A stretch of DNA of 64,000 nucleotides, from positions 942 through 64,941 of IMG/VR virus record IMGVR_UViG_3300028809_000012. One strand, 5' to 3'. Shown here piece by piece: positions 1 to 64,000 of this stretch. The notes beneath the pieces are model-generated. The model searched no databases and was not told the origin of the DNA. It saw only the letters and a list, made by a program, of their open reading frames with translations. Numbering within the stretch: position 1 is the stretch's first letter; each line of letters begins with the position of its first letter. Made by a program: the position numbers and the translations under genes. Source of the stretch: a virus (Duplodnaviria > Caudoviricetes).

Positions 1-1
1 T

Positions 2-391
2 CTGATCGCCACGGGCAAGCCCTACGTCATCGAGAACGTACCCGGCGCCCCGCTGCGGGATGCCGTCACGCTGTGCGGCTCGATGTTCGGGCTGCGAGTT
101 CGGAGGCACCGGCTCTTTGAGTCCTCCGTCATGCTCGCTGCTCCGTCCAACTGCCGCCACAAGGAGCAAGGCCGGCCGGTGGGGGTCTACCACCGCCTCA
201 ACGACAGCATTCCGGGTGGCGGCAGAACGGCCGCCACCATGGAGGAGGCGATGGAGGCCATGGGCATCGGCTGGAAGATGCGGGTCAAGGACATCTTCGA
301 GGCCATTCCTCCCGCCTATGCGCGGTGCATCGGGGAGCAGTTAATCTCGTATCTGGAACGGACGGCGACGATGAGCGCTGAGGCCGCATGA
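2..391 (+). CDS. DNA cytosine-5 methyltransferase, C-terminal part (5' end outside window)
   Basis: Frame from nt 2 reads LIATGKPYVIENVPGAPL...LCGSMFGLRVRRHRLFES...EAIPPAY: ENV (motif VI), RxR (VIII) and motif X of phage C5-MTases. Confidence 0.8.
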   Translation: MIATGKPYVIENVPGAPLRDAVTLCGSMFGLRVRRHRLFESSVMLAAPSNCRHKEQGRPVGVYHRLNDSIPGGGRTAATMEEAMEAMGIGWKMRVKDIFEAIPPAYARCIGEQLISYLERTATMSAEAA

Positions 392-2190
392 GCGAGGCGA
401 TCCAGGTTGCGGACCTTGCCGGGCTGCGCGCCCTGCTGGTGGACGATATTCGCCGCAGGCCCGAGCTGAAGCCGATGCCAGGACCGAACGGCCTGCTCCG
501 CTTTCGCTGCCCGCTGGTGGCCCACGACGATACGACCGCGTCCGCCATGCTGGGCGAGTACGGTTGGAAGTGCAGCGGGTGCGGTGGTCAGGGGAGTGGA
601 CGCCTGATGGGGCTGGCCGACGCGCTGGGAATCGAGGTGAGCATCCGCCAGCATCGCGGCTACACGGTGGACGACTACGCGGCGGAGAAGGGATTGCCAG
701 CGGACCGGCTGGAGTCGTGGGGCGTGGTGTCCGAAGTGGGCAAGTTCGGATCGCCCGTGGTGTACATCCCCTATTATGGGCCGGACGGCGCGCTCCTGCG
801 CCGCCGCCTGCGCCTCCAGAAGCGGCCGGGGAAGAAGAACCAATATTGGGAGGGCGAGGGCGGCAGCATCCCCGGCTGCTACGGGCTCTGGATGCTACCC
901 AAGATCGCGTCGGATGCCCCTGTGTTCCTCGTGGAAGGGGAGACGGACACGCAGGCCCTCTGGTGTGCCGGAATCATGGCCTTGGGCCTTCCGGGGGCCG
1001 ATACGTGGTCGCACTGCCGGGAAGCCGTGCTTCCCTTCCTGAAGGACCGCGAGGTCTACGTGTGGGAGGAGCCGGACGGCGGCGGCGCAATCATGGTGCG
1101 CTCCATCGCCGCTGACCTGCCGGGCGCCAAGGTGATCCGCGCCGCGGCGGCGGGCGCCAAGGACCCCTGTGCGCTGCGCCAGCAGAACCCGGACGGTTTC
1201 CGTGCTCGCATGGAAGGGTTGATGCGGGCCGCGGAGAAGATCGGCACGCCCAAGCCACCGTTCGCCTTCGACTCGTTGGTTGGCGATACGTTGGAGCGCA
1301 TGGCGGAGGAGCGGGAATGTCCGCTGGACGTGGTTCCCACGCCGTGGGCCAAGTGGTCTGAAGCCTGTGGCGACGAGGGCGGCGAGACGGGTTTGGCGCA
1401 CGGCTGGTACGTGGTGATCGGCGGCGGGCAGGGTGGACGCAAGTCTATGCTGGCGCAGAACTGTGCCGCCACCGCCTTCATGCACGGCGAGCGCGTGGGC
1501 TTCGTCTCCATGGAGATGTCGCAGGGCCAGAACGCCGGCCGGTTCCTGCCCATGATCGCGGACGTGACGGCGGCGGAGCTTGGCTACGGCGAGCGCTTCA
1601 ACCGTGCGACGTGGGACGCCGCCGCCGAGCGGATGGCGATCATCATGGAGGAGACGGGCGCCGACATCAAAACGAACCGCGAGTTGCTGCGCAGTGTAGA
1701 CGATGTGACATCGTCCATACTGCACCTGTGGGAATACGGCGGCTGCCGCACCTTCGTGGTGGACTATCTCCAGCTCTTGTGGATGCTTTCACAGGGCGTG
1801 GAGAAGAAGGTGCACGAGCACGCCATCGCTGGTTCGCAGTCGCTCTTCCGGCTGGCGAAAGAGCAACGTCTGTTGATCTTCGGTCTATCGCAGCTCACCA
1901 ACGAGGCCGCGAAGAAGAAGGAGACGCCAGTGATGCAGGATCTCTACGGGGGCATGCAGATGGCCGCCGATCCGGACCAGATCATCATCCCCGACCACTC
2001 CCGCGTCCGGCCGGTCACGGAGAGCATCAACCTGCACGGCAACGGCCACGCCTACCCCACCGGGGACGTGGATAGCGTGGCGGTGCTCGCGAAGAACCGC
2101 CACGGCCCGACACTGGAAGTGCCCTTTCGCTTCAACCGCCGCAACCTCCGGATTACGCAGCGCCACGTACAGGAAGGTGAAGAATGGTAA
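388..2190 (+). CDS. Primase-helicase (Zn-binding + TOPRIM + DnaB-like SF4 helicase)
   Basis: N-terminal C/H/CxxC, TOPRIM LVEGETD...EPDGGG, Walker A-like GGQGGRKS, VSMEM, VVDYLQL, LSQL, KNRHGP. Confidence 0.88.
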   Translation: MSEAIQVADLAGLRALLVDDIRRRPELKPMPGPNGLLRFRCPLVAHDDTTASAMLGEYGWKCSGCGGQGSGRLMGLADALGIEVSIRQHRGYTVDDYAAEKGLPADRLESWGVVSEVGKFGSPVVYIPYYGPDGALLRRRLRLQKRPGKKNQYWEGEGGSIPGCYGLWMLPKIASDAPVFLVEGETDTQALWCAGIMALGLPGADTWSHCREAVLPFLKDREVYVWEEPDGGGAIMVRSIAADLPGAKVIRAAAAGAKDPCALRQQNPDGFRARMEGLMRAAEKIGTPKPPFAFDSLVGDTLERMAEERECPLDVVPTPWAKWSEACGDEGGETGLAHGWYVVIGGGQGGRKSMLAQNCAATAFMHGERVGFVSMEMSQGQNAGRFLPMIADVTAAELGYGERFNRATWDAAAERMAIIMEETGADIKTNRELLRSVDDVTSSILHLWEYGGCRTFVVDYLQLLWMLSQGVEKKVHEHAIAGSQSLFRLAKEQRLLIFGLSQLTNEAAKKKETPVMQDLYGGMQMAADPDQIIIPDHSRVRPVTESINLHGNGHAYPTGDVDSVAVLAKNRHGPTLEVPFRFNRRNLRITQRHVQEGEEW

Positions 2191-2612
2191 AGCGAAACGT
2201 GGTGGTGGTGACGGGCGGGCGCGGCTACGCCGACCGAGGCGCAGTGTTCTTGGCGCTCAGTCAATTGCACAAAGGGCGCCCTATCACACTTTTAGTGCAT
2301 GGCGGTGCGCCGGGAGCGGACGCGCTCGCCAAGGAGTGGGCCGAACACGCTGGAGTGATGCTGATGGAGTTTCCCGCTGACTGGGAGAAGTACGGAAGGC
2401 GCGCAGGCCCGATCCGCAATCGGGAAATGCTTAAGGAATCGTATCCTGATTTAGTGGTTGCGTTTCCCGGAGGGAAGGGCACTGCGTCTACCGTGGGATA
2501 TGCGGAGGAGATGGGATATCCGGTTTGGCGCCCATGCCAGGAAGCGATTGCGTTCGGTCTGTTCACAAACCGAGCGAGCGTTATTGTGATTGGACCGTCC
2601 CACCCTACATGA
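2184..2612 (+). CDS. SLOG-family (YspA/DUF2493-like) protein
   Basis: VVVTGGRGY, VHGGAPGADALA, ADWEKYGRRAGPIRNREML, AFPGGKGT. Confidence 0.85.
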   Translation: MVKRNVVVVTGGRGYADRGAVFLALSQLHKGRPITLLVHGGAPGADALAKEWAEHAGVMLMEFPADWEKYGRRAGPIRNREMLKESYPDLVVAFPGGKGTASTVGYAEEMGYPVWRPCQEAIAFGLFTNRASVIVIGPSHPT

Positions 2613-3184
2613 CCGTTGCCATGACTCCACCGCAAACATACCTCCCCTACTCCCCGCTGTCTCGCGAAGAGATCGTCGTCGTCGTGGAACGCGTACTCGC
2701 CCGTTTTGGCGAGTTGACCATGGACGCCGAGATCACCGCAGCTCTCTATCCGTCCGGCGCCCCGTGGCGCTGGGCGGACTGGAGCCCCGACGCCGAAGCC
2801 ATCTACATGGAGGCCATCGAACTGTTCTGCCGGCGGCGGAAGGAGACGATGCGGCGGCCAGTGCTGATGCAGCCGGAGGACAATCGCCCCAGCCGCAGGC
2901 GCCATGTGATAACCACGGACGAGGGCTGGCGGGCGGTCAACGAGAGTCTGCGAGAGTCCATAGAAAATCGCCTGACGTGGCCCGACCTTGGACGCAGGCT
3001 GGGCGTCCACCCCCGTGCTGCCGAACACCTTCTGAAAGGGCGGCTGGGATTCCGCTTCACCGGCCGTTACCAGACGCGCGAGATTGTACAAGGCCCCTGC
3101 ATGGAATGCGGCAAGCTGCATCCGATGGGGCAGATTGATCGCCACCGCCACGGCCCCTGCTGCGCCGCCAAACAAGCCGCTTGA
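2609..3184 (+). CDS. Hypothetical protein with possible HTH and C-terminal CxxC
   Basis: ATG overlaps upstream stop; LTWPDLGRRLGVHPRAAEHLL HTH-like; CMECG. Confidence 0.5.
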   Translation: MTVAMTPPQTYLPYSPLSREEIVVVVERVLARFGELTMDAEITAALYPSGAPWRWADWSPDAEAIYMEAIELFCRRRKETMRRPVLMQPEDNRPSRRRHVITTDEGWRAVNESLRESIENRLTWPDLGRRLGVHPRAAEHLLKGRLGFRFTGRYQTREIVQGPCMECGKLHPMGQIDRHRHGPCCAAKQAA

Positions 3185-3209
3185 CTTCCCCTGCGGATTA
3201 GAATAGATT
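3181..3209 (+). promoter_or_regulatory. Sigma70-type promoter TTGACT-N17-TAGATT
   Basis: ttgact tcccctgcggattagaa tagatt upstream of GGAGG RBS and ATG 3251. Confidence 0.6.
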
Positions 3210-3250
3210 GCTATGAGTGAGAAGTAGCAACCTATTCCCCGGAGGAGCAA

Positions 3251-3406
3251 ATGGAAGAGCTGTCGATTGTGCAGGCGGCCGAACGCGCGCTGGAAGTCGC
3301 GGAGTCGTGGATCAACGACCAGTTGCAGGGTACGTCCGACTTCGAAAAGGCTTTGGCTGAGTTAGAGCCCGTACGCCGCGCTATCGCCCGGTTTCGGGGG
3401 GCGTGA
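3251..3406 (+). CDS. Small hypothetical protein (51 aa)
   Basis: GGAGGAG RBS; MEELSIVQAAERALEVAESWINDQ...; stop overlaps helicase start. Confidence 0.6.
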   Translation: MEELSIVQAAERALEVAESWINDQLQGTSDFEKALAELEPVRRAIARFRGA

Positions 3407-6273
3407 TGGCAACGGCGCAGCTCACGGCGGGAGATCGCGTGGAATTGGGGCTCCCTGCATGGCTCGCCAAGGACAAGGGTATCGCCAGCCGTGAGATTGC
3501 CGCCGAGATCATCCGTGTAACCCCGGCCGCGGTGCAGGTTCGCGCGCACGTGCTGGTGCGTGAGTGCGAGTTCTGCCAGCGCTGCGGTCGCGACATCGAC
3601 AATCCCGCCTCCCGCCTGTTGGGATTTGGCTCCGACTGTTCCAAGGAGTTGGGTCTTCCTCACGCCGAAATCTACGCCGCGATGAGCCCCGCCGAGCGGG
3701 AGTCCATCCGGAACCGCGTTGCCACCGAATCCACAATCGAATGCTGGTTGCCGCGCAAGTGCGTGGAGCTGCGTTCCCATCAACCCAAGGAATCCGATGC
3801 TGGACAGGGAGCAGGTGAAGGCGGCGCTTCAATCGGCAGTGGCGATGGTGTTACGTCAAATAGAGTTGACGAGATTCGGTCCACCGGAAGCGGCGCCCGG
3901 CGCACGAATTCGGGAGATGAATGGATGGATCGACGGGGAGACGGACAAGTTGATGAATCTGTTGTATCCCGAGAGCAAGAGATAAGGCATTTCCAATCCA
4001 AGGAGAAATGTGAAAACAGCGATTTGTCCGCGTTGTCGGCAGCGAGTGGCGCTGACCGGAGACTGGACTTTTGTGAACCATTACTGGCCCGAGCAGGAAG
4101 CGAGGAATCGGTTGATGGAATCTCCGCAGTGCTCCCAAAGTGGGAAGGCGGTGAAGGCACGGAAGCCAAAAGGGACGCAATCAGAGAACAAGAGTTAGAG
4201 CGGCAGGACCGCGAGCGCTGGGCCAAGGCGGACGCATATCTCAGCGATCTGGAGCGCGTAGCAGCGGCGCGGGCCACGTGGGAGCGGAAGGAGCCCAAGG
4301 CAGAAACCGAAGCTCTGCCTCGTCCCAATTCCCGCCGGGTGATTTGGGGTGGTGAGCGCTTCCACGTCGTTTTCCCGTACAGCGCGGCGCTGGTTACGGC
4401 GATCAAGCAGGTGCCGGGCGCGCGCTGGATCAACGCTCAGAAGGTGTGGGAGGTGTCGGAGTTGGCCGGCGCGGAACTGCTGCGTTTTGCCGCCCAGCAC
4501 GGTTTCGAGGTGGAGGCGGAAGCACTGGGGCGCGCGGAGTCTGCGGGCCAGCGCGCGCAGGCCAACCTTGAAGAAAGCCGCCTGCCCGACACTGAATTCC
4601 ACGTGGACAACCTCGGCGGCACGCTGCGCCCCTTCCAGCGCGTTGGCGTCTCGTACGCGTCCCGGCAGCGTCGGGTCATCATCGCGGATGAGATGAGGCT
4701 TGGCAAGTCGATGCAGGCATTGGCGACTCTCTGCCACACCGAGTCCTACCCCGCCCTGCTGGTGGTGCCTGCCACCTTGAAGCCCGCGTGGCGTCGTGAG
4801 GCGGAGCGGTGGCTTCCCGGTCGTACGGTGGCTGTGCTGGAGGGCAAGGCGCCGCGGGAGCCGGACAACTGGATCGAAGTGGAGCCCGTGCTGCGCTACG
4901 CCGAGCGGCACGCGGAGTGGTTTGCCGGCTGCATGCGTCAACTCCGCAGCGCCGAAATTCTCATCATCAATTACGACATCCTGATGGATTGGGCCGGCGT
5001 GCGCTGGACCGTGAACGAGCGCGGCAAGCGTATCGTGGATACCTGCGATGGCCCGCTGGCGGCGATGCTGTTCCGTGGGCTGGTTTGCGACGAGTTCCAC
5101 CGCCACGTGCTGGGGCGAAAGGCGCAGCGCACGTTGGTGCTCCAGTACCTTGCGGCACAGTGGAGGACGGAGTGCCGGGAGCGGATGCATGATATGGTGC
5201 AGCTACTCCTTTCCGGCACGCCGATGCGCAAGCAGGCCGCCGACCTGATCCAGCCGCTCCAGATCATCGACCGGCTGGACGACCTTGGCGGTTGGTATCA
5301 GTTCGCCACCCGCTACTGCGGCTATGCCGGCGGAGTGATGGGGAGCGTGCGAGTGCCGCCGGAGGCCATGGTGGAGTTGAACCAGCGGCTCCGGAGCGTC
5401 TGCATGGTCCGGCGGAGGCGCCGGGACGTGTACGCGGAGATTCCCAAGGTGGAGCGCCACGTCGTGCCCTTCGCCATCAACAACCGCGCCGAGTACCAGA
5501 AAGCGGAACAGGACGTGGCGGGCTGGGCGGCGGACCATGCGCTGAAGGACGTTGAGTTCAACCGCTCGCTGGAGGGGATGAGCCCGGAGCAGCGCCGGGA
5601 GGCGCGCAAGGCGAGGGCGCAGGATGCCGCCTACCGGGCGATGCGGGCGGAGGGGCTGGTGCGTATCTCGGCGCTGAAGCGGCTGGCCGCACACGGCAAG
5701 ATGGCCGGGGTGACGGAGTGGATCAAGGAGTTCATGGAGGAGTCTGGCGAAAAGCTGATCGTCGGTGCGTGGCATCAGGAGATCGTGGAGGAGGTGGCCC
5801 GCAGGTTCAGCGCCCCCTACATCCACGGCGGGGTGTCGGCGGGGAAGAAGGACGAGGCGGTGACGCTGTTCCAGCGCTGCGCGGCGTGCGGCAGGTCGCA
5901 CGAGCTGCACTATGCCGCGGACTTCCCCTGCCCGGCGTACCGGATGGACGCGGCTACGCCGCTGATCGCCATCAACTTCCAGAGCGGCGGCATGGGTCTG
6001 ACCCTGACCGCAGCCAACGATACCGCCATTGTGGAGCTGGGGTGGACGCCGGACGACATGGACCAGTTGGAGATGCGGGTGGGGCACATCGACAAGCCCG
6101 ATCCCGCGAACCACTGGTATCTGCTGGCGGAGGGGACCATTGAGGAGGACATCATGGCGATCCTGGATCGCAGGCGGCAGGAGGTGTCCGCCGCCACGGA
6201 CGGGGACGCTGCCGAGGAGGACCGCGGGATGATGCAGGAGTTGCTGGCGCGCATGGCCGCACGTGCGGCGTGA
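3406..6273 (+). CDS. SNF2/SWI2-family helicase with N-terminal Zn (DUF6011-like) and HARP-like domains
   Basis: CQRCGR..GFGSDC; FPYSAALVTAIKQVPGARW; LRPFQ, IADEMRLGKS, VVPATL, NYD, DEFH, LSGTP, GLTLTAA, WTP..MDQLEMRV. Confidence 0.88.
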   Translation: MATAQLTAGDRVELGLPAWLAKDKGIASREIAAEIIRVTPAAVQVRAHVLVRECEFCQRCGRDIDNPASRLLGFGSDCSKELGLPHAEIYAAMSPAERESIRNRVATESTIECWLPRKCVELRSHQPKESDAGQGAGEGGASIGSGDGVTSNRVDEIRSTGSGARRTNSGDEWMDRRGDGQVDESVVSREQEIRHFQSKEKCENSDLSALSAASGADRRLDFCEPLLARAGSEESVDGISAVLPKWEGGEGTEAKRDAIREQELERQDRERWAKADAYLSDLERVAAARATWERKEPKAETEALPRPNSRRVIWGGERFHVVFPYSAALVTAIKQVPGARWINAQKVWEVSELAGAELLRFAAQHGFEVEAEALGRAESAGQRAQANLEESRLPDTEFHVDNLGGTLRPFQRVGVSYASRQRRVIIADEMRLGKSMQALATLCHTESYPALLVVPATLKPAWRREAERWLPGRTVAVLEGKAPREPDNWIEVEPVLRYAERHAEWFAGCMRQLRSAEILIINYDILMDWAGVRWTVNERGKRIVDTCDGPLAAMLFRGLVCDEFHRHVLGRKAQRTLVLQYLAAQWRTECRERMHDMVQLLLSGTPMRKQAADLIQPLQIIDRLDDLGGWYQFATRYCGYAGGVMGSVRVPPEAMVELNQRLRSVCMVRRRRRDVYAEIPKVERHVVPFAINNRAEYQKAEQDVAGWAADHALKDVEFNRSLEGMSPEQRREARKARAQDAAYRAMRAEGLVRISALKRLAAHGKMAGVTEWIKEFMEESGEKLIVGAWHQEIVEEVARRFSAPYIHGGVSAGKKDEAVTLFQRCAACGRSHELHYAADFPCPAYRMDAATPLIAINFQSGGMGLTLTAANDTAIVELGWTPDDMDQLEMRVGHIDKPDPANHWYLLAEGTIEEDIMAILDRRRQEVSAATDGDAAEEDRGMMQELLARMAARAA

Positions 6274-6297
6274 GATTCTTAAAGGGAGACGAGACAG

Positions 6298-6672
6298 ATG
6301 ATCGTTCGATACGTGGAGTATCTGCATCCGGGCTTGCTGTTCTCCGAAAACAGCTATGTGAAGTTTCCCGAAGGAGGGTTGACCGGTAAGCGACCGCACA
6401 CCTTCGGATATCGATTGGTGGAGCGCGAGGAGGTGGAAGGAGAATCCGGAGAGCTTACGGGCGAATGGAAGGTGTGCTCGCCATGGACCATGCACGGGCG
6501 TGAGGAGACGGTGGAGGAAATCCGAGAGAGGGCGGATCCGAACGAAAGAATCCTGCTGTCCAACATGGAATGCAACGGGTATAAGCGAGTGTGCAGGACG
6601 GAGTACGGGCAGGCGATCCCGTTGAAGGATGACGATGTTGTGGTTGGCGACGGGGGAGGGGAAGATGAATAA
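6298..6672 (+). CDS. Hypothetical phage protein
   Basis: RBS plus 124-aa ORF in operon context. Confidence 0.6.
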   Translation: MIVRYVEYLHPGLLFSENSYVKFPEGGLTGKRPHTFGYRLVEREEVEGESGELTGEWKVCSPWTMHGREETVEEIRERADPNERILLSNMECNGYKRVCRTEYGQAIPLKDDDVVVGDGGGEDE

Positions 6673-6910
6673 ATGGAAGCACGACGGCGCGAACCCGTTT
6701 GGCGTTGATGGAATCATAACAAGGGCACTGCTTGGCAGTGTGATGGGCGCGGTGGTGGGGATGAAGGTGAGCGGGAATCTGGATTGGTCGTGGTGGTGGG
6801 TGTTGTCTCCGGTCTGGATTCCGCTAGTAGTGTGGGCGTTGTGCTGGTTGATCGCTATCGGCGCGTGGTTGATGGAGGGAGCGGCGGACATGAAAAGGAG
6901 GAAGCGGTGA
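6665..6910 (+). CDS. Small membrane protein
   Basis: Hydrophobic, with KVSGNLDWSWWWVLSPVWIP motif common in phage membrane proteins. Confidence 0.6.
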   Translation: MNKWKHDGANPFGVDGIITRALLGSVMGAVVGMKVSGNLDWSWWWVLSPVWIPLVVWALCWLIAIGAWLMEGAADMKRRKR

Positions 6911-8082
6911 AATTCACAGCCAACGCGAGTTCGTTTTCGTCCGCCCTCGCCCTCGTGATGCGGAGCATCAACCCCCGCCTGTCCATCACCGCTGGACGGG
7001 GCGTGTTCATCGAGGCGTCCGGAGGGTACGTGACGCTGACCGGGACGGACATCCAGACCGCCGCCCGCGTGCGGGTCGCGGCGACGGTACGCCATCCGGG
7101 ACGGCTGCTGCTGGGCGCGCACATGCTGGCGGAGGCGCTGCGCAAGCCGAGCGGGCTGGAGGTGTCGTTCGCGGTGGAGGGCAAGGGGATGGTGGCAATC
7201 GCTGTGGGCCGCAGTCGGTACGAGATCCCGCAGATGGACGTGGACGATTTCCCGCCGGTGGGTGGCGCCCCGGACGACCCGATCCTGTACGTGCCGGGGG
7301 AGTACCTGCACCTCGCCGCGGACCACGTGGCGTTCGCGGTTGCGACCCCGGACATGGGACGGCCGGCGCTGCTGGGGATGGCGCTGCGCTTCAAGCCCAC
7401 GCACATGCAGGTCATCGCCGGGGACAGCGCCGTGTTCGCGGAGCTTCAGGTTCCGTACGAGGGCGGCCGGCAGCCGGAGCCGGGGACCGAAATCAGCCTG
7501 CTGCCTCCGTCCGTCGCCAACATCCAGCGCTTCTTTGAGCCGCTGGACTCGGTGGGAGTCTCCGTGCACAAGGGCTGGGCCTCATTCCGGGCCGGCGACC
7601 GGGAGTACCACGCCAAGACGCTCGCCGAGTTGTTCCCCTCCGCCGTGGACGACGTGTTCAACCGCGCGCGCCAGCAGCTCTGTTCCTGGATCGAGGTGGA
7701 GCGCAAGCCGCTGATCGAAGCGTTGATGCGAATGGACGTTGTGGCGAGTGGTGAGGACATCCACCCGGTCCGTTTCGCGGTGTGCCATGCCAAGGAGCTG
7801 CACCTGTACAGCGCCACCCGCAACGGCCGCGCGCGCGATCTGGTGGACGTGGAGGGCGACGGGCCGGACTTCACCTGCGGCATCAACGCCAAGCAGATGC
7901 TCGCCCTGCTGGACAAGGTGCCGGGGGACAAGGTGCGGATCGACCTGCCCGGCCATCCCGGCCAGCCGCTCATCATCACCCCGGCCGCAGTGCCGGAGGG
8001 CTCGCCGCCCTACACGCTGCTGCTGGCGCCCCTGCACCCCGCCTCCCCGACCGCGGCATCCACGATGGCAGGTCCGCAGTAA
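6907..8082 (+). CDS. dnaN: DNA polymerase III beta sliding clamp homologue
   Basis: LTGTDIQ, DDFPPV, VAFAVA..MGRPALLG, INAKQMLALL..V..DKVRIDL...PLII, LLAPL; GTG start after GGAG. Confidence 0.85.
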   Translation: MKFTANASSFSSALALVMRSINPRLSITAGRGVFIEASGGYVTLTGTDIQTAARVRVAATVRHPGRLLLGAHMLAEALRKPSGLEVSFAVEGKGMVAIAVGRSRYEIPQMDVDDFPPVGGAPDDPILYVPGEYLHLAADHVAFAVATPDMGRPALLGMALRFKPTHMQVIAGDSAVFAELQVPYEGGRQPEPGTEISLLPPSVANIQRFFEPLDSVGVSVHKGWASFRAGDREYHAKTLAELFPSAVDDVFNRARQQLCSWIEVERKPLIEALMRMDVVASGEDIHPVRFAVCHAKELHLYSATRNGRARDLVDVEGDGPDFTCGINAKQMLALLDKVPGDKVRIDLPGHPGQPLIITPAAVPEGSPPYTLLLAPLHPASPTAASTMAGPQ

Positions 8083-8090
8083 CGAGACAC

Positions 8091-8119
8091 TTGCGCTGAG
8101 TTATGCAGTGATGTAAGTT
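8091..8119 (+). promoter_or_regulatory. Promoter TTGCGC-N17-TAAGTT upstream of the Tas-like gene
   Basis: AT-rich intergenic; shares GATGTAAGTT with the promoter at 63350; a second TATACT at 8142. Confidence 0.5.
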
Positions 8120-8173
8120 GGTTATGTCGCAGTGCAATTTGTATACTACCAACCGGAAGCAAGGAAACCGAAG

Positions 8174-9463
8174 ATGAGCACCATCGAGAGGGAAGCGCTG
8201 AAGGAGCTGGCAAGCGGGGAGCGTACGGACGTGACGTTCTTCTCGTCGCGCCACGGAGCCGCCGTGGCCGGGAGGGACGAGGATTGGGCCGATCTGTCGG
8301 CGCGTACGTCCAATGCGCTGCGCAGCGAAGGCTTTGCCACACCCGGCGCGGCTGCGCGACTGTCGGACGAAGCGCTGCTGCTGATTCGCGGATTCGGCAA
8401 GAAGGGGCTGGAGGAACTGCGGACGTGGAGCCAGTATCCGCAGAGTAGGCATTCTGCTTTTGTTGCGGGTCTTGCCATGGAGATGGAGGAAAGGACGGCC
8501 CGTGGCGAGTTTGATCTGGATTCTTTCCCGTCCTCCGCCCCCGAGGCGCCCCCGCAGTCCGAGAACGACCGCATGCTGCGATTCCTCGCGGACGGCTATG
8601 AGCAGGCGCAGCGGAAGCGGATCGGGTGCGGCGAGCAGATTCGCGCTGTGCTTCAGGGCCGTGACGAGACGTGGGGTGAGGGGACGGAAGAGATCGCGGG
8701 AGTGGAGGAGATGCTGGGCGCCATCGCCAGCGGCGAGGAGAGCGGGCCGGTGCCGATCTTGGGTCGCATGTACCACCGGGCGTGGTCCGAGGAGCAGGAG
8801 CTTCGCAAGGAGATGGAGCGCGCGCTGAAGCATCACGTCTGCTGGCCGTGGCTGTCGCAGGTGAAGGGGATCGGTCCCACGCTCGCGTGCAAGCTGCTGG
8901 CGCGGCTGGACCCCCGGAAGGCGACCACGGTGTCCGCGTTTTGGGCGTACGCGGGCCTCGCCACGGTGCCCGGTGAGCGCTACGCCTGCGCTGCCTGCGG
9001 CATGACGCGGGACTGGCCGGTGGGGTACAACGTGACCGGCAAGCATCAGGCGCTTGGCAGCACCGCCTCGTGCACGGGCTCGCTGGTGAGGGTGGCCGGA
9101 CCGGAGGATGGCGTGCGGGCGGCCCAGCCCAAGCCGGCGCGAGGACAGAAGTCCACCTACGACGCGTACGTGAAGAAGCAGATGTACCTTGTGGGCACCG
9201 GCTTCCTGAAGGTTCCGCGGGGCAAGTACGAGCAGGTGTACCGCGCCGAGCGGGCGAAGCTGGACCGTGAGCGCGTGGGCTGGGCGGACGGGCGCAAGCA
9301 CCTGACGGCACTGCGCAAGACGGAAAAGCTGTTCCTGTCGCATCTCTGGCAGGTTTGGCGTGAAGCGCTGGGCCTGCCGGTGGGGATGCCCTACGCCATC
9401 TCCGTGCTGGGCCATTCCGAGGCGTCGTACGTGGGGCCGTGGCAGATGGTAGGGCGGGACTGA
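8174..9463 (+). CDS. Tas-like (IS110/Nop-fold) RNA-binding protein with N-terminal RNAP alpha-CTD-like domain and Zn-ribbon insert
   Basis: AAGGA RBS at 8161; LSARTSNALRSEG...LSDEALLLIRGFGKKGLEELR (alpha-CTD-like); WLSQVKGIGPTLACKLLA...SAFWAYAGL...YEQVYRAERAKL...HLTALRKTEKLFLSHLWQVWR (IS110 C-terminal/Nop-like); no DEDD RuvC; dual-repeat array directly downstream. Confidence 0.8.
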   Translation: MSTIEREALKELASGERTDVTFFSSRHGAAVAGRDEDWADLSARTSNALRSEGFATPGAAARLSDEALLLIRGFGKKGLEELRTWSQYPQSRHSAFVAGLAMEMEERTARGEFDLDSFPSSAPEAPPQSENDRMLRFLADGYEQAQRKRIGCGEQIRAVLQGRDETWGEGTEEIAGVEEMLGAIASGEESGPVPILGRMYHRAWSEEQELRKEMERALKHHVCWPWLSQVKGIGPTLACKLLARLDPRKATTVSAFWAYAGLATVPGERYACAACGMTRDWPVGYNVTGKHQALGSTASCTGSLVRVAGPEDGVRAAQPKPARGQKSTYDAYVKKQMYLVGTGFLKVPRGKYEQVYRAERAKLDRERVGWADGRKHLTALRKTEKLFLSHLWQVWREALGLPVGMPYAISVLGHSEASYVGPWQMVGRD

Positions 9464-9471
9464 GGTTGTGG

Positions 9472-9583
9472 GGCGAGCCGTTACAGACGAGTAATCCGTG
9501 CACATGAAGCGAGCCGCCGATACCAGAGTAACCCGTATGCTAAGAGCGAGCCGGTAGAGTGTAGAGTCACCCGTACGTCCTGA
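9472..9583 (+). ncRNA. TIGR-like array A (3 units)
   Basis: (a)gcgagccg-spacer-agt(a/c)a(t/c)ccg-spacer; GCGAGCCG at 9473, 9509, 9546; starts about 9 nt after the Tas-like stop. Confidence 0.8.
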
Positions 9584-9614
9584 ACGTAACCAACTGGACA
9601 TAAGGCAAAGACCG

Positions 9615-10286
9615 ATGAGCGAGATTGACGAGAGCGAGTATGTGACCGTGGCGAGCGATGAGCCTACGGTGACGACGCATTACGCGAATGGGCTCTGGTG
9701 GGCGACGCAGGGGTCGCTGGCCGCGTCTGCCGTGACCGTAGCGCAGGCGGTGCGCCGGGTGCGCTACGCCAACGGTTTCATCGGTAAGACGGCGGACGAT
9801 CTTTCCAGTGGCGGTGGAGGCGTCCCCACCACCTCCCAGCAGGGAGACGCGCGGGAGCAAGAAGAAGGGGGGTACGAGCCGGTGCTGGGCGACTCCGACA
9901 TCCCGTGCGCGCCGTGCCCGTTCTGCGGCAGCGGAGACACGGACGCGGGAGCGGCCCTTTCCGAGACGGCGGGCGGGCGTCGTCGGGTGCAGGCAGGATG
10001 CATGGACTGCGGCGCTGTCGGTCCCGAGGCGATCAGCCCGCAGTCCGCGGCCCAGAAGTGGGCTGCACTCCGCTCCTCCCCGGCGCAGGATCATGCCGAG
10101 GCGTATGCGGCGCTCGCGGCGATCCGCCAACGTCACAATGGCTACAACGCGGAGATGCGTGCGGCCATGCCCGACCTGAAGGAGCCCGCGTCTCCGGCGG
10201 AGGCGTTGGACGATTTGCTGGCGGAAGAGCGGGCGTTGGCGCTGGCGGAGGCGGATGCTATCGCGCGGGACAGGGAGGAGCGGTGA
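9615..10286 (+). CDS. Lar-like (restriction alleviation) Zn-finger-containing protein
   Basis: PCPFCGS...CMDCGAVGP...AAQKW. Confidence 0.55.
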   Translation: MSEIDESEYVTVASDEPTVTTHYANGLWWATQGSLAASAVTVAQAVRRVRYANGFIGKTADDLSSGGGGVPTTSQQGDAREQEEGGYEPVLGDSDIPCAPCPFCGSGDTDAGAALSETAGGRRRVQAGCMDCGAVGPEAISPQSAAQKWAALRSSPAQDHAEAYAALAAIRQRHNGYNAEMRAAMPDLKEPASPAEALDDLLAEERALALAEADAIARDREER

Positions 10287-11113
10287 GGCCATCCGCGCTT
10301 ACGGACCCACGGGGGCCGCTCTTCCCCGCGCGGGTGGGTCACGGGCTGGAGCCCGGTTCGGAGGAGTGGGTGGCGTGGATCGAGGAGTGCGACGAGCGTA
10401 CCGGATACAAGGTCTGCGGCCGTAGCAACCGTTTCGATGAGCCCTGCATGGTCCGCAGCCCCATCCAGACGAGCAGGCTGGATGGTGACCCGAGGTATGG
10501 CCGCCCGGCCTGCCGTAATCATGGCGGACACAGCTTGGCCGGGATCGCTAGCCCTGCGTATCGCAACGGGACCGCGTCACGGTACACGCTGCGCGGGCGG
10601 CTCGCGGGCTATCACGACCGGCTGGACGACATGGATTACCTGTCGCTCCATCCCGAGCTGAAGATTACGGAGGAGTTGATTTCCGCCGCCGTGGAGGTGC
10701 TGGACGACCCCACCCCCTGCCCGGAGCAGTTGGATCTGCCCATGCTGAACCCGGAGGTGCACGGGGAGGAGGCGGCCAAGGCGAGGGAAGCCGAGCACCG
10801 CCAGCGGGCCAAGGAAATTGCGGAGTGGCACAAGGAGAGGGCGGCGGCCACGGAGCGATACGACGCACTGGTGGAGCTGAAGGCGAAGCTGGCCCGTACG
10901 GAGATCGCGCGCGTGAAGGCGGCGCAGGACACGCTTTCCGGCGGCGCCGTCCGCCTGTTTTCGCAAACGCTGCTGGAGATCAACCGGCGGCGCCTACTCG
11001 CCTTCGGTGCGCGACACGGGGTGCCGGCGGAGGAGGTGTTGGATGAGCTGGCGAATTTGCAGGAGGAGATTGTCAACGCGGTGCTCAATTCCAAGGGGAC
11101 CGGCGTAAGTTAA
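10283..11113 (+). CDS. Putative terminase small subunit (HGGxSTG-type)
   Basis: VCG...C...ACRNHGGHS....PAYRNG.ASRY followed by helical region; GTG after GGAGG. Confidence 0.6.
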   Translation: MRPSALTDPRGPLFPARVGHGLEPGSEEWVAWIEECDERTGYKVCGRSNRFDEPCMVRSPIQTSRLDGDPRYGRPACRNHGGHSLAGIASPAYRNGTASRYTLRGRLAGYHDRLDDMDYLSLHPELKITEELISAAVEVLDDPTPCPEQLDLPMLNPEVHGEEAAKAREAEHRQRAKEIAEWHKERAAATERYDALVELKAKLARTEIARVKAAQDTLSGGAVRLFSQTLLEINRRRLLAFGARHGVPAEEVLDELANLQEEIVNAVLNSKGTGVS

Positions 11114-11144
11114 ATGTCCATGCATAAGGAGGAGGGTTGAGCGA

Positions 11145-12140
11145 ATGAGCACCCACACGCACGCCGAGGAGAGCGATGCCACCCCTCTGGCAGACCACAA
11201 CGACCTGCCCCCGCTGCAGGGAGACGGAGAGCCGGCCACCGGCACGCTCCGGGGGTTCGCAGCAGCGGTCTACAACTATCTCGCGGGGAGGAAGCCGTCC
11301 GAATGGGGGAGCGAGTATCAGGCGCTCCTCTATGCTGCGTTCGACCTGTCGCGCGCGCCCGCCGCCCCCTCCCGGCAGGGAGACGCGCGGGAGCGGGGAT
11401 ATTGCGACGCGTTCAGCATGGGCCTCTGCGACGGGGACGAAATCGACGGCGAGGGACCGTGCGCGTGCAAGGACGGCATCGGCGAGACGCTGGCGGACAA
11501 GATCGACCGCAGCCTGGAAGCCGCGCTCGACAACGCCGGCATCTACGACTGGGATATCCGGCGCGCGGTGCTGGACTGCCGCGACGAGTTGCTGGACGAC
11601 CTGCGCGATCACCTCGCCGCCCTCCGCTCCGCTCCCGACTACCCGCCCGCCGGCTGGACCCCGACGCCGGAAGCGATCAACGCGCTCCCCGACCCCATCC
11701 GCTCCTACATTCACGACCTGGAGACGAGGGCGGACCCGGCAGGTGAGGTACGGGAGCTGGTGATCTGCCGGGACTCGCTGGCGGCGATGGAGCGGCGCGC
11801 GATCGCGGCCGAAGAGGACGCGTTCGGGCGGTGGATCAGCGTGGACGAGCGGATGCCCAAACCGGGATGCCCCGTGTTCGTCGTCAGCGCCCACCCACTC
11901 ATCGCACCCGCGTTCAACCGTCGCGGGGTGGCACGGGCGACGTATTACGGTCCGAACTCGCTTGAGTTGGCCGACGACACCGATCCGTACGAGGGGTGCA
12001 CGCAGGGAAGCGACGAGGACGAATGGTTCGCCCCCGCCGGGTGGTACGAGACGAACCTTGGCGATGAGGGCTACCACAGCCTCTCCGGCGTCACGCACTG
12101 GATGCTTCTACCCCCGCTGCCTCTTTTCGATAATCCTTGA
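11145..12140 (+). CDS. DUF551-like domain protein
   Basis: WISVDERMPK...VTHWMLLPPLP. Confidence 0.65.
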   Translation: MSTHTHAEESDATPLADHNDLPPLQGDGEPATGTLRGFAAAVYNYLAGRKPSEWGSEYQALLYAAFDLSRAPAAPSRQGDARERGYCDAFSMGLCDGDEIDGEGPCACKDGIGETLADKIDRSLEAALDNAGIYDWDIRRAVLDCRDELLDDLRDHLAALRSAPDYPPAGWTPTPEAINALPDPIRSYIHDLETRADPAGEVRELVICRDSLAAMERRAIAAEEDAFGRWISVDERMPKPGCPVFVVSAHPLIAPAFNRRGVARATYYGPNSLELADDTDPYEGCTQGSDEDEWFAPAGWYETNLGDEGYHSLSGVTHWMLLPPLPLFDNP

Positions 12141-12166
12141 CCGAATAAGTGCGCGGAAGTTATCTT
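12137..12166 (+). promoter_or_regulatory. Promoter TTGACC-N18-TATCTT
   Basis: Upstream of the TPR-like gene. Confidence 0.45.
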
Positions 12167-12232
12167 GTATCGAAAGTCAGGCAGTCATCACCCGTCAATG
12201 GGAAGGGTCCGGTCCCGATGCGAGGAAGCGAC

Positions 12233-13087
12233 ATGATCCAGGAGGTTCCGGAGCAGTTCGAGGAGGCGCGGCGGACGCTGAAGCACGCGCGGATGGCGCG
12301 CTCCATCGCGGACGTGGGCCTGTGCCGGAAGATGGCGCAGAAGGCGTACGATCTGGCAAGCGCGGTGGGGGACGGGGAAACCATGTACCAGAGTCGCGCG
12401 TGCGTGGGTCGCATGCACCGCTACCGCGCCGAGCACGAGGAGGCGTACATGGCGTACCGGAGCGCGCTGCGGGAGGCGGAGAGCAACCGGCTGGCGGAAT
12501 GGCTGGGGCCGGCGCACCACGACTGCTTCGTGGAGGCTATGCAGCTCAACGACAAGGGAACCGCTTCGCCACATGCGGTGGTGCGGATGGACATGTGGCG
12601 GGACTCTCCCGCGGGCCTGTTCGCCTTCGTGCAGGATTTGTCGTACCTGCGCCTGCTGCGGCGGGAGACGGACGCGCGGTTCCTCTACCAGACCGCGGCG
12701 CAGGCGGCTTTCTACGCGCAGAACCCGTTCGAGCGGATGGTGTTGTTTGCCTCGCAGGCGTTCGCGGCCGGTACGCTTCAGCACGAGCGCTGGTTCGATT
12801 CTTCGCGGAGCCGCTTCGATCACGCGGTGAACGAGTTGGCGGGGGCGGAGGAAGGGGTGGCGTTGCAGATGTTGGACGTGTCGCGTGGGGCGGAGTTGAT
12901 GGGACGTCGGGGCGAGGCGATGGACTACGCGGCCAGCGCCCGGCACATCGCGTCACGGCGCCGTGAGCCCATCGTGCAGGCCCGCGCCGACGAAATCATG
13001 GTGCGGCTGGGTGTGGTGCAGGTCCACGGGCTGACGCTGGATAATCAACTACAGGAACAGGTGACAGATGATCTGCCACATCTATGA
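12233..13087 (+). CDS. TPR-like all-helical protein (putative peptide receptor/regulator)
   Basis: Repeating amphipathic Ala/aromatic helices (EEAYMAYRSALREA, GEAMDYAASARHIA); GAGGA RBS. Confidence 0.55.
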   Translation: MIQEVPEQFEEARRTLKHARMARSIADVGLCRKMAQKAYDLASAVGDGETMYQSRACVGRMHRYRAEHEEAYMAYRSALREAESNRLAEWLGPAHHDCFVEAMQLNDKGTASPHAVVRMDMWRDSPAGLFAFVQDLSYLRLLRRETDARFLYQTAAQAAFYAQNPFERMVLFASQAFAAGTLQHERWFDSSRSRFDHAVNELAGAEEGVALQMLDVSRGAELMGRRGEAMDYAASARHIASRRREPIVQARADEIMVRLGVVQVHGLTLDNQLQEQVTDDLPHL

Positions 13088-13253
13088 TCGCGATACCGGG
13101 AAGTGGGTGCGCGACGCTGAGGGTGACCCGGAGTGTGGCAAGGATTTCTGCGATGAGTGTGGGGACTGCTTGGAGTGCTACCACGGGGATACATGCGAGG
13201 GCGGCTGCGCGTGGGTGCGTTACGCGGACAATCCACCAGAACAAGAGGAGTAG
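13068..13253 (+). CDS. Small Cys-rich protein
   Basis: CGKDFCDECGDCLECYHGDTC. Confidence 0.5.
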   Translation: MICHIYDRDTGKWVRDAEGDPECGKDFCDECGDCLECYHGDTCEGGCAWVRYADNPPEQEE

Positions 13254-13258
13254 GAGAA

Positions 13259-13465
13259 ATGGGAGAAGCGAGGTTGCGCGTGGTGGTGGGCGAATATGCT
13301 GTGGAGCAGCGCGTGGATGGATCGGTGCGGGCGGAGCGTCACGGCGTGCCGTGGAGGGACTGTATCGGTGACAACTTGGTCTTAGCGCTCGCGCAAGAGG
13401 TGGCTGACCTTCGCGAGCGGATGGCGCAGGTGCGCGCCGCTCTTGCTAATTACGAAGTCGAGTAA
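13259..13465 (+). CDS. Hypothetical protein
   Basis: AGGAG RBS; MGEARLRVVVGEY... Confidence 0.55.
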   Translation: MGEARLRVVVGEYAVEQRVDGSVRAERHGVPWRDCIGDNLVLALAQEVADLRERMAQVRAALANYEVE

Positions 13466-13504
13466 ATCCAGAGGGGCGGCGCCTTGCCGCCCCTCTGGAT
13501 TTAC
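13462..13504. terminator. Bidirectional terminator hairpin
   Basis: 19-bp perfect stem gtaaatccagaggggcggc with 5-nt loop between convergent genes. Confidence 0.75.
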
Positions 13505-13521
13505 CGGACCCCGATCTAGGC

Positions 13522-13752
13522 TCAGTGCCCTCCGCTGCCCCCGAGCACGCCGGTGGAGTCGCCCATGCTGGAGGGCTGCGGGATGGTGTCCGTGCGGCCA
13601 CCACCGCCGCCGAGCACGCCACTGTTGTCGGCGCCAGCCGCGCAGGTGGCAGACGAGCATTCGCTGCCCTGCGTGGGGGTGTCGTTGCAGGCGGCCAGCG
13701 CCATGACGGCGAGGCAGGCCGCGATCCCGAAGCTGATGCGCGTGTACTTCAT
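13522..13752 (-). CDS. Secreted/lipoprotein-signal peptide with two GVLGG repeats
   Basis: Signal peptide with LAAC lipobox; DNSGVLGGGGG and DSTGVLGGSGGH; AAGGA RBS. Confidence 0.7.
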   Translation of the reverse strand: MKYTRISFGIAACLAVMALAACNDTPTQGSECSSATCAAGADNSGVLGGGGGRTDTIPQPSSMGDSTGVLGGSGGH

Positions 13753-13906
13753 TCTGTTGTTCCTTTTGTGGCGAGAGATGCAAGTCCGTGGCTAAAACAA
13801 GAGACGGCCCACAAGATAGGAAGGTGGTCGATGATGGGCAAGAGAGTGATGGTCGTAAGGGTTCCGGCGGTGCGCTACGTGAGACGTGGATACGGCTTCA
13901 TCCCTG

Positions 13907-13934
13907 TTGACTTCTTGCGTCCGCGCACTACATT
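13907..13934 (+). promoter_or_regulatory. Promoter TTGACT-N16-TACATT
   Basis: Upstream of XRE gene, divergent from the peptide gene. Confidence 0.5.
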
Positions 13935-13981
13935 TAGTTTGGATGACATTCTGTATCATCAGCGAGGGAGCGAAGACAGAA

Positions 13982-14212
13982 ATGGCAAGCGAGATGTCCA
14001 CCCCCGGCAACCGCATCAAGGCGGCGCGGGCGCTACGGGGGATGAAGCAGGATGAGCTGGCGGAGGCGGCCGACATGTCGGTGACGCACCTCTGCTCCAT
14101 CGAGAAGGGGAAGCGTCCCATCGAGAGCGTCAAGGTGGGGACGCTGAAGCGCATCTGTGGAGCGATGGGGCTGGGTTTGGACTACGTGGTGAGCGGGAAG
14201 CCGGTGCCGTGA
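13982..14212 (+). CDS. XRE-family HTH transcription regulator
   Basis: RIKAARALRGMKQDELAEAADMSVTHLCSIEKG. Confidence 0.85.
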   Translation: MASEMSTPGNRIKAARALRGMKQDELAEAADMSVTHLCSIEKGKRPIESVKVGTLKRICGAMGLGLDYVVSGKPVP

Positions 14213-14880
14213 CGGCCAAGGCGGACGACCACGCTGAGGAGCGCGAGCGAGTAGGCGATTGGGGGTGCACCAGTAGCGGGCGCAGGTACTATCCTGCCGA
14301 TCCCCGCCCCGGCGACTTCGACATCGAAGACATCGCGCACGCGCTCTCTCTGCAATGCAGGTTCGGGGGCCATGTTCGTCGTCACTACTCCGTGGCGGAG
14401 CATTGTGTCCACGTGTCGTACGAGTGCTGCGGAAAGTACACACTGGACGGCCTGCTGCACGACGCCAGCGAGGCGTATCTGGTGGACATGCCGCGGCCGG
14501 CCAAGGGTGCGCCGGGGATGGAGGGATACGGGCGCATGGAAGCACGGCTGATGGCGGCGCTGATTCCGCAACTGCGAAACTTCCCGCGGCGCCGGCCGGT
14601 CAACGTGTGGGAGACGCCCGCCTGCGTGGCCGTGGCCGACGAACGAATGCTGGCGACGGAGGCGCGCGACCTTATGCCGCAGGATGGCCCCGGAGGCGTC
14701 AAGGGATGGAGTCTGAACCACGAGCCTTACCCGCACCTGTCCGTGCGCCGTCCGTGGGGCCACGCGAAGGCCAAGCGCCGCTTCTTGCGCCGATATCGCG
14801 AGCTTACGTGGCAGACCACGCGGTGGGATCGCTTCGTTATCGCCGTGCGACGTCTGCTGGGAAAGGACGGATGCAGATGA
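14209..14880 (+). CDS. HD-domain phosphohydrolase (YfbR-like deoxynucleotidase)
   Basis: IEDIAHALSLQCRFGGH..YSVAEH...LLHDASEAYLVDMPRP...AD..MLATE. Confidence 0.85.
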   Translation: MTAKADDHAEERERVGDWGCTSSGRRYYPADPRPGDFDIEDIAHALSLQCRFGGHVRRHYSVAEHCVHVSYECCGKYTLDGLLHDASEAYLVDMPRPAKGAPGMEGYGRMEARLMAALIPQLRNFPRRRPVNVWETPACVAVADERMLATEARDLMPQDGPGGVKGWSLNHEPYPHLSVRRPWGHAKAKRRFLRRYRELTWQTTRWDRFVIAVRRLLGKDGCR

Positions 14881-15266
14881 CGAGGGATGAGGTGCTACAG
14901 GAGATCCAGCGGCGGATCTCGGAGCACAAGGGGTACAGGTTGGAGCCTTCCCACCGAAGGCTCCTTGGTAGCTTGGACCCCTCATCAGCGCCGTACGCCT
15001 TCGTCCCCCGCTGGCCGCAGGATTGGTGCGACGTGCGCGCGCTGGTGGAGGAGATGAAAGAGGCGGGCGCAGAGGTGCAGATCGGGGCGACCACGCAGGG
15101 CGCTTGCGCATGGCTCTGGCTACCCGGCCACCGCATGGTCATAGGGCACGCGTACGACCATGCTGGCTTCGGTCGCGATGAGGCCGAAGCCATCGCCCGC
15201 TGCTACTGCGCCTGGAAGGGGATCGACCTGTCCGACTTCATGGAGCTGAGCGATGGACGCGCCTAA
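14877..15266 (+). CDS. Hypothetical phage protein
   Basis: ATG overlaps upstream stop; PRWPQDW..ALVEEM...EAIARC. Confidence 0.5.
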   Translation: MTRDEVLQEIQRRISEHKGYRLEPSHRRLLGSLDPSSAPYAFVPRWPQDWCDVRALVEEMKEAGAEVQIGATTQGACAWLWLPGHRMVIGHAYDHAGFGRDEAEAIARCYCAWKGIDLSDFMELSDGRA

Positions 15267-15372
15267 GCTGCCTGGACCGGGGGTGATCTACACCGTGCTT
15301 GCGTTCGCCCTCGTAGGTGGGGCGGCGATCGTAGGCGAGCGGCTTGCGGAGCGGATTGAACAAGACCCTTGA
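15253..15372 (+). CDS. 39-aa membrane peptide sharing its C-terminus (ERLAERIEQDP) with TerL
   Basis: Read manually; GGAG RBS; TM segment; 3' end lies in the 108-bp repeat. Confidence 0.45.
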   Translation: MDAPKLPGPGVIYTVLAFALVGGAAIVGERLAERIEQDP

Positions 15373-15444
15373 CTTCGCATCCAGCATAAGCTAGCTTAGG
15401 TGCAGTGAAGTCAACCAACCCACCAGCCACAGGGCAGACGGAGA
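15337..15444 (+). repeat. 108-bp direct repeat copy 1 (promoter cassette TTGACT..TAGCTT plus RBS)
   Basis: Identical by inspection to 17916-18023. Confidence 0.9.
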
Positions 15445-15445
15445 G

Positions 15446-15682
15446 ATGATGGCGATCCTTTACGCGGTGATGCTCACGACCCCCAACGTCCCCGACGCGC
15501 ACTACGTCGCGAAGCCGGTTCTGGGAGACAAGAGTCAGTACGTGCAGGACGCGCGGACGTGGAAGACTGAGAGCGGCGCGCTCGGCTACGTGGCAGCGCA
15601 TCCCGAGATCCTCCACCGGGGAGCGGTCGCGACGATCGTCAGGGTGGAACGCAAGGGTCGGATTCAGACTCGCATCCCGTAG
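15446..15682 (+). CDS. Hypothetical protein
   Basis: First ORF after promoter cassette and GGAG RBS. Confidence 0.55.
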   Translation: MMAILYAVMLTTPNVPDAHYVAKPVLGDKSQYVQDARTWKTESGALGYVAAHPEILHRGAVATIVRVERKGRIQTRIP

Positions 15683-15759
15683 CGCGATCGGCGGGCCGCC
15701 CCCGATTCAGCGAGCGGCCCGCCCCCCCCTTTCCTCCACCCTTGCTGGCAGGCGACGAG

Positions 15760-16278
15760 ATGAGCGAGACGACGACGGAGGAGCGGGTGCAGGCGGACGA
15801 GGTCATGGGCGACGCCCGGGAGACGGTGGCCCGGGCGGCGGATCAATGGGCGCGGATGGAGGACGCCTGGGCGACGAGCGTGGCGGCGGGCGAGAACTGT
15901 CGGCCGGCGGATGTCGTCGCGGCGCGGTCCCGCGCGGCCGAGCTTCGGGCGGTCGCAGCCGCCATCCGGGCGCTGCCCGACCTGAATGCGCTGGTGGCGG
16001 ATCTGGCGGCGCTGCCCACGACGCGGGAGCCGGGCGTAGGCCGGTGGGCCGAGCTGGACGCCCTGATCCTCCGCGCCCGCACCCTGATGGGAGATCGTCG
16101 TCTTGCTGGGGCTCTGCATCCCGGCGCTGCTGCTCACCGTGGCGCTGCACGTCGTGGAGCGGGCAGCGGAGCGACGAAAGTGGCGCAGGTACGGGATCGT
16201 GCCGCCGCACGAACGCAACCGCCTCCGGTAGAACAATCCCTCTCCCCCCCCCCATTCAATCCAAGCAGTAATCCGTGA
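15760..16278 (+). CDS. Hypothetical protein of the MSETTTEER...LAALPT...LDALILRARTL family
   Basis: Shares N- and C-terminal modules with 18272, 21984 and 22259 genes. Confidence 0.55.
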   Translation: MSETTTEERVQADEVMGDARETVARAADQWARMEDAWATSVAAGENCRPADVVAARSRAAELRAVAAAIRALPDLNALVADLAALPTTREPGVGRWAELDALILRARTLMGDRRLAGALHPGAAAHRGAARRGAGSGATKVAQVRDRAAARTQPPPVEQSLSPPPFNPSSNP

Positions 16279-17951
16279 GCGCGATTGACGATCTGGTATC
16301 TCCGTGGGCTCCTCGGCGGGACTTGCTGCGTCCCGCCGAGTTTCCGTTTGTCCCCCACGAGGGACAGGAAGAATACTGCATTGCGGACTACTCCGTTGTC
16401 CTGAATATCGCCTCAAATCGGTACGGGAAGACGACAATCGCACATATTGACAACATCTGGCGAGCCCACGGGGTGCACCCGTACAAGCGGGTGCCGCTCA
16501 TCGAGACGCTGTGGTCTGGCTTCCCCGATTTCCCCTTCTATGAGAAGGTGACGCGGAAGATCTTCCTCTCTCTCGTTCCCCCTCGCCTGCTGGTGCACTG
16601 GAGCGAGCAGCACAAGTGCGCCACGATCCGGCGGGTGGACGGCGGCGTCTGCCGGATCTGGTTCGTGTCGTACGAGCAGGCCGCAACGAGTTGGACGGGT
16701 GACGCGGTGGGGCACATCCACCTGGACGAGCCGGTGCCGGAGGAGCACTTCAACGAGGCCGCCGCCCGCGTGGCGACCACGGGCGGGCAGATTTACATCA
16801 CCGTCACGCCGGTCAACGGGCTGGGCTGGATGGAGGAGGGGTTGTACCTGCCCGCCGGCAACAAGGGGGGCGACAACCCGGACGTGTACGTGATCGAAGG
16901 CGGGCTGGCGGAGTACGACGAAGCACTGGAGAAGCGGGATCGGGCCAGCATGGGGGTGGGTCGCATTAAAGTGCCCCACATGGACCGCGAGAAGGTACTC
17001 CGCTTCGCCCGCCGCTACAAAGACCCGGCGGAGCGGATGGTACGCGTCTTCGGCATCTACAAGCGCCGCACCGGGGGCGTGTATGCGGACTTCGACCCGG
17101 CGGTGCACGTCATCCCTGCCTTCAAGGTGCCGCAGTACTACGAGGTGTGGGGTGGTTGCGATTCGGCGTACTACTTCGCCCTTGTCATCAAGGCGATGGA
17201 CGAGACGGGGCGCGTGTACACCGTGTACGAGTATTTCAGCGGCAGCGGGGAGACAGCGGAGCAGCGGGTGTCCGCGGTGTGGCGCGATCTCACCAGGGGC
17301 CGTACGGTGGAGAGCACCGACGAGGAGGGCAAGACCCGGAGCCGGTTCTATCCCCCCGTGCTACCGTGGCTCAACGAGGACCGGGACGCCACGCTCACCA
17401 TTTACATCGACACCGCCGCGCTCCAAGATAGCATTGAGCTGAACGCCGCTGCGGCGGAGATCGGCGCCCGGCTCATCTTCGCGCAGCTCGACCAGAAGCT
17501 AAAGGCGGTGGACGCGGGCATTCGCATGCTGCAAAACCTGTTGGCCCCCAGCACACGCAGAGAGCCGCCGCCGCAGGTGCACCGGGACGATCCTAGCCCC
17601 GTGGGCGAGCCGCGCTGGTACATCTTTGACAACCTGTACAGCGAATGGGTGCACCTGCGGCCGGGGGCGGACGCCAGTGACGAGGGCGAATTCATGGCTG
17701 GATCGCGCCTGCTATGGGAGATGAAGAATCTGCGCTGGAAGAAGCCCAAGCCCTATGAGGCGCACACGCCGGGTCCGGACAAGAACACGGCTGGAGGTAT
17801 GCACATGCTGGACGGTGAACGCTACGCGACCCTTGCGCGTGTGGCACCCCCGGAGCTGGTGACGCAGGAGAGGCGTGGCGAGACGGCGCGGGAGCGCCGG
17901 GTCCGTGAACACCGGGAGCGGCTTGCGGAGCGGATTGAACAAGACCCTTGA
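16275..17951 (+). CDS. terL: Terminase large subunit
   Basis: Walker A ASNRYGKT, Walker B IHLDE, motif III TVTP, nuclease GCDSAY...HMLDGERYA. Confidence 0.88.
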   Translation: MSAIDDLVSPWAPRRDLLRPAEFPFVPHEGQEEYCIADYSVVLNIASNRYGKTTIAHIDNIWRAHGVHPYKRVPLIETLWSGFPDFPFYEKVTRKIFLSLVPPRLLVHWSEQHKCATIRRVDGGVCRIWFVSYEQAATSWTGDAVGHIHLDEPVPEEHFNEAAARVATTGGQIYITVTPVNGLGWMEEGLYLPAGNKGGDNPDVYVIEGGLAEYDEALEKRDRASMGVGRIKVPHMDREKVLRFARRYKDPAERMVRVFGIYKRRTGGVYADFDPAVHVIPAFKVPQYYEVWGGCDSAYYFALVIKAMDETGRVYTVYEYFSGSGETAEQRVSAVWRDLTRGRTVESTDEEGKTRSRFYPPVLPWLNEDRDATLTIYIDTAALQDSIELNAAAAEIGARLIFAQLDQKLKAVDAGIRMLQNLLAPSTRREPPPQVHRDDPSPVGEPRWYIFDNLYSEWVHLRPGADASDEGEFMAGSRLLWEMKNLRWKKPKPYEAHTPGPDKNTAGGMHMLDGERYATLARVAPPELVTQERRGETARERRVREHRERLAERIEQDP

Positions 17952-18023
17952 CTTCGCATCCAGCATAAGCTAGCTTAGGTGCAGTGAAGTCAACCAACCC
18001 ACCAGCCACAGGGCAGACGGAGA
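17916..18023 (+). repeat. 108-bp direct repeat copy 2
   Basis: Identical to 15337-15444; includes last 11 codons of terL. Confidence 0.9.
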
Positions 18024-18250
18024 TGAGCAAACAGGCGATAGGCGGCTTGATGGTCGTGGAGGCCACGGCCGGATACGCGAACTCCACGCTGAACGGCTCC
18101 GAATGCGTGGTGGTCCACGATTCCGGCGAACTCGTCTGGACCCCGGAAGGCTGGCGAGGATCGAACGGGGTGACGGTCCTGCTTCTCTCGGGGTCGCGAG
18201 CCGGACGCGAGTGGGATCTACTCCGCGAGCACCTTCGCCCCCTCGCCTGA
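18023..18250 (+). CDS. Hypothetical protein
   Basis: ORF after promoter cassette. Confidence 0.5.
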   Translation: MSKQAIGGLMVVEATAGYANSTLNGSECVVVHDSGELVWTPEGWRGSNGVTVLLLSGSRAGREWDLLREHLRPLA

Positions 18251-18271
18251 CCCCCACCTTCAGGCATGACG

Positions 18272-18595
18272 ATGAGCGAGACGACAACGGAGGAGCGGGT
18301 GCAGGACAAAGCGGTGGAATGGTTCGAGGGGATGTCCGCGCTGGATCGCGAGGAAGCCGGCAAACTCCCGGCCTCCTCGATGCGCGGGATGCTGGAGCTC
18401 TCTGCCACCCGCTACCGCCGCGCCGCCGCCGCCCTACGCGAACAGCCGGACCTGCGGGCGCTGGTGGAGGAGCTGGCGGCGCTGCCCACGGTGGGCGAGT
18501 GGCTGGAGACCGACGACCGCGACGTTGACAGCGATGAGTTAGGCGCCCGCCTCGACGCGCTGATCCTCCGCGCCCGCACCCTGACCGGAGACTGA
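18272..18595 (+). CDS. Hypothetical protein, MSETTTEER family
   Basis: MSETTTEERVQ...ALVEELAALPT...LDALILRARTL. Confidence 0.6.
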   Translation: MSETTTEERVQDKAVEWFEGMSALDREEAGKLPASSMRGMLELSATRYRRAAAALREQPDLRALVEELAALPTVGEWLETDDRDVDSDELGARLDALILRARTLTGD

Positions 18596-18597
18596 CG

Positions 18598-18846
18598 ATG
18601 AGCGAGATCGATACGAAGGAGTGCGGCGTGCCCGAGTGGACCCGCTTCCTCACGGTAGATGCAGACGGCACCGTGTGGGCGTGGGATCACCTGCCGGAGT
18701 GCTGGGATGGGACCTGGCTGCCCACCTCTCTCGAACGGTCGCGTCACGGACGGATCAACCCGACGGACGACGTGGCCCGCCTCTTGGCTGGGCAGCCCGA
18801 GTGCGCGCTGCCATGGCCCATCACCACGGAGGCCGATCATGGCTGA
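18598..18846 (+). CDS. Hypothetical phage protein
   Basis: PEWTRFLTVDADGTVWAWDHLP motif seen in small phage proteins; coordinates from ORF track. Confidence 0.5.
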   Translation: MSEIDTKECGVPEWTRFLTVDADGTVWAWDHLPECWDGTWLPTSLERSRHGRINPTDDVARLLAGQPECALPWPITTEADHG

Positions 18847-19171
18847 CTGGCTGGAGACGCTGAAGGAGGGCGACGAGGTGGTCGTCTCCGGGCCGTGGTC
18901 GGGGCTGTCGCTGGAGCGCATCACGCGGGCGTCAGCGACCCAGGTCGCCGTGGGCGCGACGAAGTTTCGGCGTTCAGATGGCCGGCAGGTCGGCGGCAAG
19001 GGGTATCGCTTCCCCACCATCAAGGAGCCCACGCCGGAGTTGCGTCAGAAGATCGCCCACGACCGGGTCGCGTCCAAGCTCGCCGGGATGCGCCCTGAAT
19101 CGTGGCGCGCCCTCCCCCTGGAGACGCTGGAAGCGATCGCCGCCCTCATCGACGGAGCCGCCCATGGCTGA
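18839..19171 (+). CDS. Hypothetical beta-barrel phage protein
   Basis: WLETLKEGDEVVV...ITRASATQV..G..KFRRSDG; GGAGG RBS. Confidence 0.55.
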   Translation: MADWLETLKEGDEVVVSGPWSGLSLERITRASATQVAVGATKFRRSDGRQVGGKGYRFPTIKEPTPELRQKIAHDRVASKLAGMRPESWRALPLETLEAIAALIDGAAHG

Positions 19172-19562
19172 GAACGAGACGAAGGAGCGCAACGGCCTGC
19201 TGCATCATCGGGCGGTAGCCGCGTACCTGAAGAAGCACCACGGCGCCGTCTACGAAGAGGCGCTTGCGCACGTGGTGGACGAGTACGTGGGGGTCGTGGA
19301 GCCCACGACGGAGTACGCGCGGGAGCTGGCAACGCTCCACGGCACCCCCTCCCACCCGGACGGCGGGGTGCACACGCGCGCCAGCGAGGAGGACGCAGAG
19401 GCGATGGAGCCGTGCCCGTTCTGCGGCGGGACGGACGTCGAGGCCGACTACGCCTCATCGAGCATCGACTCCGGCGAGAGCATACAGTACCAAAGCGGAT
19501 GCTGGGATTGCGATGCAGTCGGCCCGCCGGGAGACTCGCTGCAAGAGTCGCGTGAGCGATGA
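19164..19562 (+). CDS. Lar-like Zn-finger protein
   Basis: PCPFCGG...CWDCDAVGP, similar to the module in 9615 gene. Confidence 0.5.
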   Translation: MAENETKERNGLLHHRAVAAYLKKHHGAVYEEALAHVVDEYVGVVEPTTEYARELATLHGTPSHPDGGVHTRASEEDAEAMEPCPFCGGTDVEADYASSSIDSGESIQYQSGCWDCDAVGPPGDSLQESRER

Positions 19563-19598
19563 CGCTCGCCGCACCCCCAACCCCGATGGAGGCCGCTG

Positions 19599-20039
19599 AT
19601 GCCCACGGACGAGACGGTGAGAGAGGACACGCCCGCCACGGAGCCGCGGAAGTGGTGGGGGGACGGCAGCCCGTGGTGGTACGACGTGCTGGGCACCGGC
19701 GGCATGTACAAGGCGGTGCGCGCGCTGGTGCGCCGGATGGTGGACGAGGCTCGCAATCCCGACGAGACGGAAGAGTTCCCGCACCACACGTGGGCGCAGG
19801 CGCTGTGCATCGAAGTGCTGTCTTGCCTGCCCACCCCAGCCGCCCCCGTGGGGAGCGAGGCTGCACACAGCACGATCCGGCGCGCGCACGTCATGCTGGA
19901 CCGTGCCAAATCGGAGCACGGGTTACGTCGCGCCACGAAAGGCGAGCGCGAAGACCTGCTCTCCGACTACACCTTGCCGGACGGCTCCGGCTTCACGTGC
20001 GTCTCGCCCGCCCCCTCCGGTGCACAGCAGGGACGGTGA
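19599..20039 (+). CDS. Hypothetical protein
   Basis: GGAGG RBS, operon context. Confidence 0.5.
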   Translation: MPTDETVREDTPATEPRKWWGDGSPWWYDVLGTGGMYKAVRALVRRMVDEARNPDETEEFPHHTWAQALCIEVLSCLPTPAAPVGSEAAHSTIRRAHVMLDRAKSEHGLRRATKGEREDLLSDYTLPDGSGFTCVSPAPSGAQQGR

Positions 20040-20207
20040 ACCAGGGTCCAAGCCTTCCGCTTCGTCCGTGGATTGTACATCACGAGGACGCGGAAGGCGT
20101 GTCCCATGTGGATGTGGTGTGGCATTACAGCGGCAGTCTGGCGGTAGAGACTCTGGCGCCGTACGTACTGTTGGATGTACGCGAATTTCCACCTGAGATG
20201 ATGGAGG

Positions 20208-20567
20208 ATGAAGATGAGCGACGAGTGGATCATGGTGGCGGTGATGCTGGGTTCGATGCTGGCGGCTACGTTGTCGGTGGAGTGGGCGCGTCGCGAGAAC
20301 CAGCGCCGGAACAAGATCGTGAGCGAGCTGTTGCAGTCGGCAGAGAAAAGGGAGCGGGAGTTGTGGGCCTTGTGGCGCGACCTGTCGCGGGCCGAGAAGG
20401 AGGCGAGCGCCACTACGTTGGAGAAAGTGATGCGCATGCAGCGGGAGGGCTTCATCGCCATGCCAGAAGCGGAGCCGGCAGTGGTTCACGAGGGCGAGGA
20501 GCAGGAAGGCGAATGGTACGCGCCGGAGCCCATCAATTGGCGGACGCCTCCTCCCGACTCTGCGTAG
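20208..20567 (+). CDS. Membrane-anchored coiled-coil protein
   Basis: N-terminal TM helix then heptad region. Confidence 0.5.
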   Translation: MKMSDEWIMVAVMLGSMLAATLSVEWARRENQRRNKIVSELLQSAEKRERELWALWRDLSRAEKEASATTLEKVMRMQREGFIAMPEAEPAVVHEGEEQEGEWYAPEPINWRTPPPDSA

Positions 20568-20802
20568 TCACCGTGGAGGACGTGGCGAACGTACCGGAGA
20601 AGCAGAGGCGCCGACACGCGGTGGAGATGGTGCTGTCGGATCTGGAGGCGCAGGGCTGCGTGCTGCTGACGACGGGTGCGTTGCGGCTGCTGGCACCGCT
20701 GCTGGGTGAGGTGCACGAGCGTGTTCCGCTGAAGGAGCCGGTGCAGGTGAGAGGAAGGAGCCTGTTTGTCATTCACCCGCAGTAGCCGAAGGAGAAAGCA
20801 GC

Positions 20803-21063
20803 ATGATGGAGAACCTGATCGTCATCTGTGTGTCAGTGATCGTGGGCGCGTTCGCTGGACTGTTTGCCTTGGCGATCCTGGGTGAGTTAAGACCCGACCG
20901 CAAGGCGGCGCGCGCCGCGATAATCCGTGAAGCGTTATTGGAGAGAGCGCGTCGCAATGGCCATGGTTTGACCGTGCTGGAGAGGGAAGTTGACCGATTC
21001 GCAGGGCAGGGGCAGACGGGCCCTCCATCCATCCGCGGCCAATCGTCGCGTGCCGCCCCATGA
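20803..21063 (+). CDS. Small membrane protein
   Basis: AAGGAG RBS; N-terminal TM. Confidence 0.5.
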   Translation: MMENLIVICVSVIVGAFAGLFALAILGELRPDRKAARAAIIREALLERARRNGHGLTVLEREVDRFAGQGQTGPPSIRGQSSRAAP

Positions 21064-21106
21064 AGACGAGCCCAGGTCCATGAACTAGCGACGCGTCGTA
21101 ACGTGG

Positions 21107-21183
21107 CCCTTGACTTCTCATATAGCCCAAGTTAACTTAGGTACAGTGAAGTTAACCAACCCACAGCACGGGGCAGGCGGAGC
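21107..21183 (+). promoter_or_regulatory. Diverged third copy of the promoter cassette (TTGACT..TAACTT)
   Basis: cccttgacttc...cttaggtacagtgaagttaaccaacccac..gggcag.cggag matches the 108-bp repeat core. Confidence 0.75.
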
Positions 21184-21594
21184 ATGAGCACGACGACGGC
21201 GAGGAAGGCGGGCATCTGCTGCAACTGCAACGAGCCGTTCGCGGCGGGCGACCCGATCCGCTTCACCCGCGAGACGCGAACCGTGCACCTGGATGCGAAC
21301 TCGTGGTCGCGCGCGTGGAACAAGCCGCGGCACGCTCACGCCTGCCATAACGCCGCCATGGTGGCCGCATACCTCGCGAGCGTCGAGGAGCGCCGCGAGA
21401 GCCTGCGCCAGCAGGCGGCGTTCATGAGGGAGACCATCGGGGCCGACGCGTTCGAGGCCCGCCGGAGTCGGTTCGAGGAGTACCAGAGGCCGAAGTTCGA
21501 GGCGCTGGACGCCGAGGAGGCCCACATCCGCGAGCACGGCCATCCGTACCCCGAGGAGGTGGCCGCCAAGGCCGCCGCGCGCCTTTCAGCCTGA
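21184..21594 (+). CDS. Hypothetical Zn-binding protein
   Basis: CCNC...HACH; follows cassette RBS. Confidence 0.55.
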   Translation: MSTTTARKAGICCNCNEPFAAGDPIRFTRETRTVHLDANSWSRAWNKPRHAHACHNAAMVAAYLASVEERRESLRQQAAFMRETIGADAFEARRSRFEEYQRPKFEALDAEEAHIREHGHPYPEEVAAKAAARLSA

Positions 21595-21631
21595 CACCTT
21601 CCCCTCCACCCTTACACTGGCAGGCGACGAG

Positions 21632-21967
21632 ATGAGCGAGACGACCACGCTGCGGTTCGAGGGAGCGAGCGACGACACGTTCGGCTGGCAGCAGGACGAA
21701 TACGACAACTGCGCCAGCGGGCGACCGATCGTGTGGGAGGTGAGGACGCCGGACGGAGCGGGGCTGCACGTCTGGGGGATCTACGGGGCCGACGCGCCGG
21801 TGCGCATCGCATGCTGGACGGTGGGAGTGCAGCAGCTGAACGAGGACGTTCCGATGCCGGACTGGCCCGTCCGTCTCGAAACCGCGACGAACGGATACTC
21901 ACCCGTGCTGGTGATCGAGGTCCCGTCCGAGGACGTGGCCGTGCGGTGTCTCAATGCCAACGCCTGA
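21632..21967 (+). CDS. Hypothetical phage protein
   Basis: MSETTT start module; FEGASDD motif. Confidence 0.6.
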   Translation: MSETTTLRFEGASDDTFGWQQDEYDNCASGRPIVWEVRTPDGAGLHVWGIYGADAPVRIACWTVGVQQLNEDVPMPDWPVRLETATNGYSPVLVIEVPSEDVAVRCLNANA

Positions 21968-21983
21968 CGCACAGGGCATGACG

Positions 21984-22262
21984 ATGAGCGAGACGACGAC
22001 GACGGAGGAGCGGGCGCCGAAGCCCCTGACCGCACTTCAGCAGACGGTCGTGGATCTGTTTGAGTGCTGCCCGGATGGGTGGGTCGAGGACCGCGACGGG
22101 CGGTGGTGGTTCAAGCACGGGCCGGCCGGGTCGTACGTGCGCGTGGACGGGCGGGCGGTCTACACACTTCAGCAGCGAGGCGTGCTGGCGAGTAGACCCC
22201 ATTCATCGCGTCCGGGGGCAGCCCTCTGGCGGTTGAACCCCTCGCGGGTGCCCTCTCGATGA
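21984..22262 (+). CDS. Hypothetical protein, MSETTTTEER start
   Basis: Shared 5' module. Confidence 0.5.
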   Translation: MSETTTTEERAPKPLTALQQTVVDLFECCPDGWVEDRDGRWWFKHGPAGSYVRVDGRAVYTLQQRGVLASRPHSSRPGAALWRLNPSRVPSR

Positions 22263-22591
22263 GCGCCGCGGCGGCGGGGCAGGAGCCTATCGCATGGATG
22301 GTAGAGATCCTGTGGAATGGCGAACCCTCCAGCGAGCGCGCACACCTCTACCGGAGAGGGCCGGAGGCGGACCGCATTATCGAACAGTACCGGACGTGGG
22401 ACGGGGATCTGACCGCCCGCATCACCCCGCTCGTCGCCGCCGATCCGCAGCGGGACCACGACCTCACGTCGCTGGTGGCGGAGCTGGCGGCGCTGCCCAC
22501 GCTCGGGGAGTGGCAGGCCGCGCCGGGCGGGGACATCAACTCGCGCCTCGACGCCCTGATCCTCCGCGCCCGCACCCTGATGGGAAAGTAA
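22259..22591 (+). CDS. Hypothetical protein with LAALPT...LDALILRARTL C-terminal module
   Basis: Shared 3' module. Confidence 0.55.
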   Translation: MSAAAAGQEPIAWMVEILWNGEPSSERAHLYRRGPEADRIIEQYRTWDGDLTARITPLVAADPQRDHDLTSLVAELAALPTLGEWQAAPGGDINSRLDALILRARTLMGK

Positions 22592-22702
22592 ACCAGAAGG
22601 GCTGGGCTTCTGGTCTACCCCAAAATCAACACACACACTACGCTCTCCGGGTAGCGAGGCGACCGCCAGCCGCGGCGCCGTCCACCCGGAGAGCGTCCTT
22701 CC

Positions 22703-25000
22703 TTGCACGAGCACAACGACCTCACCACGCCCGTAGGCGACCACGGCCCGGCGCCGTACCCCACCGTGCTGCCCGGCACGCGTGACTGGAACGACAATGC
22801 CCGCCGCTCCTACGCCGCGTACCTGACCGCGTTGTGGGACGAGCAGACGCAGTACCTCCGCCCGCTCCATCTCGCGTGGCAGCAAAACCTGCTGTTCCTG
22901 GTGGGGCAGCACTGGCACCGGCTGGGACGGGACGGCTTCCGGGTAGACCGCACCGATCCGCTCTGGAAGCTGAAGCCCACCTACAATCTCTGCCTCCCCT
23001 TCTACAACACGTATCTGGCCAAGGTCACGAAGACGCGCCCAGCCACGCAGGTGGTGCCGGCGTCGTCCGACCCCAAGGACATGAAGGCGGCGCAGCTCGG
23101 GGATGACCTGATTGAAGCCAAGTGGACGGAGCTGAAGGCGGCTCGCCGCTACCGCCATTTCTGCGGCTGGACGATCCTCACGGGCAACGGCTACGCGCTC
23201 CCCTTCTGGAACCCCCGCGCCGGCCGCATCAAGCGGCTGGAGGCGGAGATGGAGTGCCCGGTCTACGAGGCGGACGGGGTCACGCCGCTGCTGGTGGAGA
23301 GCGAGGACGAGCCGGGGATGCTGGTCCCGGCCACCGAGATCCTGACGGTGCCCTACGACGCGGAGGGCGAACCCATGCTGGGCGAGGATGGGCGTCCGCG
23401 TCCGGGGGCCAAGGCGCACGTGGTGGAGGAGGGCGAGGTGGACTTCCGCGTCTACTCGCCGTTCCAGGTGCGCGTCAACCCGGAAGCTACCTGCGACGAG
23501 GACGTGACGTGGTTCATCGTCACGGAGCCCATGAGTCTGCGCGAGATCGCGAAGCGCTGGCCGGAGGCGGCGGCCAAGGTGCAGGCGGAAGACCTGTCCA
23601 CGGTCATGGGGATTCTCTCCACCCTCAGCGGCATGCTGGACGGGCGACTGAGCGACGGCAGCGAGTTCGGCGTCTCGCCGCGGGACGAGCGGCAGAAGAG
23701 CCTGCCACGGGCGCTGGTGAAGTTCTACTACGAGAAGCAGTGCGCCGACTTCCCGGAGGGGCGTCACTGGGTGAGCGTGGGCGACGTGCTGCTGGAGGAG
23801 CCGCAAGATCTGCCGGACGGCCTGTTCCGCCTGATCCACACGCAGGACATCATCGTGCCCGGCCGCTACCACGGCATGAGCAAGCTGGAGGCGGCGGTCG
23901 CGATCAACCGGGAATACAACGAGCTGTCCGCCCGCATCGCGGAGCACCATCGACTGTTCGCCAACGGCAAGTACGCGGTGCCCAATCAGGCGGGGATCAA
24001 GAAGGGCACCTTCACCACGGAGCCGGGCGAGGTGGTGCGGTACACCTACCCGTACAAGCCGGAGCCCATGCCGGTACCGGCGCTCCCCGCGTCCGTGTAT
24101 CAGGAGCGGGAACGCCTGCTGGTAGACTTCGAGCGGGTGACGGGGATGCGGGCGGTGTCGCAGGGCGGGACCACGGGCGGGGTGACGGCTGGCATTGCCA
24201 TCATGCAGCTTCAGGAGGCAGACGACGCGGACCTTGGTCCCTTCCTCGCCTCCGCGGAGGAAGCGGTGGCGGACCTTGCCGGTGCGTGGCTCATCCTCAT
24301 CAAGAACAACTACACGGACGAGCGGCTGTACTACGCCGCGGGGCCGGATCGCCGCTACATGGTGCAGAGCTTCCGCGCCTCCGACCTGGAGGGCGCGGTG
24401 GACGTCATCCCGCAGGCGGGGAGCAGCCGGCCGGGGAGCGAGGTTGCGCGGCAGGCGGTTATCATGGATCTGGCGCAGCGCTTCCCCGTCCTGTTCAACG
24501 ACCCGGAGACGGGGCGGCCCGACCCGGCCCGCTTTGCCCGTGCGCTCCAGCTCGGCGGGCTGGAGGCGGCGTACGAGTCGGAGGACGGCGACGTGGCCGA
24601 GGCCATGCGCATCGAGGAGCAGATCAGCCTGCTCGGCGGCATGGACGGGATGGACGACCCCACGGAGCTGGTTATCCCGCAGCCGTGGCAGAACCTCGCC
24701 GTGCACTACCGCCAGCATCGACGTACGCTGGCCGGCGCTGAGTGGAAGGAGTGGCCGGAGGAAGCGCAGATGGTGTTGCAGCAGCGCTTCCTTGCGGTCA
24801 AGGCTGCCATCGACCAGCAGCGCATGCAGGAGGCCATGATGCTGGCCGGAGGCGCGCCCGGTGGCATGCCGCAGGAGGGCGAGGGCGCGCAGGGTGGCCC
24901 GATGTCCGGCATGGGTGCCGCGCTGGACCCGTTGGGGGCCGAGGCGGACATGCTGGAGCAGGGGCTTGAAGATGCTGCGGGAGGCGGGCTGTTGAACTGA
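22703..25000 (+). CDS. Portal protein (P22-like)
   Basis: 765 aa upstream of scaffold/capsid; GQHW, YN...KVTKTRP, VYSPFQVRVNP, Q-rich/acidic tail; start uncertain. Confidence 0.8.
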   Translation: MHEHNDLTTPVGDHGPAPYPTVLPGTRDWNDNARRSYAAYLTALWDEQTQYLRPLHLAWQQNLLFLVGQHWHRLGRDGFRVDRTDPLWKLKPTYNLCLPFYNTYLAKVTKTRPATQVVPASSDPKDMKAAQLGDDLIEAKWTELKAARRYRHFCGWTILTGNGYALPFWNPRAGRIKRLEAEMECPVYEADGVTPLLVESEDEPGMLVPATEILTVPYDAEGEPMLGEDGRPRPGAKAHVVEEGEVDFRVYSPFQVRVNPEATCDEDVTWFIVTEPMSLREIAKRWPEAAAKVQAEDLSTVMGILSTLSGMLDGRLSDGSEFGVSPRDERQKSLPRALVKFYYEKQCADFPEGRHWVSVGDVLLEEPQDLPDGLFRLIHTQDIIVPGRYHGMSKLEAAVAINREYNELSARIAEHHRLFANGKYAVPNQAGIKKGTFTTEPGEVVRYTYPYKPEPMPVPALPASVYQERERLLVDFERVTGMRAVSQGGTTGGVTAGIAIMQLQEADDADLGPFLASAEEAVADLAGAWLILIKNNYTDERLYYAAGPDRRYMVQSFRASDLEGAVDVIPQAGSSRPGSEVARQAVIMDLAQRFPVLFNDPETGRPDPARFARALQLGGLEAAYESEDGDVAEAMRIEEQISLLGGMDGMDDPTELVIPQPWQNLAVHYRQHRRTLAGAEWKEWPEEAQMVLQQRFLAVKAAIDQQRMQEAMMLAGGAPGGMPQEGEGAQGGPMSGMGAALDPLGAEADMLEQGLEDAAGGGLLN

Positions 25001-25001
25001 G

Positions 25002-25043
25002 GAAGCGCAGGCCGCCTACATGGATGTAGGCGGCCTGCGCTTC
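25002..25043. terminator. Perfect hairpin, likely bidirectional terminator for portal and array B
   Basis: gaagcgcaggccgcctaca-tgga-tgtaggcggcctgcgcttc. Confidence 0.75.
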
Positions 25044-25055
25044 GTTCTTCGCAGT

Positions 25056-25487
25056 TGGGTGACTCCAACGCTACGGCTCGTTCAAGGACAGAAGGGTGGC
25101 TTCCCGGACACGGCTCGTTCTGGTCAATCAGGGTGAGTTAAGTGGCACGGCTCGTTAGAGGGCACCGGATTACTCGTTTGCGCTAGGCTCGCTAGTCTGC
25201 TACGGGTTACTCACAGCTCGCACGGCTCGCTCTAGTAGCGTCGGGTGTATCGTGAACCACGGCTTGCTAGTCGATGACGGGTGTCTCAAAAACGCTGGCT
25301 CGCTCTTTATCCAAAGGGTTACTCGTTCGCTGCGGCTCGTTCCTGCAATACGGGCGTCTCTGAAATTTCAACTCGCTTCGATACGACGGGTGGCTCCTAT
25401 ACTTCGGATCGTTCCCTTTTTTCGGTTTGCTTTGGATACGCCGACTCGCTGGGGTACCACGGGAGACTCGTGCCGTTACGGCTCGCT
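25056..25487 (-). ncRNA. TIGR-like array B (12 units)
   Basis: Edge repeats (plus strand cggctcg(c/t)t) at 25074, 25111, 25148, 25185, 25223, 25260, 25296, 25333, 25369, 25405, 25442, 25479 alternating with cgggtgact-like loop repeats; unique 9-11-nt spacers. Confidence 0.88.
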
Positions 25488-25548
25488 TCGACCTACGGAG
25501 ATGACCTTGGCATGGTGGCACACTTCGGTGAAGGTTGACTCCAGGGCC

Positions 25549-25848
25549 ATGACTGAATCCGACTACAACAACGACCTGCGTGTCCCTCGCTGGGTGCTTG
25601 CCTTCATCCTCCCGGCCATGGGTGTGTTCGTGGCCGTGGCGCGCACCGAGTATCGCACCAACGAGAACGAGGCGGATACTCAGCGCCTCCGTACCGACAT
25701 GGAACGCGCCCTGGATGCGCAGAACGCGCTGGACCGGAATTATGAGGCCCGCTTCTCCGACATGGAGCAGCAGATCCAGTGGCTCTGCGCCCAGCGCGCC
25801 CGCGACGACCAGGAGTCCGGCCGTCAGGGCGCGGGAACCTGTCCCTGA
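25549..25848 (+). CDS. Small TM plus coiled-coil protein (lysis/holin-like?) between arrays B and C
   Basis: MTESDY...WVLAFILPAMGVFVAVA...; GC3-rich codons; layout like 35516 gene. Confidence 0.6.
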   Translation: MTESDYNNDLRVPRWVLAFILPAMGVFVAVARTEYRTNENEADTQRLRTDMERALDAQNALDRNYEARFSDMEQQIQWLCAQRARDDQESGRQGAGTCP

Positions 25849-25856
25849 CGGCCATT

Positions 25857-26084
25857 GGTGACGCTGCATGCTTCCGGTGGCCTCAACTGCTTAGACTCGC
25901 TGCCCTTCGCTGGGTGAATTGGGGTCCTACGGCTCGCTCGCTGCCTTCGGGTGACTCACTAGAATACGGCTTGTTCTGCACTCGGGTGACTACCGTTACT
26001 CAACTCGCTTAGACCATACCGGGTTGCTCGTACGTCACGGCTTGCTCTTATATGATTCGGTTGTCTTTCCACTGTCGGCTCGAC
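25857..26084 (-). ncRNA. TIGR-like array C (about 6 units)
   Basis: Edge repeats at 25893, 25930, 25967, 26001, 26038, 26076 with alternating loop repeats. Confidence 0.85.
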
Positions 26085-26092
26085 AGTGGTTC

Positions 26093-26120
26093 AATCTAAT
26101 CCCTATATGCCGTAAGTCAA
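26093..26120 (-). promoter_or_regulatory. Array promoter TTGACT-N16-TAGATT
   Basis: Predicted start falls just before the first edge repeat of array C. Confidence 0.7.
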
Positions 26121-26130
26121 GAGCAAAGGG

Positions 26131-26145
26131 TATCGACCAAAAACA
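26131..26145. promoter_or_regulatory. Conserved motif TATCGACCAAAAACA, copy 1
   Basis: Also at 35440 and 44280, always intergenic. Confidence 0.7.
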
Positions 26146-26262
26146 GTTTGTCGTACATCCTCACCCACGAGGCATCCACAGTCACCAGTTTCCACCCCGT
26201 TCCCGCAGCACGGTCCACCTCTGGTCCCTGCGGCACAATCATCCGGCACAGAGGCACCACAG

Positions 26263-27396
26263 ATGAGCGACATGCAGGGCACGTCCATCCCCGACGACAT
26301 CTTCGACCGTCATTTCGGCGGCACCGAGGAAGCGGACACGGTGGGCGACGAGACGGGCATCATCCTGAACGACGACGCGGACCTGACCGTGGAAGGCGAC
26401 ACGGACGACCTGGAGGCGCCGGGCGACGGCCTGGGCGATCTGGAGTCCGACGCAGACGACGGCACCGGGGACGACGGCGCGCTGGGTGAGGAGGCGGACG
26501 AGAGCGAGGAGTCCGAAGGCGACCGCGACGACGCGAGCCATGAGGAGGACGACCCCTTCGACCGCAAGGAAATCGACGCCATCACCGACCCCAAGGCGCG
26601 GGCGGTGGCGGAGAAGGCGTACAAGAGTCTGGTGCGGGACTATACCCGCAAGACGCAGGAGGTGGCGGAACTGCGCAAGTCGGCGGAGCGCGAGGTGTCC
26701 ACTGCCCGCGCCTTCCAGACCGAGTACGAGCAGTTCATGGCCGACCTCGCCACGCCCGCGGGAGGAGAGCACTTCCTTCTGACGGTGGCCGACGCCAAGC
26801 CGGAGCTGTTCACCGAAACAGTGTTGGTGGATCTCGGTCTGCGCAACCCGGAGCTGCTGGCCGCCGCCTTGGACCGGGTGCAGGAGCTTTCCGACGATCC
26901 GCGGGCGCGCCGGGTGTTCGACGGCGAACGCTCCATCGCCATGCAGAACCATCGTGAGGGGCAGACGCGGGCCACGCAGCAGCGGGTATCCGAGCAGCGG
27001 GTTGCGGAGACAGTGCGCAGGCTGGTGCAGGACGAGGCGGGCAAGCTGGGCGTGCGCAAGGCGGAGTCCATCGAGATCGTGCAGGACTCGGTGGACAACT
27101 TCCTTCGCAGGGCCGCGGCTGCCGGGACGAAGGTGGTCGCGGCCGACGTGCGGGCGCATGCCGCCAAGGTGGCCAAGCGGCTGGCCGGGGAGCGCAGGGA
27201 CGCCGCCAAGGCCCAGCAGGCGGCGGACCGCAGGGCCCAGCAGGAACGGGTGCGCAGGACGGCGAAGATGGCCGGAGCCCGCCGCACCACACCGCCCAAC
27301 ACCGCGGCTCCGGGCGGGCGCAAGGCAGAGTGGGTGCGCCCGAAGCGCGAGAATGACGTGATCGACAGCATGGTCGATCGTTTCTTCGGAGACTGA
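26263..27396 (+). CDS. Capsid scaffolding protein
   Basis: Acidic N-terminus, DYTRKTQEVAE motif, directly upstream of capsid. Confidence 0.8.
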   Translation: MSDMQGTSIPDDIFDRHFGGTEEADTVGDETGIILNDDADLTVEGDTDDLEAPGDGLGDLESDADDGTGDDGALGEEADESEESEGDRDDASHEEDDPFDRKEIDAITDPKARAVAEKAYKSLVRDYTRKTQEVAELRKSAEREVSTARAFQTEYEQFMADLATPAGGEHFLLTVADAKPELFTETVLVDLGLRNPELLAAALDRVQELSDDPRARRVFDGERSIAMQNHREGQTRATQQRVSEQRVAETVRRLVQDEAGKLGVRKAESIEIVQDSVDNFLRRAAAAGTKVVAADVRAHAAKVAKRLAGERRDAAKAQQAADRRAQQERVRRTAKMAGARRTTPPNTAAPGGRKAEWVRPKRENDVIDSMVDRFFGD

Positions 27397-27464
27397 ATGC
27401 GGCGCCTTGGCATCCTGCCGGGGACGCCTGAACGCAAACGAACCAGAGCAGGAGTCACACGCCC

Positions 27465-28733
27465 ATGGCAGGACGCCAGGTAATCTATGACGACGCGGGT
27501 GCGGCAAGCACCATCGCCGCCTTCCTGAAGGAGGACTACGTCGTCAACGAGATCCGCAACCTCGTCAACACGAGCACGGAGCTGCTGTCGCGGATCAAGA
27601 CCAAGCCCACCGATGTGGGCCTGAACTGGGTGGAGCCGCTGAAGACCGCCACTGCGCAGGGTCACGGAGCGCGGGCGGAGAACGGAGCCCTCCCCAACCC
27701 CGGCTTCGGCCGGTATGACCGCATCACCGGCTACGTGAAGAGCCTCTACGGCTCGTTCTACATCACCGGCCAGTCCATCGCCGCCACCAAGGGGAGCCGG
27801 GCCACCTTCAAGGCCGCGCTGTCGCAGGCGTTGGACGACACCAAGGAGGGCTACCGGCTCTCCAAGCAGCGGCAGAGCTGGGGCGATGGCAACGCCATCC
27901 TCGCCACGGTGGACGGCGCGGTGACGGCCTCCACGACGGTCCCCGTCTCCGACCCCTACGGGCTTACCTACGTGCAGGCGGACCTGGAGGGCTGGGAGAA
28001 GGTGATGTGTCTGAAGGAGAACATGGAGGTGTGGTTCGCCACGGCTGCCGTCTCCCGCACCATCACCGCCGTGGACGAAAGCGCCGGCACCATCACCGTC
28101 AACACGGCGGTCACGCTCACGGACGGCGAGGAGATCCAGCTCGGTTCTTCTTCGACCAACCGCAACGACGGGAACGAGCTGACCGGCGTCTCCGGCTTCG
28201 TCACGGACACGGGCAACTACTTCAACCTGTCGCGCACCGGCCGGGCGGTGCTCCAGTCCACGGTGGTGGACTACACCGCGGCGCCGTACAACAGCGACCC
28301 GATCCTGCTGGAGAGGGCGATGCGGGCCACCAACTCGGCGCTGTTCCGCAAGGCCACGGACCAGAGCGGGCTGGTCGCGTTCTCGAACACGAACGTGCAC
28401 GACACGCACGTCAACAACCTCGTGAGCGAGCGCCGGCAGGTGAACCCGATGGAGCTGAAGTCGGGGCAGGACGCCATCGAGTACGGCGGCAAGCCGCTGG
28501 TGAAGGACAAGGACTGCCCCCCGCAGCGCATGTACTGGCTGCGGATGGATGATGTCTTCTTCCGTCAGATGGGCACCTCCGGCTGGATCGACGACGACGG
28601 CAACATCCTGCACCGCGTCACGACCGGCGAGGGGCGCGTGCACGCCTTCACGGCCGACTGGTGCGAGCACGTGGAGATGGTGACGCGTGCGCCGGCCAAT
28701 CACGCGGTGATCGAGGGCATCACCCGTACGTAA
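27465..28733 (+). CDS. Major capsid protein
   Basis: 422 aa after scaffold with GGAG RBS; LKEDY..I.NLVN, AENGALP, WGDGNA, G.PLVKDKDCP. Confidence 0.8.
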   Translation: MAGRQVIYDDAGAASTIAAFLKEDYVVNEIRNLVNTSTELLSRIKTKPTDVGLNWVEPLKTATAQGHGARAENGALPNPGFGRYDRITGYVKSLYGSFYITGQSIAATKGSRATFKAALSQALDDTKEGYRLSKQRQSWGDGNAILATVDGAVTASTTVPVSDPYGLTYVQADLEGWEKVMCLKENMEVWFATAAVSRTITAVDESAGTITVNTAVTLTDGEEIQLGSSSTNRNDGNELTGVSGFVTDTGNYFNLSRTGRAVLQSTVVDYTAAPYNSDPILLERAMRATNSALFRKATDQSGLVAFSNTNVHDTHVNNLVSERRQVNPMELKSGQDAIEYGGKPLVKDKDCPPQRMYWLRMDDVFFRQMGTSGWIDDDGNILHRVTTGEGRVHAFTADWCEHVEMVTRAPANHAVIEGITRT

Positions 28734-28804
28734 ACAGTACCCGCAGGGCTGTCCAAGGTATTCGGATAGCCCTGCGGGATCACCTGTTACAGTTAATCAA
28801 CGTC

Positions 28805-29317
28805 ATGCTGCCGGCCAGCCTGAACATCAAAGACGTAGAGCGGGAGATCATCGGTCCGCACATCGACCATGATTTCCGCCTTGCTCCTCCGGATGGGGTA
28901 GCGCAGGCGCTTCGGAGCCACAAGCCCACGTTGCGCCTGCTGTTCAACCGGCGCGGTCGCATCATCCCGCACAAGTCGGGCAGCTACGACGCCAACGGCG
29001 AGCCCCGCCGCATCGAGTACGAACCACGCTGGGAGTTGTGGGACACCGACCGTGGCGGCCATGATTACCTTGTTATGGTGCTCCGCGACGAGGACGACAA
29101 CTACCGGGAGCCGGGGATGTGGGTCGTGGAGCGCGTCAAGCGTTTCGACCCCGCCCGCTTCCGCGGCCCGATGGAATGGTCCGCTTACGTGAACGCCTAC
29201 CAGCAGAACCGGCGGGACGTGCACGCGGCGGATTGGGACGGCTTCGTGGACTTCGCGGCCGACTACTGCTGGCGGATGGGCCATCCCATCGCCAACCCCC
29301 TGCAAATCGCATCCTGA
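28805..29317 (+). CDS. Hypothetical protein
   Basis: ORF in structural operon. Confidence 0.55.
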   Translation: MLPASLNIKDVEREIIGPHIDHDFRLAPPDGVAQALRSHKPTLRLLFNRRGRIIPHKSGSYDANGEPRRIEYEPRWELWDTDRGGHDYLVMVLRDEDDNYREPGMWVVERVKRFDPARFRGPMEWSAYVNAYQQNRRDVHAADWDGFVDFAADYCWRMGHPIANPLQIAS

Positions 29318-30075
29318 TGAGCATGAACGACGACATGACCCCAATTCGCGAGATCCGCGAGCGTCCACGCCTCACCAGCGTCACCGGCCGCTCCCGCGAC
29401 GAGCTGGCGGAAGAGCGCGCCGCTGCACGGGCGGACGTCGCTTTCACCCGCGGGCTGGCCGGGAACCCGCGCCATGCACGGATCGGTGCAGTGCCGACCG
29501 TGCAGCCATCGCCCAGCGGGCTAATCGGTCTGGCGCAGGCGCAGGAGATGGTGCAGTCCGCCGTCACGGGTGCGGTGGAGGGTGTGCATGCCTTCTACCG
29601 CGACCTGTTGGGCGAAGAGCGCTGGCGGGATGCCTACACGCGTTACCACTCGATGGGTGCGGTGTCGGTGGACCCGAACCGCGGCATCATCGGTGGGCGC
29701 CCTGCCGCCGAGCACGATACGGAGCCCTACTACCCATATCGTCCCATCGAGGAGGAGCCCTACTTCATGGAATCCAGCCTCGAAGCGGCGCACGACGCGG
29801 ACGAAGGGCGCTCCGGCTACATCAGCTCGTCGGGACGGGACGGCGAGCCGCAGCAGAGCGGCACGGCGCCGGGAGGTGAATCGGTGGAGTTGATGGAAGT
29901 GGAGGACAACGAGCCGGCGATGAGTCAGGCGGACGCTGGCACCCCGGAAGGGGCAAGCAGAGAGGAGGGTCCGCCGTTCCCGTGCGACCAGTGCGACTTT
30001 CAGGCGGGCAGCGCCCGTGGCCTGAAGGCCCACAAGACCACCAAACACCCCACTTCCACCGCTGACGAGGACTGA
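29317..30075 (+). CDS. Hypothetical protein with C-terminal C2H2 zinc finger
   Basis: FPCDQCDFQAGSARGLKAHKTTKH. Confidence 0.6.
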   Translation: MSMNDDMTPIREIRERPRLTSVTGRSRDELAEERAAARADVAFTRGLAGNPRHARIGAVPTVQPSPSGLIGLAQAQEMVQSAVTGAVEGVHAFYRDLLGEERWRDAYTRYHSMGAVSVDPNRGIIGGRPAAEHDTEPYYPYRPIEEEPYFMESSLEAAHDADEGRSGYISSSGRDGEPQQSGTAPGGESVELMEVEDNEPAMSQADAGTPEGASREEGPPFPCDQCDFQAGSARGLKAHKTTKHPTSTADED

Positions 30076-30080
30076 ACCCG

Positions 30081-30614
30081 ATGCCCAACGCTTTCGCCTA
30101 CCCGCACCCGCAGTCCCTCCCGAACGTGTTGAAGGAGGCCCACAACGAGATGCGGGCGACTTCGGTGGCGCTCCGGAACGCGCTGCTGCACCGCGTCCTC
30201 TCCGATGGTGGTGTGGGGATCGGCACCACGGCGAGCAAGGCGCGCTCCAACGCCACCATTCTCTACACCATCAACGGCGAATTCAAGTCCAAGTCCGGCA
30301 CCGACGACCTCTGGACGCTTACCGGCGCCGTGATCCCCGCCGGACAGAAGCGCACCTACCTGCTCCTGTTGGACACCTCTGGTGCCGCCACCGTGGCCGC
30401 GTCGGACACCGTGCTGGCCGCCGGGACCGTAACGCTGCCCGCGTGGCCGGCGGACAAGGCTATCGTCGGCAGCGTTACGGTGAGCAACGGGAGCGGCAGC
30501 AACTTCACGCCGGGTACTACGGCGCTGAACGCGGCCAGCATCACCACCACTTACTTCGACGGGGTTCCGGCGGCCATGCTGCCCGCGGCGCCAACTGAAG
30601 ACGTGGAGAGCTGA
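30081..30614 (+). CDS. Putative head decoration/structural protein
   Basis: Thr/Gly-rich beta protein with FTPGTTAL motif. Confidence 0.55.
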   Translation: MPNAFAYPHPQSLPNVLKEAHNEMRATSVALRNALLHRVLSDGGVGIGTTASKARSNATILYTINGEFKSKSGTDDLWTLTGAVIPAGQKRTYLLLLDTSGAATVAASDTVLAAGTVTLPAWPADKAIVGSVTVSNGSGSNFTPGTTALNAASITTTYFDGVPAAMLPAAPTEDVES

Positions 30615-30676
30615 AGCCCGAAGCCGGAGCGGGCGAAATCTCCGGCACCTATCTTTCTTTCTTCGGAGGCAGTGAG

Positions 30677-31072
30677 ATGGTACACAAGACGACCATGCCC
30701 AAGGCGGATGCGCAGCTCAACGTCTACCACGTAGACTACCGCCCGTCCGCAGACGGCCCCAGCCTCACCGCTGTGGATGCGTACCGGGTGGAGGGTTGGC
30801 GGGAAGACTACGCGTTCTTCGGCAATGCACGGGACTTGTCCGAGGCTACAGTGCTGATCCCCCGCGCGCTGGTGTTTCAGGTGCGCAAGGTGTGTAACGC
30901 GACGGAGCCGCCTGCGAAAGCGGCACGGCAGGTGGAGTATTGGGTTTCGGTAAGCAGCTTGGACCAGACCAACGGCAGCTTTGAAGGCCCGTTCCAGAGC
31001 CGCAGGGAGGCCGAGGAGTACGGCGAGAGGCAGGGTGGCTTGGGGTTGGTCTGGAACGTCGTCACAAAGTAG
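30677..31072 (+). CDS. Hypothetical protein
   Basis: GGAGG RBS. Confidence 0.5.
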   Translation: MVHKTTMPKADAQLNVYHVDYRPSADGPSLTAVDAYRVEGWREDYAFFGNARDLSEATVLIPRALVFQVRKVCNATEPPAKAARQVEYWVSVSSLDQTNGSFEGPFQSRREAEEYGERQGGLGLVWNVVTK

Positions 31073-31137
31073 GCGCACGGAGGCCCGGCGCTGTGGAGCA
31101 CAGCGCCGGGCCGCAACCCCGGATACGAGCAATAGGC

Positions 31138-31362
31138 ATGCAGAGAGAACCCGCGCTGGCGGCTGGCTTCGTGGCTGCGCTGATTGCGCTGGCGGTCGCA
31201 TACGGGATACTGGATCTGGAGCGGGCGCGGCTGTGGAAGGCGCTGGCCGTGGCCGCCCTGCCGCTGCTTCAGGCATGGTGGACGCGGCAGAAGGTGGTGC
31301 CCGTCGCCAAGGTGCACGACGCCGGGATCTCCGTGGCGGAGATAAACGCCAGGGCCGGCTGA
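31138..31362 (+). CDS. Putative holin
   Basis: REPAL start, two TM helices, RQKVVPV tail. Confidence 0.6.
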   Translation: MQREPALAAGFVAALIALAVAYGILDLERARLWKALAVAALPLLQAWWTRQKVVPVAKVHDAGISVAEINARAG

Positions 31363-31448
31363 GGTTCCCGTACCGGCGCCCGGTCAGAGCGCCGGTACGC
31401 ATTCTGTTGATTTTCCGATTCCTGACAGCAAACCAACAACAAACCCAC

Positions 31449-31751
31449 ATGAGCAACGCAGCGCAGCTTTCCGGCAACGCCCTGCACGAGATCTTGGCCC
31501 GCCGCGAGGGGCCGGTGACGCTGGCGGACGGCACGGGGCGCACGTTCGACCTGCGGGGCAACCGCGGCATCAACATCATCCCCGGATCGGGCGCCACCGT
31601 CACCTACAGCAAGGTTGACACGCTGGGCGCCAGCGAGCACGACACCGCGACCGACGCCACCAGCACGTCGGAGGTGTTCGTGGAGAAGTGGGCCTTCGTC
31701 CGCGTCTCCACGGCCAGCGGATCGGCGCGCTGCTGCGTGGTGGGGCCGTGA
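31449..31751 (+). CDS. Small structural protein
   Basis: 100-aa beta-rich ORF starting the head-tail cluster. Confidence 0.5.
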   Translation: MSNAAQLSGNALHEILARREGPVTLADGTGRTFDLRGNRGINIIPGSGATVTYSKVDTLGASEHDTATDATSTSEVFVEKWAFVRVSTASGSARCCVVGP

Positions 31752-32419
31752 CCGTAGCCGAGCTGCTGGACGAGGCGAGGGACTTCCACGCGCTGTTCAC
31801 CCGCCAGCAGGTGCCGGACGTGGCCTGCATGCGGGCGCTCTCCCGCTACGCCAGGCGGCTGGCAGAGAAGATCGTGGCGCTGGATGAAGCGTGTCTGGCG
31901 ACACAGGCCACGGTGGACAACGCCACGCTGCTGGCGGCGGTCGATGGGAGAAGCGGCATCCCCCTGCCTGCGCACCTGTTCCTGCTGCGGCCGGTGTACG
32001 TGGTGCGTACCAGCGACGGGGTACGGGTGCCGGTGGAGATCACCGACCATGCCAGTCGCAACACGGAGGGGGCGTGGAGGTTTCCGGCCGCCTCCATCGT
32101 CAACGGGAAGTTGTACCCACTGAACCTGCTGGACACGCTGGGTACGGTCTACGGTGCGAACGGGTGGGAGGAGTACGACGGGCTGGAGCTGATGATCGTG
32201 CCGCTGATGGACGACCTGACCGGCCCCACCTCCGTCGTAGCGCTCCCCGACACCTGCCGCGACGCGCTGGTGTGCAACCTCGCCCTGTTCATGGCCGGAC
32301 GCACAGCACGGACGGTGTCCGACCTACCCCTCCTCCCGCAGCAGGCCATGGACGCAGAGGCGATGGCCATCGCCACCGTGGCAGGGTCGTCCAACGCCGG
32401 AACCTGGAGAATCACATGA
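31748..32419 (+). CDS. Head-tail adaptor-like protein (paralogue 1)
   Basis: MTVAELLDEAR...LPD.CRDALV pattern. Confidence 0.55.
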   Translation: MTVAELLDEARDFHALFTRQQVPDVACMRALSRYARRLAEKIVALDEACLATQATVDNATLLAAVDGRSGIPLPAHLFLLRPVYVVRTSDGVRVPVEITDHASRNTEGAWRFPAASIVNGKLYPLNLLDTLGTVYGANGWEEYDGLELMIVPLMDDLTGPTSVVALPDTCRDALVCNLALFMAGRTARTVSDLPLLPQQAMDAEAMAIATVAGSSNAGTWRIT

Positions 32420-32733
32420 GCCGGTACACACCGCCAGACGTTTACACGGTCGTATGCATGGGGGACGGACAGGCGCTCAACGTCACCGACAGCGCGGACA
32501 GCATCGACGCGCAGATGAGCGATTGGCTGTCCTCCGCCGGGACGAGGGACTGTTTCGTGCACCTGCGCAACATCGACGGCGACGCGATCCGCGTGCTGGC
32601 CTCCAGCATCGACACCCTCATCGTCTCCACGCCGGAGGGGCGCCGCAACCAGCTCGCCTTTCGACGGGCGGCAAAGCTGGAGTCGGAGGGGATGCGCGCC
32701 GAGCTGGGCTTCGTGCCCGGAGACGACGACTGA
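32416..32733 (+). CDS. Hypothetical protein
   Basis: GGAG RBS; overlaps upstream stop. Confidence 0.5.
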   Translation: MSRYTPPDVYTVVCMGDGQALNVTDSADSIDAQMSDWLSSAGTRDCFVHLRNIDGDAIRVLASSIDTLIVSTPEGRRNQLAFRRAAKLESEGMRAELGFVPGDDD

Positions 32734-32796
32734 TGTGGGCCTTCTCCTCCGTGCTGGCCCTGTGGCTCGTCTACTACTACCGGAAGCGCTGACACC

Positions 32797-33426
32797 GTGG
32801 CCCTCGTCTCCTCGCTCATCGACGCCGCGTACAACCGCAGCCTGAAGGCCCGCCCCGCGCAATTCAACGAGGACGTGGAGCTGCTTGCCATCGTGCGCCG
32901 CTCGCTGCTGGAATGCTTCCTGATCGCCGCCGAAGAACGGCCCTCGTTCTTCGGCAAGAGCGGCACGGTGAGCTTTTCCGGGGGCGCGTGGGCCAAGCCG
33001 TCCGACGCCATCGCCGTCTACCGCATCCAGAACGCCACCGGGGACCGGGTCATCGAAGTGCCCCTGCACGACAAGACCGCCGACCTGTCACAGCCGGCGG
33101 TCTACACCATGGGCGGGAGCTTCTACAGCGCGGGCAACCCGCTTGACCCCACCTCCGGCAACCTGACGCTGTACTACGCGCGTACGCCGCGGGCGCTGAC
33201 CGCCACGACCGGCGATCCGGCCGGCACCACGGATCCGGCGCTCACATCGGATTGGGACGAGATTCACATCCTCGCCCTGTACATCCACATGATCGGCAAG
33301 GACGCCGCGAACCACCCGCCCGGTGAGGTGGAGCGCCAGACGGCGGAGCGGGCCACGTGGATGGAGAATTTCCGCACCTACGTACGCGCCAGCAGCACGT
33401 CCACCGTAGCGAGGATGGGGAATTAG
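32797..33426 (+). CDS. Head-tail adaptor-like protein (paralogue 2)
   Basis: LTLYYARTP..L motif; similar size and layout to neighbours. Confidence 0.55.
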   Translation: MALVSSLIDAAYNRSLKARPAQFNEDVELLAIVRRSLLECFLIAAEERPSFFGKSGTVSFSGGAWAKPSDAIAVYRIQNATGDRVIEVPLHDKTADLSQPAVYTMGGSFYSAGNPLDPTSGNLTLYYARTPRALTATTGDPAGTTDPALTSDWDEIHILALYIHMIGKDAANHPPGEVERQTAERATWMENFRTYVRASSTSTVARMGN

Positions 33427-33428
33427 CC

Positions 33429-34103
33429 GTGAGCTACACCGTGGAGGACGTCGCCGTTCTGGCACTGGCGCGGGCCCGCCAGTACACGAGCGAGGTTAAC
33501 GAGAACCGCGCCCTGATTTACGCACGGATCGGGGTGCGGCAGCAGGAGTTGTTCGCGCTGGCGGGGAAGATCAACCCGGACTACTTCGGCGTCTGCGCCC
33601 ATGCGCCGGTGAGCACGGGGCAGGTGAACCTGAACACCATCGCGGACCCCGTCCCCACGCCGGACCTGATCCAGCGCATCGAGATTTACGACGCGGGGAG
33701 CAGCGGCTACGCGGTGGGGGACGAGGTGTTCCCGGTCACGCTCCACGACAAGGGGTCCGCCTTCCCGCCGCGGGTGATCGTGCGTGACCGGGTGATGTAC
33801 GGGGTGGCGGACGATCTGGATGGGGTGGACGAGGTGCGCATCTACTATTCGCGCCTCCCTGCGTCCATCGGCCCCACCGACAAGGCCGTAACCGTGGAGC
33901 TGCCGGAGCCGCACCAAATGCTACTGGTCGTGGACGCGGAGCGGGACATCTACCGGCGCTCCGTCACCGATCCGGAGCCGCACATGGCCCGCGCCACGGC
34001 CGACGAAGTGCCGTTGCTGGAGGCGTTCCGCGCGCACGTTTCGTCCTACGCCGGCACCCTCCAGACCCGCTTCGGCACGCAGACTACCGCTGCGGCGCCG
34101 TAA
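33429..34103 (+). CDS. Head-tail adaptor-like protein (paralogue 3)
   Basis: TVEDV...AR, VRIYYSRLP, ELPEPHQMLLV. Confidence 0.55.
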   Translation: MSYTVEDVAVLALARARQYTSEVNENRALIYARIGVRQQELFALAGKINPDYFGVCAHAPVSTGQVNLNTIADPVPTPDLIQRIEIYDAGSSGYAVGDEVFPVTLHDKGSAFPPRVIVRDRVMYGVADDLDGVDEVRIYYSRLPASIGPTDKAVTVELPEPHQMLLVVDAERDIYRRSVTDPEPHMARATADEVPLLEAFRAHVSSYAGTLQTRFGTQTTAAAP

Positions 34104-34106
34104 GCC

Positions 34107-35171
34107 ATGCCAGTCACCGGAACCTCGCTCGCGGTCAACTTCTCCGGCTACCCGAACGGTGCGCCGGCAGGGTGGACGAGCGTCATCAACTCCGGCACCA
34201 CCGCCGGGCTGCTGGGCACGCTCACCGTAAGCTCCGGCGAGGGGCAGTTCACGGGGCTGGGCGTCAACGATCAGGGTGCAGCCACGCTGAACGACTCTGC
34301 GGGCGCCACCCTGTCCCGCGTGCTCGTCTCCTTCCGCTTCAGCATGCTTCGCCCCGGCTTCACCGAGCGGGGAGCGGGCACCTGCATGATGTTCAGCGGC
34401 AACCCGGCGGCCGCCAACGGCTTCGCCGGCTACCGCGCCACCACGAACATCGCCGTCAATACCGGCTCCGTCACCGTCTCCTATCAGGCGTATCAGGCCA
34501 ACGGCACCGTGCGCCTGAACGACTCCGCCTCGCTGGGCACGTTCACCGGCCTCACCGCGTCCACGGTGATGTGGATGGAGACGCAGGTTCTCAAAGACCC
34601 TTCCGATCTCCAGAACCGCAATCGCTTTCGCGCCCGCATGTGGAAGGACGGGGACGCGGTGCCGGCGTGGGCGGTGGACGTGCTGGTGGACGTAAACATG
34701 CTTGGGGTGACGGGGCCGAGCGGGGTGGCCAGCCGGAGCACGGTAGCACGCTACAAGACCGTCACCATCGACGGCAACTGGCCGGTCTACCCCACGCCCC
34801 CCAACATCACCGCCCCCGTGGGTCCGGAGGTGTCGCGTGGGACACAGACGCTCACGTGGACGGCGGGCGCTGATGCGGACGCGGAGATCGGGGACGTGCT
34901 CACCTACGCGGGCCAGCAGCGCATCAACGGGGGAGCGTGGACGGCGCTGTTCCCGGCGCAAGCAGGGCTCACGTACGCGTGGGATCTGTCTTCGGCAGGC
35001 GGCGGCACTGCGCAGGCCCGCGTGCGCACCATCGACGCGGACGGACTTGTATCCGATTGGGACGAGGGACCGACGTTGACGGTGGATGCGTGGGCGACTT
35101 GCGGCGATCCACCGTCAACAGCATGGAGCGGCTGCGGGACTGCGCCAGCGACCGTCTGGACAAGCTGTTAG
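34107..35171 (+). CDS. Virion protein with lectin-like and FN3/Ig-like domains
   Basis: RARMWKDG..P.W; PTPPNITAP...LTW...ARVRTID.DG.VSDW. Confidence 0.6.
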   Translation: MPVTGTSLAVNFSGYPNGAPAGWTSVINSGTTAGLLGTLTVSSGEGQFTGLGVNDQGAATLNDSAGATLSRVLVSFRFSMLRPGFTERGAGTCMMFSGNPAAANGFAGYRATTNIAVNTGSVTVSYQAYQANGTVRLNDSASLGTFTGLTASTVMWMETQVLKDPSDLQNRNRFRARMWKDGDAVPAWAVDVLVDVNMLGVTGPSGVASRSTVARYKTVTIDGNWPVYPTPPNITAPVGPEVSRGTQTLTWTAGADADAEIGDVLTYAGQQRINGGAWTALFPAQAGLTYAWDLSSAGGGTAQARVRTIDADGLVSDWDEGPTLTVDAWATCGDPPSTAWSGCGTAPATVWTSC

Positions 35172-35353
35172 GTCGCTGGCGTGATGTTCACTTCGAAGCT
35201 CGCCCCGGCCGGGTAGTCTTCCGGATCGGAGCCAATGAGGCGGACGTGCACGGTGCCGTCGTCGGATTCAAGGTGGATCGTGCTGGAGGAGGAAGTGCCC
35301 GCTTCCATGTGCATCGTGCGCTGCGTGACGTGGCGTACTTGTACGGTAGGCAT
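35168..35353 (-). CDS. Small hypothetical protein
   Basis: AAGGA RBS; MPTVQVRHV... Confidence 0.45.
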   Translation of the reverse strand: MPTVQVRHVTQRTMHMEAGTSSSSTIHLESDDGTVHVRLIGSDPEDYPAGASFEVNITPAT

Positions 35354-35439
35354 GGGCGGCGGTCCTTGGTGAAGGATGCAGGAGAACGGCGCTTCGGTAT
35401 ATTTGGACCGGAAGAGTGCGAAGTCAACCCTTACAGGGT

Positions 35440-35454
35440 TATCGACCAAAAACA
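35440..35454. promoter_or_regulatory. Motif TATCGACCAAAAACA, copy 2
   Basis: 12 nt beyond a leftward TTGACT box (35422-35427). Confidence 0.7.
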
Positions 35455-35515
35455 CACAAAGTCGCATCCTCTTGCTGTACCTCACTCCAGACAACCACAC
35501 CTGTGACCCATACCG

Positions 35516-35929
35516 ATGAGCCCAACCACACCGAGGACCGAGGGCCGCAGGCGCGTGCCGGAGGCCATGTTACCTCCGGAGGAGCGTACGCTACTCGCCG
35601 CCGAGCGTGCCGCCCGCTGGGGAAAGGTCGTGATCGGCGCGGCGTCCAGCATCGGCCTGACGATGATTTTCATCGTCTCCACCGGCGCCACGCTCCGCGA
35701 CTTTCCCCGCCAGCAGCGCGCGCTACAGGCCCGGCAGGATACGCTGGCGGTGCAGCAGCGCCAGCTTCGGGCCGCCTTCGCCGCTCATCTGGACGAGGAA
35801 AAGCAGGAGGACCGCGCACAGACCTGCGCCCTGAAGCGGATGGCGGAGGAGCGCGACCCGTCCGCCTGCTTCGAGTTCCTGCCCAATCCCACCTACTACG
35901 ACCCGCCGGGAGTGAGGGCGAGGCCATGA
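35516..35929 (+). CDS. TM plus coiled-coil protein (lysis-associated?)
   Basis: One TM helix, Q-rich coil, two Cys. Confidence 0.5.
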   Translation: MSPTTPRTEGRRRVPEAMLPPEERTLLAAERAARWGKVVIGAASSIGLTMIFIVSTGATLRDFPRQQRALQARQDTLAVQQRQLRAAFAAHLDEEKQEDRAQTCALKRMAEERDPSACFEFLPNPTYYDPPGVRARP

Positions 35930-36026
35930 AGCACCTGCGTCGCCTGTCCCGCGTCCTCGTCGCTGTGCTGCTGCGACGGAAGCCCTGCCGGGCGCAGGAA
36001 TGGCCCGACGAACACGCGTTCATCGG

Positions 36027-37550
36027 ATGAGCCGCGGCAAAAGCCGTACGGCGCTGCCGCGGCATCCCGTCACCGGGCTGGGCGATCCTGACCTGATCCT
36101 GCTGTACGAGAGCCTGTACTACCACGGCGGGCTCTCGGCGGACCCGGCGGAGCCCCGTGAAGGCGAACTATGGCTGCGCACCGATCTGGACCCGGTGGAG
36201 CTGCGGGGGTGGGTGGGTGGCGTCGCCGTAACGCTGCCGGCCGGGAGTGGGACGGCAGGGCCGGTAGCGTGGAGCGACATCACGGGGACGCCTACGACGC
36301 TGGCCGGGTACGGCATCACCGACGACGTAATCCTGGAAGGGGATACCCGGCTCACCGACGCGCGCACCCCGACGCTTCACGCCAGCACGCACGAATCCGG
36401 GGGCAGCGATCCGCTGGACATGGACAGCATCGCCGGCATGCTGGACGCGTCCAAGCTCTACGGCACCGCCACACTCGCCGGGCTCGCGGTCACGGATTCG
36501 GAAGCGTCCTTCAACGCGGGGGCGCTGGTTGCCGGGCTGCGGTCGTTCGGGTCAATGGAGTTCGTGGGCCTGTCCTTCGGGGAGGCGCCATTAGGCAACA
36601 TCCCGTCATTTTCGGGGCTGAATGTCAATTTTGACGCCGACGAGCTGGACGGGCAGCATGGGTCGTACTACTTGGACCGCGCCAACCACACCGGCACGAC
36701 GCCCCTGTCTACCTTGGAATTCGGCAGCAACAACGATGTGCTGCGCACCGTGGGGGGTGCACCGTCGTGGGGATTGATCGCGAATGCCAACGTGGATGCA
36801 GCGGCGGCAATCGCGTGGACCAAAATCAGCAAGACGGGAAGCAGTCTCGCGGACCTGACCACGCGCAGCGCTGGCGATCTGACGAGCGGCAACCTCGCCT
36901 ACGCGCGCCTGCCCGGTACCACCGCGGGGGCGTGGAACAGTTCCGGGGTGAGCCTCGGCGGCTCCTCGCAGAACCTCGGCGGCAGCGTGCGTGCGCTCAC
37001 CATCTACCGCAACAGCTCCAGCATCCCGACCCTCCAGCTTGCCTACGATTCGGACGCCATCCCCTCGGACACGCAGGTGGGGACGGTGTCGCAGTGGGCC
37101 GGCTCTGCCACCCCACGTGAGATTGCCCGTATCGGCTTCATCAACGTAGATAGCGGCGAAGACGACGGCCACATGACGTTCTGGACGATGCTGGCCGGGA
37201 CGCTGTCCGAGCAGATGCGCATCACCAACCAGGGGAACCTGTCGTTGTTCGGCACCGGCTCTTACGGGGGCGGGGTCAAGGTGGCGTTTTTGGGCAACGC
37301 GGGCACCGTGCCCACCACCAATCCGGCTTCCGGTGGCGTGCTCTACGCGCAGGGGGGCGCGGGGAAGTGGAGGGGTCCGAGCGGCACCGTAACGACCTTC
37401 GGTACCGCCGAGCCGCACTGTCCCGTATGCGACACGGACTATATGTTGGAGTGGGAGAATGCCGCCTACGGCTATCTGGCGTTCTGCATCCACTGCCTCG
37501 CCAACGAGCTGGGGCCACGTCCGTACATCCTTACCACCAAAACAGCATGA
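36027..37550 (+). CDS. Tail fibre protein
   Basis: WSDITGTPTTLAGYGITD, RLTDARTPTLHASTH, DADELDGQHGSYYL repeats typical of fibres. Confidence 0.8.
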   Translation: MSRGKSRTALPRHPVTGLGDPDLILLYESLYYHGGLSADPAEPREGELWLRTDLDPVELRGWVGGVAVTLPAGSGTAGPVAWSDITGTPTTLAGYGITDDVILEGDTRLTDARTPTLHASTHESGGSDPLDMDSIAGMLDASKLYGTATLAGLAVTDSEASFNAGALVAGLRSFGSMEFVGLSFGEAPLGNIPSFSGLNVNFDADELDGQHGSYYLDRANHTGTTPLSTLEFGSNNDVLRTVGGAPSWGLIANANVDAAAAIAWTKISKTGSSLADLTTRSAGDLTSGNLAYARLPGTTAGAWNSSGVSLGGSSQNLGGSVRALTIYRNSSSIPTLQLAYDSDAIPSDTQVGTVSQWAGSATPREIARIGFINVDSGEDDGHMTFWTMLAGTLSEQMRITNQGNLSLFGTGSYGGGVKVAFLGNAGTVPTTNPASGGVLYAQGGAGKWRGPSGTVTTFGTAEPHCPVCDTDYMLEWENAAYGYLAFCIHCLANELGPRPYILTTKTA

Positions 37551-37930
37551 GCCAGCGGTCCTTCTCCCCCGGCGGTTTTGCGTCTGGCGTCGTCATCACG
37601 TCCAGCAACGCCAAGACGTGGATCTGCGACGTGGACGTTCCCATCGGCTCGCACGCCACCCTGACGCTGATCGTGGACGGCAGGATCATGTCCAGCGGCG
37701 CCGGGGCGGGCATCCAGCGCATGGCGTCGGTATACAACCCCACCGGCACCCCCGTGGTGGACGCAGTAATTACGTTGCTGGGCGGAGTGCTGGCGCCGCT
37801 GCTGTCGCCCCTGCTCGGCGCCGTCGCCACGCTGGAGCCGAACGGCGCCGGCAAGGTGGGGCTCTACATCCAGGCCGGCACCACGCAGCAGGTGGAGTGG
37901 GCCGGCATGGTCTTCGGCGTCATCAACTGA
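37547..37930 (+). CDS. Fibre-associated protein
   Basis: Beta-rich ORF coupled to fibre gene. Confidence 0.5.
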   Translation: MSQRSFSPGGFASGVVITSSNAKTWICDVDVPIGSHATLTLIVDGRIMSSGAGAGIQRMASVYNPTGTPVVDAVITLLGGVLAPLLSPLLGAVATLEPNGAGKVGLYIQAGTTQQVEWAGMVFGVIN

Positions 37931-37933
37931 GCC

Positions 37934-38197
37934 ATGAGCGACGAACTTCCCTGTCTCACCCCGGAGCAGATCGCGCTACTCGCTCCCTTCGTGCGCGAGT
38001 ACGAACGGGCGTGCGAAAACCTGCGTGTCGTGCAGGCCCGCATGCAGGCTGAGGTCGCCCACGCCACGGAGGTACGCGACCTGTGTGGCCAGCGCATGCT
38101 GCGGGCGGGCGCGCTGGCGTTGGGGGGGCGTAGGGATCTGCAAATCGACTTTGACACGTTCGCAGTGCGTCAGGAAGGGGAGGCGTTCCCGGAATGA
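37934..38197 (+). CDS. Small coiled-coil protein (fibre chaperone?)
   Basis: Operon context. Confidence 0.45.
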   Translation: MSDELPCLTPEQIALLAPFVREYERACENLRVVQARMQAEVAHATEVRDLCGQRMLRAGALALGGRRDLQIDFDTFAVRQEGEAFPE

Positions 38198-38820
38198 GTC
38201 GCCGAGAGCGAACCCCACTGCGCTGCCATGGCATCAGCGATCCCGCAAAAGAAACGCGAACGCTCCTTCTGGCGGTCCGGCCCCGGCGGCATTCGATGCA
38301 CGCGTGGTGTGCGGCCCTCGACCACGTCAGTCGGCACCAGTGGTGGGAGGTTCTTCAACCACAGGCACACACGCTTGACTTCCCCGTGGCCGAAGTGCCA
38401 CGGCTGAAAGGTCTGGTCATGGCCTCTGCCGATAAGCGCGCGCCCGTGGCCGTGCATAACCGGGTTTTCCAGAGCGATGCGTGGAATGGGGGCGTCCCAC
38501 AGCAGACGGAAGAACGCCGCCGCAGTCTTCATATCCGCCCAGCGGTTCGGGTATCGCGGGTGCCGGCGGCGCCTAGCCACTGGCAACGCCGTGTCGTTCG
38601 GATGAAAGAGCCACTTCGAGGCGGCGTTCGTGAGGAAAGTGCAGGGCGGGTGCCCCACCAACAGATCCCACGGATCGTCCAGCACGTCGCGTACATCGCC
38701 TTGGTAATGTGGCCCTTCCGTTTCAGAGGGCAGGAGATCGCACGACATCGCGTAGTGGCCGGCACGGGTGAACGCATCGCGTACCGTGCCCGAAAATTCG
38801 CACGCAACAAGAACTCGCAT
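38170..38820 (-). CDS. Short DNA cytosine methyltransferase-like protein
   Basis: RVLVACEFSG, SCDLLP, DVRDVL, HPPCT, ENP, QPWHFGH, CLWLKNLP; own promoter TTGACT-N17-TACTTT at 38867-38895. Confidence 0.8.
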   Translation of the reverse strand: MRVLVACEFSGTVRDAFTRAGHYAMSCDLLPSETEGPHYQGDVRDVLDDPWDLLVGHPPCTFLTNAASKWLFHPNDTALPVARRRRHPRYPNRWADMKTAAAFFRLLWDAPIPRIALENPVMHGHGRALIGRGHDQTFQPWHFGHGEVKRVCLWLKNLPPLVPTDVVEGRTPRVHRMPPGPDRQKERSRFFCGIADAMAAQWGSLSATHSGNASPS

Positions 38821-38909
38821 GGCATTTCCTTTTTATGGCAGAGACGAATTTGTTTCCTCCATGAAGAAAGTAAACCCATTATCTGCGCCAGTCAAGAGAG
38901 GCATTTCAG

Positions 38910-41027
38910 ATGAGCCGCGCCGCGCTCCCCATCGTCTTCGGCGGCGGCGTAGACCGCCAGTCCGGTTCCAGCGCGGTTACGCCTGCGACCCTGGAGGTGG
39001 CGGACAACGTCGTCCTGCTCCGTGGGCGGGTGGCGCCGCGCAAGGGAATGGGCGAGTTGCGCAGCAATCTCGGCGGCTGCTCCTACGTGGCCGGAATGCA
39101 TCCGGACCGCAGCACGCTCCGCAGCGTCTTCGTGGCGGCCTTCGGGGCGCCGGGGCAGGACGATCACCGGCTGGAGGTGTGGGCCGGTACGGGCAGTGGT
39201 CGCGACGCGGCGCTGCTCGCGACGTGGGTCAATCCCTGCGAGTCGGTGGAGAAGGCCCGCGTCATCGCCACGCAGAGCGGCCCCTACGTCATCCTTGCCC
39301 ATGATGAGCCCAGCGTGGACCGCCGTGCGCCCACGGTCGTCGTGGATCTGGACGCGGGCACCGTCGTGCCCCTCAGCGCGGCGTGGGCGGGGGAAACGGG
39401 CAACTACCTGCGCTTCCGCGGGGTGTGCGCGTGGCTGGACTACCTCGTCGGTTGGGGTTTCGGCACCAATCTGGTGGACGATCCCCACATGATCCGCATC
39501 TCCGACATCGCGGACCCGCTCACTTTCCAAGAAGACGCATGGCTGAAGGCGGGGCAGGCAGGGGATGCGGTGCTCGCCTGCCTGCCGTCGCAGGTGGGGC
39601 TGGGCGGGGCGCTGCTGGCACGCAAGCAGACGGAGACGTTCGTCGTCACCGGCGACAACTTTGACAACTTCGGCGGTCCATCGCAGGTGGAGGCGCTGCA
39701 CGGGCTGGCCGCGCCGCGATTGGTGGTGACGGACGGGGCGACGGACTGGTTCTGGTCGTTGGAGGGACCGCGTGAGAGCCGGGGCGGGGTGTCGCAGAAC
39801 ATCGCGTGGCCGCTGGGGCTGTACCCGTGGCCCACGCCCTTCGACATCGCCGCCGCGGGGCTACTGGACGACGGATTTGCCGTGTACCAGCCCCGCGAGC
39901 GCGTGGTGCACTTCGTATTCGGCGCCAACGCCTACTCCTACACGCTGGAGTACCAGCAGTGGAGCTACGCCCGCCTCGCCACGCCGGTGCACTGCGGCAC
40001 CATTCTCTACGCCCGCAGCGGGTACGAGGGGGCCAGCCGCGGGTACCCGGACTTCGTGAGTGCCACGGCGGCGGACACCGACTCCTACACCATCGTGTGG
40101 GACGACGTGAGCCCGGAGGGCGACGAGACGGTGGAAGTGTGGCTGCGGCGGACCGGGGATGCATGGGGCACCTCTCCCACTGCCACCGCGTCGATCTCGC
40201 TCGCGCCGCAGGTCACGGTGGACGGGCTGTATGCGGGCAACTATGAGCTGGCGATCCGCTATAAGCGCGACGGCCTGTACTCCGCCGCCGGAACCGTAAC
40301 GGGACAGCCCACGTACGACTACACCGGCGCACCGAACACGTGGCCGGCGGTGTCACGCAGTACTTTCACCGTGGCGACCCCTGCCCCCAGCATCACTTCG
40401 CTGGTCTGGAGCCGCCAGAGCGCCAGCGTGGAACGTGTGGCGGTGACGTACGCGGGCACCTTCGTCGTTCAGATCCTCCGCAACACGGTCAACGACGCGG
40501 GCACCGCTACACTTATCCACACCGCGTCCGGTTCCAGTGGCACGTACAACGACGACGCACCGGGCACGGGTGAGACGACCGTCTACTATTTCGTGCGCCA
40601 TCGCTACCCCGACCTGACGACCGGGCCGGCATCGTCCGGATCCGCGCGCTGGATCGGCCCCAGCGCGCCGACCGGGCTGGAGCAGATCATCGCCAGCCCC
40701 ACGGAGCCGGCGGATTACTACATCTACACAGTGCAGTGGGACGCGCCGGCCGCGGGGGCGACCACGACGGTGGAGGACCAGTACCTATGCTCGTCCGTCT
40801 ATGCCACACGCGGCACCACGGCGGCGGATGCCGTCACCGTCAGCCACACGGTGCAGAAGGACAGCGCCATGAGCGAGGACGGTTCTGAGATCGTGGCGGA
40901 GTTTGCCGTGCGGGCGCGCCACAATCAGACGGCGTTCACTGTCACGGACAACGGGGAGTGGGCGGTACTGTCCAACGTGGCAGTCCGTATCGAGCCGGAC
41001 GAGACGGCGTTTGGGAGTTGCCCGTAA
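38910..41027 (+). CDS. Tail stabilisation/nozzle protein (P22 gp10-like) with FN3-like extensions
   Basis: GGVD...ADNVV...RKG start; propeller-like IRISDIADP..F; C-terminal Ig/FN3-like repeats. Confidence 0.65.
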   Translation: MSRAALPIVFGGGVDRQSGSSAVTPATLEVADNVVLLRGRVAPRKGMGELRSNLGGCSYVAGMHPDRSTLRSVFVAAFGAPGQDDHRLEVWAGTGSGRDAALLATWVNPCESVEKARVIATQSGPYVILAHDEPSVDRRAPTVVVDLDAGTVVPLSAAWAGETGNYLRFRGVCAWLDYLVGWGFGTNLVDDPHMIRISDIADPLTFQEDAWLKAGQAGDAVLACLPSQVGLGGALLARKQTETFVVTGDNFDNFGGPSQVEALHGLAAPRLVVTDGATDWFWSLEGPRESRGGVSQNIAWPLGLYPWPTPFDIAAAGLLDDGFAVYQPRERVVHFVFGANAYSYTLEYQQWSYARLATPVHCGTILYARSGYEGASRGYPDFVSATAADTDSYTIVWDDVSPEGDETVEVWLRRTGDAWGTSPTATASISLAPQVTVDGLYAGNYELAIRYKRDGLYSAAGTVTGQPTYDYTGAPNTWPAVSRSTFTVATPAPSITSLVWSRQSASVERVAVTYAGTFVVQILRNTVNDAGTATLIHTASGSSGTYNDDAPGTGETTVYYFVRHRYPDLTTGPASSGSARWIGPSAPTGLEQIIASPTEPADYYIYTVQWDAPAAGATTTVEDQYLCSSVYATRGTTAADAVTVSHTVQKDSAMSEDGSEIVAEFAVRARHNQTAFTVTDNGEWAVLSNVAVRIEPDETAFGSCP

Positions 41028-41030
41028 AAA

Positions 41031-41071
41031 ACACCTACCCCTGCCGTGGATTCCACGGCAGGGGTAGGTGT
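41031..41071. terminator. 20-bp perfect inverted repeat
   Basis: acacctacccctgccgtgga-t-tccacggcaggggtaggtgt after stop codon. Confidence 0.65.
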
Positions 41072-41203
41072 GGTGATGTTGTTCAAGCGTCCAGTTCACC
41101 AAACCGCGCCACGCTCCATACGGCGTTTCTAGGTCGCCTTCGTGCATGCTGAAGCCCCACCCGGCAATCAAACTAACTTGTCCTACAGGAGAACGCAAGG
41201 GCC

Positions 41204-42091
41204 ATGAAGCCACCCGTCAGATCCGACAAGAACCCGCCCCGTCGCCGCAGTCTGGCGGACGCCATCACGCAGGTGCTTTCCACCAACGAGCCGCGCCCGA
41301 AGGAGGTGCACCCGTCTTTGCTGGGCGGGCGGGACAACCCGTTCCAGCTCGGCGCCATCAGCAGCGTCGGAGGGCCGCTTCCCCAGCCCATGGCGGAGCG
41401 CGTCTTCAACAACATCGACGCGCTGGACGGGGATTACTACGGCGGCAACCCGGCGAAGCGTGCTCTGAGGCAGGTCAGGGATAACATGGGCGCGTACCGG
41501 ATGCAGGAAAGACCCGTGGACACGGCTAACCACGAGCCGCCCAACCAGGAATCCATTGACGGCTTCGCCCGCTACCTCGGCCTGCCGCAACCGAACCGCT
41601 CACTGGAGCCCAGCCCCTACAACCCCACCAACGCGCGCGAGAAGGGCGTGTACGTGCGCGCCCCGCGGGTGTGGGATGCGCTGCTCTCCGCACGCAGTAT
41701 CCCCTTCTCTTCGCCTTTCGGGGAAAGCGGGCGCGGTGGGGACTACATCCGTCCTCGTCCCAGTATCACCGACCCGCGGCGCAGCGCGGTGCGCATGATG
41801 TTGGACGCGACCGAGGCGGGCCCGGCGCACATCTTGGGAGACGACATTTTCGAGGAAGACAATATGTCCGCGGCCCTCCTCGCCAACTTTACGCTGGACA
41901 AGGGCGAGGACGAGGAGGGGCCGTATATCTCCCTCTACGACCGCTACGATCTGGACCGCGTGCCGCTGGCGGACAAGGTCGTGGGGCAACCCTTCGAGAT
42001 TTACGACCGCCTGTACTACGACCCGGAGACTTACGAGCCGCGCCGCGTTCCCAAGCCGATGGAAGCGCTCACCGCCCGGGGCCGGCCGTGA
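41204..42091 (+). CDS. Hypothetical protein
   Basis: 295-aa ORF; YISLYDRYDL...PFEIYDRLYYDP. Confidence 0.55.
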   Translation: MKPPVRSDKNPPRRRSLADAITQVLSTNEPRPKEVHPSLLGGRDNPFQLGAISSVGGPLPQPMAERVFNNIDALDGDYYGGNPAKRALRQVRDNMGAYRMQERPVDTANHEPPNQESIDGFARYLGLPQPNRSLEPSPYNPTNAREKGVYVRAPRVWDALLSARSIPFSSPFGESGRGGDYIRPRPSITDPRRSAVRMMLDATEAGPAHILGDDIFEEDNMSAALLANFTLDKGEDEEGPYISLYDRYDLDRVPLADKVVGQPFEIYDRLYYDPETYEPRRVPKPMEALTARGRP

Positions 42092-42585
42092 GCATCCCCG
42101 GACTTTTTTTCGGGCAGGCGGAAGACGATGGCGTGCTGGCCTGCGGGGAAGGCTACACGGATGCGGGCGAGGAGTACACGGCCCACATTCGCTCCAACCC
42201 CGTCGTGCCCGACGACACCGACGAGCGCATGTGGTTCGCGGTGTACCTCACGCTGGCGCACCGCATCGAGGCATCCGACCCCATGGACGCCGATGGCGTG
42301 GCCGTGACCGTCCGCGCCATCGTGGACGACGCAGAGGTGACGGAGAACGTGATTCAGCTTTCCCTGGAGCCGGTCACCGATCCGGACAACCCGCCGGCCC
42401 GCGTTCGCCGCGCGTACGAGGTGGCGTTGTCGGTTCCTCGCTACCGCGGGCTGGCGGAGGTGGGCAAGGACGTGCCCGCCGGGACCAACTTCCAGCTTGA
42501 ACTGGAGTGGCCCGGCAGCGACGTGGCCGTGGACGCGGCGTGGGTGGAGGTGGAGGAGACGGGCGAGGTCAGGGTGCCGGCTTAA
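42088..42585 (+). CDS. Hypothetical virion protein (resembles a nozzle C-terminal segment)
   Basis: GYTDAGEEYTAHIRS...GTNFQLELE. Confidence 0.45.
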   Translation: MSIPGLFFGQAEDDGVLACGEGYTDAGEEYTAHIRSNPVVPDDTDERMWFAVYLTLAHRIEASDPMDADGVAVTVRAIVDDAEVTENVIQLSLEPVTDPDNPPARVRRAYEVALSVPRYRGLAEVGKDVPAGTNFQLELEWPGSDVAVDAAWVEVEETGEVRVPA

Positions 42586-43064
42586 GAATTCATGCCCATG
42601 TACGCCCAACTGTTTTTCAGAATTCTTGGAAGATCGTCCATGAACTTGGCATCAAATGACATCATTACATCGTTGCGGATATCCCACCAGAAATCGGTGT
42701 CGAGAGGCCAACTTGTTGCGTCTTCTTCCACATGTGCGCGGAACCCAGTGAACTCCCGCGTCCTGGCCTTGCCGTACACCACATCGTGCATCATGCGTTC
42801 AAATTCTACAGGATCGTGCCGAGAGGTGAAGTCTCCGTAAGCAACCAACGTTTTTCCGTCGCGGCTCTGGATACCCTCCATCTTTACCTGCCTGAGTGCT
42901 TCCGCGCTTTCCTGAAGGCGCCGTAGTGATCTTGGCTTTGCTCCCCATTCAAATTCAGACGCTCCCATGTAATCGTCTTCTACGGCACGTGAATAAATGT
43001 CGGCGGCGGGATTGTATTTCTTCTGGATCGTGCCACGCTGAATATCGTAGGGTCGTTCAGTCAT
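42582..43064 (-). CDS. Hypothetical phage protein (lower GC)
   Basis: DYMGASEFEWG..P.SLRR...FWWDI.ND. Confidence 0.65.
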   Translation of the reverse strand: MTERPYDIQRGTIQKKYNPAADIYSRAVEDDYMGASEFEWGAKPRSLRRLQESAEALRQVKMEGIQSRDGKTLVAYGDFTSRHDPVEFERMMHDVVYGKARTREFTGFRAHVEEDATSWPLDTDFWWDIRNDVMMSFDAKFMDDLPRILKNSWAYMGMNS

Positions 43065-43263
43065 CGGGGTTCCCTTTTGCATATGTTAGATGTTGCCAAT
43101 CAGAGCACCACGCCGAAAATCAGCACTGCTGCACTGAGCCGATTAGCCGCCGCACGCCAGCAGCGCTGGCAAAGTTCGTGGTCGCGCTTTGCCCGGCGGC
43201 GCTTGTCCTTGCTGGTGAAAAACAGCGCCTTGTGCTTGTTGCAGTTGGCGCACAGGTGGGGTT

Positions 43264-43458
43264 TCATGGCGGGCCCTGCGCTACGTCAGGGTTCATCGCC
43301 TCCAACTCCCGCCACGGCAACGCGAAGTGCTCCCCATCCGCCGTCACCACATCGTAGTGCGTGGCGTTCTGGCCGCAGACCGTCACCGTTCTGTGCGCCA
43401 TCGGGCCGCCGTGGTACGGCACCCGCGCCACTACCGCGGCGCCGTCAGGAATCGACAT
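43264..43458 (-). CDS. Small hypothetical protein
   Basis: Leftward operon context. Confidence 0.4.
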   Translation of the reverse strand: MSIPDGAAVVARVPYHGGPMAHRTVTVCGQNATHYDVVTADGEHFALPWRELEAMNPDVAQGPP

Positions 43459-43810
43459 CGTCCGCTTCCCGTGGAACACGGCGAATGATGGCAAGCGTGT
43501 CGCTCAACACTTCCGGACCCACCTCCTTCCGCCCTTCTTCAACGTCGGCAAGCACTAACAGCGCATCGCGGATGGAGCTGTTCGCTGAACGAATATCGTC
43601 CGCCTCCACGACCTGAACGTTGATGGGAGTGTTACGGTGCGTCGCGATGAAGCGCACGGTTAGCAGCGGCGGCGTTTCCTTCGCCATGTCCCAGCCCTCG
43701 CCTGCCGCCTCCTCGTCCGGCCGTGACAAGCCCAGTACGTACGCCGTCCAGCCGAAGTGGAAATCGTTGACCGGCGTGACGATGAAGTGTCGCTTCTGGT
43801 TCTCAGGCAT
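43445..43810 (-). CDS. Hypothetical protein
   Basis: Leftward operon context. Confidence 0.45.
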   Translation of the reverse strand: MPENQKRHFIVTPVNDFHFGWTAYVLGLSRPDEEAAGEGWDMAKETPPLLTVRFIATHRNTPINVQVVEADDIRSANSSIRDALLVLADVEEGRKEVGPEVLSDTLAIIRRVPREADDVDS

Positions 43811-43815
43811 GTTCG

Positions 43816-44196
43816 TCACCCGTGGTGTTCGCGACCGTACAGCCAAGAGCCCGCGTCGTCATCGTCGTCGCGTTCATCTTGGTCGTCGCTGTCCGTGATG
43901 GCATACTGCGAATCCCCGTAGCTCACCTCGACCCAATGAGCGAGATCGCCGTCTTCGTGTTCACGGAGCCATGCAGTAAATTCCTTGCGTCTCTCGTCCC
44001 CCTCGTCTGACGCAGACCAGTGCTCCTTGGAGCCATCGGGGGCAACGAAGAAGGACGCATAGCCGTTTACCGGTGAATGCACCACCTCCGACACCTGTGC
44101 ATGTGCACCGAAAATCTCTCGCGCCTTCTGATGCATCGGGTCAATCGACTGGTACCTCACCGTTACGATGATGGCGTGGTGCTGAATGATTCCCAT
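43816..44196 (-). CDS. Hypothetical phage protein
   Basis: HHAIIVT...NGYASFFVAPDGSKE.W..SDEGD...WVEVSYG; AAGGAG RBS. Confidence 0.65.
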   Translation of the reverse strand: MGIIQHHAIIVTVRYQSIDPMHQKAREIFGAHAQVSEVVHSPVNGYASFFVAPDGSKEHWSASDEGDERRKEFTAWLREHEDGDLAHWVEVSYGDSQYAITDSDDQDERDDDDDAGSWLYGREHHG

Positions 44197-44241
44197 CGGC
44201 GTATTCTCCTTTCCCGTGTCGGCGTATTCATTCTCAAGCAC

Positions 44242-44294
44242 AATCTAATTCGCACTCGTAGGTAGCGCAAGGGGGTTGTTATCGACCAAAAACA
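44242..44294. promoter_or_regulatory. Leftward promoter TTGCGC-N17-TAGATT plus motif TATCGACCAAAAACA copy 3 (44280-44294)
   Basis: Read directly; same arrangement as at 26093-26145. Confidence 0.65.
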
Positions 44295-44354
44295 CAGCGT
44301 GCGCCATCGTTGCCGAAGCATGTCGCCGGCAATCTCACCCATGAGGACGAAACG

Positions 44355-44966
44355 ATGCCCTTCCCTCTCGCCGCAATCCCTGCTGCCATCTCCGTGGGCA
44401 GCGCTCTCTACGGCGCTCTCCGCGGCGGCAGCAGGCCGGGCGCGGACGAGCGCCGATACCGCAACATGTTCGACAGCACCGTGTACGGGCTGGGGCAGCG
44501 CGCCGATGGCATGAGCGATCGATTTGAACGCGATCTGGAGTCCTTCGACCCGGAGCCCTACTTCGCGCAGGCCACGGAAGCGAACCTGAACGCGTACGAC
44601 GATGATTTCGCGCGCAGCTACGCCTCCGGGCTCGGGCGCATGGTGGGACAGGGGCGCACGCCGTCCTACAACGGCCTCGGACTCCGCGACGCGCAGCAGA
44701 CGATCCGGCAGGGGCAGCAGGACCGCGCCCGCATCCGCCAGCAGGGAGCGGACAACCTCGCTGGAGCGCGGATGAACCTGTTGGGGATGCGCGGCGACTA
44801 CGCGTCCGGGCTCAGCAACCGCTACCTGGACGCCATCACCGGGCGCGCCAACACGCTGGAGGCGCAGCGCCTTGAAGACAATGCCAGCCGTCGCCGGGCG
44901 TGGGGACAACTCGCGGGCGGGTTCGGCCAGATCGCCGGCAGCATGGCGGGAGGAGGAAAGGTCTGA
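44355..44966 (+). CDS. Putative DNA ejection (internal virion) protein
   Basis: Hydrophobic Gly/Ala-rich termini, Q/R-rich middle. Confidence 0.6.
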   Translation: MPFPLAAIPAAISVGSALYGALRGGSRPGADERRYRNMFDSTVYGLGQRADGMSDRFERDLESFDPEPYFAQATEANLNAYDDDFARSYASGLGRMVGQGRTPSYNGLGLRDAQQTIRQGQQDRARIRQQGADNLAGARMNLLGMRGDYASGLSNRYLDAITGRANTLEAQRLEDNASRRRAWGQLAGGFGQIAGSMAGGGKV

Positions 44967-46309
44967 TGTACCGCGCGCCGATCAGCTCCGGCTGGGACGA
45001 CTTCGCGGGCGCCTTCTCGTCCGGTCTGGCGCAGGGGTACGACCGCTACCGGCAGGGGCGGGCGCAGCGTGCGGCCATGCAGCAAGAGCAGCAGAAGAAC
45101 GCTGCCCTGATGGCCCGGCAGGCGGAGCAGGACCGCATCGCCGCAGAAGACCGCAGGCGCAGGGTCGAGCTGGAGGACGACGAACTGGGCGTGATCCCGG
45201 AGGAATTGGGATACGAGAACGTGCCCACGATCAGCCAGCGCCCCACCGGACCGCTGGCGGCTATCACCGGCGGCGTCATGCCTGCGCCGGCTGGGCCGAT
45301 GAGCACGGCGCCTGCGGGCACCGCTGGTACGCTGCTGGGGGGCGCGCGTGGCGCCATCGAAAACACGCGCCCCTATATGGAGCAGCACCTTCGTCCCGGC
45401 CTTCGACGCGTTGGGAACCTGCTAGTGGACCCCACGCAGAGCCGCGCCTTCCGCAACGCGCAGATGGTGGAGGACGCACGGCGGCAGCGCGAGCTGGCGG
45501 AGGAGCGGGACCGCTTCCAGCAGGGCTACCGGGCGGCCATCGCTGCCGGCCACGACGAGGCCGCGGCGACCCGCTTCGGCACGCAGGCGGCGCTGGGGCT
45601 CAACATCCCACCCTCGCCGCGGCAGGCAGCCGTAGAACAGCGGGCCAAGCTGGAGATCGAGGACGAGTTCTCCCGCCGGGAGGAAGGTCGCAGAGAGGCA
45701 CGGGACGCCCGCGAACGCGCGGAGAGGCGTAAAGAGGAAGGCGCAGGTGGTGGACTCACGGTAAACCGCGCCCGCGACACCGCCGAAGGGATCGCGGCGT
45801 CCTTCGCCTATGAAATCCTCAACTGGCCGGGCGACCACGGCGGCGTTGCTCCCACGATGTCCAACGGGCAGCCCACGCGTCCACTGGAATACGTGCGTGG
45901 CAGACTGCGGGAGTGGGCGCGTACGGAAGGTATCCGCCTCACCGAAGGCGAAATCCGCTCCATCGCGCAGCAGCAGTTGAACGATTTGCAGAAGCAGTAC
46001 ATCGACAGCGGAGTGCTGCGCCCGGATGGGTCGTACAGGCCTGCTGCGCGCACCGGCGCCGGAACGCCGCAGCGGCAGAACCGTACGCAGCGCAACACGA
46101 CCCCACAGGTGAATGGCGCCACGGCCGGGCAAATCCCCGTGGGAGACGGGCCGCTCCCGCGCCGGGACGCACAGCAGGCCCGCACCTACATCATACAGTC
46201 CGGCATGAACATGGAGCAGTCCGTGGCCCGCCTGCGGCAGTTGGGACGCTCCGACGCGGAAATCATGCAGATCCTTCCCGAAGCGAATCTGGCGCAATTC
46301 CCACGGTGA
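44966..46309 (+). CDS. Putative DNA ejection (internal virion) protein
   Basis: Coiled-coil Q/R/E-rich; GGAGG RBS. Confidence 0.55.
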   Translation: MYRAPISSGWDDFAGAFSSGLAQGYDRYRQGRAQRAAMQQEQQKNAALMARQAEQDRIAAEDRRRRVELEDDELGVIPEELGYENVPTISQRPTGPLAAITGGVMPAPAGPMSTAPAGTAGTLLGGARGAIENTRPYMEQHLRPGLRRVGNLLVDPTQSRAFRNAQMVEDARRQRELAEERDRFQQGYRAAIAAGHDEAAATRFGTQAALGLNIPPSPRQAAVEQRAKLEIEDEFSRREEGRREARDARERAERRKEEGAGGGLTVNRARDTAEGIAASFAYEILNWPGDHGGVAPTMSNGQPTRPLEYVRGRLREWARTEGIRLTEGEIRSIAQQQLNDLQKQYIDSGVLRPDGSYRPAARTGAGTPQRQNRTQRNTTPQVNGATAGQIPVGDGPLPRRDAQQARTYIIQSGMNMEQSVARLRQLGRSDAEIMQILPEANLAQFPR

Positions 46310-46313
46310 TTGA

Positions 46314-49300
46314 ATGTCGAAGCGTGAGGACGAGGTAACTGGCTGGCTGGACTCGCTGCGGGCCGACGCCGAACGGGCCAGCGCCAACCAGCCGCAACCT
46401 GACACCGCCATTGCACCGCCCCGCAGGCGCAGGCGGCGGCGCAGCGCTCGGCAGTGGCTACAGGATACGTTCTCCCCTGAACCGGCACCGGACCTGCCCG
46501 CTGGTACGGATGTAGGCTCCAGCGCGCTCGTGCGTCAGGGCACCGTCCTCCGTGGTGCGGGCGTGCAGTCTCCTCCTGCCAACTTCCCGCGCCGCTACTT
46601 CGACCCCTACGCGGCGCTACGGGACGCGTCGGAATCGGTTCGGCCCCTGGCTGCCGATGCCACCAGTACGCCACAGAGCCGTCGTCCAGCCCGCGTTCCG
46701 GGCCGTCCCGACCCCGCGACAACGGGTACCATCGGCCCCGATACCCGCAGCCGTACGCAGCGGGCGCTGGACGAAGAGCGTTCCCGTGAGCGGCGCCAGC
46801 TCCAGGAACGACCCGCGGCAATCCGGGCGCTGGACTACGCCGGAGCCGGTGGCGCGCAGACGCTCACGCTGGGGTATCGCGACGAATTGCTGGGGGCGCT
46901 GTCTCCGGTTTCCACGGCGGAGGATTTCCGTGAACGCGAAACGCTCCGCCGGGAGGCCGCAACAGGTGGGGATCGCGCCTCCGGCATCGCGGGGGCCATC
47001 CTCGGCGCTGCCGTGCCGATTGGCGCGCAGAACGCCCTGCTGGCCCGCGGCGCGCGACTCGCTCCGGAGGGCACGGCCACGCGTGCAGCGCTGGAGAGCT
47101 TTGGCACCACCGGCGCACGCACTCGGCTGGGGGACGTGGCCCGCGGCGTGGCGGAGGGCCTGCCGTATGATCTGGCGTACGATTACGAGGACGGGGAGAG
47201 CCGCGGCGCCAACCTCGCCATCGGTGCGCTGGCCGGTGGTGTCGCGGGTGGCCTGCTGCGCCCCGGCGGTGGCCGTGCGGTTGCATCGGAAGAGCCTTTC
47301 GTTCGTCCGTCATCGCGGCGTGTCCGGCGGGGAGAGGGCATGGCGGATCTCGCGGCGGATCGAATGGACGAGATCGTGCGCCCGCGCCCCGGCCGGGAGA
47401 GCGGGTTCCTTGCGGCTGACCTGAACATCGACAGGACGCAGGAAGGCGCTGAGGTGGTGCCCACGTGGCTGCGTCAATTGGAAGCGGACGCAGCGAGGCG
47501 ACGTGCGCCGGAGGCGTCCGCTGGTGTAACGGCTCCTGCTGCGAGGGGCGGGGGTGATGAGGTTGATCTTGACGCGTGGGCGCGCGCGCTCCCGGAAGGC
47601 ACTCCCGTTCCTGGCGTGGCCCCAGCCGCGCGGAACGAATTGCCCGCCACAGCCGCAACGTCACCCGTGCCCGACGTGGCGCCTGCGCCTGCCGGGCAGA
47701 TCGACCAAGCAGCGGAGGACGCATACCGTGCCCGACGCGCCGACATCAACGGTCAGGTGCGTGCCGGAACGCTATCCCGTGAGGATGCCGACAAGCGGCT
47801 GAAGGCACTGGGCATGCGCCGCGCCGCCGAACGTCGCCGCGAGACGGGACAACTCACCGACCGGGAGCGCGCGGCCGAGGCCCGCCGCGAGGCCAGCAAC
47901 TACACCGGCAAGCGGGTGGTCGTTCAGACGGAGGACGGACCTGTGAACGGCGCGGTGATTGGCAACACTTTCGGCCGCGTGCGCGTACAGATGGAAGACG
48001 GCTCTGTCATCTCCGCGATGCCGGACGCCGTGTCCCCAGCCAACGCTGGCGCCGCCACGCCCGACCTGCTGAACCTCGTCGCCCGCACCGGAACGGGGGC
48101 GGTTGTCGGCGGCGCGGCAGGCGGGGCGCTAGATTCGGAGAATCCCACCCGTGGCGCCGCGGTGGGAGCACTGGCCGGGGCTGGACTCGGCGCCGCGTCC
48201 ATGCGCGGCGCCATCAACGCGGACGCGAATTTTGCCGCGCGCAGACGTGCCGGGCTGGAGCTGGCGGGAGACCTGCGAAACCGTCCACGCACCGAAGCCG
48301 GTTTCGTCCGCACGAACACGGATGAGATGGCGACGGCGACCCCGGCGACCACGCAGCGCAATCGTACCGGGTTCCCGCTGGCGCTGGGGCCGGATCGTCA
48401 GGTGGACCCACTGCGTCTGCCGGACACCGAGGCGCTGATGGACGCTGGCCGTGCCGCCGTGCGCCCGCTTCAGAACCAGTACGGCGCAGTGGGAGATTTG
48501 TCGCGGCTGAAGGGGCAGGCCCCCCCCGTGCCCATCTGGACGGGAAAGCGTCGAGGCTCCGACCCGACCGAGAATCCGGGCGTTTACTATCACGTAGCCC
48601 CGGAGGGGTACCGAGCTGGTGACCCTCTGAAGTCGTTCTTCAGGTTGCGCGAACAGGGGGTTGAGCCCGAATGGAAGTGGGATTTCGACTTCGCGGATGG
48701 AGGGTATGAGGACGGAACCCGCATCGCACTACACGACAATCTCCCAGAGGCCGCCGACTTCCAGAAGGAGTACGGCGGACAACTGCTGCGCGTGGAGATT
48801 CCCGAAAACAGCGGGCTTTTCGGCGGAGTGAATGCAGAGGGATATCCGTACGTCGAAGGGGAAATCCCTGCGGAGTTTATTCACCCGGCGTCCACCGCCT
48901 CGACCGGCGCCGCGGGTGATTTTGAAACGTCGCGCAACGCCTCCGCGCCCAGTCAGGGCGAGCCACAAACGCGTACGCCTCAGTTCAACCGATGGTTCGG
49001 CAACAGCAAGATTGTGGACGATAGCGGAGAACCGTTGGTGGTTTATAAGGGGATGTGGCCGCCGGATCAGCGTCAAGAGCCCATGTCTTCTATCAATCGC
49101 CGCGAATTCGGGGGGTTCCCTGCATACAATGGGGATGAGCCCGACGTAGATATCGCCGGCTTCTTTTCCTCCTCGAAGGATGTAGCCAACCAATTTGCGC
49201 AGGGTGTGAATTCAAGGGGAGGACATGGCCCTTCAGTGTATCCTGTGTACCTGTCCATCCAAAAGCCGTACGTCATCGATGCCAAGGGCAATTACGCGGG

Positions 49301-52300
49301 CGAATACCAATTTGGGCCAGAGGGCAAACCTTTCCGGGATGCCATTAGGAGCGGGAACTACGATGGTGTAGTTATCCGCAACACCGGTGATGAAGGAGAT
49401 GTTTATATCCCCCTCCATCCGGAACAGATCAAATCTGCTATTGGCAACAGTGGGAATTTCGATCCCCGCAATCCCGATATCGCAGGCGCCGCCGACCCTC
49501 GCCTGCTCGGCGCTGTAGCTCGCACCGGAGCCGGGGCGCTGGCAGGGGCGGCCATCGACCGCGAAGACCCCCTGCGTGGCGCTGCAATCGGCGCTGGCGT
49601 GGGAGCGGCGGGGCCTGCGATTGCACGCAGCGTGGCACGGCACGCCGGCAACCGGATCGGTGCCGTGGGGGACATCTCCACCCTGCGCACCAGTGCTGGC
49701 GCCCCACGCTTTTACTCGCGGCTGGAGAACGCGGTGCGGAGCGGCCAGAACGCCGCGCCCGCCTCGCAGTGGCTCCGCTACCTGGATGGCCATCCGGCCG
49801 GCATCGCGAAGGGGGAGCGCGAGTGGACCGGCGTAGACGCATGGCTCCGCGAGCGCGGCAACCAAAAGGTCACGCGCGCGGAGTTGGGGCAGTATCTTGC
49901 GCAGAACCGCGTACGGGTGGGCGAGGTAGGCTACGGCGCAACGCGAGGGAATAGGGCTCGCCTGAAAGAACTGCATGACTCCTATTCGGTAGCGGTGGAG
50001 GCGAGCAAGGGGATCGAGCAGCAGTTGCTTGCCGCATTGCGTGCTACCTCCATCGAGCCGTGGGCGGAAGCCAGCGCCATCAGCGAAATCCGGCAATGGG
50101 GTAGCGCTGCCATCGACGCCAGCGCGCACTTTCGCGACGTGCCTGTCCAGGAGCGCAGCGCGATATACCGATTGATGGATGAGTTCAAAGGCGCAGAGTC
50201 GGTAATCCAGCGGCACGACGAAGTTCTACGAGAAGCGCAGGAAGCTACCAAGGGCCGCTACGCGGGCTACCAAGTCGCCGGAGGTGAGCCGGGGACGTAC
50301 CGCGAAGTGCTGCTGACGCTGGACAACGACCGCCTGCGCTCCGCCCCCGACGACTGGCGAATGGAGCAGGATGGTAGCCTGTGGTCCGTGCGTGACGCCA
50401 ACGGTCGTCGCCTGAGTGCGAACCAGAATCGCGAGGCGGCACTACGGGAGGCACTGGACAAGTTCAACGCGGAGCGGGGCAACTCTATCTATCGCGGTCC
50501 GCATTGGGATGAGCCCAACACGATGGCCCACATCCGCTTGGACGATCGCACCCTGCCCGATGGTGAGCGTGTGCTTTTCATGCAGGAGGCACAGAGCGAC
50601 TGGCATCAGACGGGGCGGGAGCATGGCTATACAAACCAACCCTACAAGGTTGAACAGAACGGGAGCCAATGGTCAGTATTGGCTCCAGACGGTAGTGAGA
50701 TTTCCGCTTATTGGACTCGTGAGGCGGCGGAAAGCGCCGCCATTCGTGAAGTCGAGACGCGAGGTGTCCCCAACGCCCCGTTCAAGAACACGGACGAGTG
50801 GCTGGGCCTCACCCTGAAGCGCGCCGTAGATGAGGCGGTGGAAGGTGGCTACGACCGTGTAGCGTGGAGCACCGGCGACCAGATTTGGAAGGTGGTGTCC
50901 AACGACCCGAAGAATCTGGAGGGGATGCGTGAGTTCTACGACAAGATCATCCCTCGCTGGCTCGCCAAGTACGGGAAGAAGCTCGGCGTGGAGGTGGAAC
51001 CCATCCGTCTGCCGGGGATGGAAAACGAGATGTACCGGACGGAGTGGGTGGGTCCGGAGTTGACCGATAACGTCATGCGCGATATGGCGGAGCGAGCGGA
51101 GCCCTACTATCGCGCGGACATCCTGCACGTGATGAACGCCACCGCCAACCCGCAACAGCGCGCGCACGCACTTGTGCACCTAATGGAAACGGGGTCTGAC
51201 GGGTTTCGCACGGAGATGGAATACCTGCTGGGCTCTAACCCCGTGCAGCGCGTTCTGGACGAGGGGGCAGGCGGGACCAACCTGTCCATCCGCATCACGC
51301 CCGCGCTGCGGGAGACAGTGCAGCGTCAGGGGCAGGCGCTCTACAGCTTCCCCGGCCCCATCCTAGATGCGCTGAAGACGCAGGCCGGGCAGGCGGCGGC
51401 CGGCGCGGGGCTGGGGTTGGCGATGGAGCCGGACCATCCCCTCTACGGGGCGCTGGCGGGGTCCGCCGGTGCGCTGGGGGTGCGTGTAGGCTACCTGCGC
51501 ACGTCCGGGCGCAAGATGCGCAACGCGATCCGCCGTGGCACGGCACGGGTGGCGCTGTCGCAGTTCACGGACGCCCAACTGGAGCAACTGGCCAAGCGCT
51601 ACGAACGGCTGGTGCCCGACGTGGCCGCCACTATGCGTGGCGAGGTGGGAGAGCGTGCCGCCCGCCGCACCCTGACGCCGCAGCAGATCGCGGACCGGGA
51701 CGTGGCGCTGCTGGCGGAGGGGCCGCTGAAGCCCGTACGCCAGCGCGTGACGCGTACGCTCACCGCGCCGGAGCAGTCGGCCATCACCGACGCCTACCGG
51801 TCCGGGAACGAGCACGTACGCCGTCGCATCATTGATGAACTGGAGGCCGCTGCCGACGACGCGAGCCCGGCGGTGGAGCGGGCGTACTCGCGGCTCATCG
51901 GCGGGCTGGAGCTGGAAGGCTTCGATCCGCTGCCGTCCCGCGCCAACCCGGTGCTGGACGCCGGCCGCTACGCCAACCTGTCTTCCTTCGGGCTGGACCC
52001 GACCGGCGAGCGTCGTTTGGCGGACCACGTGCGCCGCATCGCGGAGGCGGAGGGGCTGGACCCCAAGCAGCGCGTCACGTGGGAGGAGACGAAGCAAGTA
52101 GCGCGCGAGCTGGGGATGCAGCCCACGGACGTGTCCGCGCTCGCCAAGTCAACCCGTGGCCTGACGGCGGCGGAACTGCTGGCCGTGCGGAATCAGGTGC
52201 GCGAGAACGTGGAGGGGATCGAGCGATCCTCGCTACGGCTGGCGCAGATGGACGGGCTGGAGACGGCGGAGGCGTCGTTGGAGAGGCAGTTGCTCCGGCA

Positions 52301-52529
52301 GGGGATCGAACAGGCGGAGGCGCAGAACACGCTGCTGCTGTCCCGCTTCATCCGCGAGCGCTCCGACGCCGGCCGCAACCTCAACGCGCTGAAGATCCTC
52401 GCTAACCAGACCATGGACCCGGTGGTGTGGCGGGAACGCGCGGCAGCGGCCCTGAAGGCTCGCGGGCTGGAGTTCCAGGAAGCGGTCCACGGCGCCCGCA
52501 TCCGTGAGATCATCGAATCCTGCGGATGA
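46314..52529 (+). CDS. Giant internal virion/polyvalent protein with ADP-ribosyltransferase-like domains
   Basis: 2071 aa; FNRWFGNSKIVDDSGEPLVVY.G...YPVYLSIQKP...YDGVVIRN...EQIKSAIGNSGNFD; FYSRLE..., QEAQSDWHQ; Gly/Ala TM-like linkers. Confidence 0.75.
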   Translation: MSKREDEVTGWLDSLRADAERASANQPQPDTAIAPPRRRRRRRSARQWLQDTFSPEPAPDLPAGTDVGSSALVRQGTVLRGAGVQSPPANFPRRYFDPYAALRDASESVRPLAADATSTPQSRRPARVPGRPDPATTGTIGPDTRSRTQRALDEERSRERRQLQERPAAIRALDYAGAGGAQTLTLGYRDELLGALSPVSTAEDFRERETLRREAATGGDRASGIAGAILGAAVPIGAQNALLARGARLAPEGTATRAALESFGTTGARTRLGDVARGVAEGLPYDLAYDYEDGESRGANLAIGALAGGVAGGLLRPGGGRAVASEEPFVRPSSRRVRRGEGMADLAADRMDEIVRPRPGRESGFLAADLNIDRTQEGAEVVPTWLRQLEADAARRRAPEASAGVTAPAARGGGDEVDLDAWARALPEGTPVPGVAPAARNELPATAATSPVPDVAPAPAGQIDQAAEDAYRARRADINGQVRAGTLSREDADKRLKALGMRRAAERRRETGQLTDRERAAEARREASNYTGKRVVVQTEDGPVNGAVIGNTFGRVRVQMEDGSVISAMPDAVSPANAGAATPDLLNLVARTGTGAVVGGAAGGALDSENPTRGAAVGALAGAGLGAASMRGAINADANFAARRRAGLELAGDLRNRPRTEAGFVRTNTDEMATATPATTQRNRTGFPLALGPDRQVDPLRLPDTEALMDAGRAAVRPLQNQYGAVGDLSRLKGQAPPVPIWTGKRRGSDPTENPGVYYHVAPEGYRAGDPLKSFFRLREQGVEPEWKWDFDFADGGYEDGTRIALHDNLPEAADFQKEYGGQLLRVEIPENSGLFGGVNAEGYPYVEGEIPAEFIHPASTASTGAAGDFETSRNASAPSQGEPQTRTPQFNRWFGNSKIVDDSGEPLVVYKGMWPPDQRQEPMSSINRREFGGFPAYNGDEPDVDIAGFFSSSKDVANQFAQGVNSRGGHGPSVYPVYLSIQKPYVIDAKGNYAGEYQFGPEGKPFRDAIRSGNYDGVVIRNTGDEGDVYIPLHPEQIKSAIGNSGNFDPRNPDIAGAADPRLLGAVARTGAGALAGAAIDREDPLRGAAIGAGVGAAGPAIARSVARHAGNRIGAVGDISTLRTSAGAPRFYSRLENAVRSGQNAAPASQWLRYLDGHPAGIAKGEREWTGVDAWLRERGNQKVTRAELGQYLAQNRVRVGEVGYGATRGNRARLKELHDSYSVAVEASKGIEQQLLAALRATSIEPWAEASAISEIRQWGSAAIDASAHFRDVPVQERSAIYRLMDEFKGAESVIQRHDEVLREAQEATKGRYAGYQVAGGEPGTYREVLLTLDNDRLRSAPDDWRMEQDGSLWSVRDANGRRLSANQNREAALREALDKFNAERGNSIYRGPHWDEPNTMAHIRLDDRTLPDGERVLFMQEAQSDWHQTGREHGYTNQPYKVEQNGSQWSVLAPDGSEISAYWTREAAESAAIREVETRGVPNAPFKNTDEWLGLTLKRAVDEAVEGGYDRVAWSTGDQIWKVVSNDPKNLEGMREFYDKIIPRWLAKYGKKLGVEVEPIRLPGMENEMYRTEWVGPELTDNVMRDMAERAEPYYRADILHVMNATANPQQRAHALVHLMETGSDGFRTEMEYLLGSNPVQRVLDEGAGGTNLSIRITPALRETVQRQGQALYSFPGPILDALKTQAGQAAAGAGLGLAMEPDHPLYGALAGSAGALGVRVGYLRTSGRKMRNAIRRGTARVALSQFTDAQLEQLAKRYERLVPDVAATMRGEVGERAARRTLTPQQIADRDVALLAEGPLKPVRQRVTRTLTAPEQSAITDAYRSGNEHVRRRIIDELEAAADDASPAVERAYSRLIGGLELEGFDPLPSRANPVLDAGRYANLSSFGLDPTGERRLADHVRRIAEAEGLDPKQRVTWEETKQVARELGMQPTDVSALAKSTRGLTAAELLAVRNQVRENVEGIERSSLRLAQMDGLETAEASLERQLLRQGIEQAEAQNTLLLSRFIRERSDAGRNLNALKILANQTMDPVVWRERAAAALKARGLEFQEAVHGARIREIIESCG

Positions 52530-52685
52530 AATAGCGCAGGCCCTCGCATCCGGTGATCCGGAGGGGGCCTGCCGCCGTAGGGTTGCTAACCCTCTAGCCG
52601 TTCCTGTAACCCCTGCGAAGGGGTGGGGCGATCATTCGGAACGACTCCGACGCCAGCAAGATAACTTCTTCCTTAGCGTAACGCA

Positions 52686-54770
52686 ATGGCGCAGGCAACG
52701 AACTGTCAGTTGGAGATGGCCAACTACGTCTCCGGGCTGGAGAGAAGCACCAACGTCCGCAAGATCACTACCCTGTGGAAGTCGATGCTCCTCGCCAACC
52801 CTGCGTCCCGGCTGGCGGACGTGGTGTCCAACTCCATCATGGCGGGAGCGGAAATCGCCAAGCACCCCATCGCCTCCGGCATCGACCGACTGGCGGCGCG
52901 GCGCACGGGCATCCGTACGCGGATGTTCGACGGCAGCGATCTCGGGCGCGCGTCGTGGGACGCGGTGCAGAAGACGCCGCGGGACGTGAAATTGGCGATG
53001 CAGGGGATCGACACGTTTCAGGGCAACCGCGCACTGGACATGTACCAAGGTGAGACACAGTACGAAACGCCCCTGCTCAACGCCATCACCAAGACGGTGT
53101 TCCGGCTCACGCAGGCCACGGATCGTCCCTTCAAGCGGCTGGCCTTCGAACGGTCCTTGCGCGAGCAGGCGCGACTGCTGGGCGTACGGGAGGGACTGTC
53201 CGGGGTGGAACTGGAAGATTTCATCGCCCGCACCCTGCCCCGGATGCCGGACGACGCCACCATGCGCGCCTATCACGACGCGGACGTGGCGACCTTCGCG
53301 GACAACACGCCCATGGCACGCCTGCTCACCGGCGCCAAGCGCGCCGTGAGCCAGAACAACCCGGTGGGTGAGCTGGCGGCGGACGTAGTGCTCCCCTTCA
53401 CCCGCGTCCCGTCCAACGCCGCGCACCGGGTGGTGGAGTACAGTGGCGCCGGGGTGGCGATGGGGTACGCCAACCTGCGCCGCGCCTTCCGGGCGGCCAC
53501 CAACGGAGACGTAAGCGAGGCCGCCGATCTCCAGCGCTACGCCGTGGACCAGATGGGCCGCGGCTCTGCTGGCGTCGGCGCGCTGATGGTGGGCTGGTGG
53601 TTGTCGGAGCGCGGGATGGTGTCGCTGGGCTATCCTGGCACCGATCAGGGCGAGGCGGGGAGGTGGGAGGCGACGGGGAAGCAAGACTACTCCGTCCGCA
53701 TCGGGGACCGCTGGTGGAGCGTGAAGAAGATGGCGCCCTTCGGCCCACTGCTGGTGGTGGGCGCCTACGCCCAGCAAGCGGCGCAGGCCAAGGAGAACGC
53801 CCAGCGTGACGCTTACCTTGCCACGCGGGCGCAGGGCGGCACGGAACAGGAAGCACAGGAGGCGGCTGCCGCGGCACGCGGGGAGGGTGGGGAGAACATC
53901 GGCGGGCTCGCGAGCGGTCTTGTGGGCGGCATCTTCAACACGATGGCGGACCAGCCTGCGTTCACGGGGGCGCGGCAGATCGAGGAGCTGCGGCGCGACC
54001 CGGCCGGCGGTGGGGCCAAGTGGGTGGAGCGCATGGCCGCCAGCTTCATCCCCCCGGTAATCGCGCGCTGGGCCACGATGGTGGACCCGGTGGTGCGGGA
54101 GACGCGGGACGGCGACAGGCTGGGCTCTATCCTACAGGGCCGCGTGCCTGACGCGATCCAGGCGCGTATTCCCTATGCCTCACGTGGCCTACCCGTGCGG
54201 CGTGACGCGCTGGGCGACGAGGTGCCCAAGGAGGACAGCTTCGCCGGCAACTTCCTCGATCCGTGGAATTCCAAGCTGGACCGCAGCACGCAGGACGAGG
54301 TGCGCCGGGAGCTGGACCGACTGGAAGTGGGAATCACCCGCCTGCGTCCCAATCCCGGCGAGGACCGGGAGGAGTTCTATCGGCGCCGGGAGTCGTTCGG
54401 CACCATGCTGCGTGGCGTCCTCGCGGACGTGGTGACGAGCGACGAGTACCAGTCCATCGCAGAGGCGCGGCGCTGGCAGACGCGGAACATCCCCGGCTCT
54501 ACTCCCCGCGACGTGGAGCGGATGATCCGCAACGAACAGCGCGCGTTCCTGGAGGAAGCCATCAGCGGCGTGCGCAGATACTTTTCCGCCCAGCGCAAGG
54601 CCGGCAACTTCAGCGGGGAATACGCGCTACCGACACCCGAAGAGGCGGAGCTTGCCACGGAACGCGCTCTGTCGCGCCCCGGTCCCTCCGGTGTGTTGCC
54701 GGACGCCGCAGAGCTTGCCAGCGAGATCGAGATGGAAGAGGCGGGCGCCCTCGCCGCGATTGACAACTAA
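52686..54770 (+). CDS. Large virion protein with LPD38-like C-terminal region
   Basis: DRPFK..AF, VLPFTRVPSN, DYSVRIGDRW.S, QARIPY....LPVRRDALG. Confidence 0.65.
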   Translation: MAQATNCQLEMANYVSGLERSTNVRKITTLWKSMLLANPASRLADVVSNSIMAGAEIAKHPIASGIDRLAARRTGIRTRMFDGSDLGRASWDAVQKTPRDVKLAMQGIDTFQGNRALDMYQGETQYETPLLNAITKTVFRLTQATDRPFKRLAFERSLREQARLLGVREGLSGVELEDFIARTLPRMPDDATMRAYHDADVATFADNTPMARLLTGAKRAVSQNNPVGELAADVVLPFTRVPSNAAHRVVEYSGAGVAMGYANLRRAFRAATNGDVSEAADLQRYAVDQMGRGSAGVGALMVGWWLSERGMVSLGYPGTDQGEAGRWEATGKQDYSVRIGDRWWSVKKMAPFGPLLVVGAYAQQAAQAKENAQRDAYLATRAQGGTEQEAQEAAAAARGEGGENIGGLASGLVGGIFNTMADQPAFTGARQIEELRRDPAGGGAKWVERMAASFIPPVIARWATMVDPVVRETRDGDRLGSILQGRVPDAIQARIPYASRGLPVRRDALGDEVPKEDSFAGNFLDPWNSKLDRSTQDEVRRELDRLEVGITRLRPNPGEDREEFYRRRESFGTMLRGVLADVVTSDEYQSIAEARRWQTRNIPGSTPRDVERMIRNEQRAFLEEAISGVRRYFSAQRKAGNFSGEYALPTPEEAELATERALSRPGPSGVLPDAAELASEIEMEEAGALAAIDN

Positions 54771-54837
54771 AAGCCCCTCTTGCGGTTCATGGGGGAGATG
54801 GCTAATCGTACGCAACATCCGTGTGGGGGTGCTCGAT

Positions 54838-54896
54838 GGTGAAACGTACAACAGGCTACGTGGGGATTCCCCACGTAGCCTGTTGTACGTTTCACC
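54838..54896. terminator. 29-bp perfect inverted repeat between convergent units
   Basis: ggtgaaacgtacaacaggctacgtgggga-t-tccccacgtagcctgttgtacgtttcacc. Confidence 0.7.
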
Positions 54897-54900
54897 CCAA

Positions 54901-55146
54901 AGGACGTCTGTTCTGCTCCGGCTCGATTGGAGGCTTAGGTTATCTTCGGCGGCACGGCTCGTTCTTTGTCTACGGATGCCTATGGTAAAGCGACTCGCTA
55001 GAAAATTACGGATAGCTCGGTGCTTACGGCTCGCTCGTTCTCAGCGGGTGACTCCTTTCGCTCGGGCTCGCTGATACCATTCGGGTTGCTCCAGTATCTA
55101 GGCTCGCTCTGTAGCTTCGGGTGATTCTACTGTGGAGCGGCTCGTC
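54901..55146 (-). ncRNA. TIGR-like array D (7 units)
   Basis: Edge repeats at 54919, 54955, 54991, 55027, 55064, 55100, 55138 (period 36,36,36,37,36,38) with alternating loop repeats. Confidence 0.88.
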
Positions 55147-55159
55147 CGTTCTAGCCCCC

Positions 55160-55432
55160 TCAGGTTGGTTCCGCCGGCCCCTTGGTGGTTGGCGAGGTGA
55201 CCGTCATGGGCGAGCAGGTGGCGTTGCAGGTGTTCATGGGCACTGCATCGGTCCCATACCCGCAGGTCTGGTAGTGGCAGGTGTTGTATCCGTCGTCGGT
55301 GTAGTGGTTCGGGCACGTCATGCAGGTGTTCAGCCCCGACGCCGCGTGCACCGTCCCCAGCCCTTCCGGCGCCGCGCCAGCATCCATCGACTCCACCGCC
55401 AGCGCGTCCAGATGTAGCTTGTGTCTCCGCAT
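55160..55432 (-). CDS. RiPP (pinensin-like lanthipeptide) precursor-like peptide
   Basis: Leader KLHLDALAVESMD...GTVHA followed by Cys/Thr-rich core (six TC dipeptides). Confidence 0.65.
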   Translation of the reverse strand: MRRHKLHLDALAVESMDAGAAPEGLGTVHAASGLNTCMTCPNHYTDDGYNTCHYQTCGYGTDAVPMNTCNATCSPMTVTSPTTKGPAEPT

Positions 55433-55467
55433 ATGATTCCCGTATACATGTGATTTCCCGTGGGTGC

Positions 55468-55653
55468 CTACAGCCCAGCCTCTTCTTTCTTGCGCTCGGC
55501 AATGATCCGAACCGCCTCGTTGCGGTAGCGCCGCGCGCGTCCCTGCTGCCTCTGCCGCTTGGACGCCTGACGCGCGGTGGGAGGGTCGATGCCGGCCAGT
55601 GCGCAGGCGGCACGGAAGACGGGGCTGGTCTGCGCGAATTCCTTGTTCGTCAT
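55468..55653 (-). CDS. Small basic phage protein
   Basis: MTNKEFA...FRAACALAGI.PT.RQASK. Confidence 0.55.
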   Translation of the reverse strand: MTNKEFAQTSPVFRAACALAGIDPPTARQASKRQRQQGRARRYRNEAVRIIAERKKEEAGL

Positions 55654-55712
55654 CAATATCTTCGATTCTCCGTCATCGGAGGTTGGTCCCGCGGTGCCAC
55701 CGCGTTGCCGGT

Positions 55713-55946
55713 TTACAACAGGTGCCACAACTCAACGCCCATCTGCTCCATGGTGCCGAACAGGACGGCGCGGGCGGTGTTGGTGTACGCGTAGTAGCGC
55801 GGATGCAGTTTCAGCAACACTATGTTGGTGCCCACGACCACGCCAACATCCTCCCACATAATCTTCAAGAAGTCCGGACGCCCCCTCAACGCGTCCACGA
55901 CCCTCGCCTGAATCTCCCGCTCCAAATCCGCGTTCGCGTCGCTCAT
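55713..55946 (-). CDS. Hypothetical protein
   Basis: GAGG RBS; operon context. Confidence 0.45.
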   Translation of the reverse strand: MSDANADLEREIQARVVDALRGRPDFLKIMWEDVGVVVGTNIVLLKLHPRYYAYTNTARAVLFGTMEQMGVELWHLL

Positions 55947-56260
55947 GATCCCGCCTCTCTGTCCTTGTGTGTGCACCCCACTAACTCGTGTGCAGTTGGG
56001 ATCGCCTTGGCCCCCACCCGTTCGCGCGCCAACGCATACAAACGATCCGCGTCACCGCACCGGAAAGATTCCTGGAATGCGCCGGCAACGGCGTCGTCCA
56101 CAACCACCACCGTGGCTACGTGTCGGATGCTGTCGGTGCTCTTCCACGTTTCGTACTCGTCAATCGACAACAGCAAATCTCCCAACCCTGATGTACAAAT
56201 GTCCAAGAGGCGACGATCCAGCGCCTCCAGAAACTTCTCGTATTTTTCGTCATTCAACAT
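55943..56260 (-). CDS. Hypothetical protein
   Basis: First ORF after promoter at 56318. Confidence 0.5.
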   Translation of the reverse strand: MLNDEKYEKFLEALDRRLLDICTSGLGDLLLSIDEYETWKSTDSIRHVATVVVVDDAVAGAFQESFRCGDADRLYALARERVGAKAIPTAHELVGCTHKDREAGS

Positions 56261-56317
56261 AGTGTATGGCCCTGCTTTCTGAAATGTGATCGTGTCCCAC
56301 CGCCCGGCTTCTTAAGG

Positions 56318-56345
56318 AAGATAATTCAACCATAGCAGAAGTCAA
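56318..56345 (-). promoter_or_regulatory. Promoter TTGACT-N16-TATCTT
   Basis: Faces the operon ending in the RiPP-like gene and array D. Confidence 0.6.
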
Positions 56346-56355
56346 GGACTGCGTT

Positions 56356-56886
56356 TCACGTCTCCAGCAGTCCCACCTGATCTGGTATCCCGGCGACACG
56401 GAGGACTGGCGGCACCCCGTCCCACAGCACGTGCGTCTGGTACTCGAACGTGGCGTCCAGCGCCTCCTGCGCCGCCTGTATGATCTCGCACGCCTCGTCC
56501 TCCCGCAGCTCCCGCCCGAACATGCCGGACGCCAAAACGGCCACGGGAACGGCGCGCTGGTCCACCTCGACCTCAACCACCCCCGCGGCGTGCAAGCTGT
56601 CCTGCACGCGATCCACGAGCGGCGCATGGGCCTTACCGCGAGCACGGGCACGGCGGGCGGCGATGCTCCCCGCGCCCTCGTCCCGCAGGCGGTCGCGTTC
56701 GCCGGCCAGCAGCTTGTCCAGCATGCGACGGTCCGTGACGCGGTGACTGTTCTCCAGCGCACAATCCACGCAGCCGGCCGTGTACTCGGCGTGCGCGCAT
56801 CCGCTGGCGGGACCACTGGCCCACGGACGGTTGAGCGCTTCCGTCAGGCTGCGGGCGAAGCGGGCGGGATCCAGTCCCTTGCTCAC
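56356..56886 (-). CDS. Hypothetical protein
   Basis: Leftward operon; GTG overlapping upstream stop. Confidence 0.45.
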   Translation of the reverse strand: MSKGLDPARFARSLTEALNRPWASGPASGCAHAEYTAGCVDCALENSHRVTDRRMLDKLLAGERDRLRDEGAGSIAARRARARGKAHAPLVDRVQDSLHAAGVVEVEVDQRAVPVAVLASGMFGRELREDEACEIIQAAQEALDATFEYQTHVLWDGVPPVLRVAGIPDQVGLLET

Positions 56887-57257
56887 TGGCCTTCCTCGCT
56901 CTTTTCCTGTTCGATCTTGAGCAGGGCCAGCCACGACGCGATGGCGAGCGGTGCGTTACCGTGCTTGGGCCACGTCTCCGGATCATCGCCGTTCATCTCC
57001 GCCACCATCCGGCGCAGGGTGTCTATGTCCTCCAGCGCCCGTGCGAGGGGATGCTTGGGGCAGACACGGACATGCTGGTGCAGGATCTCTTGCATGGAAG
57101 GCTGTACCGAATCGGCAGGTCCGTAGCGATGCCCGCAGTACACGCAGTTGACGTACATGCCGGACTGAAGATCGCTTACCCACCTTCGCAGGCTCTCTAT
57201 CTGCGCCCGAAGCGCCTCGTTTTCCTGACGCAGCGCGAATTCAAAATCCTCTGTCAT
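56883..57257 (-). CDS. Hypothetical Zn-binding phage protein
   Basis: CVYCGHRYGP...HVRVCPKHP; GGAGG RBS. Confidence 0.6.
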   Translation of the reverse strand: MTEDFEFALRQENEALRAQIESLRRWVSDLQSGMYVNCVYCGHRYGPADSVQPSMQEILHQHVRVCPKHPLARALEDIDTLRRMVAEMNGDDPETWPKHGNAPLAIASWLALLKIEQEKSEEGQ

Positions 57258-57694
57258 TCCGGTCCTCCCACGTTTTTGAGTAGCCGCAGCGCCCATCCTA
57301 CCTTGGCCGTGAACTGAGATTCGGTGTCGATGCCCTTCAGGTAGCGCCGCAGGAGGGGACTGAACTCCGCCGTACGCCCCCACAGCCCGCCGCGTGGATG
57401 ATCCGCCGGGCGCGCGATGTGGCGGCGCAACGTGCGGATGCTGTCGGCAAGCTGCCAACGCGCGCGCAGAGATCCGCCGCGTATCCACTCCACCGGCTGC
57501 GTGACTTGCATGCGATACAGCAACACAGCGTTGCGGATAACACGATTCAGCATGCGCTGCATCCGTCCGTCCAGTTTTGGCGGCATCAGCAGCGCGCGCT
57601 TCATCCGGTACGCCTGCTCGCCGCGGGCCTTCAGCGCATAGTCCACCTCCGCCCAGCGCTCGTGCAGCTCCAGCCAGGAATGCCGCGGGATCAT
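57254..57694 (-). CDS. Hypothetical protein
   Basis: Coupled ORF. Confidence 0.45.
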   Translation of the reverse strand: MIPRHSWLELHERWAEVDYALKARGEQAYRMKRALLMPPKLDGRMQRMLNRVIRNAVLLYRMQVTQPVEWIRGGSLRARWQLADSIRTLRRHIARPADHPRGGLWGRTAEFSPLLRRYLKGIDTESQFTAKVGWALRLLKNVGGPE

Positions 57695-58084
57695 GGGGTA
57701 GCCTCGGGCACGTTCGGGCGAATCAGCACATGCCTGCCGGTGGATTTGCGGTCCTCTTTCGCCATCGATACCGCTGCGTCGATGGGTGTCGCATGCCCGA
57801 CAATCTCTCCGGTGTCTTGGAAAACAAGCTCCCAACAATCTTGGATTCGATTCGTGGTCATGGCTGCACCACAGATGGGTGGATGGTGTAAACTGCGCCG
57901 CCCGCCGAGTAGCCCCACGCTGTCCGTTCTCCGCGGACCCGGATGCCCAGCTCACGCTTCGCGGCTTCCTCGCTGCCGAACGTGCCCCACACAACCGTGT
58001 CGTCCTCCCTACTGTAGCGCAGCACCATCCACACCTCCTGCGTCGGCCGCTCTCCCACTACGGCCTCTTGCATCTCTTCTTCGT

Positions 58085-58528
58085 TCATCGGATCGCCTCC
58101 AGATTCAGCCGCAATGTCTCATAACCCCCCAACACGTACCGCAGGCCGGCTTCCTCACACGCGCGCTGGAAATCCTTCTGTTCCTCGCTCTGGCGCCCGC
58201 CCTTGCCCTTGGCCTCCCAAAAGAGCAGGCCGTGCTTGGGATGGATCGCGGTCACATCGGGGAATCCGGGGTCTTGCGTCCCCCGCGCGTCACGCTGTCC
58301 CACACGCCAGACTCGCCATCCCTGCGCCTCAAACAGGGCGATCCCGGACCGCTGCTCGTCCGCTTCAGCCCGCTCCGGCGGCACCGAAGGCGGTCGTCCC
58401 GGCGCGGTGCGGTGCTTTGCGTTCTCGGCCCCCAGCATGGCGCTGATGCGGTCCTTCAGCGCGTCTCCGGCAAGGGGGCTGTCCATCAGGCGGCGCAGCT
58501 CGTCCGGCGACATCTCCTCTAGGCGCAT
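58085..58528 (-). CDS. VRR-NUC (PD-(D/E)xK) nuclease
   Basis: PGFPDV...FWEAKGKGGRQSEEQKDF. Confidence 0.8.
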   Translation of the reverse strand: MRLEEMSPDELRRLMDSPLAGDALKDRISAMLGAENAKHRTAPGRPPSVPPERAEADEQRSGIALFEAQGWRVWRVGQRDARGTQDPGFPDVTAIHPKHGLLFWEAKGKGGRQSEEQKDFQRACEEAGLRYVLGGYETLRLNLEAIR

Positions 58529-58849
58529 CCAAACTTCTCCTTCAGGCGAGAGGCGAGTTCCTTGACAAGCAAGATGTCCGTACACCGCTCACAGATGTAA
58601 TCGTATTCACAATCACATCCGCGCTCCAACTCAGTCACCGCTTCAATCAAAAGCTTTACATCTTCATCCTTCATCGTGGCCTCCACGTCGTTGCGTGCAC
58701 CATGGCCGGCGTCTCCGACAGCCGCTTACGCCCCATCTCCCGCATCAGGTCCAATCGGTTGCGTTCCCGCTGCGTGGCGAGGAACGCATACCACCCCAGC
58801 GCGCCCCATAGGACCGTGACGGTGAGGGCGGCGGGTACGAGGAGGTGTT

Positions 58850-59248
58850 TCACGGCTCGGCGCTCCCCGTGGCGAGTGCGTACACCTTCTCCACCTCGTC
58901 CGGCAGCAGCAGTGCGTTGTCGTCGGACAGGCGGCGCGCCTTGCGGATGATGGCGGCGATGTCCATCAACCGCGCCTCGGCGGCCAGAAGCCGCGCTTCC
59001 GCGGAGGAGTTGTCCTTGAAGATTGGCTCCTCAATTACAGTGGGCGTGTCGGTCCACACCACATCGAAGGCTCCGCGGGGGCAATCCGCCTCCAGCGGCG
59101 CCGCGATGATGCTGTTGGGCATGTCGATCCACGCCATGCGGTCTGCCTCCGCCCAGCGCTTGTGCAGATCCAGCGGCGCCATCTCCGCCTCACCCGGCAT
59201 GGCGTCCATCGGGCCGGGGTTCCCGTGTGTTGTCGTGATCGTCTTCAT
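58850..59248 (-). CDS. Hypothetical protein
   Basis: Leftward ORF; start uncertain. Confidence 0.35.
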   Translation of the reverse strand: MKTITTTHGNPGPMDAMPGEAEMAPLDLHKRWAEADRMAWIDMPNSIIAAPLEADCPRGAFDVVWTDTPTVIEEPIFKDNSSAEARLLAAEARLMDIAAIIRKARRLSDDNALLLPDEVEKVYALATGSAEP

Positions 59249-59658
59249 GTTTTGATCGTAATGGGGAGACATGGGCATAGGACACCTGCCGTTGCACTGA
59301 ACCCACGAGTTCCCGTCCGTCATTCCGCACTTTGGACAAAACACCGGGTCCGTCCTGCCTGAGACACATAGACGGGTGAGAAGGGGACGGCTTGTTTCCA
59401 TCGTCTTCATGGCAGGTATTAGTATGCGGAAAGTGCTTCGTCTCGACACTCGCGGCACAGCTCGCCGTCCGTCTCGTGGTCGCCAATTCCTATCCCACAG
59501 CCACAGTCCTCCACCAGCACGTCACCGCAGCCTGCGCACACGATACTATGCTTGTCCACCGGTTCCAGCGGCGGGTGTGCGTCCGATTCGCTGGGCTCGT
59601 CCTCGAAGTCGTACTCGTAGAGCATACCCATCCTTGGTTGCCGTCGTTGATAGCAGCC

Positions 59659-59688
59659 TTGACAACACCGTTGCCACAATAGTAAGTT
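59659..59688 (+). promoter_or_regulatory. Promoter TTGACA-N18-TAAGTT
   Basis: Upstream of Cro-like gene at the point where gene direction diverges. Confidence 0.55.
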
Positions 59689-59745
59689 GGCTTCGACCGA
59701 CGCGCAAGGGTTGTGTCGGGCGTCACCAACAGCAGGAGGAATGCG

Positions 59746-60030
59746 ATGCCGCACGAGGCGGCGGATGACGGACGAGAGGCGATGATCCAGCGGGCGGCGA
59801 TGAACGAGCTGCTGCGAAACCGCTCGCCGGGGGAGCGCATCCGCTTCCTCCGCATCGAGCGGCGCATGTCGCAGACGGACCTTGCCGACGCGGTGAAGAA
59901 CCTCGGCGCGTCCTGTAGCGGGAAATGGAAGATAAGCCGGTGGGAAGCGGGGATGCGTCCCCGTGAGCAGGCGAGAAAGGCGCTGGCACAGGTGCTCGGC
60001 GTGGAAGAAAGCGTACTTTTCAACCAGTAA
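59746..60030 (+). CDS. Cro/XRE-family HTH regulator
   Basis: RIRFLRIERRMSQTDLADAV...ISRWEAG..P...LAQVLGV; AGGAGG RBS. Confidence 0.85.
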   Translation: MPHEAADDGREAMIQRAAMNELLRNRSPGERIRFLRIERRMSQTDLADAVKNLGASCSGKWKISRWEAGMRPREQARKALAQVLGVEESVLFNQ

Positions 60031-60045
60031 CAGAGGCAAGAGACG

Positions 60046-60765
60046 ATGGCGATTCCGGTTCCCGAAGATGGCGGCTTCACCCGGCACCTGCCCCCGGCGG
60101 GGCGCAGCAACGCGGTGTGCGTGGACGTGCACTACCTCGGCTTGGTGACGCAGAAGAAGTTCCAGTCCACCGAAACTGAGGAGGTGCCGATGCTTCTCCT
60201 CAGTTTCGCCGTGGGTGATCGGCAGGGCAACGCGTACCACAATCCGGAGATGGGCTGGCCGCTTACCGTGTCCAACCGCTACCGCTTCTCCCTGGCGCCG
60301 CAGGCGAAGCTGCGCAAGGTGATCGAGCGCTGGTGCAACGGCGGACGCCCGCTCACGGAGGAGCAGACCGCGCAGTTGAAGAAGGACATCGAAAAGCCGC
60401 TGCTGGGACGCACGGCCGAGATTTCCATCAGCCACACGGAGGACGGCAGGTTCGCCAACATCGACAACGGCGGGCAATGGATCGAGGCGCTGCCGAACGG
60501 CTACACGCCGATGCAGATCCCCAGCAACTACGTGCGGATCAAGGATCGCTCTCCGCGGGACGAGCAGGGCTCGTCCCAGCCCAGCGCCAGCCGTTCGGAT
60601 GCTGCCTCGCCCGCACGACAAGCGGCGTCAGATCCGTTCGGTGGTGGCGACGATCCCTTCGGCGGTCCGATGTCACCGCCCATCGGCGCCGGGCCGCGCG
60701 CGAACACGTACGACAACTATCAGGCGCCACCGATGAACGACGACGGATTGGATATTCCTTTTTAA
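60046..60765 (+). CDS. Putative ssDNA-binding/replication protein
   Basis: Beta-rich N-domain (LPPAG..AVCVDV..LG), disordered tail ending DDGLDIPF. Confidence 0.7.
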   Translation: MAIPVPEDGGFTRHLPPAGRSNAVCVDVHYLGLVTQKKFQSTETEEVPMLLLSFAVGDRQGNAYHNPEMGWPLTVSNRYRFSLAPQAKLRKVIERWCNGGRPLTEEQTAQLKKDIEKPLLGRTAEISISHTEDGRFANIDNGGQWIEALPNGYTPMQIPSNYVRIKDRSPRDEQGSSQPSASRSDAASPARQAASDPFGGGDDPFGGPMSPPIGAGPRANTYDNYQAPPMNDDGLDIPF

Positions 60766-60781
60766 CTTCCCTTTTGGCGTT

Positions 60782-60842
60782 GTCCTCGCTAAGTTTGCCT
60801 CTGATAAGGGCGGGCCTTATCAGAGGCAAACTTAGCGAGGAC
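60782..60842. terminator. 28-bp perfect inverted repeat
   Basis: gtcctcgctaagtttgcctctgataagg-gcggg-ccttatcagaggcaaacttagcgaggac. Confidence 0.6.
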
Positions 60843-60846
60843 GGAC

Positions 60847-61299
60847 TTGGTGAACCAGAAACGATGCAGGGGAATCTGCGGTAGAATTCTGCCGTTATCT
60901 GAATTTTATCGTCATCCCAAGATGGCGGACGGTCACCTTAACCATTGTAAACGGTGCAAAACCAAATACGCCAAAGATCGCTATGCCGAAGGAATGCAGG
61001 ATTCATCATGGGTTGACAAGGAAAGAAGGCGCGCGAGGAGCAAATACCACCGTCTTTACGCCTCTGGACGTAAGCGGGTATGGGTGGAACAACCGCCGCA
61101 AATCAAGCGGTCAGCTCGCGCCATGCTTCGTGTCGCGGTTTTGAGCGGGAGAATACAAAAACCAAGCAATTGCGAACAATGTGGTAAAGCTGCTGGAGGT
61201 AGAAATTTGCATGGACACCACGAAGATTACTATCGTCCGCTTGATGTGCGATGGCTTTGCGCGAAGTGTCACACACAGGAACACTTGTCTGCTCCTTAA
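60847..61299 (+). CDS. HNH endonuclease-like protein (lower GC)
   Basis: C..C...EFY.H....DG....CK.C; CEQCG...HGHHEDYYRPLDVRWLCAKCH; start uncertain. Confidence 0.75.
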   Translation: MVNQKRCRGICGRILPLSEFYRHPKMADGHLNHCKRCKTKYAKDRYAEGMQDSSWVDKERRRARSKYHRLYASGRKRVWVEQPPQIKRSARAMLRVAVLSGRIQKPSNCEQCGKAAGGRNLHGHHEDYYRPLDVRWLCAKCHTQEHLSAP

Positions 61300-61555
61300 C
61301 ACCCAACCCCATCTGACACATGATAGAACTCGCTAGGCACCTCGTTGGTGGCGAGCGCGTGCAGCGGCCCACCGATATTACCCGCACGGGACGTGTGATC
61401 GAATGCTGTCAGTTGTTCGCGACCGTGCGCTGGAGCGACGGCAGCACGGAGGATGTGGACACGTTGTTCCACGGCTTGGATATCGAACGCAGGGGCGGAT
61501 CGTACGGCTATCGCTACATCTGCGCGCTCCCCGTCCCCACCAACTGAGCGCACCC

Positions 61556-61978
61556 ATGAGTGAATTCGTGCTGGACCGTGCAGCGATAACCATCGCCGTG
61601 GACTGGTGGGTGAACGCCATCCGGGGTGGCGCCAAGCAGGACAACGGCGATGCCATGCAATCCATGCTTACGGCGTTCGTGGCCGCGGAGATTGGCCCCC
61701 CAACGGAGTACCAGATCGATGTGTTTCGCACGAAACTCAACACCTTCCTTGTCGGCCTGTTGCTGTCCCCATCCACGCCGCGCTTCCACGACAGGTTGTT
61801 GAGCGTCGATTACCAACCGGAAGGAACTCTGTTGGCGGCAGCCAACCACGCCAACCTTAGCGCGCTGCACTTTCCCGTGAAAACGGTGATGTGGTTGAAG
61901 AACGACTCGATTCGCGTGCGCCACGGATACGGCGCATCCATCCAAACGCTTTGGGGGAAGGAATTGGAACAAGAATGA
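61556..61978 (+). CDS. Hypothetical phage protein
   Basis: AVDWW...DNGD...SVDYQP...FPVKTVM...V..GYGA. Confidence 0.6.
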   Translation: MSEFVLDRAAITIAVDWWVNAIRGGAKQDNGDAMQSMLTAFVAAEIGPPTEYQIDVFRTKLNTFLVGLLLSPSTPRFHDRLLSVDYQPEGTLLAAANHANLSALHFPVKTVMWLKNDSIRVRHGYGASIQTLWGKELEQE

Positions 61979-62595
61979 GCATCCCGTTCCCAGCCTACAA
62001 CGAACCCGTGGGCCCCGACCGCGGCAACCTGTACTACCGCCCCACCGAACTTTCGGAGGAGGTGGACGCGCTCACCGGGTACGACCGTGCGGCCATGTTC
62101 GAGGGCTTCGACGCCGCGGTCCGGCTCCGGGCGCAGGCCAAGCAGAAAATCGGTCAACTGCAATCCAGGATCGCCGGACTGGCGGCGCGCTTCGAGACGC
62201 ACGGCACCATGCCGTCGCAGGCGGAGCACGAACGCACGCAGCTCCTTGCCGAGATCATGGAAGAGGTGCGGCAGCGCTACTACTCCAACCCGGACACCGA
62301 GAAGGTACCGCCGAAGCGCGCCGGGGAGGAACCAACCACCAAGATCATCCAGTTGACGCAGGGCGAGGTGGAGGCGCGCGCCAAGGCCGACCCGCGGTAC
62401 AAGGTCCGGCTGGAGGGGGACGCGCGCCAGCGGGAGCAGCACGCGCTACTGAAGGCGGAGCTGTCGAAGGCGTGGGCGGAGTACGAGGAGTACAAGGAGT
62501 CCGGCGAGCTGATCCGCCTGCAACTGGAGGACCGGAAGTCTCTCATCTTCTACGCCTCCAACGATCCTCACCGCCGGCAGCCACACCAACCCTGA
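61975..62595 (+). CDS. Coiled-coil hypothetical protein
   Basis: Helical, EARAKADPRY. Confidence 0.55.
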   Translation: MSIPFPAYNEPVGPDRGNLYYRPTELSEEVDALTGYDRAAMFEGFDAAVRLRAQAKQKIGQLQSRIAGLAARFETHGTMPSQAEHERTQLLAEIMEEVRQRYYSNPDTEKVPPKRAGEEPTTKIIQLTQGEVEARAKADPRYKVRLEGDARQREQHALLKAELSKAWAEYEEYKESGELIRLQLEDRKSLIFYASNDPHRRQPHQP

Positions 62596-62607
62596 AGGAA
62601 GCGAACC

Positions 62608-63030
62608 ATGGAATACCACAACCTCTTTGGCGAGAAGACCACCGAGCCCGGCGCCGAGAACACGCAGGAGAAGGCGTATTTTGCTGTTGGGCGCGCGCAA
62701 CGCTCGCAGATCACGCTGGTCTGGATGGATGAGAACGGCGAGGTGCAGCGCTCCACGGTTACGGCGGAAGAAGTGCGCGGATGGCTCCGGCAAAAGCAGC
62801 CAAAGAAGCCCACAACGCAGATCTGGACGCAGGAAGGGAAGAACCCGCTCAGAGTGGAGTGGGCGGCCGGCGACGAGCGGCTGTCGTTCGTGCGCGGTGA
62901 GTACCACGACGCCAGAATGCGTAAATTTGCCGAGGAAGATGTGCGTAGCGGCCATTCCCCGGAATTCATGGGGAACCCGGTTTACATGGCCCGCTACAAC
63001 GAGTTGAAACAGGGGCGCGGCGATGTCTGA
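62608..63030 (+). CDS. Hypothetical protein
   Basis: AAGGA RBS. Confidence 0.5.
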   Translation: MEYHNLFGEKTTEPGAENTQEKAYFAVGRAQRSQITLVWMDENGEVQRSTVTAEEVRGWLRQKQPKKPTTQIWTQEGKNPLRVEWAAGDERLSFVRGEYHDARMRKFAEEDVRSGHSPEFMGNPVYMARYNELKQGRGDV

Positions 63031-63346
63031 ACGAATCGAAATCCTCCTCGCCGTGAACGAGGAAGGCGACGGATGGGTGATGGGCTGGGACGGGGATCGC
63101 ACGGAGCGCGGACCATACTCCATGTCGGCTGACGACGCATTTGGGGAGGATTTAATCCTTGGTGGCCGCGAGGCCAGCGGAGTCGGAATCCGCGATCATC
63201 CGAAGGAGCCGGGGGTACACGCTTTTGCTGGCACGATCTCGTGGAAGGACGACGAGACCGTTTTTCAGCTAACCGGAACGTGGCAAACGCTTTACGTTAC
63301 ACCCCCGCTGTTCGCGTGGCCCCGCCCGGCACCCGACAAAATGTAG
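63023..63346 (+). CDS. Hypothetical protein
   Basis: Coupled ORF. Confidence 0.45.
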   Translation: MSERIEILLAVNEEGDGWVMGWDGDRTERGPYSMSADDAFGEDLILGGREASGVGIRDHPKEPGVHAFAGTISWKDDETVFQLTGTWQTLYVTPPLFAWPRPAPDKM

Positions 63347-63500
63347 CGCTTGTGCAACACCTGTAGGATGATGTAAGTTTCTCCTCGTTCGCCCCGCCCG
63401 ACACCTTCCCTCGTCGGCGTAAACACAAAAAGACGACGCGCCCCCTGTGCCTGCGAAGCTAAGGAGCGCGTCGTCCAAGAGACGAAAGGTACACGACAAG

Positions 63501-64000
63501 ATGCACCTGAACACCTCCCCTGCGCAAGCCCCGGGCCACGACGAGGCGCAAATCGTCCTCCGGCGGCAGCGGAATTCTCCCTACACGACCATCTGCACCG
63601 TCGCGGCGCTGGACGAAGCCCTGTCCATCGACGCCCGCGGCGCGTACTTCGTGCTGGCCTCCATGCCGGAGCGCTGGAAGTTCAACATGCCCGAGCTGGG
63701 GCGCGTCTGCCGCATGGGCCGCGACAAGCTCCGCAACGCGATGCGCGAGCTGCGCGAGGCCGGCTACGTCCGCATGCTCCGCCGTCGCGGGGATGCGGGC
63801 CGGATGGCCGGATGGACGCTCGTGCTGCTGGACGAGCCCGAGGCGGCCCCGCAGCAGGCCCCGGAACCGACCAACTGGAATTCAGGCGATGGGTCCGACG
63901 CCCTGAAAAACCGACCGACTGAGATTCAGGGCGTCGGCGCTAATAATGTGGTTAATTCTTCTAACAGCGCTATTACCAATGAGTTACCCATTCCCCATCG
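63501..64000 (+). CDS. Replication initiator-like wHTH protein (truncated by window end)
   Basis: Translated manually: LSIDARGAYFVLASMPERWKFNMPELG...GRDKLRNAMRELREAGYV; promoter TTGTGC-N18-TAAGTT at 63350. Confidence 0.7.
   Translation, partial: MHLNTSPAQAPGHDEAQIVLRRQRNSPYTTICTVAALDEALSIDARGAYFVLASMPERWKFNMPELGRVCRMGRDKLRNAMRELREAGYVRMLRRRGDAGRMAGWTLVLLDEPEAAPQQAPEPTNWNSGDGSDALKNRPTEIQGVGANNVVNSSNSAITNELPIPH

Follow-up and report, generated by a model that had tools for sequence, protein, structure and literature searches.

A nuclease-free phage TIGR-Tas effector bearing an RNA polymerase alpha-CTD-like domain: a possible natural system for RNA-guided transcription control

The stretch of viral DNA analysed here (the window; 64,000 nucleotides, positions 942 to 64,941 of IMG/VR record IMGVR_UViG_3300028809_000012) most likely derives from a tailed soil phage of roughly 65 kb, whose host is probably a member of Gemmatimonadota. 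The replication module of this phage contains a gene of the TIGR-Tas type (tas), which is preceded by genes for a primase/helicase, an SNF2-type helicase, and a sliding clamp, and followed by a Lar-like gene. The tas product joins an N-terminal domain resembling the C-terminal domain of the RNA polymerase alpha subunit (alpha-CTD) to a Tas core, and an array of guide units begins shortly after its stop codon. The gene and its leader are organised as follows:

8083..8173, + strand: intergenic leader of tas, with a promoter-like site read by eye, TTGGTT (8118-8123), 18 nt, TG-TATACT (8140-8147)
8174-9463, + strand: tas ORF, 429 aa (protein P0001), a nuclease-free Tas with an N-terminal alpha-CTD-like domain
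8276..8434, + strand: RNA polymerase alpha-CTD-like (helix-hairpin-helix)2 domain, residues 35-87
8435..8560, + strand: hypervariable tether from the alpha-CTD-like domain to the coiled coil, residues 88-129
8561..8839, + strand: coiled-coil dimerisation domain of two long helices, residues 130-222 (helices 130-160 and 194-218 in the model)
8840..9460, + strand: Nop-type RNA-binding domain, residues 223-429
8978-9133, + strand: Cys2-His-Cys beta element inserted in the Nop domain, residues 269-320
9392-9394 and 9413-9415, + strand: Tyr407/His414 pair, aligning with Y289 and H296 of SpTasH

The leader has a GC content of 46%, compared to 65.7% for the window, and its sequence is nearly unchanged in an 88%-identical relative (L002). 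Its promoter-like site may drive tas; a promoter consensus scan did not have this site among its listed sites, because the -35 hexamer matches at only three of six positions. By eye, a purine-rich ribosome-binding stretch precedes the ATG at 8174, and a further open start (GTG) is located upstream at 8132. Annotation of 24 ORFs of the window with PHROGs and of 40 with Pfam revealed neither an RNA polymerase nor a sigma gene; PADLOC reported 0 families, Rfam 0 matches, and no tRNA was found.

The tas protein is an effector of the TIGR-Tas family without a nuclease domain. NCBIfam model NF052498 ('TIGR-Tas system RNA-guided endonuclease') matches residues 135-396 across model positions 1-215 of 215 with 205.8 bits (cut-off 100), and PDB sequence searches returned TaTasR (9mty; E 4.8e-18, alignment limited to residues 206-422) and TasH (21kl; E 1.6e-5, with TasH alignments limited to residues 227-415). 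When the full-length AlphaFold2 model (mean pLDDT 90.9, pTM 0.71) was submitted to Foldseek, the ten best chains were all TasH or TasR (E 1.9e-8 to 3.6e-6, probability 1.00, target TM-score 0.57-0.71), followed by IS621 and ISCro4 at about 1e-3 and Nop5 at 0.2-0.8. The original prediction, made from the sequence alone, had proposed an effector lacking both a DEDD RuvC and an HNH domain, and we indeed found neither in Pfam at E up to 10 (four families listed), in NCBIfam (five listed), or in the PDB. It had also recognised an IS110 C-terminal/Nop pattern, of which the Nop/Tas part holds while the IS110 part reduces to a family resemblance: full-length IS110-family transposases carry a DEDD RuvC domain, and their model NF033542 reached 31.5 bits (cut-off 140) and aligned solely to residues 123-265. 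Likewise, Pfam Transposase_20 at residues 227-265 stays slightly below its cut-off (21.0 versus 21.3 bits). TasR and TasH are set apart by an N-terminal RuvC or HNH domain, which the phage protein lacks, and TasA by a Nop domain without accessory domain; the phage protein is nuclease-free but carries PF03118 at residues 40-83.

The coiled coil is predicted to mediate dimerisation. Homodimer modelling gave a score of 0.51 versus 0.01 for the best of three controls, with confident contacts at residues 130-213, agreement of three runs in at least 37% of contacts, and a partner pLDDT of at least 73; of 30 solved homomers, 20 reach the mark applied to this score, as does 1 of 23 single chains, and since solved Tas dimers exist, passing it shows likeness only and may be memory. 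Within the Nop domain, C272, C275, H291, and C300 of the Cys2-His-Cys element are invariant in 70 relatives; the whole insertion is missing from TaTasR, whose residues 217 and 220 flank its place in the alignment. Y289 and H296 of SpTasH have been named as the catalytic residues for pre-tigRNA processing (PMC13421893). Their counterparts Y407 and H414 are invariant in the five fusion proteins, and H414 is conserved in at least 90% of the 70 relatives, which indicates, as far as alignment can tell, that the Tyr/His pair for tigRNA processing of the dual-repeat type is conserved in the tas protein.

The alignment by eye that had first suggested an alpha-CTD at the N-terminus was borne out by three comparisons. 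Pfam RNA_pol_A_CTD (PF03118) matches residues 40-83 with 28.7 bits, which is above the curated cut-off of 23.8; the PDB search with residues 31-90 yielded 33 matches at E up to 10, all 33 being RNA polymerase alpha chains; and the domain in the full-length model (block-mean pLDDT 79-93) superimposes on the Streptomyces alpha-CTD chain 7vpd_S with 1.2 Å across 44 columns. Modelled alone from six sequences, the domain reached a pLDDT of 74.5 and showed three long helices, as opposed to five short ones in the full-length model. This isolated model was of insufficient quality for fold searching and was set aside. The protein does not represent an alpha subunit, given that the equivalog models for full-length rpoA, which includes the N-terminal assembly domain, scored 23.7, 17.3, and 16.5 bits against cut-offs of 277, 227.8, and 434.

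Among the five fusion proteins the alpha-CTD-like domain aligns without gaps at 63-88% identity, and R44, N47, G75, and 20 further columns are invariant in six sequences; these comparisons show, at the level of sequence, a domain under purifying selection that is as conserved as the Tas core. R44, N47, and G75 correspond to R265, N268, and G296 of alpha (E. coli numbering), which are DNA-contacting positions, and the domain may bind DNA in the same manner. K77, which matches alpha K298, is replaced by Ala in one fusion protein (P0006). W38 is invariant in all six sequences and has no equivalent in the RpoA sequences aligned. It falls where alpha carries the sigma-contacting acidic patch ('261 determinant'), and its invariance hints at a protein contact rather than at DNA. 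With no more than 40% identity to its counterpart in RpoA from a Gemmatimonadales genome (L089), the domain has not been copied recently from the host.

The tether connecting this domain to the coiled coil behaves very differently. Its identity among fusion proteins is 11-32% with gaps, compared to 60-98% in the flanking domains, and it is unalignable with that of L002 despite flanks of more than 90% identity. In a soil-metagenome contig (run X3), nt 8422-8541 (120 nt) are swapped for 111 other nucleotides with the frame kept. The block-mean pLDDT of the tether is 66-86 in the AlphaFold model. A terminator-like hairpin is located inside the ORF at 8440-8457 (0.7 expected by chance).

The original prediction had placed a dual-repeat array about 9 nt after the tas stop codon, which we confirm, and our analysis adds three further arrays, located 16 and 45 kb from tas and on the opposite strand:

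9472..9591, + strand: TIGR array A, 3 units (36, 37, and 38 nt), starting 9 nt past the tas stop, with a degenerate last edge
26120-26093, - strand: promoter-like site before array B1, TTGACT-16-TAGATT (1 found, 0.5 expected)
25857..26084, - strand: TIGR array B1, 6 units, repeats as in array A
25038..25487, - strand: TIGR array B2, 12 units, repeats as in array A, about 370 nt downstream of B1
54883..55146, - strand: TIGR array C, 7 units (the last two added by eye), repeats as in array A, directly after a 90-aa - strand ORF
54838..54896, - strand: perfect 28-bp hairpin, beginning within the final spacer and the truncated edge repeat of array C

No terminator-like site was found between 9464 and 9900, and the next gene after array A starts with the ATG at 9615. 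The hairpin at array C has a folding energy of -56.4 kcal/mol (z -13.2; none of 200 shuffles as stable); it has no T-run behind it and was not listed by the terminator scan, and likely serves as transcript end or 3' protection. An 83-aa ORF separating B1 from B2 appears to be an off-frame artefact.

Together, the four arrays hold 28 guide units (parsed units plus units read by eye), with lengths of 34 (one unit), 36 (11), 37 (12), and 38 nt (four). The edge repeat reads ARCGAGYCG and the loop repeat AGYMAYCCG, both opening with A-purine and closing with YCG/CCG, and the motif joining edge and loop repeat occurs six times in the window compared to 0.10 expected from shuffles. In TaTasR, the edge and loop repeats are UGCGAGCCA and UGAAACCCA and follow a UG...CCA pattern (Table S3 of PMC12045711). 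The two systems are close, with UGCGAGCCA differing from the phage edge repeat at three of nine places, and both have their box D/box C letters in common between edge and loop repeats, these being AG/AA...YCG in the phage and UG...CCA in TaTasR. Spacer lengths are uneven (9-11 nt for spacer A, 7-11 nt for spacer B of a unit), whereas dual-repeat systems have been described as uniform 36-nt arrays (bioRxiv 10.64898/2026.09.09.750476), and some units may therefore be defective. The spacers are also AT-richer than the genome, with 47-50% versus 65.7% GC (binomial p 0.005 and 0.0005).

The fusion of alpha-CTD-like domain and Tas recurs among homologues, in only five protein clusters of 61-99% identity from different sources, and independent metagenome contigs span the junction in frame. 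P0008, a close relative of the fusion protein P0004, comes without the alpha-CTD-like domain, which makes this domain dispensable in at least one lineage or gene call. The arrays, by contrast with their repeats, turn over between strains. A relative (G004) has arrays at three equivalent places, where 4 of 22 parsed units are identical to units of the window, 6 have one spacer in common, and 12 have none. At the position of array A, L002 carries six units, and a soil-metagenome contig (run X1) has 643 nt compared to 94 in the window, so that this array comprises 3, 6, or about 20 units depending on the strain. All contigs compared stem from DNA of soil metagenomes, and no RNA run was listed as containing the stretch.

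The closest non-Tas kin of the N-domain are non-RpoA modules that are free-standing or present in multiple copies (113 hits at E up to 0.001). When the 25 nearest were scanned, all 25 passed PF03118, 24 had at least two copies, and 13 also matched Sigma70_r4 at E up to 0.001; one nearest relative resides in an Mrr/ResIII helicase-type protein. Small free-standing relatives exist as well (P0205, P0225, and L086), and in P0122 the same N-module is joined to a different, Cys-rich C-terminus. A profile of this Tas clade matched none of 112 other N-domain hits, and none of these carries the clade's Nop domain. A metagenome scan with the N-domain alignment recovered four loci (the relative already known, one genuine rpoA, a short ORF standing by itself, and a multi-copy protein next to an integrase), with no further Tas fusion among them. 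These relatives, some of which are part of DNA-acting enzymes, fit a plain DNA-binding accessory at least as well as a contact with polymerase.

TIGR-Tas systems were described in 2025 with three effector forms, i.e. solo Nop, RuvC, and HNH (Faure et al., 2025; PMC12045711). The TasA proteins (FpTasA, PlTasA, and MbTasA) resemble the phage protein in their coiled coil, Nop domain, lack of nuclease, and guide arrays, and RNA-guided DNA binding and repression are reported for MbTasA (PMC12045711; bioRxiv 10.64898/2026.09.09.750476 and 10.64898/2026.08.11.744272). However, Faure et al. (2025; PMC12045711) define TasA as a protein with a solo Nop domain, 'lacking any accessory domains', while the phage protein has both the alpha-CTD-like N-domain and the Cys2-His-Cys insertion; PlTasA further differs by employing stem-loop guides rather than dual-repeat arrays. 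TaTasR (9mty) and SpTasH (9w03, 9w04, and 21kl), which provide the best sequence and fold matches, all have dual-repeat arrays in common with the phage, but they cut DNA with an N-terminal RuvC or HNH domain where the phage protein has an alpha-CTD-like domain on a long tether. The original prediction was not aware of any description of such a fusion: in the literature searched there is indeed no discussion of it, but the protein itself is a row in Table S1 of Faure et al. (2025; PMC12045711), with the automatic source label 'RNA polymerase alpha subunit & pfam03118'.

Comparison to the alpha-CTD of RNA polymerase reveals shared features beyond the PF03118 cut-off, namely a five-helix fold (in the full-length model), alignment of the DNA-contacting Arg, Asn, and Gly-Lys positions, a flexible linker, and two copies per complex, if the phage protein dimerises as predicted. 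In contrast to alpha, the phage domain is N-terminal rather than C-terminal, lies outside any alpha subunit, and has the invariant Trp. The non-RpoA modules occur as free-standing small proteins or in 2-11 tandem copies, frequently alongside sigma region 4, and without the clade's Nop; to our knowledge, their functions are undescribed. IS110/IS621 bridge-RNA recombinases and archaeal box C/D Nop5 have the Nop-type RNA-binding fold in common with the phage protein, which, unlike IS110/IS621, has neither a DEDD RuvC nor the recombinase serine region. Fusions of dCas9 to RNA polymerase subunits are engineered guide-directed regulators. Dead TasR with activation domains ('TIGRa'; bioRxiv 10.64898/2026.07.30.739400) is likewise described as a programmable nuclease-free binder carrying a transcription module. 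These regulators are man-made, whereas the phage fusion is a natural candidate regulator.

We consider it somewhat probable (roughly 55%) that the locus is a working TIGR-Tas system in which guides direct the tas protein to bind DNA or to act as a repressor, while the extra domain grips the flanking DNA or touches RNA polymerase. For RNA processing, DNA binding, repression, and the role of the extra domain alike, we infer the following course of events from homologous systems. One effector gene would serve all four arrays and their 28 units, the effector being predicted to dimerise via its coiled coil. Tyr407/His414 would cut the array transcripts within each edge repeat, presumably, on the model of TaTasR, between ARCG and AGYCG. 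The resulting guides would be close to 36 nt long, with unit 1 of array A corresponding to window positions 9476-9511. The two roughly 9-nt spacers of each guide would pair with opposite strands of an 18-bp site, which should read as spacer A followed by the reverse complement of spacer B. With no nuclease domain present, the outcome would be occupancy rather than cleavage, and bound Tas may constitute a reversible roadblock silencing transcription, and possibly replication, of the bound DNA. In support of such a function, TasA and dead TasR are reported to repress reporter and chromosomal genes in E. coli in a guide-dependent and reversible manner (bioRxiv 10.64898/2026.09.09.750476). Carried on a tether of ~40 residues, two alpha-CTD-like domains would be available per dimer. 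Most likely these would grip the duplex DNA flanking the unwound target, much as alpha-CTD grips UP elements, and this could tighten binding or favour sites in AT-rich, promoter-like surroundings; less likely, the domains would instead touch RNA polymerase or its activators.

The targets of the guides would be located outside of the phage, in host or rival mobile DNA. We searched for sites consisting of spacer A and the reverse complement of spacer B, following the geometry in Table S3 of PMC12045711. For the 28 units, the window outside of the arrays contained no site at up to three mismatches (controls: two with reversed patterns, one with the other geometry), and 20 sites at four mismatches compared to 26 and 20 in the controls. 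The three units of array A and the six of L002, scanned in both geometries, gave best matches of 13-15 out of 18, equal to shuffled spacers. Unit 1 of array A had no match in 401 Gemmatimonadota genomes at up to one mismatch, nor in four records at up to two mismatches. One unit conserved in both phages matched 5 of 121 genomes of one order, each with two mismatches and all five matches differing (one match for the reversed control), and we read these as chance. Exact scans of a viral collection with five units returned 0, 0, 1, 3, and 0 matches; these four, too, are read as chance and sit in unrelated contigs of 31-53% GC. Host or rival DNA as the target is therefore what remains when no site has been found and the phage itself is excluded.

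Among the alternatives, the least improbable, though in itself unlikely, is an RNA-guided activator or recruiter of RNA polymerase. Here, the tethered domains would bind not DNA but sigma region 4, an activator, or some other surface of the polymerase, and a guide landing just upstream of a promoter would recruit or stabilise RNA polymerase, as a natural counterpart of the engineered activators. Such a role would agree with a domain that is specifically alpha-CTD-like by its Pfam score and all 33 of its PDB matches, with a long flexible tether as in alpha, and with AT-rich spacers. The invariant W38 lies at the site of the '261 determinant' of alpha, and the Sigma70_r4 domains in 13 of the 25 nearest non-Tas relatives imply that the module accompanies transcription parts; in addition, the scanned window ORFs include no polymerase or sigma gene, so that the host enzyme would be needed. 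Moreover, dead TasR with activation domains is reported to activate genes in human cells (bioRxiv 10.64898/2026.07.30.739400). However, the distance of the domain from the Gemmatimonadales RpoA CTD argues against a recent host copy, and a module of this kind also occurs in the restriction/helicase-type protein, for which DNA binding is the more economical explanation. Known natural nuclease-free Tas proteins are reported to repress (bioRxiv 10.64898/2026.09.09.750476), and our scans revealed no target near a promoter. Only slightly less probable, and unlikely as well, is RNA-guided binding for a purpose other than transcription, with the helix-hairpin-helix domain as a generic clamp: the complex might prevent a rival phage or plasmid from replicating or partitioning, or mark or bend DNA for another phage enzyme. 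The position of tas in the replication module and the fast array turnover between strains, as expected in conflicts, would be in line with this possibility, and Faure et al. raise replication block, competition between elements, and help to integrases for TasA, and report TasA-ParB operons (PMC12045711). Nevertheless, neither ParB nor an integrase or other partner was found beside tas or in 40 other ORFs scanned, and the five exact viral-collection scans gave only chance matches in unrelated low-GC contigs.

Two further explanations detach the alpha-CTD-like domain from the guides or question the gene as such. The domain could be a decoy that titrates a host factor of alpha-CTD, making Tas and its guides secondary or localising only. 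While the small free-standing relatives and the N-module on another C-terminus in P0122 suggest that the module can act apart from Tas, the fusion is kept in frame through tether replacement in several lineages, and 28 guides with conserved repeats are maintained beside the domain; we regard this explanation as quite improbable. Least probable of all, and already disfavoured, is an inactive relic or artefact, i.e. two genes fused through faulty assembly or a frame error, or an IS110-like remnant in decay whose repeats are dead. The label 'transposase' that PHROGs and sources give to relatives, the terminator-like hairpin within the ORF, and the uneven spacer lengths could be taken to favour it. 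However, five clusters from different sources have the architecture in common, independent contigs cross the junction in frame, the IS110 model scores far below its cut-off with the DEDD domain absent, and the four arrays, like those of a relative, have kept their repeats while differing in spacers.

The phage fusion constitutes a fourth Tas architecture, in which the nuclease slot holds a module from the RNA polymerase alpha-CTD family, and it is, judging from its domains, a plausible natural candidate for transcription control by guide RNAs. By the account of one preprint, repression by nuclease-free forms was shown only in 2026 (bioRxiv 10.64898/2026.09.09.750476). A module gripping DNA would offer nuclease-free Tas proteins a route to gain affinity or site preference without a dead nuclease, whereas a module touching RNA polymerase would provide a natural template for compact, PAM-free bacterial activators or repressors. 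Should the activator explanation prove true, the fusion would provide the first natural example of an RNA-guided system coupled to part of the transcription machinery, and the phage could switch on or re-wire chosen promoters of its host or of phage rivals with 28 programmable guides. Arrays B1, B2, and C are all remote from the effector gene, and array searches restricted to the neighbourhood of tas can thus miss most guides of a system.

The virus record carries one tas copy (8174-9463, plus strand), which encodes P0001, a 429-aa protein whose residues 135-396 score 205.8 bits against the NCBI curated model 'TIGR-Tas system RNA-guided endonuclease' (cut-off 100). Its best solved relatives by sequence are TaTasR (9mty; E 4.8e-18) and TasH (1.6e-5), and a Foldseek search with an AlphaFold2 model for which 70 relatives were used (mean pLDDT 90.9) returned TasH or TasR for all ten best chains, with IS621/ISCro4 recombinases (about 1e-3) and archaeal Nop5 (0.2-0.8) lower down. 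Neither Pfam nor NCBIfam gave a RuvC or HNH family for P0001. Membership of the IS110 family was rejected, the IS110 model giving 31.5 bits where its cut-off is 140. The interface of a predicted homodimer is made up of the two long helices, 130-160 and 194-218; this prediction scored 0.51 (best of three controls, 0.01), with a contact agreement between runs of at least 37% and a partner pLDDT of at least 73, and 20 of 30 solved homomers, as well as 1 of 23 single chains, reach the same mark. Given that Tas dimers have already been solved, this result speaks for likeness to them. P0001 Tyr407 and His414 align with SpTasH Y289 and H296, which PMC13421893 names as catalytic for metal-independent pre-tigRNA processing. 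P0001 differs from TaTasR by a 50-residue beta insertion (residues 269-320; 8978-9133) in which C272, C275, H291, and C300 are invariant in 70 relatives, whereas TaTasR has a short loop only at that place. With zinc bound, the insertion probably enlarges the wedge loop that separates the strands; it is peculiar to the Gemmatimonadota-linked clade. The Cys2-His-Cys element is positioned after the 'WAYAGL' motif.

The original prediction, a nuclease-free effector with an RNA polymerase alpha-CTD as its N-terminal domain, holds for the latter part as well: residues 40-83 match Pfam RNA_pol_A_CTD at 28.7 bits (cut-off 23.8), while the generic HHH_5 model stays at 21.4, under its own cut-off of 27, and all 33 PDB matches to residues 31-90 alone are RNA polymerase alpha chains. 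As part of the full-length model, the domain consists of five short helices, and its superposition on the alpha-CTD chain 7vpd_S covers 44 columns at 1.2 A (36% identity); a model of the stretch alone (6 sequences; pLDDT 74.5), with three long helices, was poor and set aside. In the first hairpin, Arg and Asn align with those of alpha itself, as does Gly-Lys in the second; we take these positions to correspond to the DNA-contacting set R265, N268, G296, and K297/K298 of E. coli. R44, N47, and G75 are invariant across the six module-bearing sequences, and the second Lys (the K298 position) is replaced by Ala in one of them. W38 is likewise invariant in module-bearing sequences, in contrast to the aligned RpoA sequences, which have no Trp there. 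Over 47 residues, the domain shares 40% identity with the RpoA CTD of a Gemmatimonadales genome (L089), which argues for a family member rather than something newly copied from the host.

Relatives sharing the fusion were found as well. A word-indexed search of 5.8 billion proteins (8,000 candidates scored, 236 with E up to 0.001) yielded, among the 120 matches listed, only P0002-P0006 (61-99% identical) as spanning at least 93% of the query; the remaining listed matches reach a coverage of at most 76% and are mostly 300-366 aa long. Pfam scans of 19 listed matches detected PF03118 at E up to 0.1 in P0002-P0006 only, in two of them above the cut-off. The domain and the core are conserved, and the tether between them is not:

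Identity to P0001 and gaps, by region
Alpha-CTD-like domain: 63-88% identity, no gaps
Tether (residues 86-129): 11-32% identity, with gaps
Core: 60-98% identity

The tether cannot be aligned even with that of the 88%-identical relative, and a contig from another soil metagenome (X3) has 120 nt swapped for 111 nt in this region with the frame kept. P0008 resembles P0004 minus the alpha-CTD-like domain. In one-genome-per-species contigs, matches at 52 of 52 loci begin no earlier than query residue 104, and these loci thus lack the domain; 46 of them are titled as Gemmatimonadota lineages, the sole ground for our guess at a Gemmatimonadota host. JGI metagenome contigs scanned with the domain alignment gave no additional Tas fusion. 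Judging from these sequence comparisons, we regard the fusion as real, under selection, and rare.

The view that the fusion had gone undescribed stands in part. Faure et al., 2025 (PMC12045711) define TasA, TasR, and TasH and state that TasA has no accessory domains; 'helix-hairpin' is absent from the main text. A 2026 preprint (bioRxiv 10.64898/2026.09.09.750476) contains no 'helix-hairpin-helix', 'hhh' or 'fusion' in its text, and our literature search returned no paper pairing tigRNA with RNA polymerase alpha, or TIGR-Tas with CTD and RNA polymerase. Table S1 of PMC12045711, on the other hand, lists P0001 (the printed cell, which stops at 400 of 429 characters, matches up to that point) and a 443-aa variant, with the automatic labels 'RNA polymerase alpha subunit & pfam03118' and '...pfam03118,pfam02371'; 'pfam03118' occurs four times in the file. 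P0001 was therefore already catalogued as a Tas protein with its domain match on record. As far as our searches reach, neither this architecture and its conservation nor the remote arrays have been discussed, a point on which TIGRSafari and the preprint supplements may bear. In Table S1, one further Tas row, belonging to another tree node (59 mentions), carries a near-canonical alpha-CTD at the C-terminus; it is the only such row, the gene is cut by the contig end, and the row may reflect either an assembly chimera or a fusion that arose independently a second time.

What P0001 does, we infer throughout. By homology, it would be a dimeric, self-processing, guide-loaded DNA binder, and without a nuclease it should act through occupancy. 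Reversible repression of reporter and chromosomal genes by MbTasA and dead TasR, with occupancy shown, is described in bioRxiv 10.64898/2026.09.09.750476. TasR and TasH carry a nuclease where P0001 has the alpha-CTD-like domain; this domain is under selection and might grip the duplex flanks of the target. A HMMER search with the 60-residue domain against 1.84 billion representatives gave 113 matches at E up to 0.001, the top one besides the relative being P0122 (177 aa, 70% identical), which shares the N-terminal helix, the domain, and the start of the tether with P0001 and ends in a different, Cys-rich tail without a Tas core, so the module seems mobile between proteins. None of the 112 other domain matches carries the Nop domain of P0001's clade (profile search). 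All 25 matches scanned pass PF03118, 24 with 2 to 11 copies; 13 also have Sigma70_r4 at E up to 0.001, and one is a 1,878-aa Mrr/ResIII helicase-type protein.

We favour a binder of duplex flanks because the DNA-contact positions are kept and the nearest kin are non-RpoA modules in multi-copy proteins and in DNA-acting ones. We give contact with RNA polymerase, or an activator role, a low probability, on the grounds that the module is specifically alpha-CTD-like, that it has the invariant Trp, and that its kin often lie beside sigma region 4 domains.

The same search touched on a large and apparently undescribed population of proteins (P0123-P0146) with 2-11 tandem alpha-CTD-like domains, often joined to sigma region 4, once to a DnaA C-terminal domain, and once to an Mrr/ResIII helicase. 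Small single-domain proteins bearing the same signature as the P0001 module, 'DW..LS.RT.NALR', also exist.

Searching the repeats of the tas-adjacent array across the window uncovered three remote arrays besides array A:

TIGR guide arrays
9472-9591, plus strand: array A, 3 units; edge ARCGAGYCG, loop AGYMAYCCG, last edge degenerate
25857-26084, minus strand: array B1, 6 units; promoter-like TTGACT-16-TAGATT ahead
25038-25487, minus strand: array B2, 12 units
54883-55146, minus strand: array C, 7 units; perfect 28-bp hairpin at the end

The 28 units measure 34 (1), 36 (11), 37 (12) or 38 (4) nt, with a spacer A of 9-11 nt and a spacer B of 7-11 nt; for the two final units of array C and the three final ones of B1, the limits were drawn by eye. 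TTGACT-16-TAGATT is the only promoter-like site given by the scan at B1, and the 28-bp hairpin of array C has -56.4 kcal/mol (z -13.2). In Table S3 (PMC12045711), the published guide of TaTasR runs AGCCA-spacer A-UGAAACCCA-spacer B-UGCG; on the target strand, spacer A comes first and spacer B, as its reverse complement, next. The edge repeat of TaTasR, UGCGAGCCA, is thus close to that of the window. TaTasR repeats have UG...CCA where those of the window have AG/AA...YCG, in edge and loop alike, a covariation described by Faure et al. (PMC12045711). The ~370 nt between B1 and B2 (25488-25856) hold no recognisable repeat units, and the ORFs there appear to be off-frame artefacts; Faure et al. 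(PMC12045711) report another TasA locus in which some 450 nt of spacer lie between sub-arrays. A 90-aa Cys/His-rich ORF without a family match (55160-55432, minus strand) ends just ahead of array C and probably shares a transcript with this array.

No guide target was found for the 28 units in the window or for selected units in Gemmatimonadota genomes and a viral collection. At up to three mismatches, the 28 units have 0 sites in the window outside the arrays (controls, 2 and 1): the phage does not target itself. Spacer GC is 47% and 50% versus 65.7% for the genome (p 0.005 and 0.0005), which would fit promoter DNA, foreign DNA, or simply easier unwinding.

The record is 64,941 bases long (estimated completeness, 66%); the window covers 64,000 of these bases and has a GC content of 65.7%. 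Genes for a primase/helicase, an SNF2-type helicase, and a sliding clamp precede tas, a Lar-like gene comes after it, and terminase, portal, and major head genes lie further along; 40 further ORFs scanned in the window include two HTH_3 proteins and no RNA polymerase, sigma factor or integrase. A possible alternative GTG start at 8132, also in open frame, falls within a leader of 46% GC that is near-identical in the relative. By eye, this leader contains a promoter-like TTGGTT-18-TG-TATACT, which the consensus promoter scan did not list, and a purine-rich stretch ahead of ATG 8174. The scan listed no terminator between array A and the next gene, so cutting the array would sever the tas message from downstream genes. 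That next gene (9615-10286), a weak match to the Lar-like restriction-alleviation family (PHROG 599, E 3.8e-7), would share a transcript with tas and array A. Where the hypervariable tether begins, the tas ORF contains a terminator-like hairpin (8440-8457), followed by TTTTGTTG and by in-frame ATG codons at 8478 and 8484. This hairpin might be left over from the fusion joint or offer a route to a shorter product, and one such site per 2 kb is about the chance expectation (0.7).

The record of the relative (G004) has arrays at three equivalent places. Its B and C places yielded 22 parsed units: 4 identical to units of the window, 6 with one spacer in common, and 12 with none; several differ from window units by single bases. 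The tas-adjacent array of the relative has 6 units, the last matching that of the window except for one base, and a contig of another run (X1) has 643 nt in place of 94 at this array, leaving room for about 17 extra units. In Gemmatimonadota MAGs, TasA relatives of 40-50% identity are followed by one guide-like unit and no array (L058:3385-3465, L057, and L038, the last from a source genome, G003, flagged unpublished), in the order spacer, GAGTCACCC-type loop repeat, spacer, GAGCG. Spacer B is near-identical between L057 and L058, and the L058 unit is enclosed in a 15-bp stem (z -3.5); these single-unit chromosomal loci may be domesticated single-guide regulators.

What the first reader, a model, noticed from the sequence alone, without database searches (positions are those of the whole stretch)
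25056..26120. Stand-alone ~18-unit guide array, antisense between portal and scaffold genes, with its own promoter and terminator
Seen: on the minus strand, units AGCGAGCCG-spacerA-AGTCACCCG-spacerB recur every 34-38 nt (12 units in 25056-25487, about 6 in 25857-26084) with unique spacers. A TTGACT-N16-TAGATT promoter sits just upstream of the first unit, a 9-bp hairpin (26069-26089) marks the predicted 5' end and a perfect hairpin (25002-25043) the 3' end. Repeats match the array beside the Tas-like gene 16 kb away. Inference: an independently transcribed guide reservoir acting in trans. The 9-nt alternating repeats would probably be missed by CRISPR finders.
Basis: partly seen in the sequence, partly recalled or inferred. 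Interest (0 to 1): 0.88.

Follow-up and report, generated by a model that had tools for sequence, protein, structure and literature searches.

The report
Remote TIGR guide-RNA array in phage
A soil phage keeps most of the short guide RNAs for its single RNA-guided DNA-binding protein (a TIGR-Tas system) in an array 16 kb from that gene, on the opposite strand and behind what looks like its own promoter, a layout not described for these systems in the papers I could search.

Summary
On the minus strand, 12 units (25038-25487) and 6 units (25857-26084) alternate two 9-nt repeats (AGCGAGCCG, AGTCACCCG) with variable 7-11-nt spacers, at a period of 34-38 nt. Chance does not explain this (chain score 74.5 against at most 9.5 in 25 simulated windows). 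It is a dual-repeat TIGR array. The same repeats form a 3-unit array directly behind the only tas gene found (8174-9463), and a further 6-7-unit array at 54902-55146.

The Tas protein has no recognisable nuclease domain, keeps the Tyr/His pair that cuts pre-tigRNA in SpTasH, and folds like solved TasH/TasR. The promoter and both hairpins are present, and the promoter has a paralogue at 44.2 kb.

A close relative has the same three-locus layout: 9 of 18 units are near-identical, 3 diverged and 6 replaced.

The 5' hairpin is not fully conserved. This is not the only remote array.

No RNA data exist and no targets were found. Trans action from an independent promoter is therefore inferred, not shown. 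This is a new organisational variant of a known system.

The parts
26093..26120 (-). Sigma-70-like promoter TTGACT-16-TAGATT in front of array block A2a
   Evidence: Only promoter-like site in 24800-26400. Aligns with the leftward promoter region at 44.2 kb. Kept in relative G001.
26131..26145 (-). 15-nt element TGTTTTTGGTCGATA just upstream of the -35 box
   Evidence: The 13-nt core has three exact minus-strand copies at 26131, 35440 and 44280. About 0.24 matches are expected at up to 2 mismatches. Each copy sits upstream of a leftward promoter-like region.
26069..26089 (-). 9-bp hairpin at the predicted 5' end; it contains the 5'-truncated first edge repeat
   Evidence: -14.5 kcal/mol, z -4.6. 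One arm carries a mismatch in G001, so support is weak.
25857..26084 (-). Array block A2a: 6 units of edge, spacer A, loop, spacer B; the last edge is degenerate
25819..25853 (.). Hairpin between A2a and the small gene; possible two-way terminator
   Evidence: -27 kcal/mol, z -3.9. No U-run on either strand.
25549..25848 (+). 99-aa plus-strand gene (hydrophobic stretch plus helical tail, judged by eye) that splits the array
   Evidence: Against G001: 95 of 100 translated positions (99 residues plus the stop) are identical. 24 synonymous and 5 non-synonymous codon differences; 25 of 31 nt differences are at third positions. No PHROG match.
25038..25487 (-). Array block A2b: 12 units ending in a truncated edge (AACGAAG) that runs into the terminal hairpin
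25002..25043 (.). 19-bp perfect hairpin between the portal stop codon and the array end
   Evidence: -43.5 kcal/mol, z -10.6. G001 has a different sequence at the same place that also folds (-35.6 kcal/mol, z -6.6).
8174..9463 (+). tas gene: TasA-type Nop-domain protein with an N-terminal RNAP alpha-CTD-like extension. The ORF is open from 8132; the likely start is Met15.
   Evidence: PDB sequence search: 9mty (TIGR-TasR) 5.4e-18, TasH 1.5e-5. Foldseek: the top 10 matches are all TasH/TasR, E 3.7e-9 to 5e-7. phrog_4285 2.6e-40. Pfam RNA_pol_A_CTD 1.1e-6. It is the only copy in the record.
9472..9590 (+). Array A1: 3 units directly behind tas, with the same repeats
54902..55146 (-). Array A3: 6 units plus a degenerate seventh, at the 3' end of a leftward gene set
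54838..54896 (.). 28-bp hairpin closing A3
   Evidence: -56.4 kcal/mol, z -12.2
22703..25000 (+). Portal gene (left neighbour)
   Evidence: Pfam P22_portal 1.9e-14; phrog_156 1.1e-22
26263..27396 (+). Head scaffolding-like gene (right neighbour); the major head gene follows at 27465-28733
   Evidence: phrog_3927 6.2e-6 (weak); phrog_14242 2.3e-36 for the major head gene

Best explanation
The stretch is a dual-repeat TIGR array, in two blocks of 6 and 12 units, that supplies two thirds of the phage's guide RNAs (18 of 27 well-formed units).

Inferred mechanism. The array is transcribed leftward from its own promoter at 26093-26120, against the flow of the surrounding head genes. The only Tas protein found in the record is encoded 16 kb away on the other strand. 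It binds the AG...CCG box motifs of the precursor and cuts inside the edge repeats with its conserved Tyr421/His428 pair, releasing guides of about 36-37 nt. Each guide then directs a Tas dimer to an 18-bp DNA site read as spacer B followed by the reverse complement of spacer A. This Tas has no recognisable nuclease domain, so the expected outcome is RNA-guided DNA binding (transcription control or blocking) rather than cleavage. The spacers are much more AT-rich than the phage, and no targets occur in the phage itself. Targets are therefore probably AT-rich sites such as promoters in the host (likely Gemmatimonadota) or in competing elements.

Shown: array anatomy, repeat identity with the tas-side array, Tas family membership and conserved processing residues, a promoter-like site and hairpins, unit turnover together with constraint between relatives.

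Inferred: transcription, processing, trans action, repression and the nature of the targets.
For: Array and chance control.

Same repeats next to tas.

Agreement with published TIGR anatomy (PMC12045711 sections 4 and 8, read). Two alternating 8-12-nt repeats. Spacers of about 9 nt. Both repeats begin and end with the same box pair (here AG...CCG). The first edge is 5'-truncated. The last edge is 3'-truncated and followed by a hairpin.

Tas identity.

No nuclease family was found by Pfam. At least 203 homologues were found, of which 120 are listed; most listed ones are 300-340-aa proteins covering query residues about 145-443.

In the alignment, Tyr421 and His428 align with SpTasH Y289 and H296, the residues named as catalytic for pre-tigRNA cutting in PMC13421893. 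Y421 is at least 90% conserved across 32 homologues.

Promoter: the only site in the region, paralogous to the 44.2-kb leftward promoter including the shared 15-mer, and within a block 99.5% identical to G001.

Evolution (window against G001). The three-locus layout is the same. Of the 18 window units in this array, 9 have 0-3 unmatched spacer letters, 3 have 5-7 and 6 have 10-12. In the 16 units shared across all arrays, spacers differ at 18 of 292 positions and repeats at 27 of 288. Third codon positions of the gene lying between the blocks differ at 25 of 100 (Fisher p 1.3e-6 and 2.5e-4).

Spacer GC is 48.6% against 65.7% for the genome (0 of 20000 resamples as low).

Nuclease-free TasA acts as an RNA-guided repressor in the preprint 10.64898/2026.09.09.750476 (section 12).
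Against: No RNA evidence of any kind.

No target was found. Near-matches in the phage's own genome are at control level: 6 against 2.9 expected at up to 2 of 16 mismatches, and 3 against 3.85 for G001.

Unit length varies from 34 to 38 nt. [quoted passage not shown] Other phages with this repeat family show 36-nt spacing between successive matches.

Several units carry degenerate boxes (TTG, TCT or CCA in place of CCG) and score only 7-17 bits.

A hairpin and an opposite-strand gene lie between the two blocks, and block A2b has no promoter-like site of its own. The 12-unit block may therefore depend on read-through.

The terminal hairpin lacks a U-run on the minus strand.

The record is estimated at only 66% complete, so a second tas gene outside it cannot be excluded.

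The comparison of 'shared' units is biased, because shared units were selected for similarity.
Confidence: 0.7

Rival explanations
1. Relic or passenger. The blocks are real TIGR arrays by descent. They were copied into the portal-scaffold junction together with accessory genes, but are no longer expressed or loaded into Tas and are drifting.
For: Variable unit length and degenerate boxes. Interruption by a gene on the other strand. In G001 a protein gene has replaced the first two units of block A2b, and its stop codon overlaps an edge repeat. A portal relative at 46% identity has no insert at this junction, so the region is a recent addition.
Against: The remote units are no more degenerate than the three units beside tas: 11.9-28.7 bits for A1 against 7.3-28.7 bits for A2. 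Retained units are far better conserved than nearby synonymous sites. The promoter and terminal hairpin are kept in G001, the hairpin with a different sequence. The array holds 18 of the 27 units in the record, so on this reading most of the repertoire would be dead.
Confidence: 0.12
2. Self-regulation. The guides mainly target the phage's own leftward promoters. Unit 6 of block A2b (spacers GCGTTTTTG and TCATCGACT) would direct the alpha-CTD-fused Tas to the 15-mer upstream of the promoters at 35.4 and 44.3 kb, and more weakly to the array's own promoter at 26.1 kb.
For: In the geometry spacer B plus reverse complement of spacer A, this unit matches 35439 and 44279 with 2 of 16 mismatches and a 1-nt gap, among the best hits in the genome. 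I derived that geometry from the reported 8-nt 3' overhangs. The same paper reports that 1-2-bp gaps are tolerated. The unit is identical in G001.
Against: Genome-wide there is no excess of near-matches over mis-paired controls. In G001 the same guide does not reach 2 or fewer mismatches on G001's own genome, which holds two exact copies of the motif core. By my own count from the sequences, the match at the array's own promoter has 4 of 16 mismatches. The coincidence was found after the fact; my rough estimate of its chance probability is 0.1-0.3% before allowing for other 'interesting' sites (inference, not a tool result).
Confidence: 0.12
3. Antisense or insulator role. The leftward transcript, or its hairpins, mainly acts on the late head operon, for example by transcriptional interference with portal-to-scaffold read-through or by antisense control of the small plus-strand gene. 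Guide production would be secondary.
For: The unit lies inside the rightward structural module and overlaps a plus-strand gene in antisense. Strong two-way hairpins flank it.
Against: This does not explain 18 units with conserved box motifs, the same repeats beside tas and at 55 kb, or the cassette-like unit turnover.
Confidence: 0.05
4. Not an RNA array at all: a translated peptide repeat, a CRISPR array, or chance periodicity.
For: Long open frames cross the region on both strands (25252-25848 plus strand, 25267-25869 minus strand). In another phage (G009) the array lies inside a 302-aa open frame.
Against: 17 of 27 periods are not multiples of 3, so no frame is kept. The repeats are 9 nt and of two kinds. 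No Rfam family matches. Simulated windows reach only 9.5 against 74.5.
Confidence: 0.01

Closest known systems
Dual-repeat TIGR arrays next to TasA, e.g. the Flavonifractor plautii locus (Faure et al. 2025, PMC12045711; sections 4-8, 10, 24 and 49 read)
   Same: Alternating edge and loop repeats of 8-12 nt. Spacers of about 9 nt and units of about 36 nt. Both repeats are bounded by the same box pair. The first edge is truncated; the last edge is truncated and followed by a hairpin. The effector is a Nop-domain protein without a nuclease domain. The system is carried by a phage.
   Different: Here the boxes read AG...CCG rather than UG...CCA. Units are 34-38 nt rather than a regular 36. The array is 16 kb from tas on the opposite strand with its own promoter-like site. 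It is one of three loci serving one tas gene. The Tas protein carries an extra alpha-CTD-like N-terminus.
SpTasH of Salicola phage CGphi29 (PMC13421893, passages read; PDB 9w03, 9w04, 21kl)
   Same: Phage-borne dual-repeat system. The Tyr/His pair (Y289/H296) that cuts pre-tigRNA aligns with Y421/H428 here. Best structural matches.
   Different: SpTasH has an HNH nuclease and cleaves DNA. No nuclease family was detected here. Its array is described as lying close to tas.
MbTasA and dead-RuvC TasR acting as RNA-guided transcriptional repressors (Xu et al. preprint 10.64898/2026.09.09.750476; sections 5, 10, 12 and 13 read)
   Same: A nuclease-free Tas gives the most likely mode of action, namely binding and repression. 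The authors list separate promoters for arrays and 'arrayless' tas loci as open questions.
   Different: Their survey took at most 10 kb on each side of tas, so an array 16 kb away lies outside it. The proteins tested for repression were CsTasR and MbTasA; I did not check which array type MbTasA uses. No alpha-CTD fusion is mentioned: zero occurrences of 'RNA polymerase', 'helix-hairpin' and 'fusion' in the main text.
Orphan CRISPR arrays and phage-borne mini-arrays that use Cas proteins encoded elsewhere (recalled from general knowledge; no call)
   Same: The logic is the same: a guide array physically separated from its effector gene and acting in trans.
   Different: An unrelated system. 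Here there are no cas genes and no 25-36-nt identical repeats, and the two half-spacers read opposite DNA strands.

Membership tests
TIGR array, dual-repeat type | Two distinct short repeats (8-12 nt) alternating with two spacers of about 9 nt; unit of about 36 nt; usually 5-15 units | tested here: met
   Repeats of 9 nt each. Spacers of 7-11 nt. Periods of 36-37 nt in 23 of 27 cases (range 34-38). 12 plus 6 units. The length spread is a deviation from the published norm.
TIGR array, dual-repeat type | Edge and loop repeats begin with the same box D and end with the same box C, co-varying between the two repeats | tested here: met
   Both repeats read AG-NNNN-CCG, where TaTIGR has UG...CCA. 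Invariant or near-invariant columns lie in these boxes. The published rule is in PMC12045711 section 8.
TIGR array, dual-repeat type | 5'-truncated first edge; 3'-truncated last edge followed by a terminator-like hairpin | tested here: met
   The first edge is GAGCCG only. The last edge is AACGAAG, running into the 19-bp hairpin. There is no U-run on the array strand.
TIGR array, dual-repeat type | [quoted passage not shown] | tested here: not met
   The nearest and only tas gene found is 15.6 kb away on the other strand. The record does hold a cognate tas gene with the same repeats directly behind it. In 7 of 9 other phage records with this repeat family, tas is adjacent to the array.
TIGR array, dual-repeat type | Transcribed and processed into guides of about 36 nt bound by Tas | not testable with these tools
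   No RNA run is listed for this stretch. Indirect support only: the Y/H processing residues are conserved.
TIGR array, dual-repeat type | Tandem spacers pair with opposite strands of one 18-bp DNA target | tested here: inconclusive
   No excess of composite matches in the phage's own genome, in G001, or in 568 kb of fetched loci once post-hoc selection is allowed for. The host genome is not in hand.
Tas protein (TasA class) | Nop-type RNA-binding domain with coiled-coil, related to TasR/TasH; no RuvC or HNH domain | tested here: met
   The core has pLDDT above 90. The N-terminal 140 residues are modelled poorly, so their fold is not settled.
CRISPR array | Identical direct repeats of about 25-36 nt separated by spacers of similar size; cas genes | tested here: not met
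   There are two different 9-nt repeats. Among the 10 proteins scanned with Pfam and the 10 scanned with PHROGs, none matched a Cas family. The remaining genes of the window were not scanned.

The most novel reading that the evidence does not exclude
TIGR guide arrays can live apart from their effector gene. This phage lineage spreads one guide repertoire over three differently controlled transcription units. One is co-transcribed with tas, one lies behind its own promoter inside the head module, and one sits at the end of a leftward accessory operon. A single nuclease-free, alpha-CTD-fused Tas would then be re-armed with different guide sets at different stages, acting as a programmable regulator of AT-rich promoter-like sites in the host or in rival elements. 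Taken further, arrays may spread as guide-only modules that use a Tas supplied in trans. One phage record rated complete (G006) carries about 40 units of the same repeat family, and no tas gene was detected in it.
Probability: 0.25. Interest if true: 0.8.

Novelty: new variant of a known kind. Interest (0 to 1): 0.62.

Why it matters
TIGR-Tas systems were described in 2025, and their natural roles, array expression and spacer origin remain open. The large 2026 survey looked at most 10 kb either side of tas. Its authors state that sequence alone cannot tell whether arrays have separate promoters, and that one branch of tas genes has no detectable array.

This locus is a concrete case of an array far from tas, on the other strand, behind a recognisable promoter-like site. 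It holds most of the phage's guides and shows cassette-like unit turnover between two close relatives.

If confirmed, three things follow:
- 'Arrayless' tas genes and tas-less arrays should be searched genome-wide.
- The locus offers a natural system for asking whether guide sets are deployed at different times.
- The pair of relatives gives paired arrays in which gain and loss of units can be studied.

Tried and rejected
Tandem Repeats Finder reports no array here; only a 9-nt, 2.1-copy row at 25212-25230.

Megablast of 20000-32000 against 50,697 phage records gave no match.

No RNA holder is listed for 24950-26250. Laying the contigs of four soil DNA runs showed one contig of a possible source run spanning 24911-26348. 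In another sample, contigs cover the portal end, the small gene and the promoter region and stop near the array borders. The uncovered parts are not evidence.

A first self-target scan with 9+9 nt and no gap found nothing at 3 or fewer mismatches. A second scan used 8+8 nt, gaps of 0-4 and both geometries, and gave no excess over mis-paired controls.

A scan of 568 kb of fetched loci gave 8 hits at 1 or fewer mismatches against 3.0 in controls for the correct geometry, and 1 against 4.3 for the wrong geometry. Two of the hits lie in one 37-kb provirus record, G013. Scanning that whole record gave 2 hits at 1 or fewer mismatches against 0.2 expected. G013 was chosen after the fact from 54 loci, so I do not count this as a target.

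The metagenome scan with the portal returned only G001's own contig.

The covariance model with default filters found only 2 matches in 19 Gemmatimonadota loci. Reading the sequence behind those tas genes showed at most single unit-like stretches; I did not pursue this.

Rfam: no match at gathering score in the whole window. One chance hairpin match lies far below threshold.

The AlphaFold model of the N-terminal 140 residues is of low confidence, so the alpha-CTD fold rests on sequence matches only.

Figs S4 and S5 and table S1 of Faure et al., and the TIGRSafari resource, may list multi-locus arrays or this very contig; I could not see them.

Literature on remote or orphan TIGR arrays: the search for 'tigRNA' plus 'orphan' returned one paper, a general review seen in the listing only. 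The search for 'TIGR arrays' plus 'phage genome' plus 'Tas' returned only Faure et al.. Within Faure et al., 'orphan', 'distal', 'multiple arrays' and 'second array' have 0 occurrences. Within Xu et al., 'orphan', 'distant', 'antisense' and 'standalone' have 0 occurrences, and 'distal' occurs only for RNA stems.
Full report
WHAT IS THERE. The record is a single 64,941-bp virus contig with 66% GC; the window covers 942-64941 of it. Read on the minus strand, 25038-25487 and 25857-26084 consist of units of the form edge repeat (consensus AGCGAGCCG), spacer A, loop repeat (consensus AGTCACCCG, usually preceded by G), spacer B. There are 12 units in the first block and 6 in the second. Over all four blocks in the window the periods are 37 (13 times), 36 (10), 38 (3) and 34 (1).

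CHANCE. A chain parser that demands alternating repeats at the right spacing scores 74.5 and 29.5 for the two blocks. The best non-array chain in the window scores 6.5, and the maximum in 25 simulated windows is 9.5. A sequence-only covariance model of 27 units matches only three loci in the window: all 25 of 25 matches at E<=1. The model was built from these units, so the informative result is the absence of hits elsewhere. Tandem Repeats Finder does not see the array. Because 17 of 27 periods are not multiples of 3, the array cannot be a translated repeat.

WHAT KIND OF THING. The anatomy is that of a dual-repeat TIGR array as defined by Faure et al. (PMC12045711, sections 4 and 8). That definition requires two alternating 8-12-nt repeats and spacers of about 9 nt. 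Both repeats begin with one box and end with another, co-varying between edge and loop. The first edge is 5'-truncated, and the last edge is 3'-truncated and followed by a hairpin. Here the boxes read AG...CCG instead of UG...CCA. The first edge is GAGCCG only. The last edge (AACGAAG) runs into a perfect 19-bp hairpin at 25002-25043 (-43.5 kcal/mol, z -10.6). No Rfam family matches.

THE EFFECTOR. The ORF 8132-9463 on the plus strand (likely start Met15 at 8174) matches the solved TIGR-TasR chain 9mty at 5.4e-18 and TasH at 1.5e-5, and phrog_4285 at 2.6e-40. An AlphaFold model built from 32 homologues has pLDDT 82 overall and above 90 for residues 145-440. Its ten best PDB matches are all TasH or TasR (E 3.7e-9 to 5e-7), followed by IS621 recombinase and Nop5.

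Pfam finds no nuclease family. It does find an RNA-polymerase alpha-CTD-like helix-hairpin-helix at residues 54-97 (1.1e-6). Of at least 203 homologues found, 120 are listed; most listed ones are 300-340-aa proteins covering only residues about 145-443. Five of the 32 aligned proteins carry the N-terminal extension.

In the alignment, Tyr421 and His428 align with SpTasH Y289 and H296, which PMC13421893 names as the residues that cut pre-tigRNA. Y421 is at least 90% conserved. Only one tas gene is found in the record, but the record is rated 66% complete.

COGNATE ARRAYS. A 3-unit array with the same repeats starts 9 nt after the tas stop codon (9472-9590, plus strand). A third locus at 54902-55146 on the minus strand has 6 units plus a degenerate seventh. 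It lies at the end of a leftward gene set and is closed by a 28-bp hairpin. The finding's array therefore holds 18 of the 27 well-formed units. It lies 15.6 kb from tas on the opposite strand, so it cannot share a transcript with tas.

EXPRESSION SIGNALS. TTGACT-16-TAGATT at 26120-26093 is the only sigma-70-like site in 24800-26400. It aligns with the leftward promoter region at 44.2 kb, including the -10 box and the start of the leader. Both regions, and a third at 35.4 kb, are preceded by TGTTTTTGGTCGATA; the 13-nt core has three exact copies against 0.24 expected. The promoter lies in a block that is 99.5% identical in the relative.

The 9-bp 5' hairpin exists (z -4.6) but carries a mismatch in the relative, so I give it little weight.

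Between the two blocks lie a hairpin (25819-25853, -27 kcal/mol) and a plus-strand 99-aa gene (25549-25848). That gene is clearly under purifying selection: 24 synonymous against 5 non-synonymous codon differences. Block A2b has no promoter-like site of its own. It would have to be reached by read-through, antisense to that gene, or from a promoter the scan does not recognise. This is the weakest point of the 'one independent transcript' reading.

RELATIVES. One close relative, G001 (an IMG/VR contig of 64,331 bp), has a portal 98% and a Tas about 88-92% identical. It has the same three array loci. At the portal-scaffold junction it carries 9 and 12-13 units. Of the window's 18 units, 9 have 0-3 unmatched spacer letters against G001, 3 have 5-7, and 6 have 10-12, which is the random level. 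G001 has units of its own as well.

In G001 a 116-aa minus-strand gene (phrog_15618) occupies the place of the window's first two A2b units, and its stop codon overlaps an edge repeat. The terminal hairpin is kept, but with a different sequence.

In the 16 units shared over all arrays, spacers differ at 18 of 292 positions and repeats at 27 of 288. Third codon positions of the gene between the blocks differ at 25 of 100 (p 1.3e-6 and 2.5e-4). Shared units were chosen for similarity, so this comparison is biased. Still, the bimodal pattern (near-identical or unrelated) points to cassette-like replacement with constraint on the retained units.

A portal relative at 46% identity has only about 100 bp between the portal and the next gene. 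The 1.26-kb insert is therefore specific to this lineage.

HOW UNUSUAL IS THE LAYOUT. The same repeat family occurs in nine further IMG/VR records, G002-G010. In seven of them a tas gene lies beside the array. Only G000 and G001 show multi-unit arrays at separate, distant loci.

G006 is a record with direct terminal repeats, rated 100% complete. It carries 41 model matches, 40 of them in two arrays at its left end and one isolated match at 23.8 kb. No tas was detected in it with four queries. One of those queries, the phrog_4285 profile, did find tas in two control records.

The survey of Xu et al. took at most 10 kb either side of tas. It names separate promoters and arrayless tas loci as open questions.

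TARGETS AND FUNCTION. The reported 8-nt 3' overhangs imply that a target reads spacer B followed by the reverse complement of spacer A. Gaps of 1-2 bp are tolerated (the geometry is my derivation).

With this geometry there is no excess of near-matches in the phage's own genome or in G001. One unit (spacers GCGTTTTTG and TCATCGACT) matches the 15-mer at 35.4 and 44.3 kb with 2 of 16 mismatches. It is suggestive but not significant genome-wide, and it is weaker in G001.

Spacers have 48.6% GC against 65.7% for the genome (0 of 20000 resamples as low). Tas relatives in genomes come from Gemmatimonadota assemblies in 16 of 19 loci. TasA-type proteins repress transcription when guided to DNA.

I therefore favour RNA-guided binding to AT-rich, promoter-like sites of a Gemmatimonadota host or of rival elements. 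No target is in hand, so this remains inference.

VERDICT. The identification as a TIGR array that is cognate to a distant tas gene is well supported. Independent transcription and trans action are well motivated but untested. The layout is a new organisational variant of a known system.

Noticed in passing
G006 (IMG/VR record behind L024 and L029), positions 213-2308: An 86.8-kb phage record with direct terminal repeats, rated 100% complete. It has 41 matches to the unit model: 40 in two long arrays at its left end and one isolated match at 23.8 kb. No tas was detected with P0001, the G009 Tas, the 32-sequence profile or phrog_4285, and the last of these did find tas in two control records. 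It is a candidate tas-less array.
   Followed up: partly
window 26131-26145, 35440-35454, 44280-44294 (minus strand): TGTTTTTGGTCGATA stands just upstream of three leftward promoter-like regions that are embedded among rightward structural genes. G001 keeps two exact copies of the 13-nt core.
   Followed up: partly
window 25269-25304 against 35439 and 44279: One guide (spacers GCGTTTTTG and TCATCGACT) matches that 15-mer with 2 of 16 mismatches in the correct TIGR geometry. Genome-wide this is not significant, and the match is weaker in G001.
   Followed up: partly
window 8174-8560 (Tas residues 15-140): N-terminal extension with an RNAP alpha-CTD-like helix-hairpin-helix (Pfam 1.1e-6; PDB alpha subunits at E 0.011-0.73). 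It is shared by only 5 of 32 aligned homologues, and its AlphaFold confidence is low. An insertion with invariant C286, C289, H305 and C314 looks like a zinc site.
   Followed up: partly
L004 8789-9139 (minus strand), relative G001: A 116-aa gene of family phrog_15618 (1.4e-22) lies in array orientation between the small plus-strand gene and block A2b, and its stop codon overlaps the first edge repeat. The window keeps only a short remnant of its start, judged by eye.
   Followed up: partly
L037 698-1606 and 2633-3814 (record G009): The array lies inside a 302-aa open frame, so its units would translate as a 12-residue repeat. ParB-like motifs (judged by eye) flank the tas gene. This recalls the ParB association noted by Faure et al..
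   Followed up: no
L050 about 10740-10800; L058 about 10760-10830: Tas homologues in Gemmatimonadota assemblies are followed by at most one unit-like stretch, sometimes inside a hairpin, rather than by an array.
   Followed up: no
G013 (L064 and L065) 15746 and 22220-22272: Two guides, one from the window and one from G001, match a 37-kb provirus record at 1 of 16 mismatches (0.2 expected for that record). G013 was picked after the fact from 54 loci.
   Followed up: partly
window 55160-55432 (minus strand): A small Cys/Thr-rich ORF lies directly upstream of array A3 in the same orientation. It has no PHROG match.
   Followed up: no

Follow-up and report, generated by a model that had tools for sequence, protein, structure and literature searches.

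The seven repeat units that lie at 54893–55147 on the minus strand of the soil phage sequence analysed here, referred to as array D, are likely to be a functional TIGR array of the dual-repeat type. On the evidence of its sequence, array D truly belongs to the dual-repeat TIGR family, being matched by a profile of the phage's other arrays and conserved in a relative phage, and by analogy with described systems it very probably provides guides, in trans, for the one TasA of the phage, whose gene is ~45 kb away (45.4 kb from the tas stop codon, a distance taken one way within an incomplete record). The window, by which the whole 64,000-nt stretch of DNA analysed is meant, comprises all but 941 nt of a 64,941-nt IMG/VR record that is estimated to be 66% complete. 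TIGR-Tas systems were first described in 2025, and array D leaves the kind of the system unchanged; a TasA with an alpha-CTD-like domain and remote, separately promoted arrays are organisational twists on a known system.

One repeat family in four arrays

On the minus strand the units of array D start at 55147, 55109, 55073, 55036, 55000, 54964 and 54928, with lengths of 38, 36, 37, 36, 36, 36 and 36 nt, respectively. They are built from two alternating 10-nt repeats, an edge repeat (consensus GAGCGAGCCG) and a loop repeat (consensus GAGTCACCCG), in the order GAGCGAGCCG-like sequence, 8–10 variable nt, GAGTCACCCG-like sequence and 8 variable nt; the column consensus reads 10 conserved, 8 variable, 10 conserved and 8 variable positions, with both repeats starting with (G/A)AG and ending with CCG and a T being frequent just 3' of each. 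Units D1–D5 are well formed, the loop repeats of D6 and D7 are degenerate, and the first edge of the array deviates in its first three letters. Past D7 a terminal edge repeat, degenerate toward its 3' end, is read from the sequence at 54883–54892 (minus strand); it resembles the consensus in its 5' part only and overlaps the 5' arm of the terminator hairpin described below, and arrays A, B and C have the same kind of ending, an edge whose 3' part is lost. The original prediction had placed seven units here, in agreement with the minus-strand parse and the autocorrelation. Its near-exact period of 36 nt holds as a period close to 36, not as an exact one, with units of 36–38 nt; its 9/9/9/9 architecture can be read as 9/9/9/9 or as 10/8/10/8 depending on where the boundaries are placed, the column consensus giving the latter; and its range of 54838–55146 takes in a palindrome besides the array.

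Over 54901–55160 the autocorrelation amounts to 0.429 at lag 36, 0.356 at lag 72 and 0.393 at lag 18, and to 0.19–0.34 at the remaining lags between 5 and 79, and 36-nt rows of 54893–55147 align on two conserved blocks. Array D was not reported by Tandem Repeats Finder, a search of Rfam over 54600–56500 returned no match on it and no CRISPR repeat family, and a two-core pattern allowing up to 2 mismatches gave 8 matches, four of them in array D, where 3.8 were expected, which is weakly above chance. A sliding lag-36 autocorrelation over the whole window was confounded by codon periodicity. Since Tandem Repeats Finder is silent and the two-core pattern weak, the case for array D rests on its family relation.

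The family consists of four arrays that have one edge repeat and one loop repeat in common. Array A (9471–9591, plus strand; 3 units and a degenerate terminal edge) begins 8 nt past the tas stop codon and is co-directional with tas. Arrays B and C are ~16 kb from tas, both on the minus strand: array B (25038–25488) has 12 units and a terminal edge that runs into a hairpin at 25002–25043, and array C (25867–26087) has 6 units and begins directly downstream of a promoter-like site at 26121–26093. In all four the first element is an edge repeat and the last an edge without its 3' part, and in B and D a strong hairpin follows directly after the last edge. A sequence-only profile (R1) was made from 20 units of arrays A–C, with D left out, and the whole window was scanned with filters off. 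It matched the D units on the minus strand with E values of 1.3e-4, 5.4e-3, 9.1e-3, 0.03, 0.11, 0.25 and 2.2, scores lower than those of most B units; every match with E < 0.7 in the 64-kb window falls inside the four arrays, the best match outside them having E = 0.76. The claim that array D carries guides of a TIGR system is thus upheld, with repeats common to the array directly behind the one Tas gene, and the unit parse gives the 28 guide units at three loci that had been counted (3 + 12 + 6 + 7). The proposed search for further arrays or a second Tas gene yielded neither, the R1 scan finding no fifth array in the 64-kb window and the whole record holding a single Tas homologue, in keeping with the one Tas-like gene that had been described.

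The leftward unit, its conservation and its direction

A promoter-like site at 56318–56346, three small genes, array D and a terminator form, as read from the DNA, one leftward unit. The promoter-like site (minus strand) belongs to a CTTGACTT-N14-17-TANNTT class, met 6 times in the window where 0.00 are expected from 100 shuffles, with variants of it besides, and it is the probable start of the array D unit, the assignment being a consensus match only. A promoter scan found one site in 54600–56500 (56345, minus) and one in 24900–26300 (26120, minus), both singly weak with ~0.5 expected by chance. Three minus-strand ORFs follow, namely the 87-aa ORF (55713–55976), which opens the leftward unit within the window and has a homologue in the relative phage, the 86-aa ORF (55468–55728) and the 90-aa ORF (55160–55432), the last gene before array D, with a Cys-rich C-terminal half. 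Their third-position GC is 0.74–0.85 and none has a Pfam or PHROG family. Array D begins 12 nt past the stop codon of the 90-aa ORF, so that its predicted place directly downstream of that gene is confirmed; the description of the gene as RiPP-like is not, with no Pfam or PHROG family found for it and the ORF absent from the relative.

The unit is closed by a palindrome at 54838–54896 with 28 nested pairs and a 3-nt loop, likely a bidirectional terminator; it is real as predicted, the stem being 28 bp and not 29 bp. Its fold has a free energy of -58.6 kcal/mol (z = -8.8), and 0 of 200 shuffles fold as well. It has no T-run and was not called by a terminator scan, and Rfam gave sub-threshold miRNA-hairpin matches on it only, which were rejected. 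The rightward gene 52686–54770 converges on the hairpin and ends 68 nt before it, so the hairpin probably terminates transcription in both directions. That array D closes a leftward unit, as had been proposed, therefore agrees with the promoter-like site at 56345 and the palindrome at the end, both kept in the relative. The suggestion that arrays under different promoters supply different guide sets at different infection stages fared worse: no site was found at 8091 by the promoter scan, and the sites at 26120 and 56345, behind which arrays C and D lie, belong to one class, which leaves stage-specific guide sets unsupported.

The relative, G001, is a viral contig of 64,331 nt that is syntenic with the whole window at 72–98% nucleotide identity and contains all four arrays. 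All seven units of D are present in its array D (D'), which departs from D by point differences, in repeats as well as in spacers, and by a single 1-nt insertion; its hairpin differs from that of D by compensatory changes. Homology to G001 stops at 55174; the relative is without the 90-aa ORF, a counterpart of the 86-aa ORF was not seen in its operon, and D' lies ~45 nt after the homologue of the 87-aa ORF, with the CTTGACTT promoter of the array D unit kept. The other arrays differ by whole units, array A having 3 units here and 6 in G001, array C 6 here and at least 8 in G001, and array B several units that were replaced between the two phages. The pair can be regarded as a small natural experiment, in which whole units were gained or lost in A–C and D was kept.

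Across 16 orthologous units of the two phages, the conserved repeat columns differ at 1/128 positions, against 15/192 in the other repeat columns and 11/240 in the spacers (Fisher p = 0.016), that is, 26/432 positions elsewhere than in the conserved repeat columns; the test is partly independent, the conserved columns having been chosen on this phage's own arrays A–C. For array D alone the counts are 0/56 in the conserved columns and 8/84 at other repeat positions. The overall divergence of array D is about that of its flanking block (94.6% identical between the two phages), so selection is visible only in the choice of columns, and this pattern, seen in two related sequences, points to constraint on the box-like repeat positions.

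The same comparison bears on whether array D could be a decaying orphan, a relic TIGR array no longer giving working guides. Such a relic might be expected from the degenerate loop repeats of D6 and D7, with R1 scores dropping toward the 3' end (E 0.25 and 2.2), from the absence of unit gain or loss in D between phages whose arrays A–C differ by whole units, and from the self-target scans, which found no significant target within the window. It is nevertheless unlikely, given that the conserved repeat columns of D are unchanged (0/56) while other repeat positions are not (8/84), that four of the seven D units match the A–C profile at E <= 0.03, and that both promoter and terminator of D are kept in the relative. 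A working array accordingly remains the preferred reading of D.

Gene context by itself leaves the strand ambiguous, and five observations, on distant relatives, array A, array ends, promoter direction and the ORF before array B', settle that array D is read leftward. In two viral contigs whose Tas proteins are 32% and 27% identical to that of this phage (L008 and L009), the arrays are co-directional with tas, with an edge repeat TGCGAGCCA and a loop repeat TGAAnAACCA that both start with TG and end with CCA; these repeats and the edge of this phage share a GCGAGCC core, and at two loci from genome bins (L153 and L158) the array is likewise co-directional with tas, with the edge core in the same sense. 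The motifs published for TIGR repeats, box D at the start and box C at the end, are likewise TG and CCA (PMC12045711). Array A lies behind tas and in its sense in both this phage and the close relative, the promoter-like sites adjoining C and D face leftward, and in G001 a minus-strand ORF ends exactly where array B' starts. The leftward reading originally put forward is thus corroborated by the strand sense of relatives, by promoter direction and by the layout of the array ends.

The opposite reading, with the plus strand functional and array D read rightward downstream of the gene 52686–54770, would put B, C and D each behind a co-directional gene (22703–25000, 25537–25848 and 52686–54770), of which the one between B and C, 25537–25848, is conserved. 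It is very improbable all the same: the edge-core sense would be contrary to the tas-co-directional arrays of L008, L009, L153 and L158 and to the motifs published for the two ends of a TIGR repeat, array A would become antisense to tas in both phages, the 28-bp hairpin would stand upstream of D and block entry, the promoter-class sites beside C and D would both point the wrong way, and in the relative a minus-strand ORF ends exactly at the start of array B'.

The TasA effector and candidate targets

The tas gene (8132–9463, plus strand; an ATG at 8174 is an alternative start) encodes a 443-aa protein of the TasA type with a coiled coil and a Nop domain. Searched with phmmer against PDB sequences, it matches TaTasR (9mty, E 5.4e-18) and TasH (21kl, E 1.5e-5). 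An AlphaFold model built with 30 homologues has a mean pLDDT of 80.9, exceeding 90 in the core, which begins at about residue 145, and low across the N-terminal 140 residues. The best PDB matches of this model in Foldseek are TasH (9w04, E 3.4e-9) and TasR (9mty, E 9.2e-9), both with a probability of 1.00, ahead of the IS621 recombinase. No nuclease domain was found by Pfam, homologue alignment or Foldseek; Pfam gave a sub-threshold match to Transposase_20. The N-terminal extension of ~145 aa contains a helix-hairpin-helix resembling the C-terminal domain of RNA polymerase alpha (residues 54–97; Pfam 28.6 bits, cut-off 23.8). Among the 120 matches listed, 115 homologues are ~300–400 aa long and cover 51–73% of the query, and P0002–P0006 only (422–451 aa) reach at least 90% coverage and hence include the extension. 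Homologue coverage and domain results together describe a TasA-type effector with an added N-terminal domain. In the sequence alignment Y421 and H428 correspond to Y289 and H296 of SpTasH, the residues that cut its precursor (PMC13421893); Y421 is nearly invariant (at least 90% conserved among 30 homologues), and a Tyr/His dyad has been reported to mark dual-repeat systems (Xu 2026, bioRxiv 10.64898/2026.09.09.750476).

From published work on other Tas proteins we infer how transcription, processing, loading and the outcome of DNA binding may proceed. A leftward transcript would start at the CTTGACTT-class promoter at 56346, run through the three small ORFs and the seven guide units, and end at the 28-bp hairpin terminator. 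The single TasA (8132–9463), encoded ~45 kb away, would bind this precursor in trans, and its Tyr421/His428 dyad would cut inside each edge repeat, releasing tigRNAs of ~36 nt in which spacer A, the loop repeat and spacer B, in this order, are flanked on each side by half an edge. A TasA dimer with one tigRNA would then bind double-stranded DNA, the two short spacers pairing with adjacent stretches of opposite strands. Without a nuclease domain, TasA would be expected to bind the DNA or to block transcription, and not to cleave.

Candidate targets were sought within the window. It has been described that the displaced strand exits the flanking duplex 3'-ward beside the spacer B heteroduplex (PMC13421893), and the target geometry inferred from that source is spacer B followed by the reverse complement of spacer A. 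With this geometry and up to 2 mismatches, 4 sites were found in the window against 1.2 +/- 1.5 in re-paired controls, which is not significant; a first pass with both geometries, gaps of 0–2 and up to 2 mismatches had given 7 sites against ~4.4 in controls. Two of the four were near-matches of array D guides, D1 with 14/16 letters at the start codon of gene 33430 and D6 with 15/17 inside a gene at 24625, and were set aside, array D near-matches not being above chance. The remaining two are matches of guide B6 to a 15-nt motif that occurs three times (26131, 35440 and 44280) against 0.01 expected; each copy precedes a rightward gene block, with CATCCT or CATCGT 17 nt later, and B6 agrees with 15/17 letters of this promoter-like motif. 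Guide B4 matches 13/16 letters at the 5' end of tas. When up to 3 mismatches were allowed, 4 of 12 sites were near promoter landmarks against 0.45–0.64 in 200 controls (P(>=4) 0.01–0.02); this enrichment was rejected as evidence and kept as a lead only, because two landmark classes were added after the hits had been seen.

It could be speculated that the four arrays constitute a phage-wide guide regulon, some of whose guides, such as B6 and B4, act on the phage's own control regions as an RNA-guided developmental switch, an idea we regard as doubtful. If it were true, tas would share its transcription unit with array A, array C would have a promoter to itself and array D would form the 3' end of an accessory operon, so that the guide repertoire of one TasA would follow which operons are on, and remote arrays would account for some Tas genes that seem to have no array.

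Remote arrays and known systems

Arrays of one system can thus be 16 kb and 45 kb from tas, with a promoter-like site and a terminator of their own. A search confined to the surroundings of tas would overlook them and arrive at too small a guide repertoire. Scanning IMG/VR for three GCGAGCC cores at a 34–38-nt period gave at least 120 stretches on at least 113 contigs, and among the matches listed six contigs carry two or three separate stretches. A Tas homologue was found in all five of the multi-array contigs checked, the distance between array and tas being ~18.6 kb in G004 and G008, 5.1 and 9.6 kb in G007, 9.1 and 5.0 kb in G005, and 5.6 kb in G006. The remote arrays of G005–G008 are pattern matches; visual inspection was confined to G004, whose remote array comprises ~19 units and shares its repeats with the arrays beside tas in that contig. 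Remote arrays therefore recur in other phage contigs, 45 kb being the largest distance seen, and the arrays of the more distant relatives G002 and G003 all lie beside tas. The findings in viral contigs also weigh against the most improbable alternative, that the repeats are not guide RNAs and owe their period to chance, serve as DNA sites for a protein, or make up a CRISPR-like or other repeat element: the silence of Tandem Repeats Finder and Rfam on array D and the weak excess of the two-core pattern (8 vs 3.8 expected) would suit it, but profile matches are confined to four arrays sharing repeats with the array that abuts the Tas gene, the same edge core recurs at the same period in at least 120 stretches of viral contigs, a Tas homologue accompanies 5/5 multi-array contigs checked, and there is neither a cas-like gene nor a single long repeat.

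Crude array detection on 19 tasA loci from bacterial genome bins found almost nothing, a method that would also miss array D; R1 applied to 17 of the 19 found units beside tas in 2, and on 5 whole genomes it gave no match among the 150 of thousands of candidates that were scored. As to habitat, DNA contigs of three soil-metagenome studies contain at least half of the sampled words of 54000–57000, and in four soil-metagenome DNA runs both the phage and the variant of its relative are present, one run having both versions of array D. The phage is known from metagenomes only, and a megablast search of 44000–64000 against a deposited-phage collection gave no match. Of the 19 genome-bin loci with a TasA relative, 16 are titled as Gemmatimonadota lineages (a Longimicrobiales lineage was checked), which suggests Gemmatimonadota as a candidate host phylum.

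Orphan CRISPR arrays are arrays distant from any cas genes. Array D resembles them as a guide array away from its effector gene, presumably served in trans, and differs in its two short alternating repeats, split spacer, lack of cas genes and effector of another family. A CRISPR array proper was considered for D and rejected, in view of the two different 10-nt repeats, the 8–10-nt spacers, the Nop-domain effector and the absence of an Rfam CRISPR repeat.

Dual-repeat TIGR arrays have been defined by alternating repeats of 8–12 nt, spacers of ~9 nt and units of ~36 nt, and their ends by deviation in the 5' part of the first edge and degeneracy in the 3' part of the last, beyond which a terminator lies (PMC12045711); the dual-repeat guide is described as a uniform 36 nt (Xu 2026, bioRxiv 10.64898/2026.09.09.750476). 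Array D has 10-nt repeats, 8–10-nt spacers and 36–38-nt units, a deviant first edge, and a truncated last edge that runs into a 28-bp hairpin lacking a T-run. Edge and loop share their start and end motifs, in letters that differ from the TaTasR motifs, and the phage's Tas protein has both the Nop domain and, on the C-terminal loop of that domain, the Tyr/His processing dyad. Adjacency to tas holds for array A and not for array D, a feature that reflects how loci were mined and not the mechanism. The TIGRFinder pipeline annotates arrays "surrounding tas loci" (Xu 2026, bioRxiv 10.64898/2026.09.09.750476). Remote arrays are not described in the main texts of Xu 2026 and Faure 2025, on which point the supplements may bear, and "distant" is used in those main texts of organisms only; a literature search on TIGR arrays as orphans, TIGR-Tas targets or lysogeny found nothing relevant.

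The closest likeness in organisation is to dual-repeat TIGR-TasA systems such as FpTIGR of Flavonifractor plautii (Faure 2025, PMC12045711), with a phage-encoded Nop-domain Tas without nuclease, two alternating short repeats, two short spacers and ~36-nt units, end-deviant edges before a terminator, and repeats that share start and end motifs. In contrast to those systems, remote arrays are present here, whereas the arrays of that paper lie upstream or downstream of tas, with 5-kb flanks mined; the repeats read (G/A)AG...CCG and not UG...CCA; the units are 36–38 nt and not a fixed 36; and TasA has an extra helix-hairpin-helix. SpTasH of Salicola phage CGphi29 (PMC13421893; bioRxiv 10.64898/2026.08.11.744272) is likewise phage-encoded and dual-repeat with 8-nt spacers, and its Y289/H296 dyad, which aligns with Y421/H428 here, cuts inside the edge repeat; it differs by its HNH nuclease, with which it cleaves DNA, whereas searches of the present TasA gave no nuclease domain. 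TasA proteins and nuclease-dead TasR have been reported to be RNA-guided transcriptional repressors, and it has been proposed that phage-encoded systems may silence host genes or competing elements or regulate the viral cycle (bioRxiv 10.64898/2026.09.09.750476). By analogy with these repressors the nuclease-less effector of this phage would be expected to bind and not to cut; the repressors tested in that work are of the stem-loop kind, without the Y/H loop, whereas the system to which array D belongs is a dual-repeat one with the dyad.

Promoter-like and operator-like sequences

The promoter-like family CTTGACTT-N14-17-TANNTT has 6 matches in the window against 0.00 expected, located at 3180, 15368, 17947 and 21109 on the plus strand and at 26121 and 56346 on the minus strand. 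The 30-mers at 15368 and 17947 are identical, and each of these sites faces a leftward partner (at 15414 and 17993, respectively), the two partners being also identical to each other; a divergent promoter-like module is thus present twice, with its copies about 2.6 kb apart. A further 15-nt sequence, TATCGACCAAAAACA, occurs in the window in three identical copies, compared with 0.01 expected (26131-26145, 35440-35454 and 44280-44294), all of them in intergenic gaps ahead of a rightward gene block and all followed, 17 nt downstream, by CATCCT or CATCGT. This motif is a candidate for a second promoter or operator class. Two of the TATCGACCAAAAACA sites are matched at 15 of 17 positions by guide B6, encoded by the unit of array B at 25305.

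The Tas protein and the start of its gene

Residues 1-145 of the nuclease-less Nop-domain protein TasA (window 8132-8570) form an N-terminal extension, shared by only 5 of the 120 homologues listed, with a helix-hairpin-helix resembling that of the RNA polymerase alpha C-terminal domain (Pfam PF03118, above cut-off); the structure model has low confidence across this extension. Four residues, C286, C289, H305 and C314, are invariant among 30 TasA homologues and belong to a beta-rich segment inserted into the Nop domain (residues 286-314, window 8987-9073), where they look like a zinc-binding ribbon. Guide B4, which comes from the array B unit at 25378, agrees at 13 of 16 positions with 8125-8140, a stretch at the extreme start of the tas gene and just past its putative promoter; this suggests a possible autoregulation of tas through guide B4, with the match itself within chance expectation.

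Array units and the surroundings of arrays B and C

Among the 26 units parsed from the four guide-RNA arrays A-D of the window, 12 measure 37 nt, 10 measure 36 nt, 3 measure 38 nt and 1 measures 34 nt, the variation arising from the spacers. Array C opens with an edge repeat that occupies the loop of a hairpin with a 9-bp stem (26069-26089), located approximately where transcription from the 26121 promoter is predicted to begin. The gap separating array B from array C contains a 103-aa ORF (25537-25848, plus strand) that has a predicted hydrophobic helix and is conserved at the protein level in the related viral contig G001; encoded on the strand opposite to both arrays, it would run antisense to any transcript that extended from C into B.

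Gene content of the array D operon and an ORF at 58085-58585

A 166-aa ORF (58085-58585, minus strand) matches phrog_93 (E 6.1e-7) and phrog_5702, which are phage endonuclease/Holliday-junction-resolvase families. The two ORFs nearest array D, encoding a cysteine-rich product of 90 aa and another of 86 aa (55160-55728), are absent from G001, whose counterpart operon carries a different 106-aa ORF. Judged by this sequence comparison, the predicted array D operon is one of variable small-gene cargo ahead of the array, as opposed to its promoter, array and hairpin, which are kept between the window and G001.
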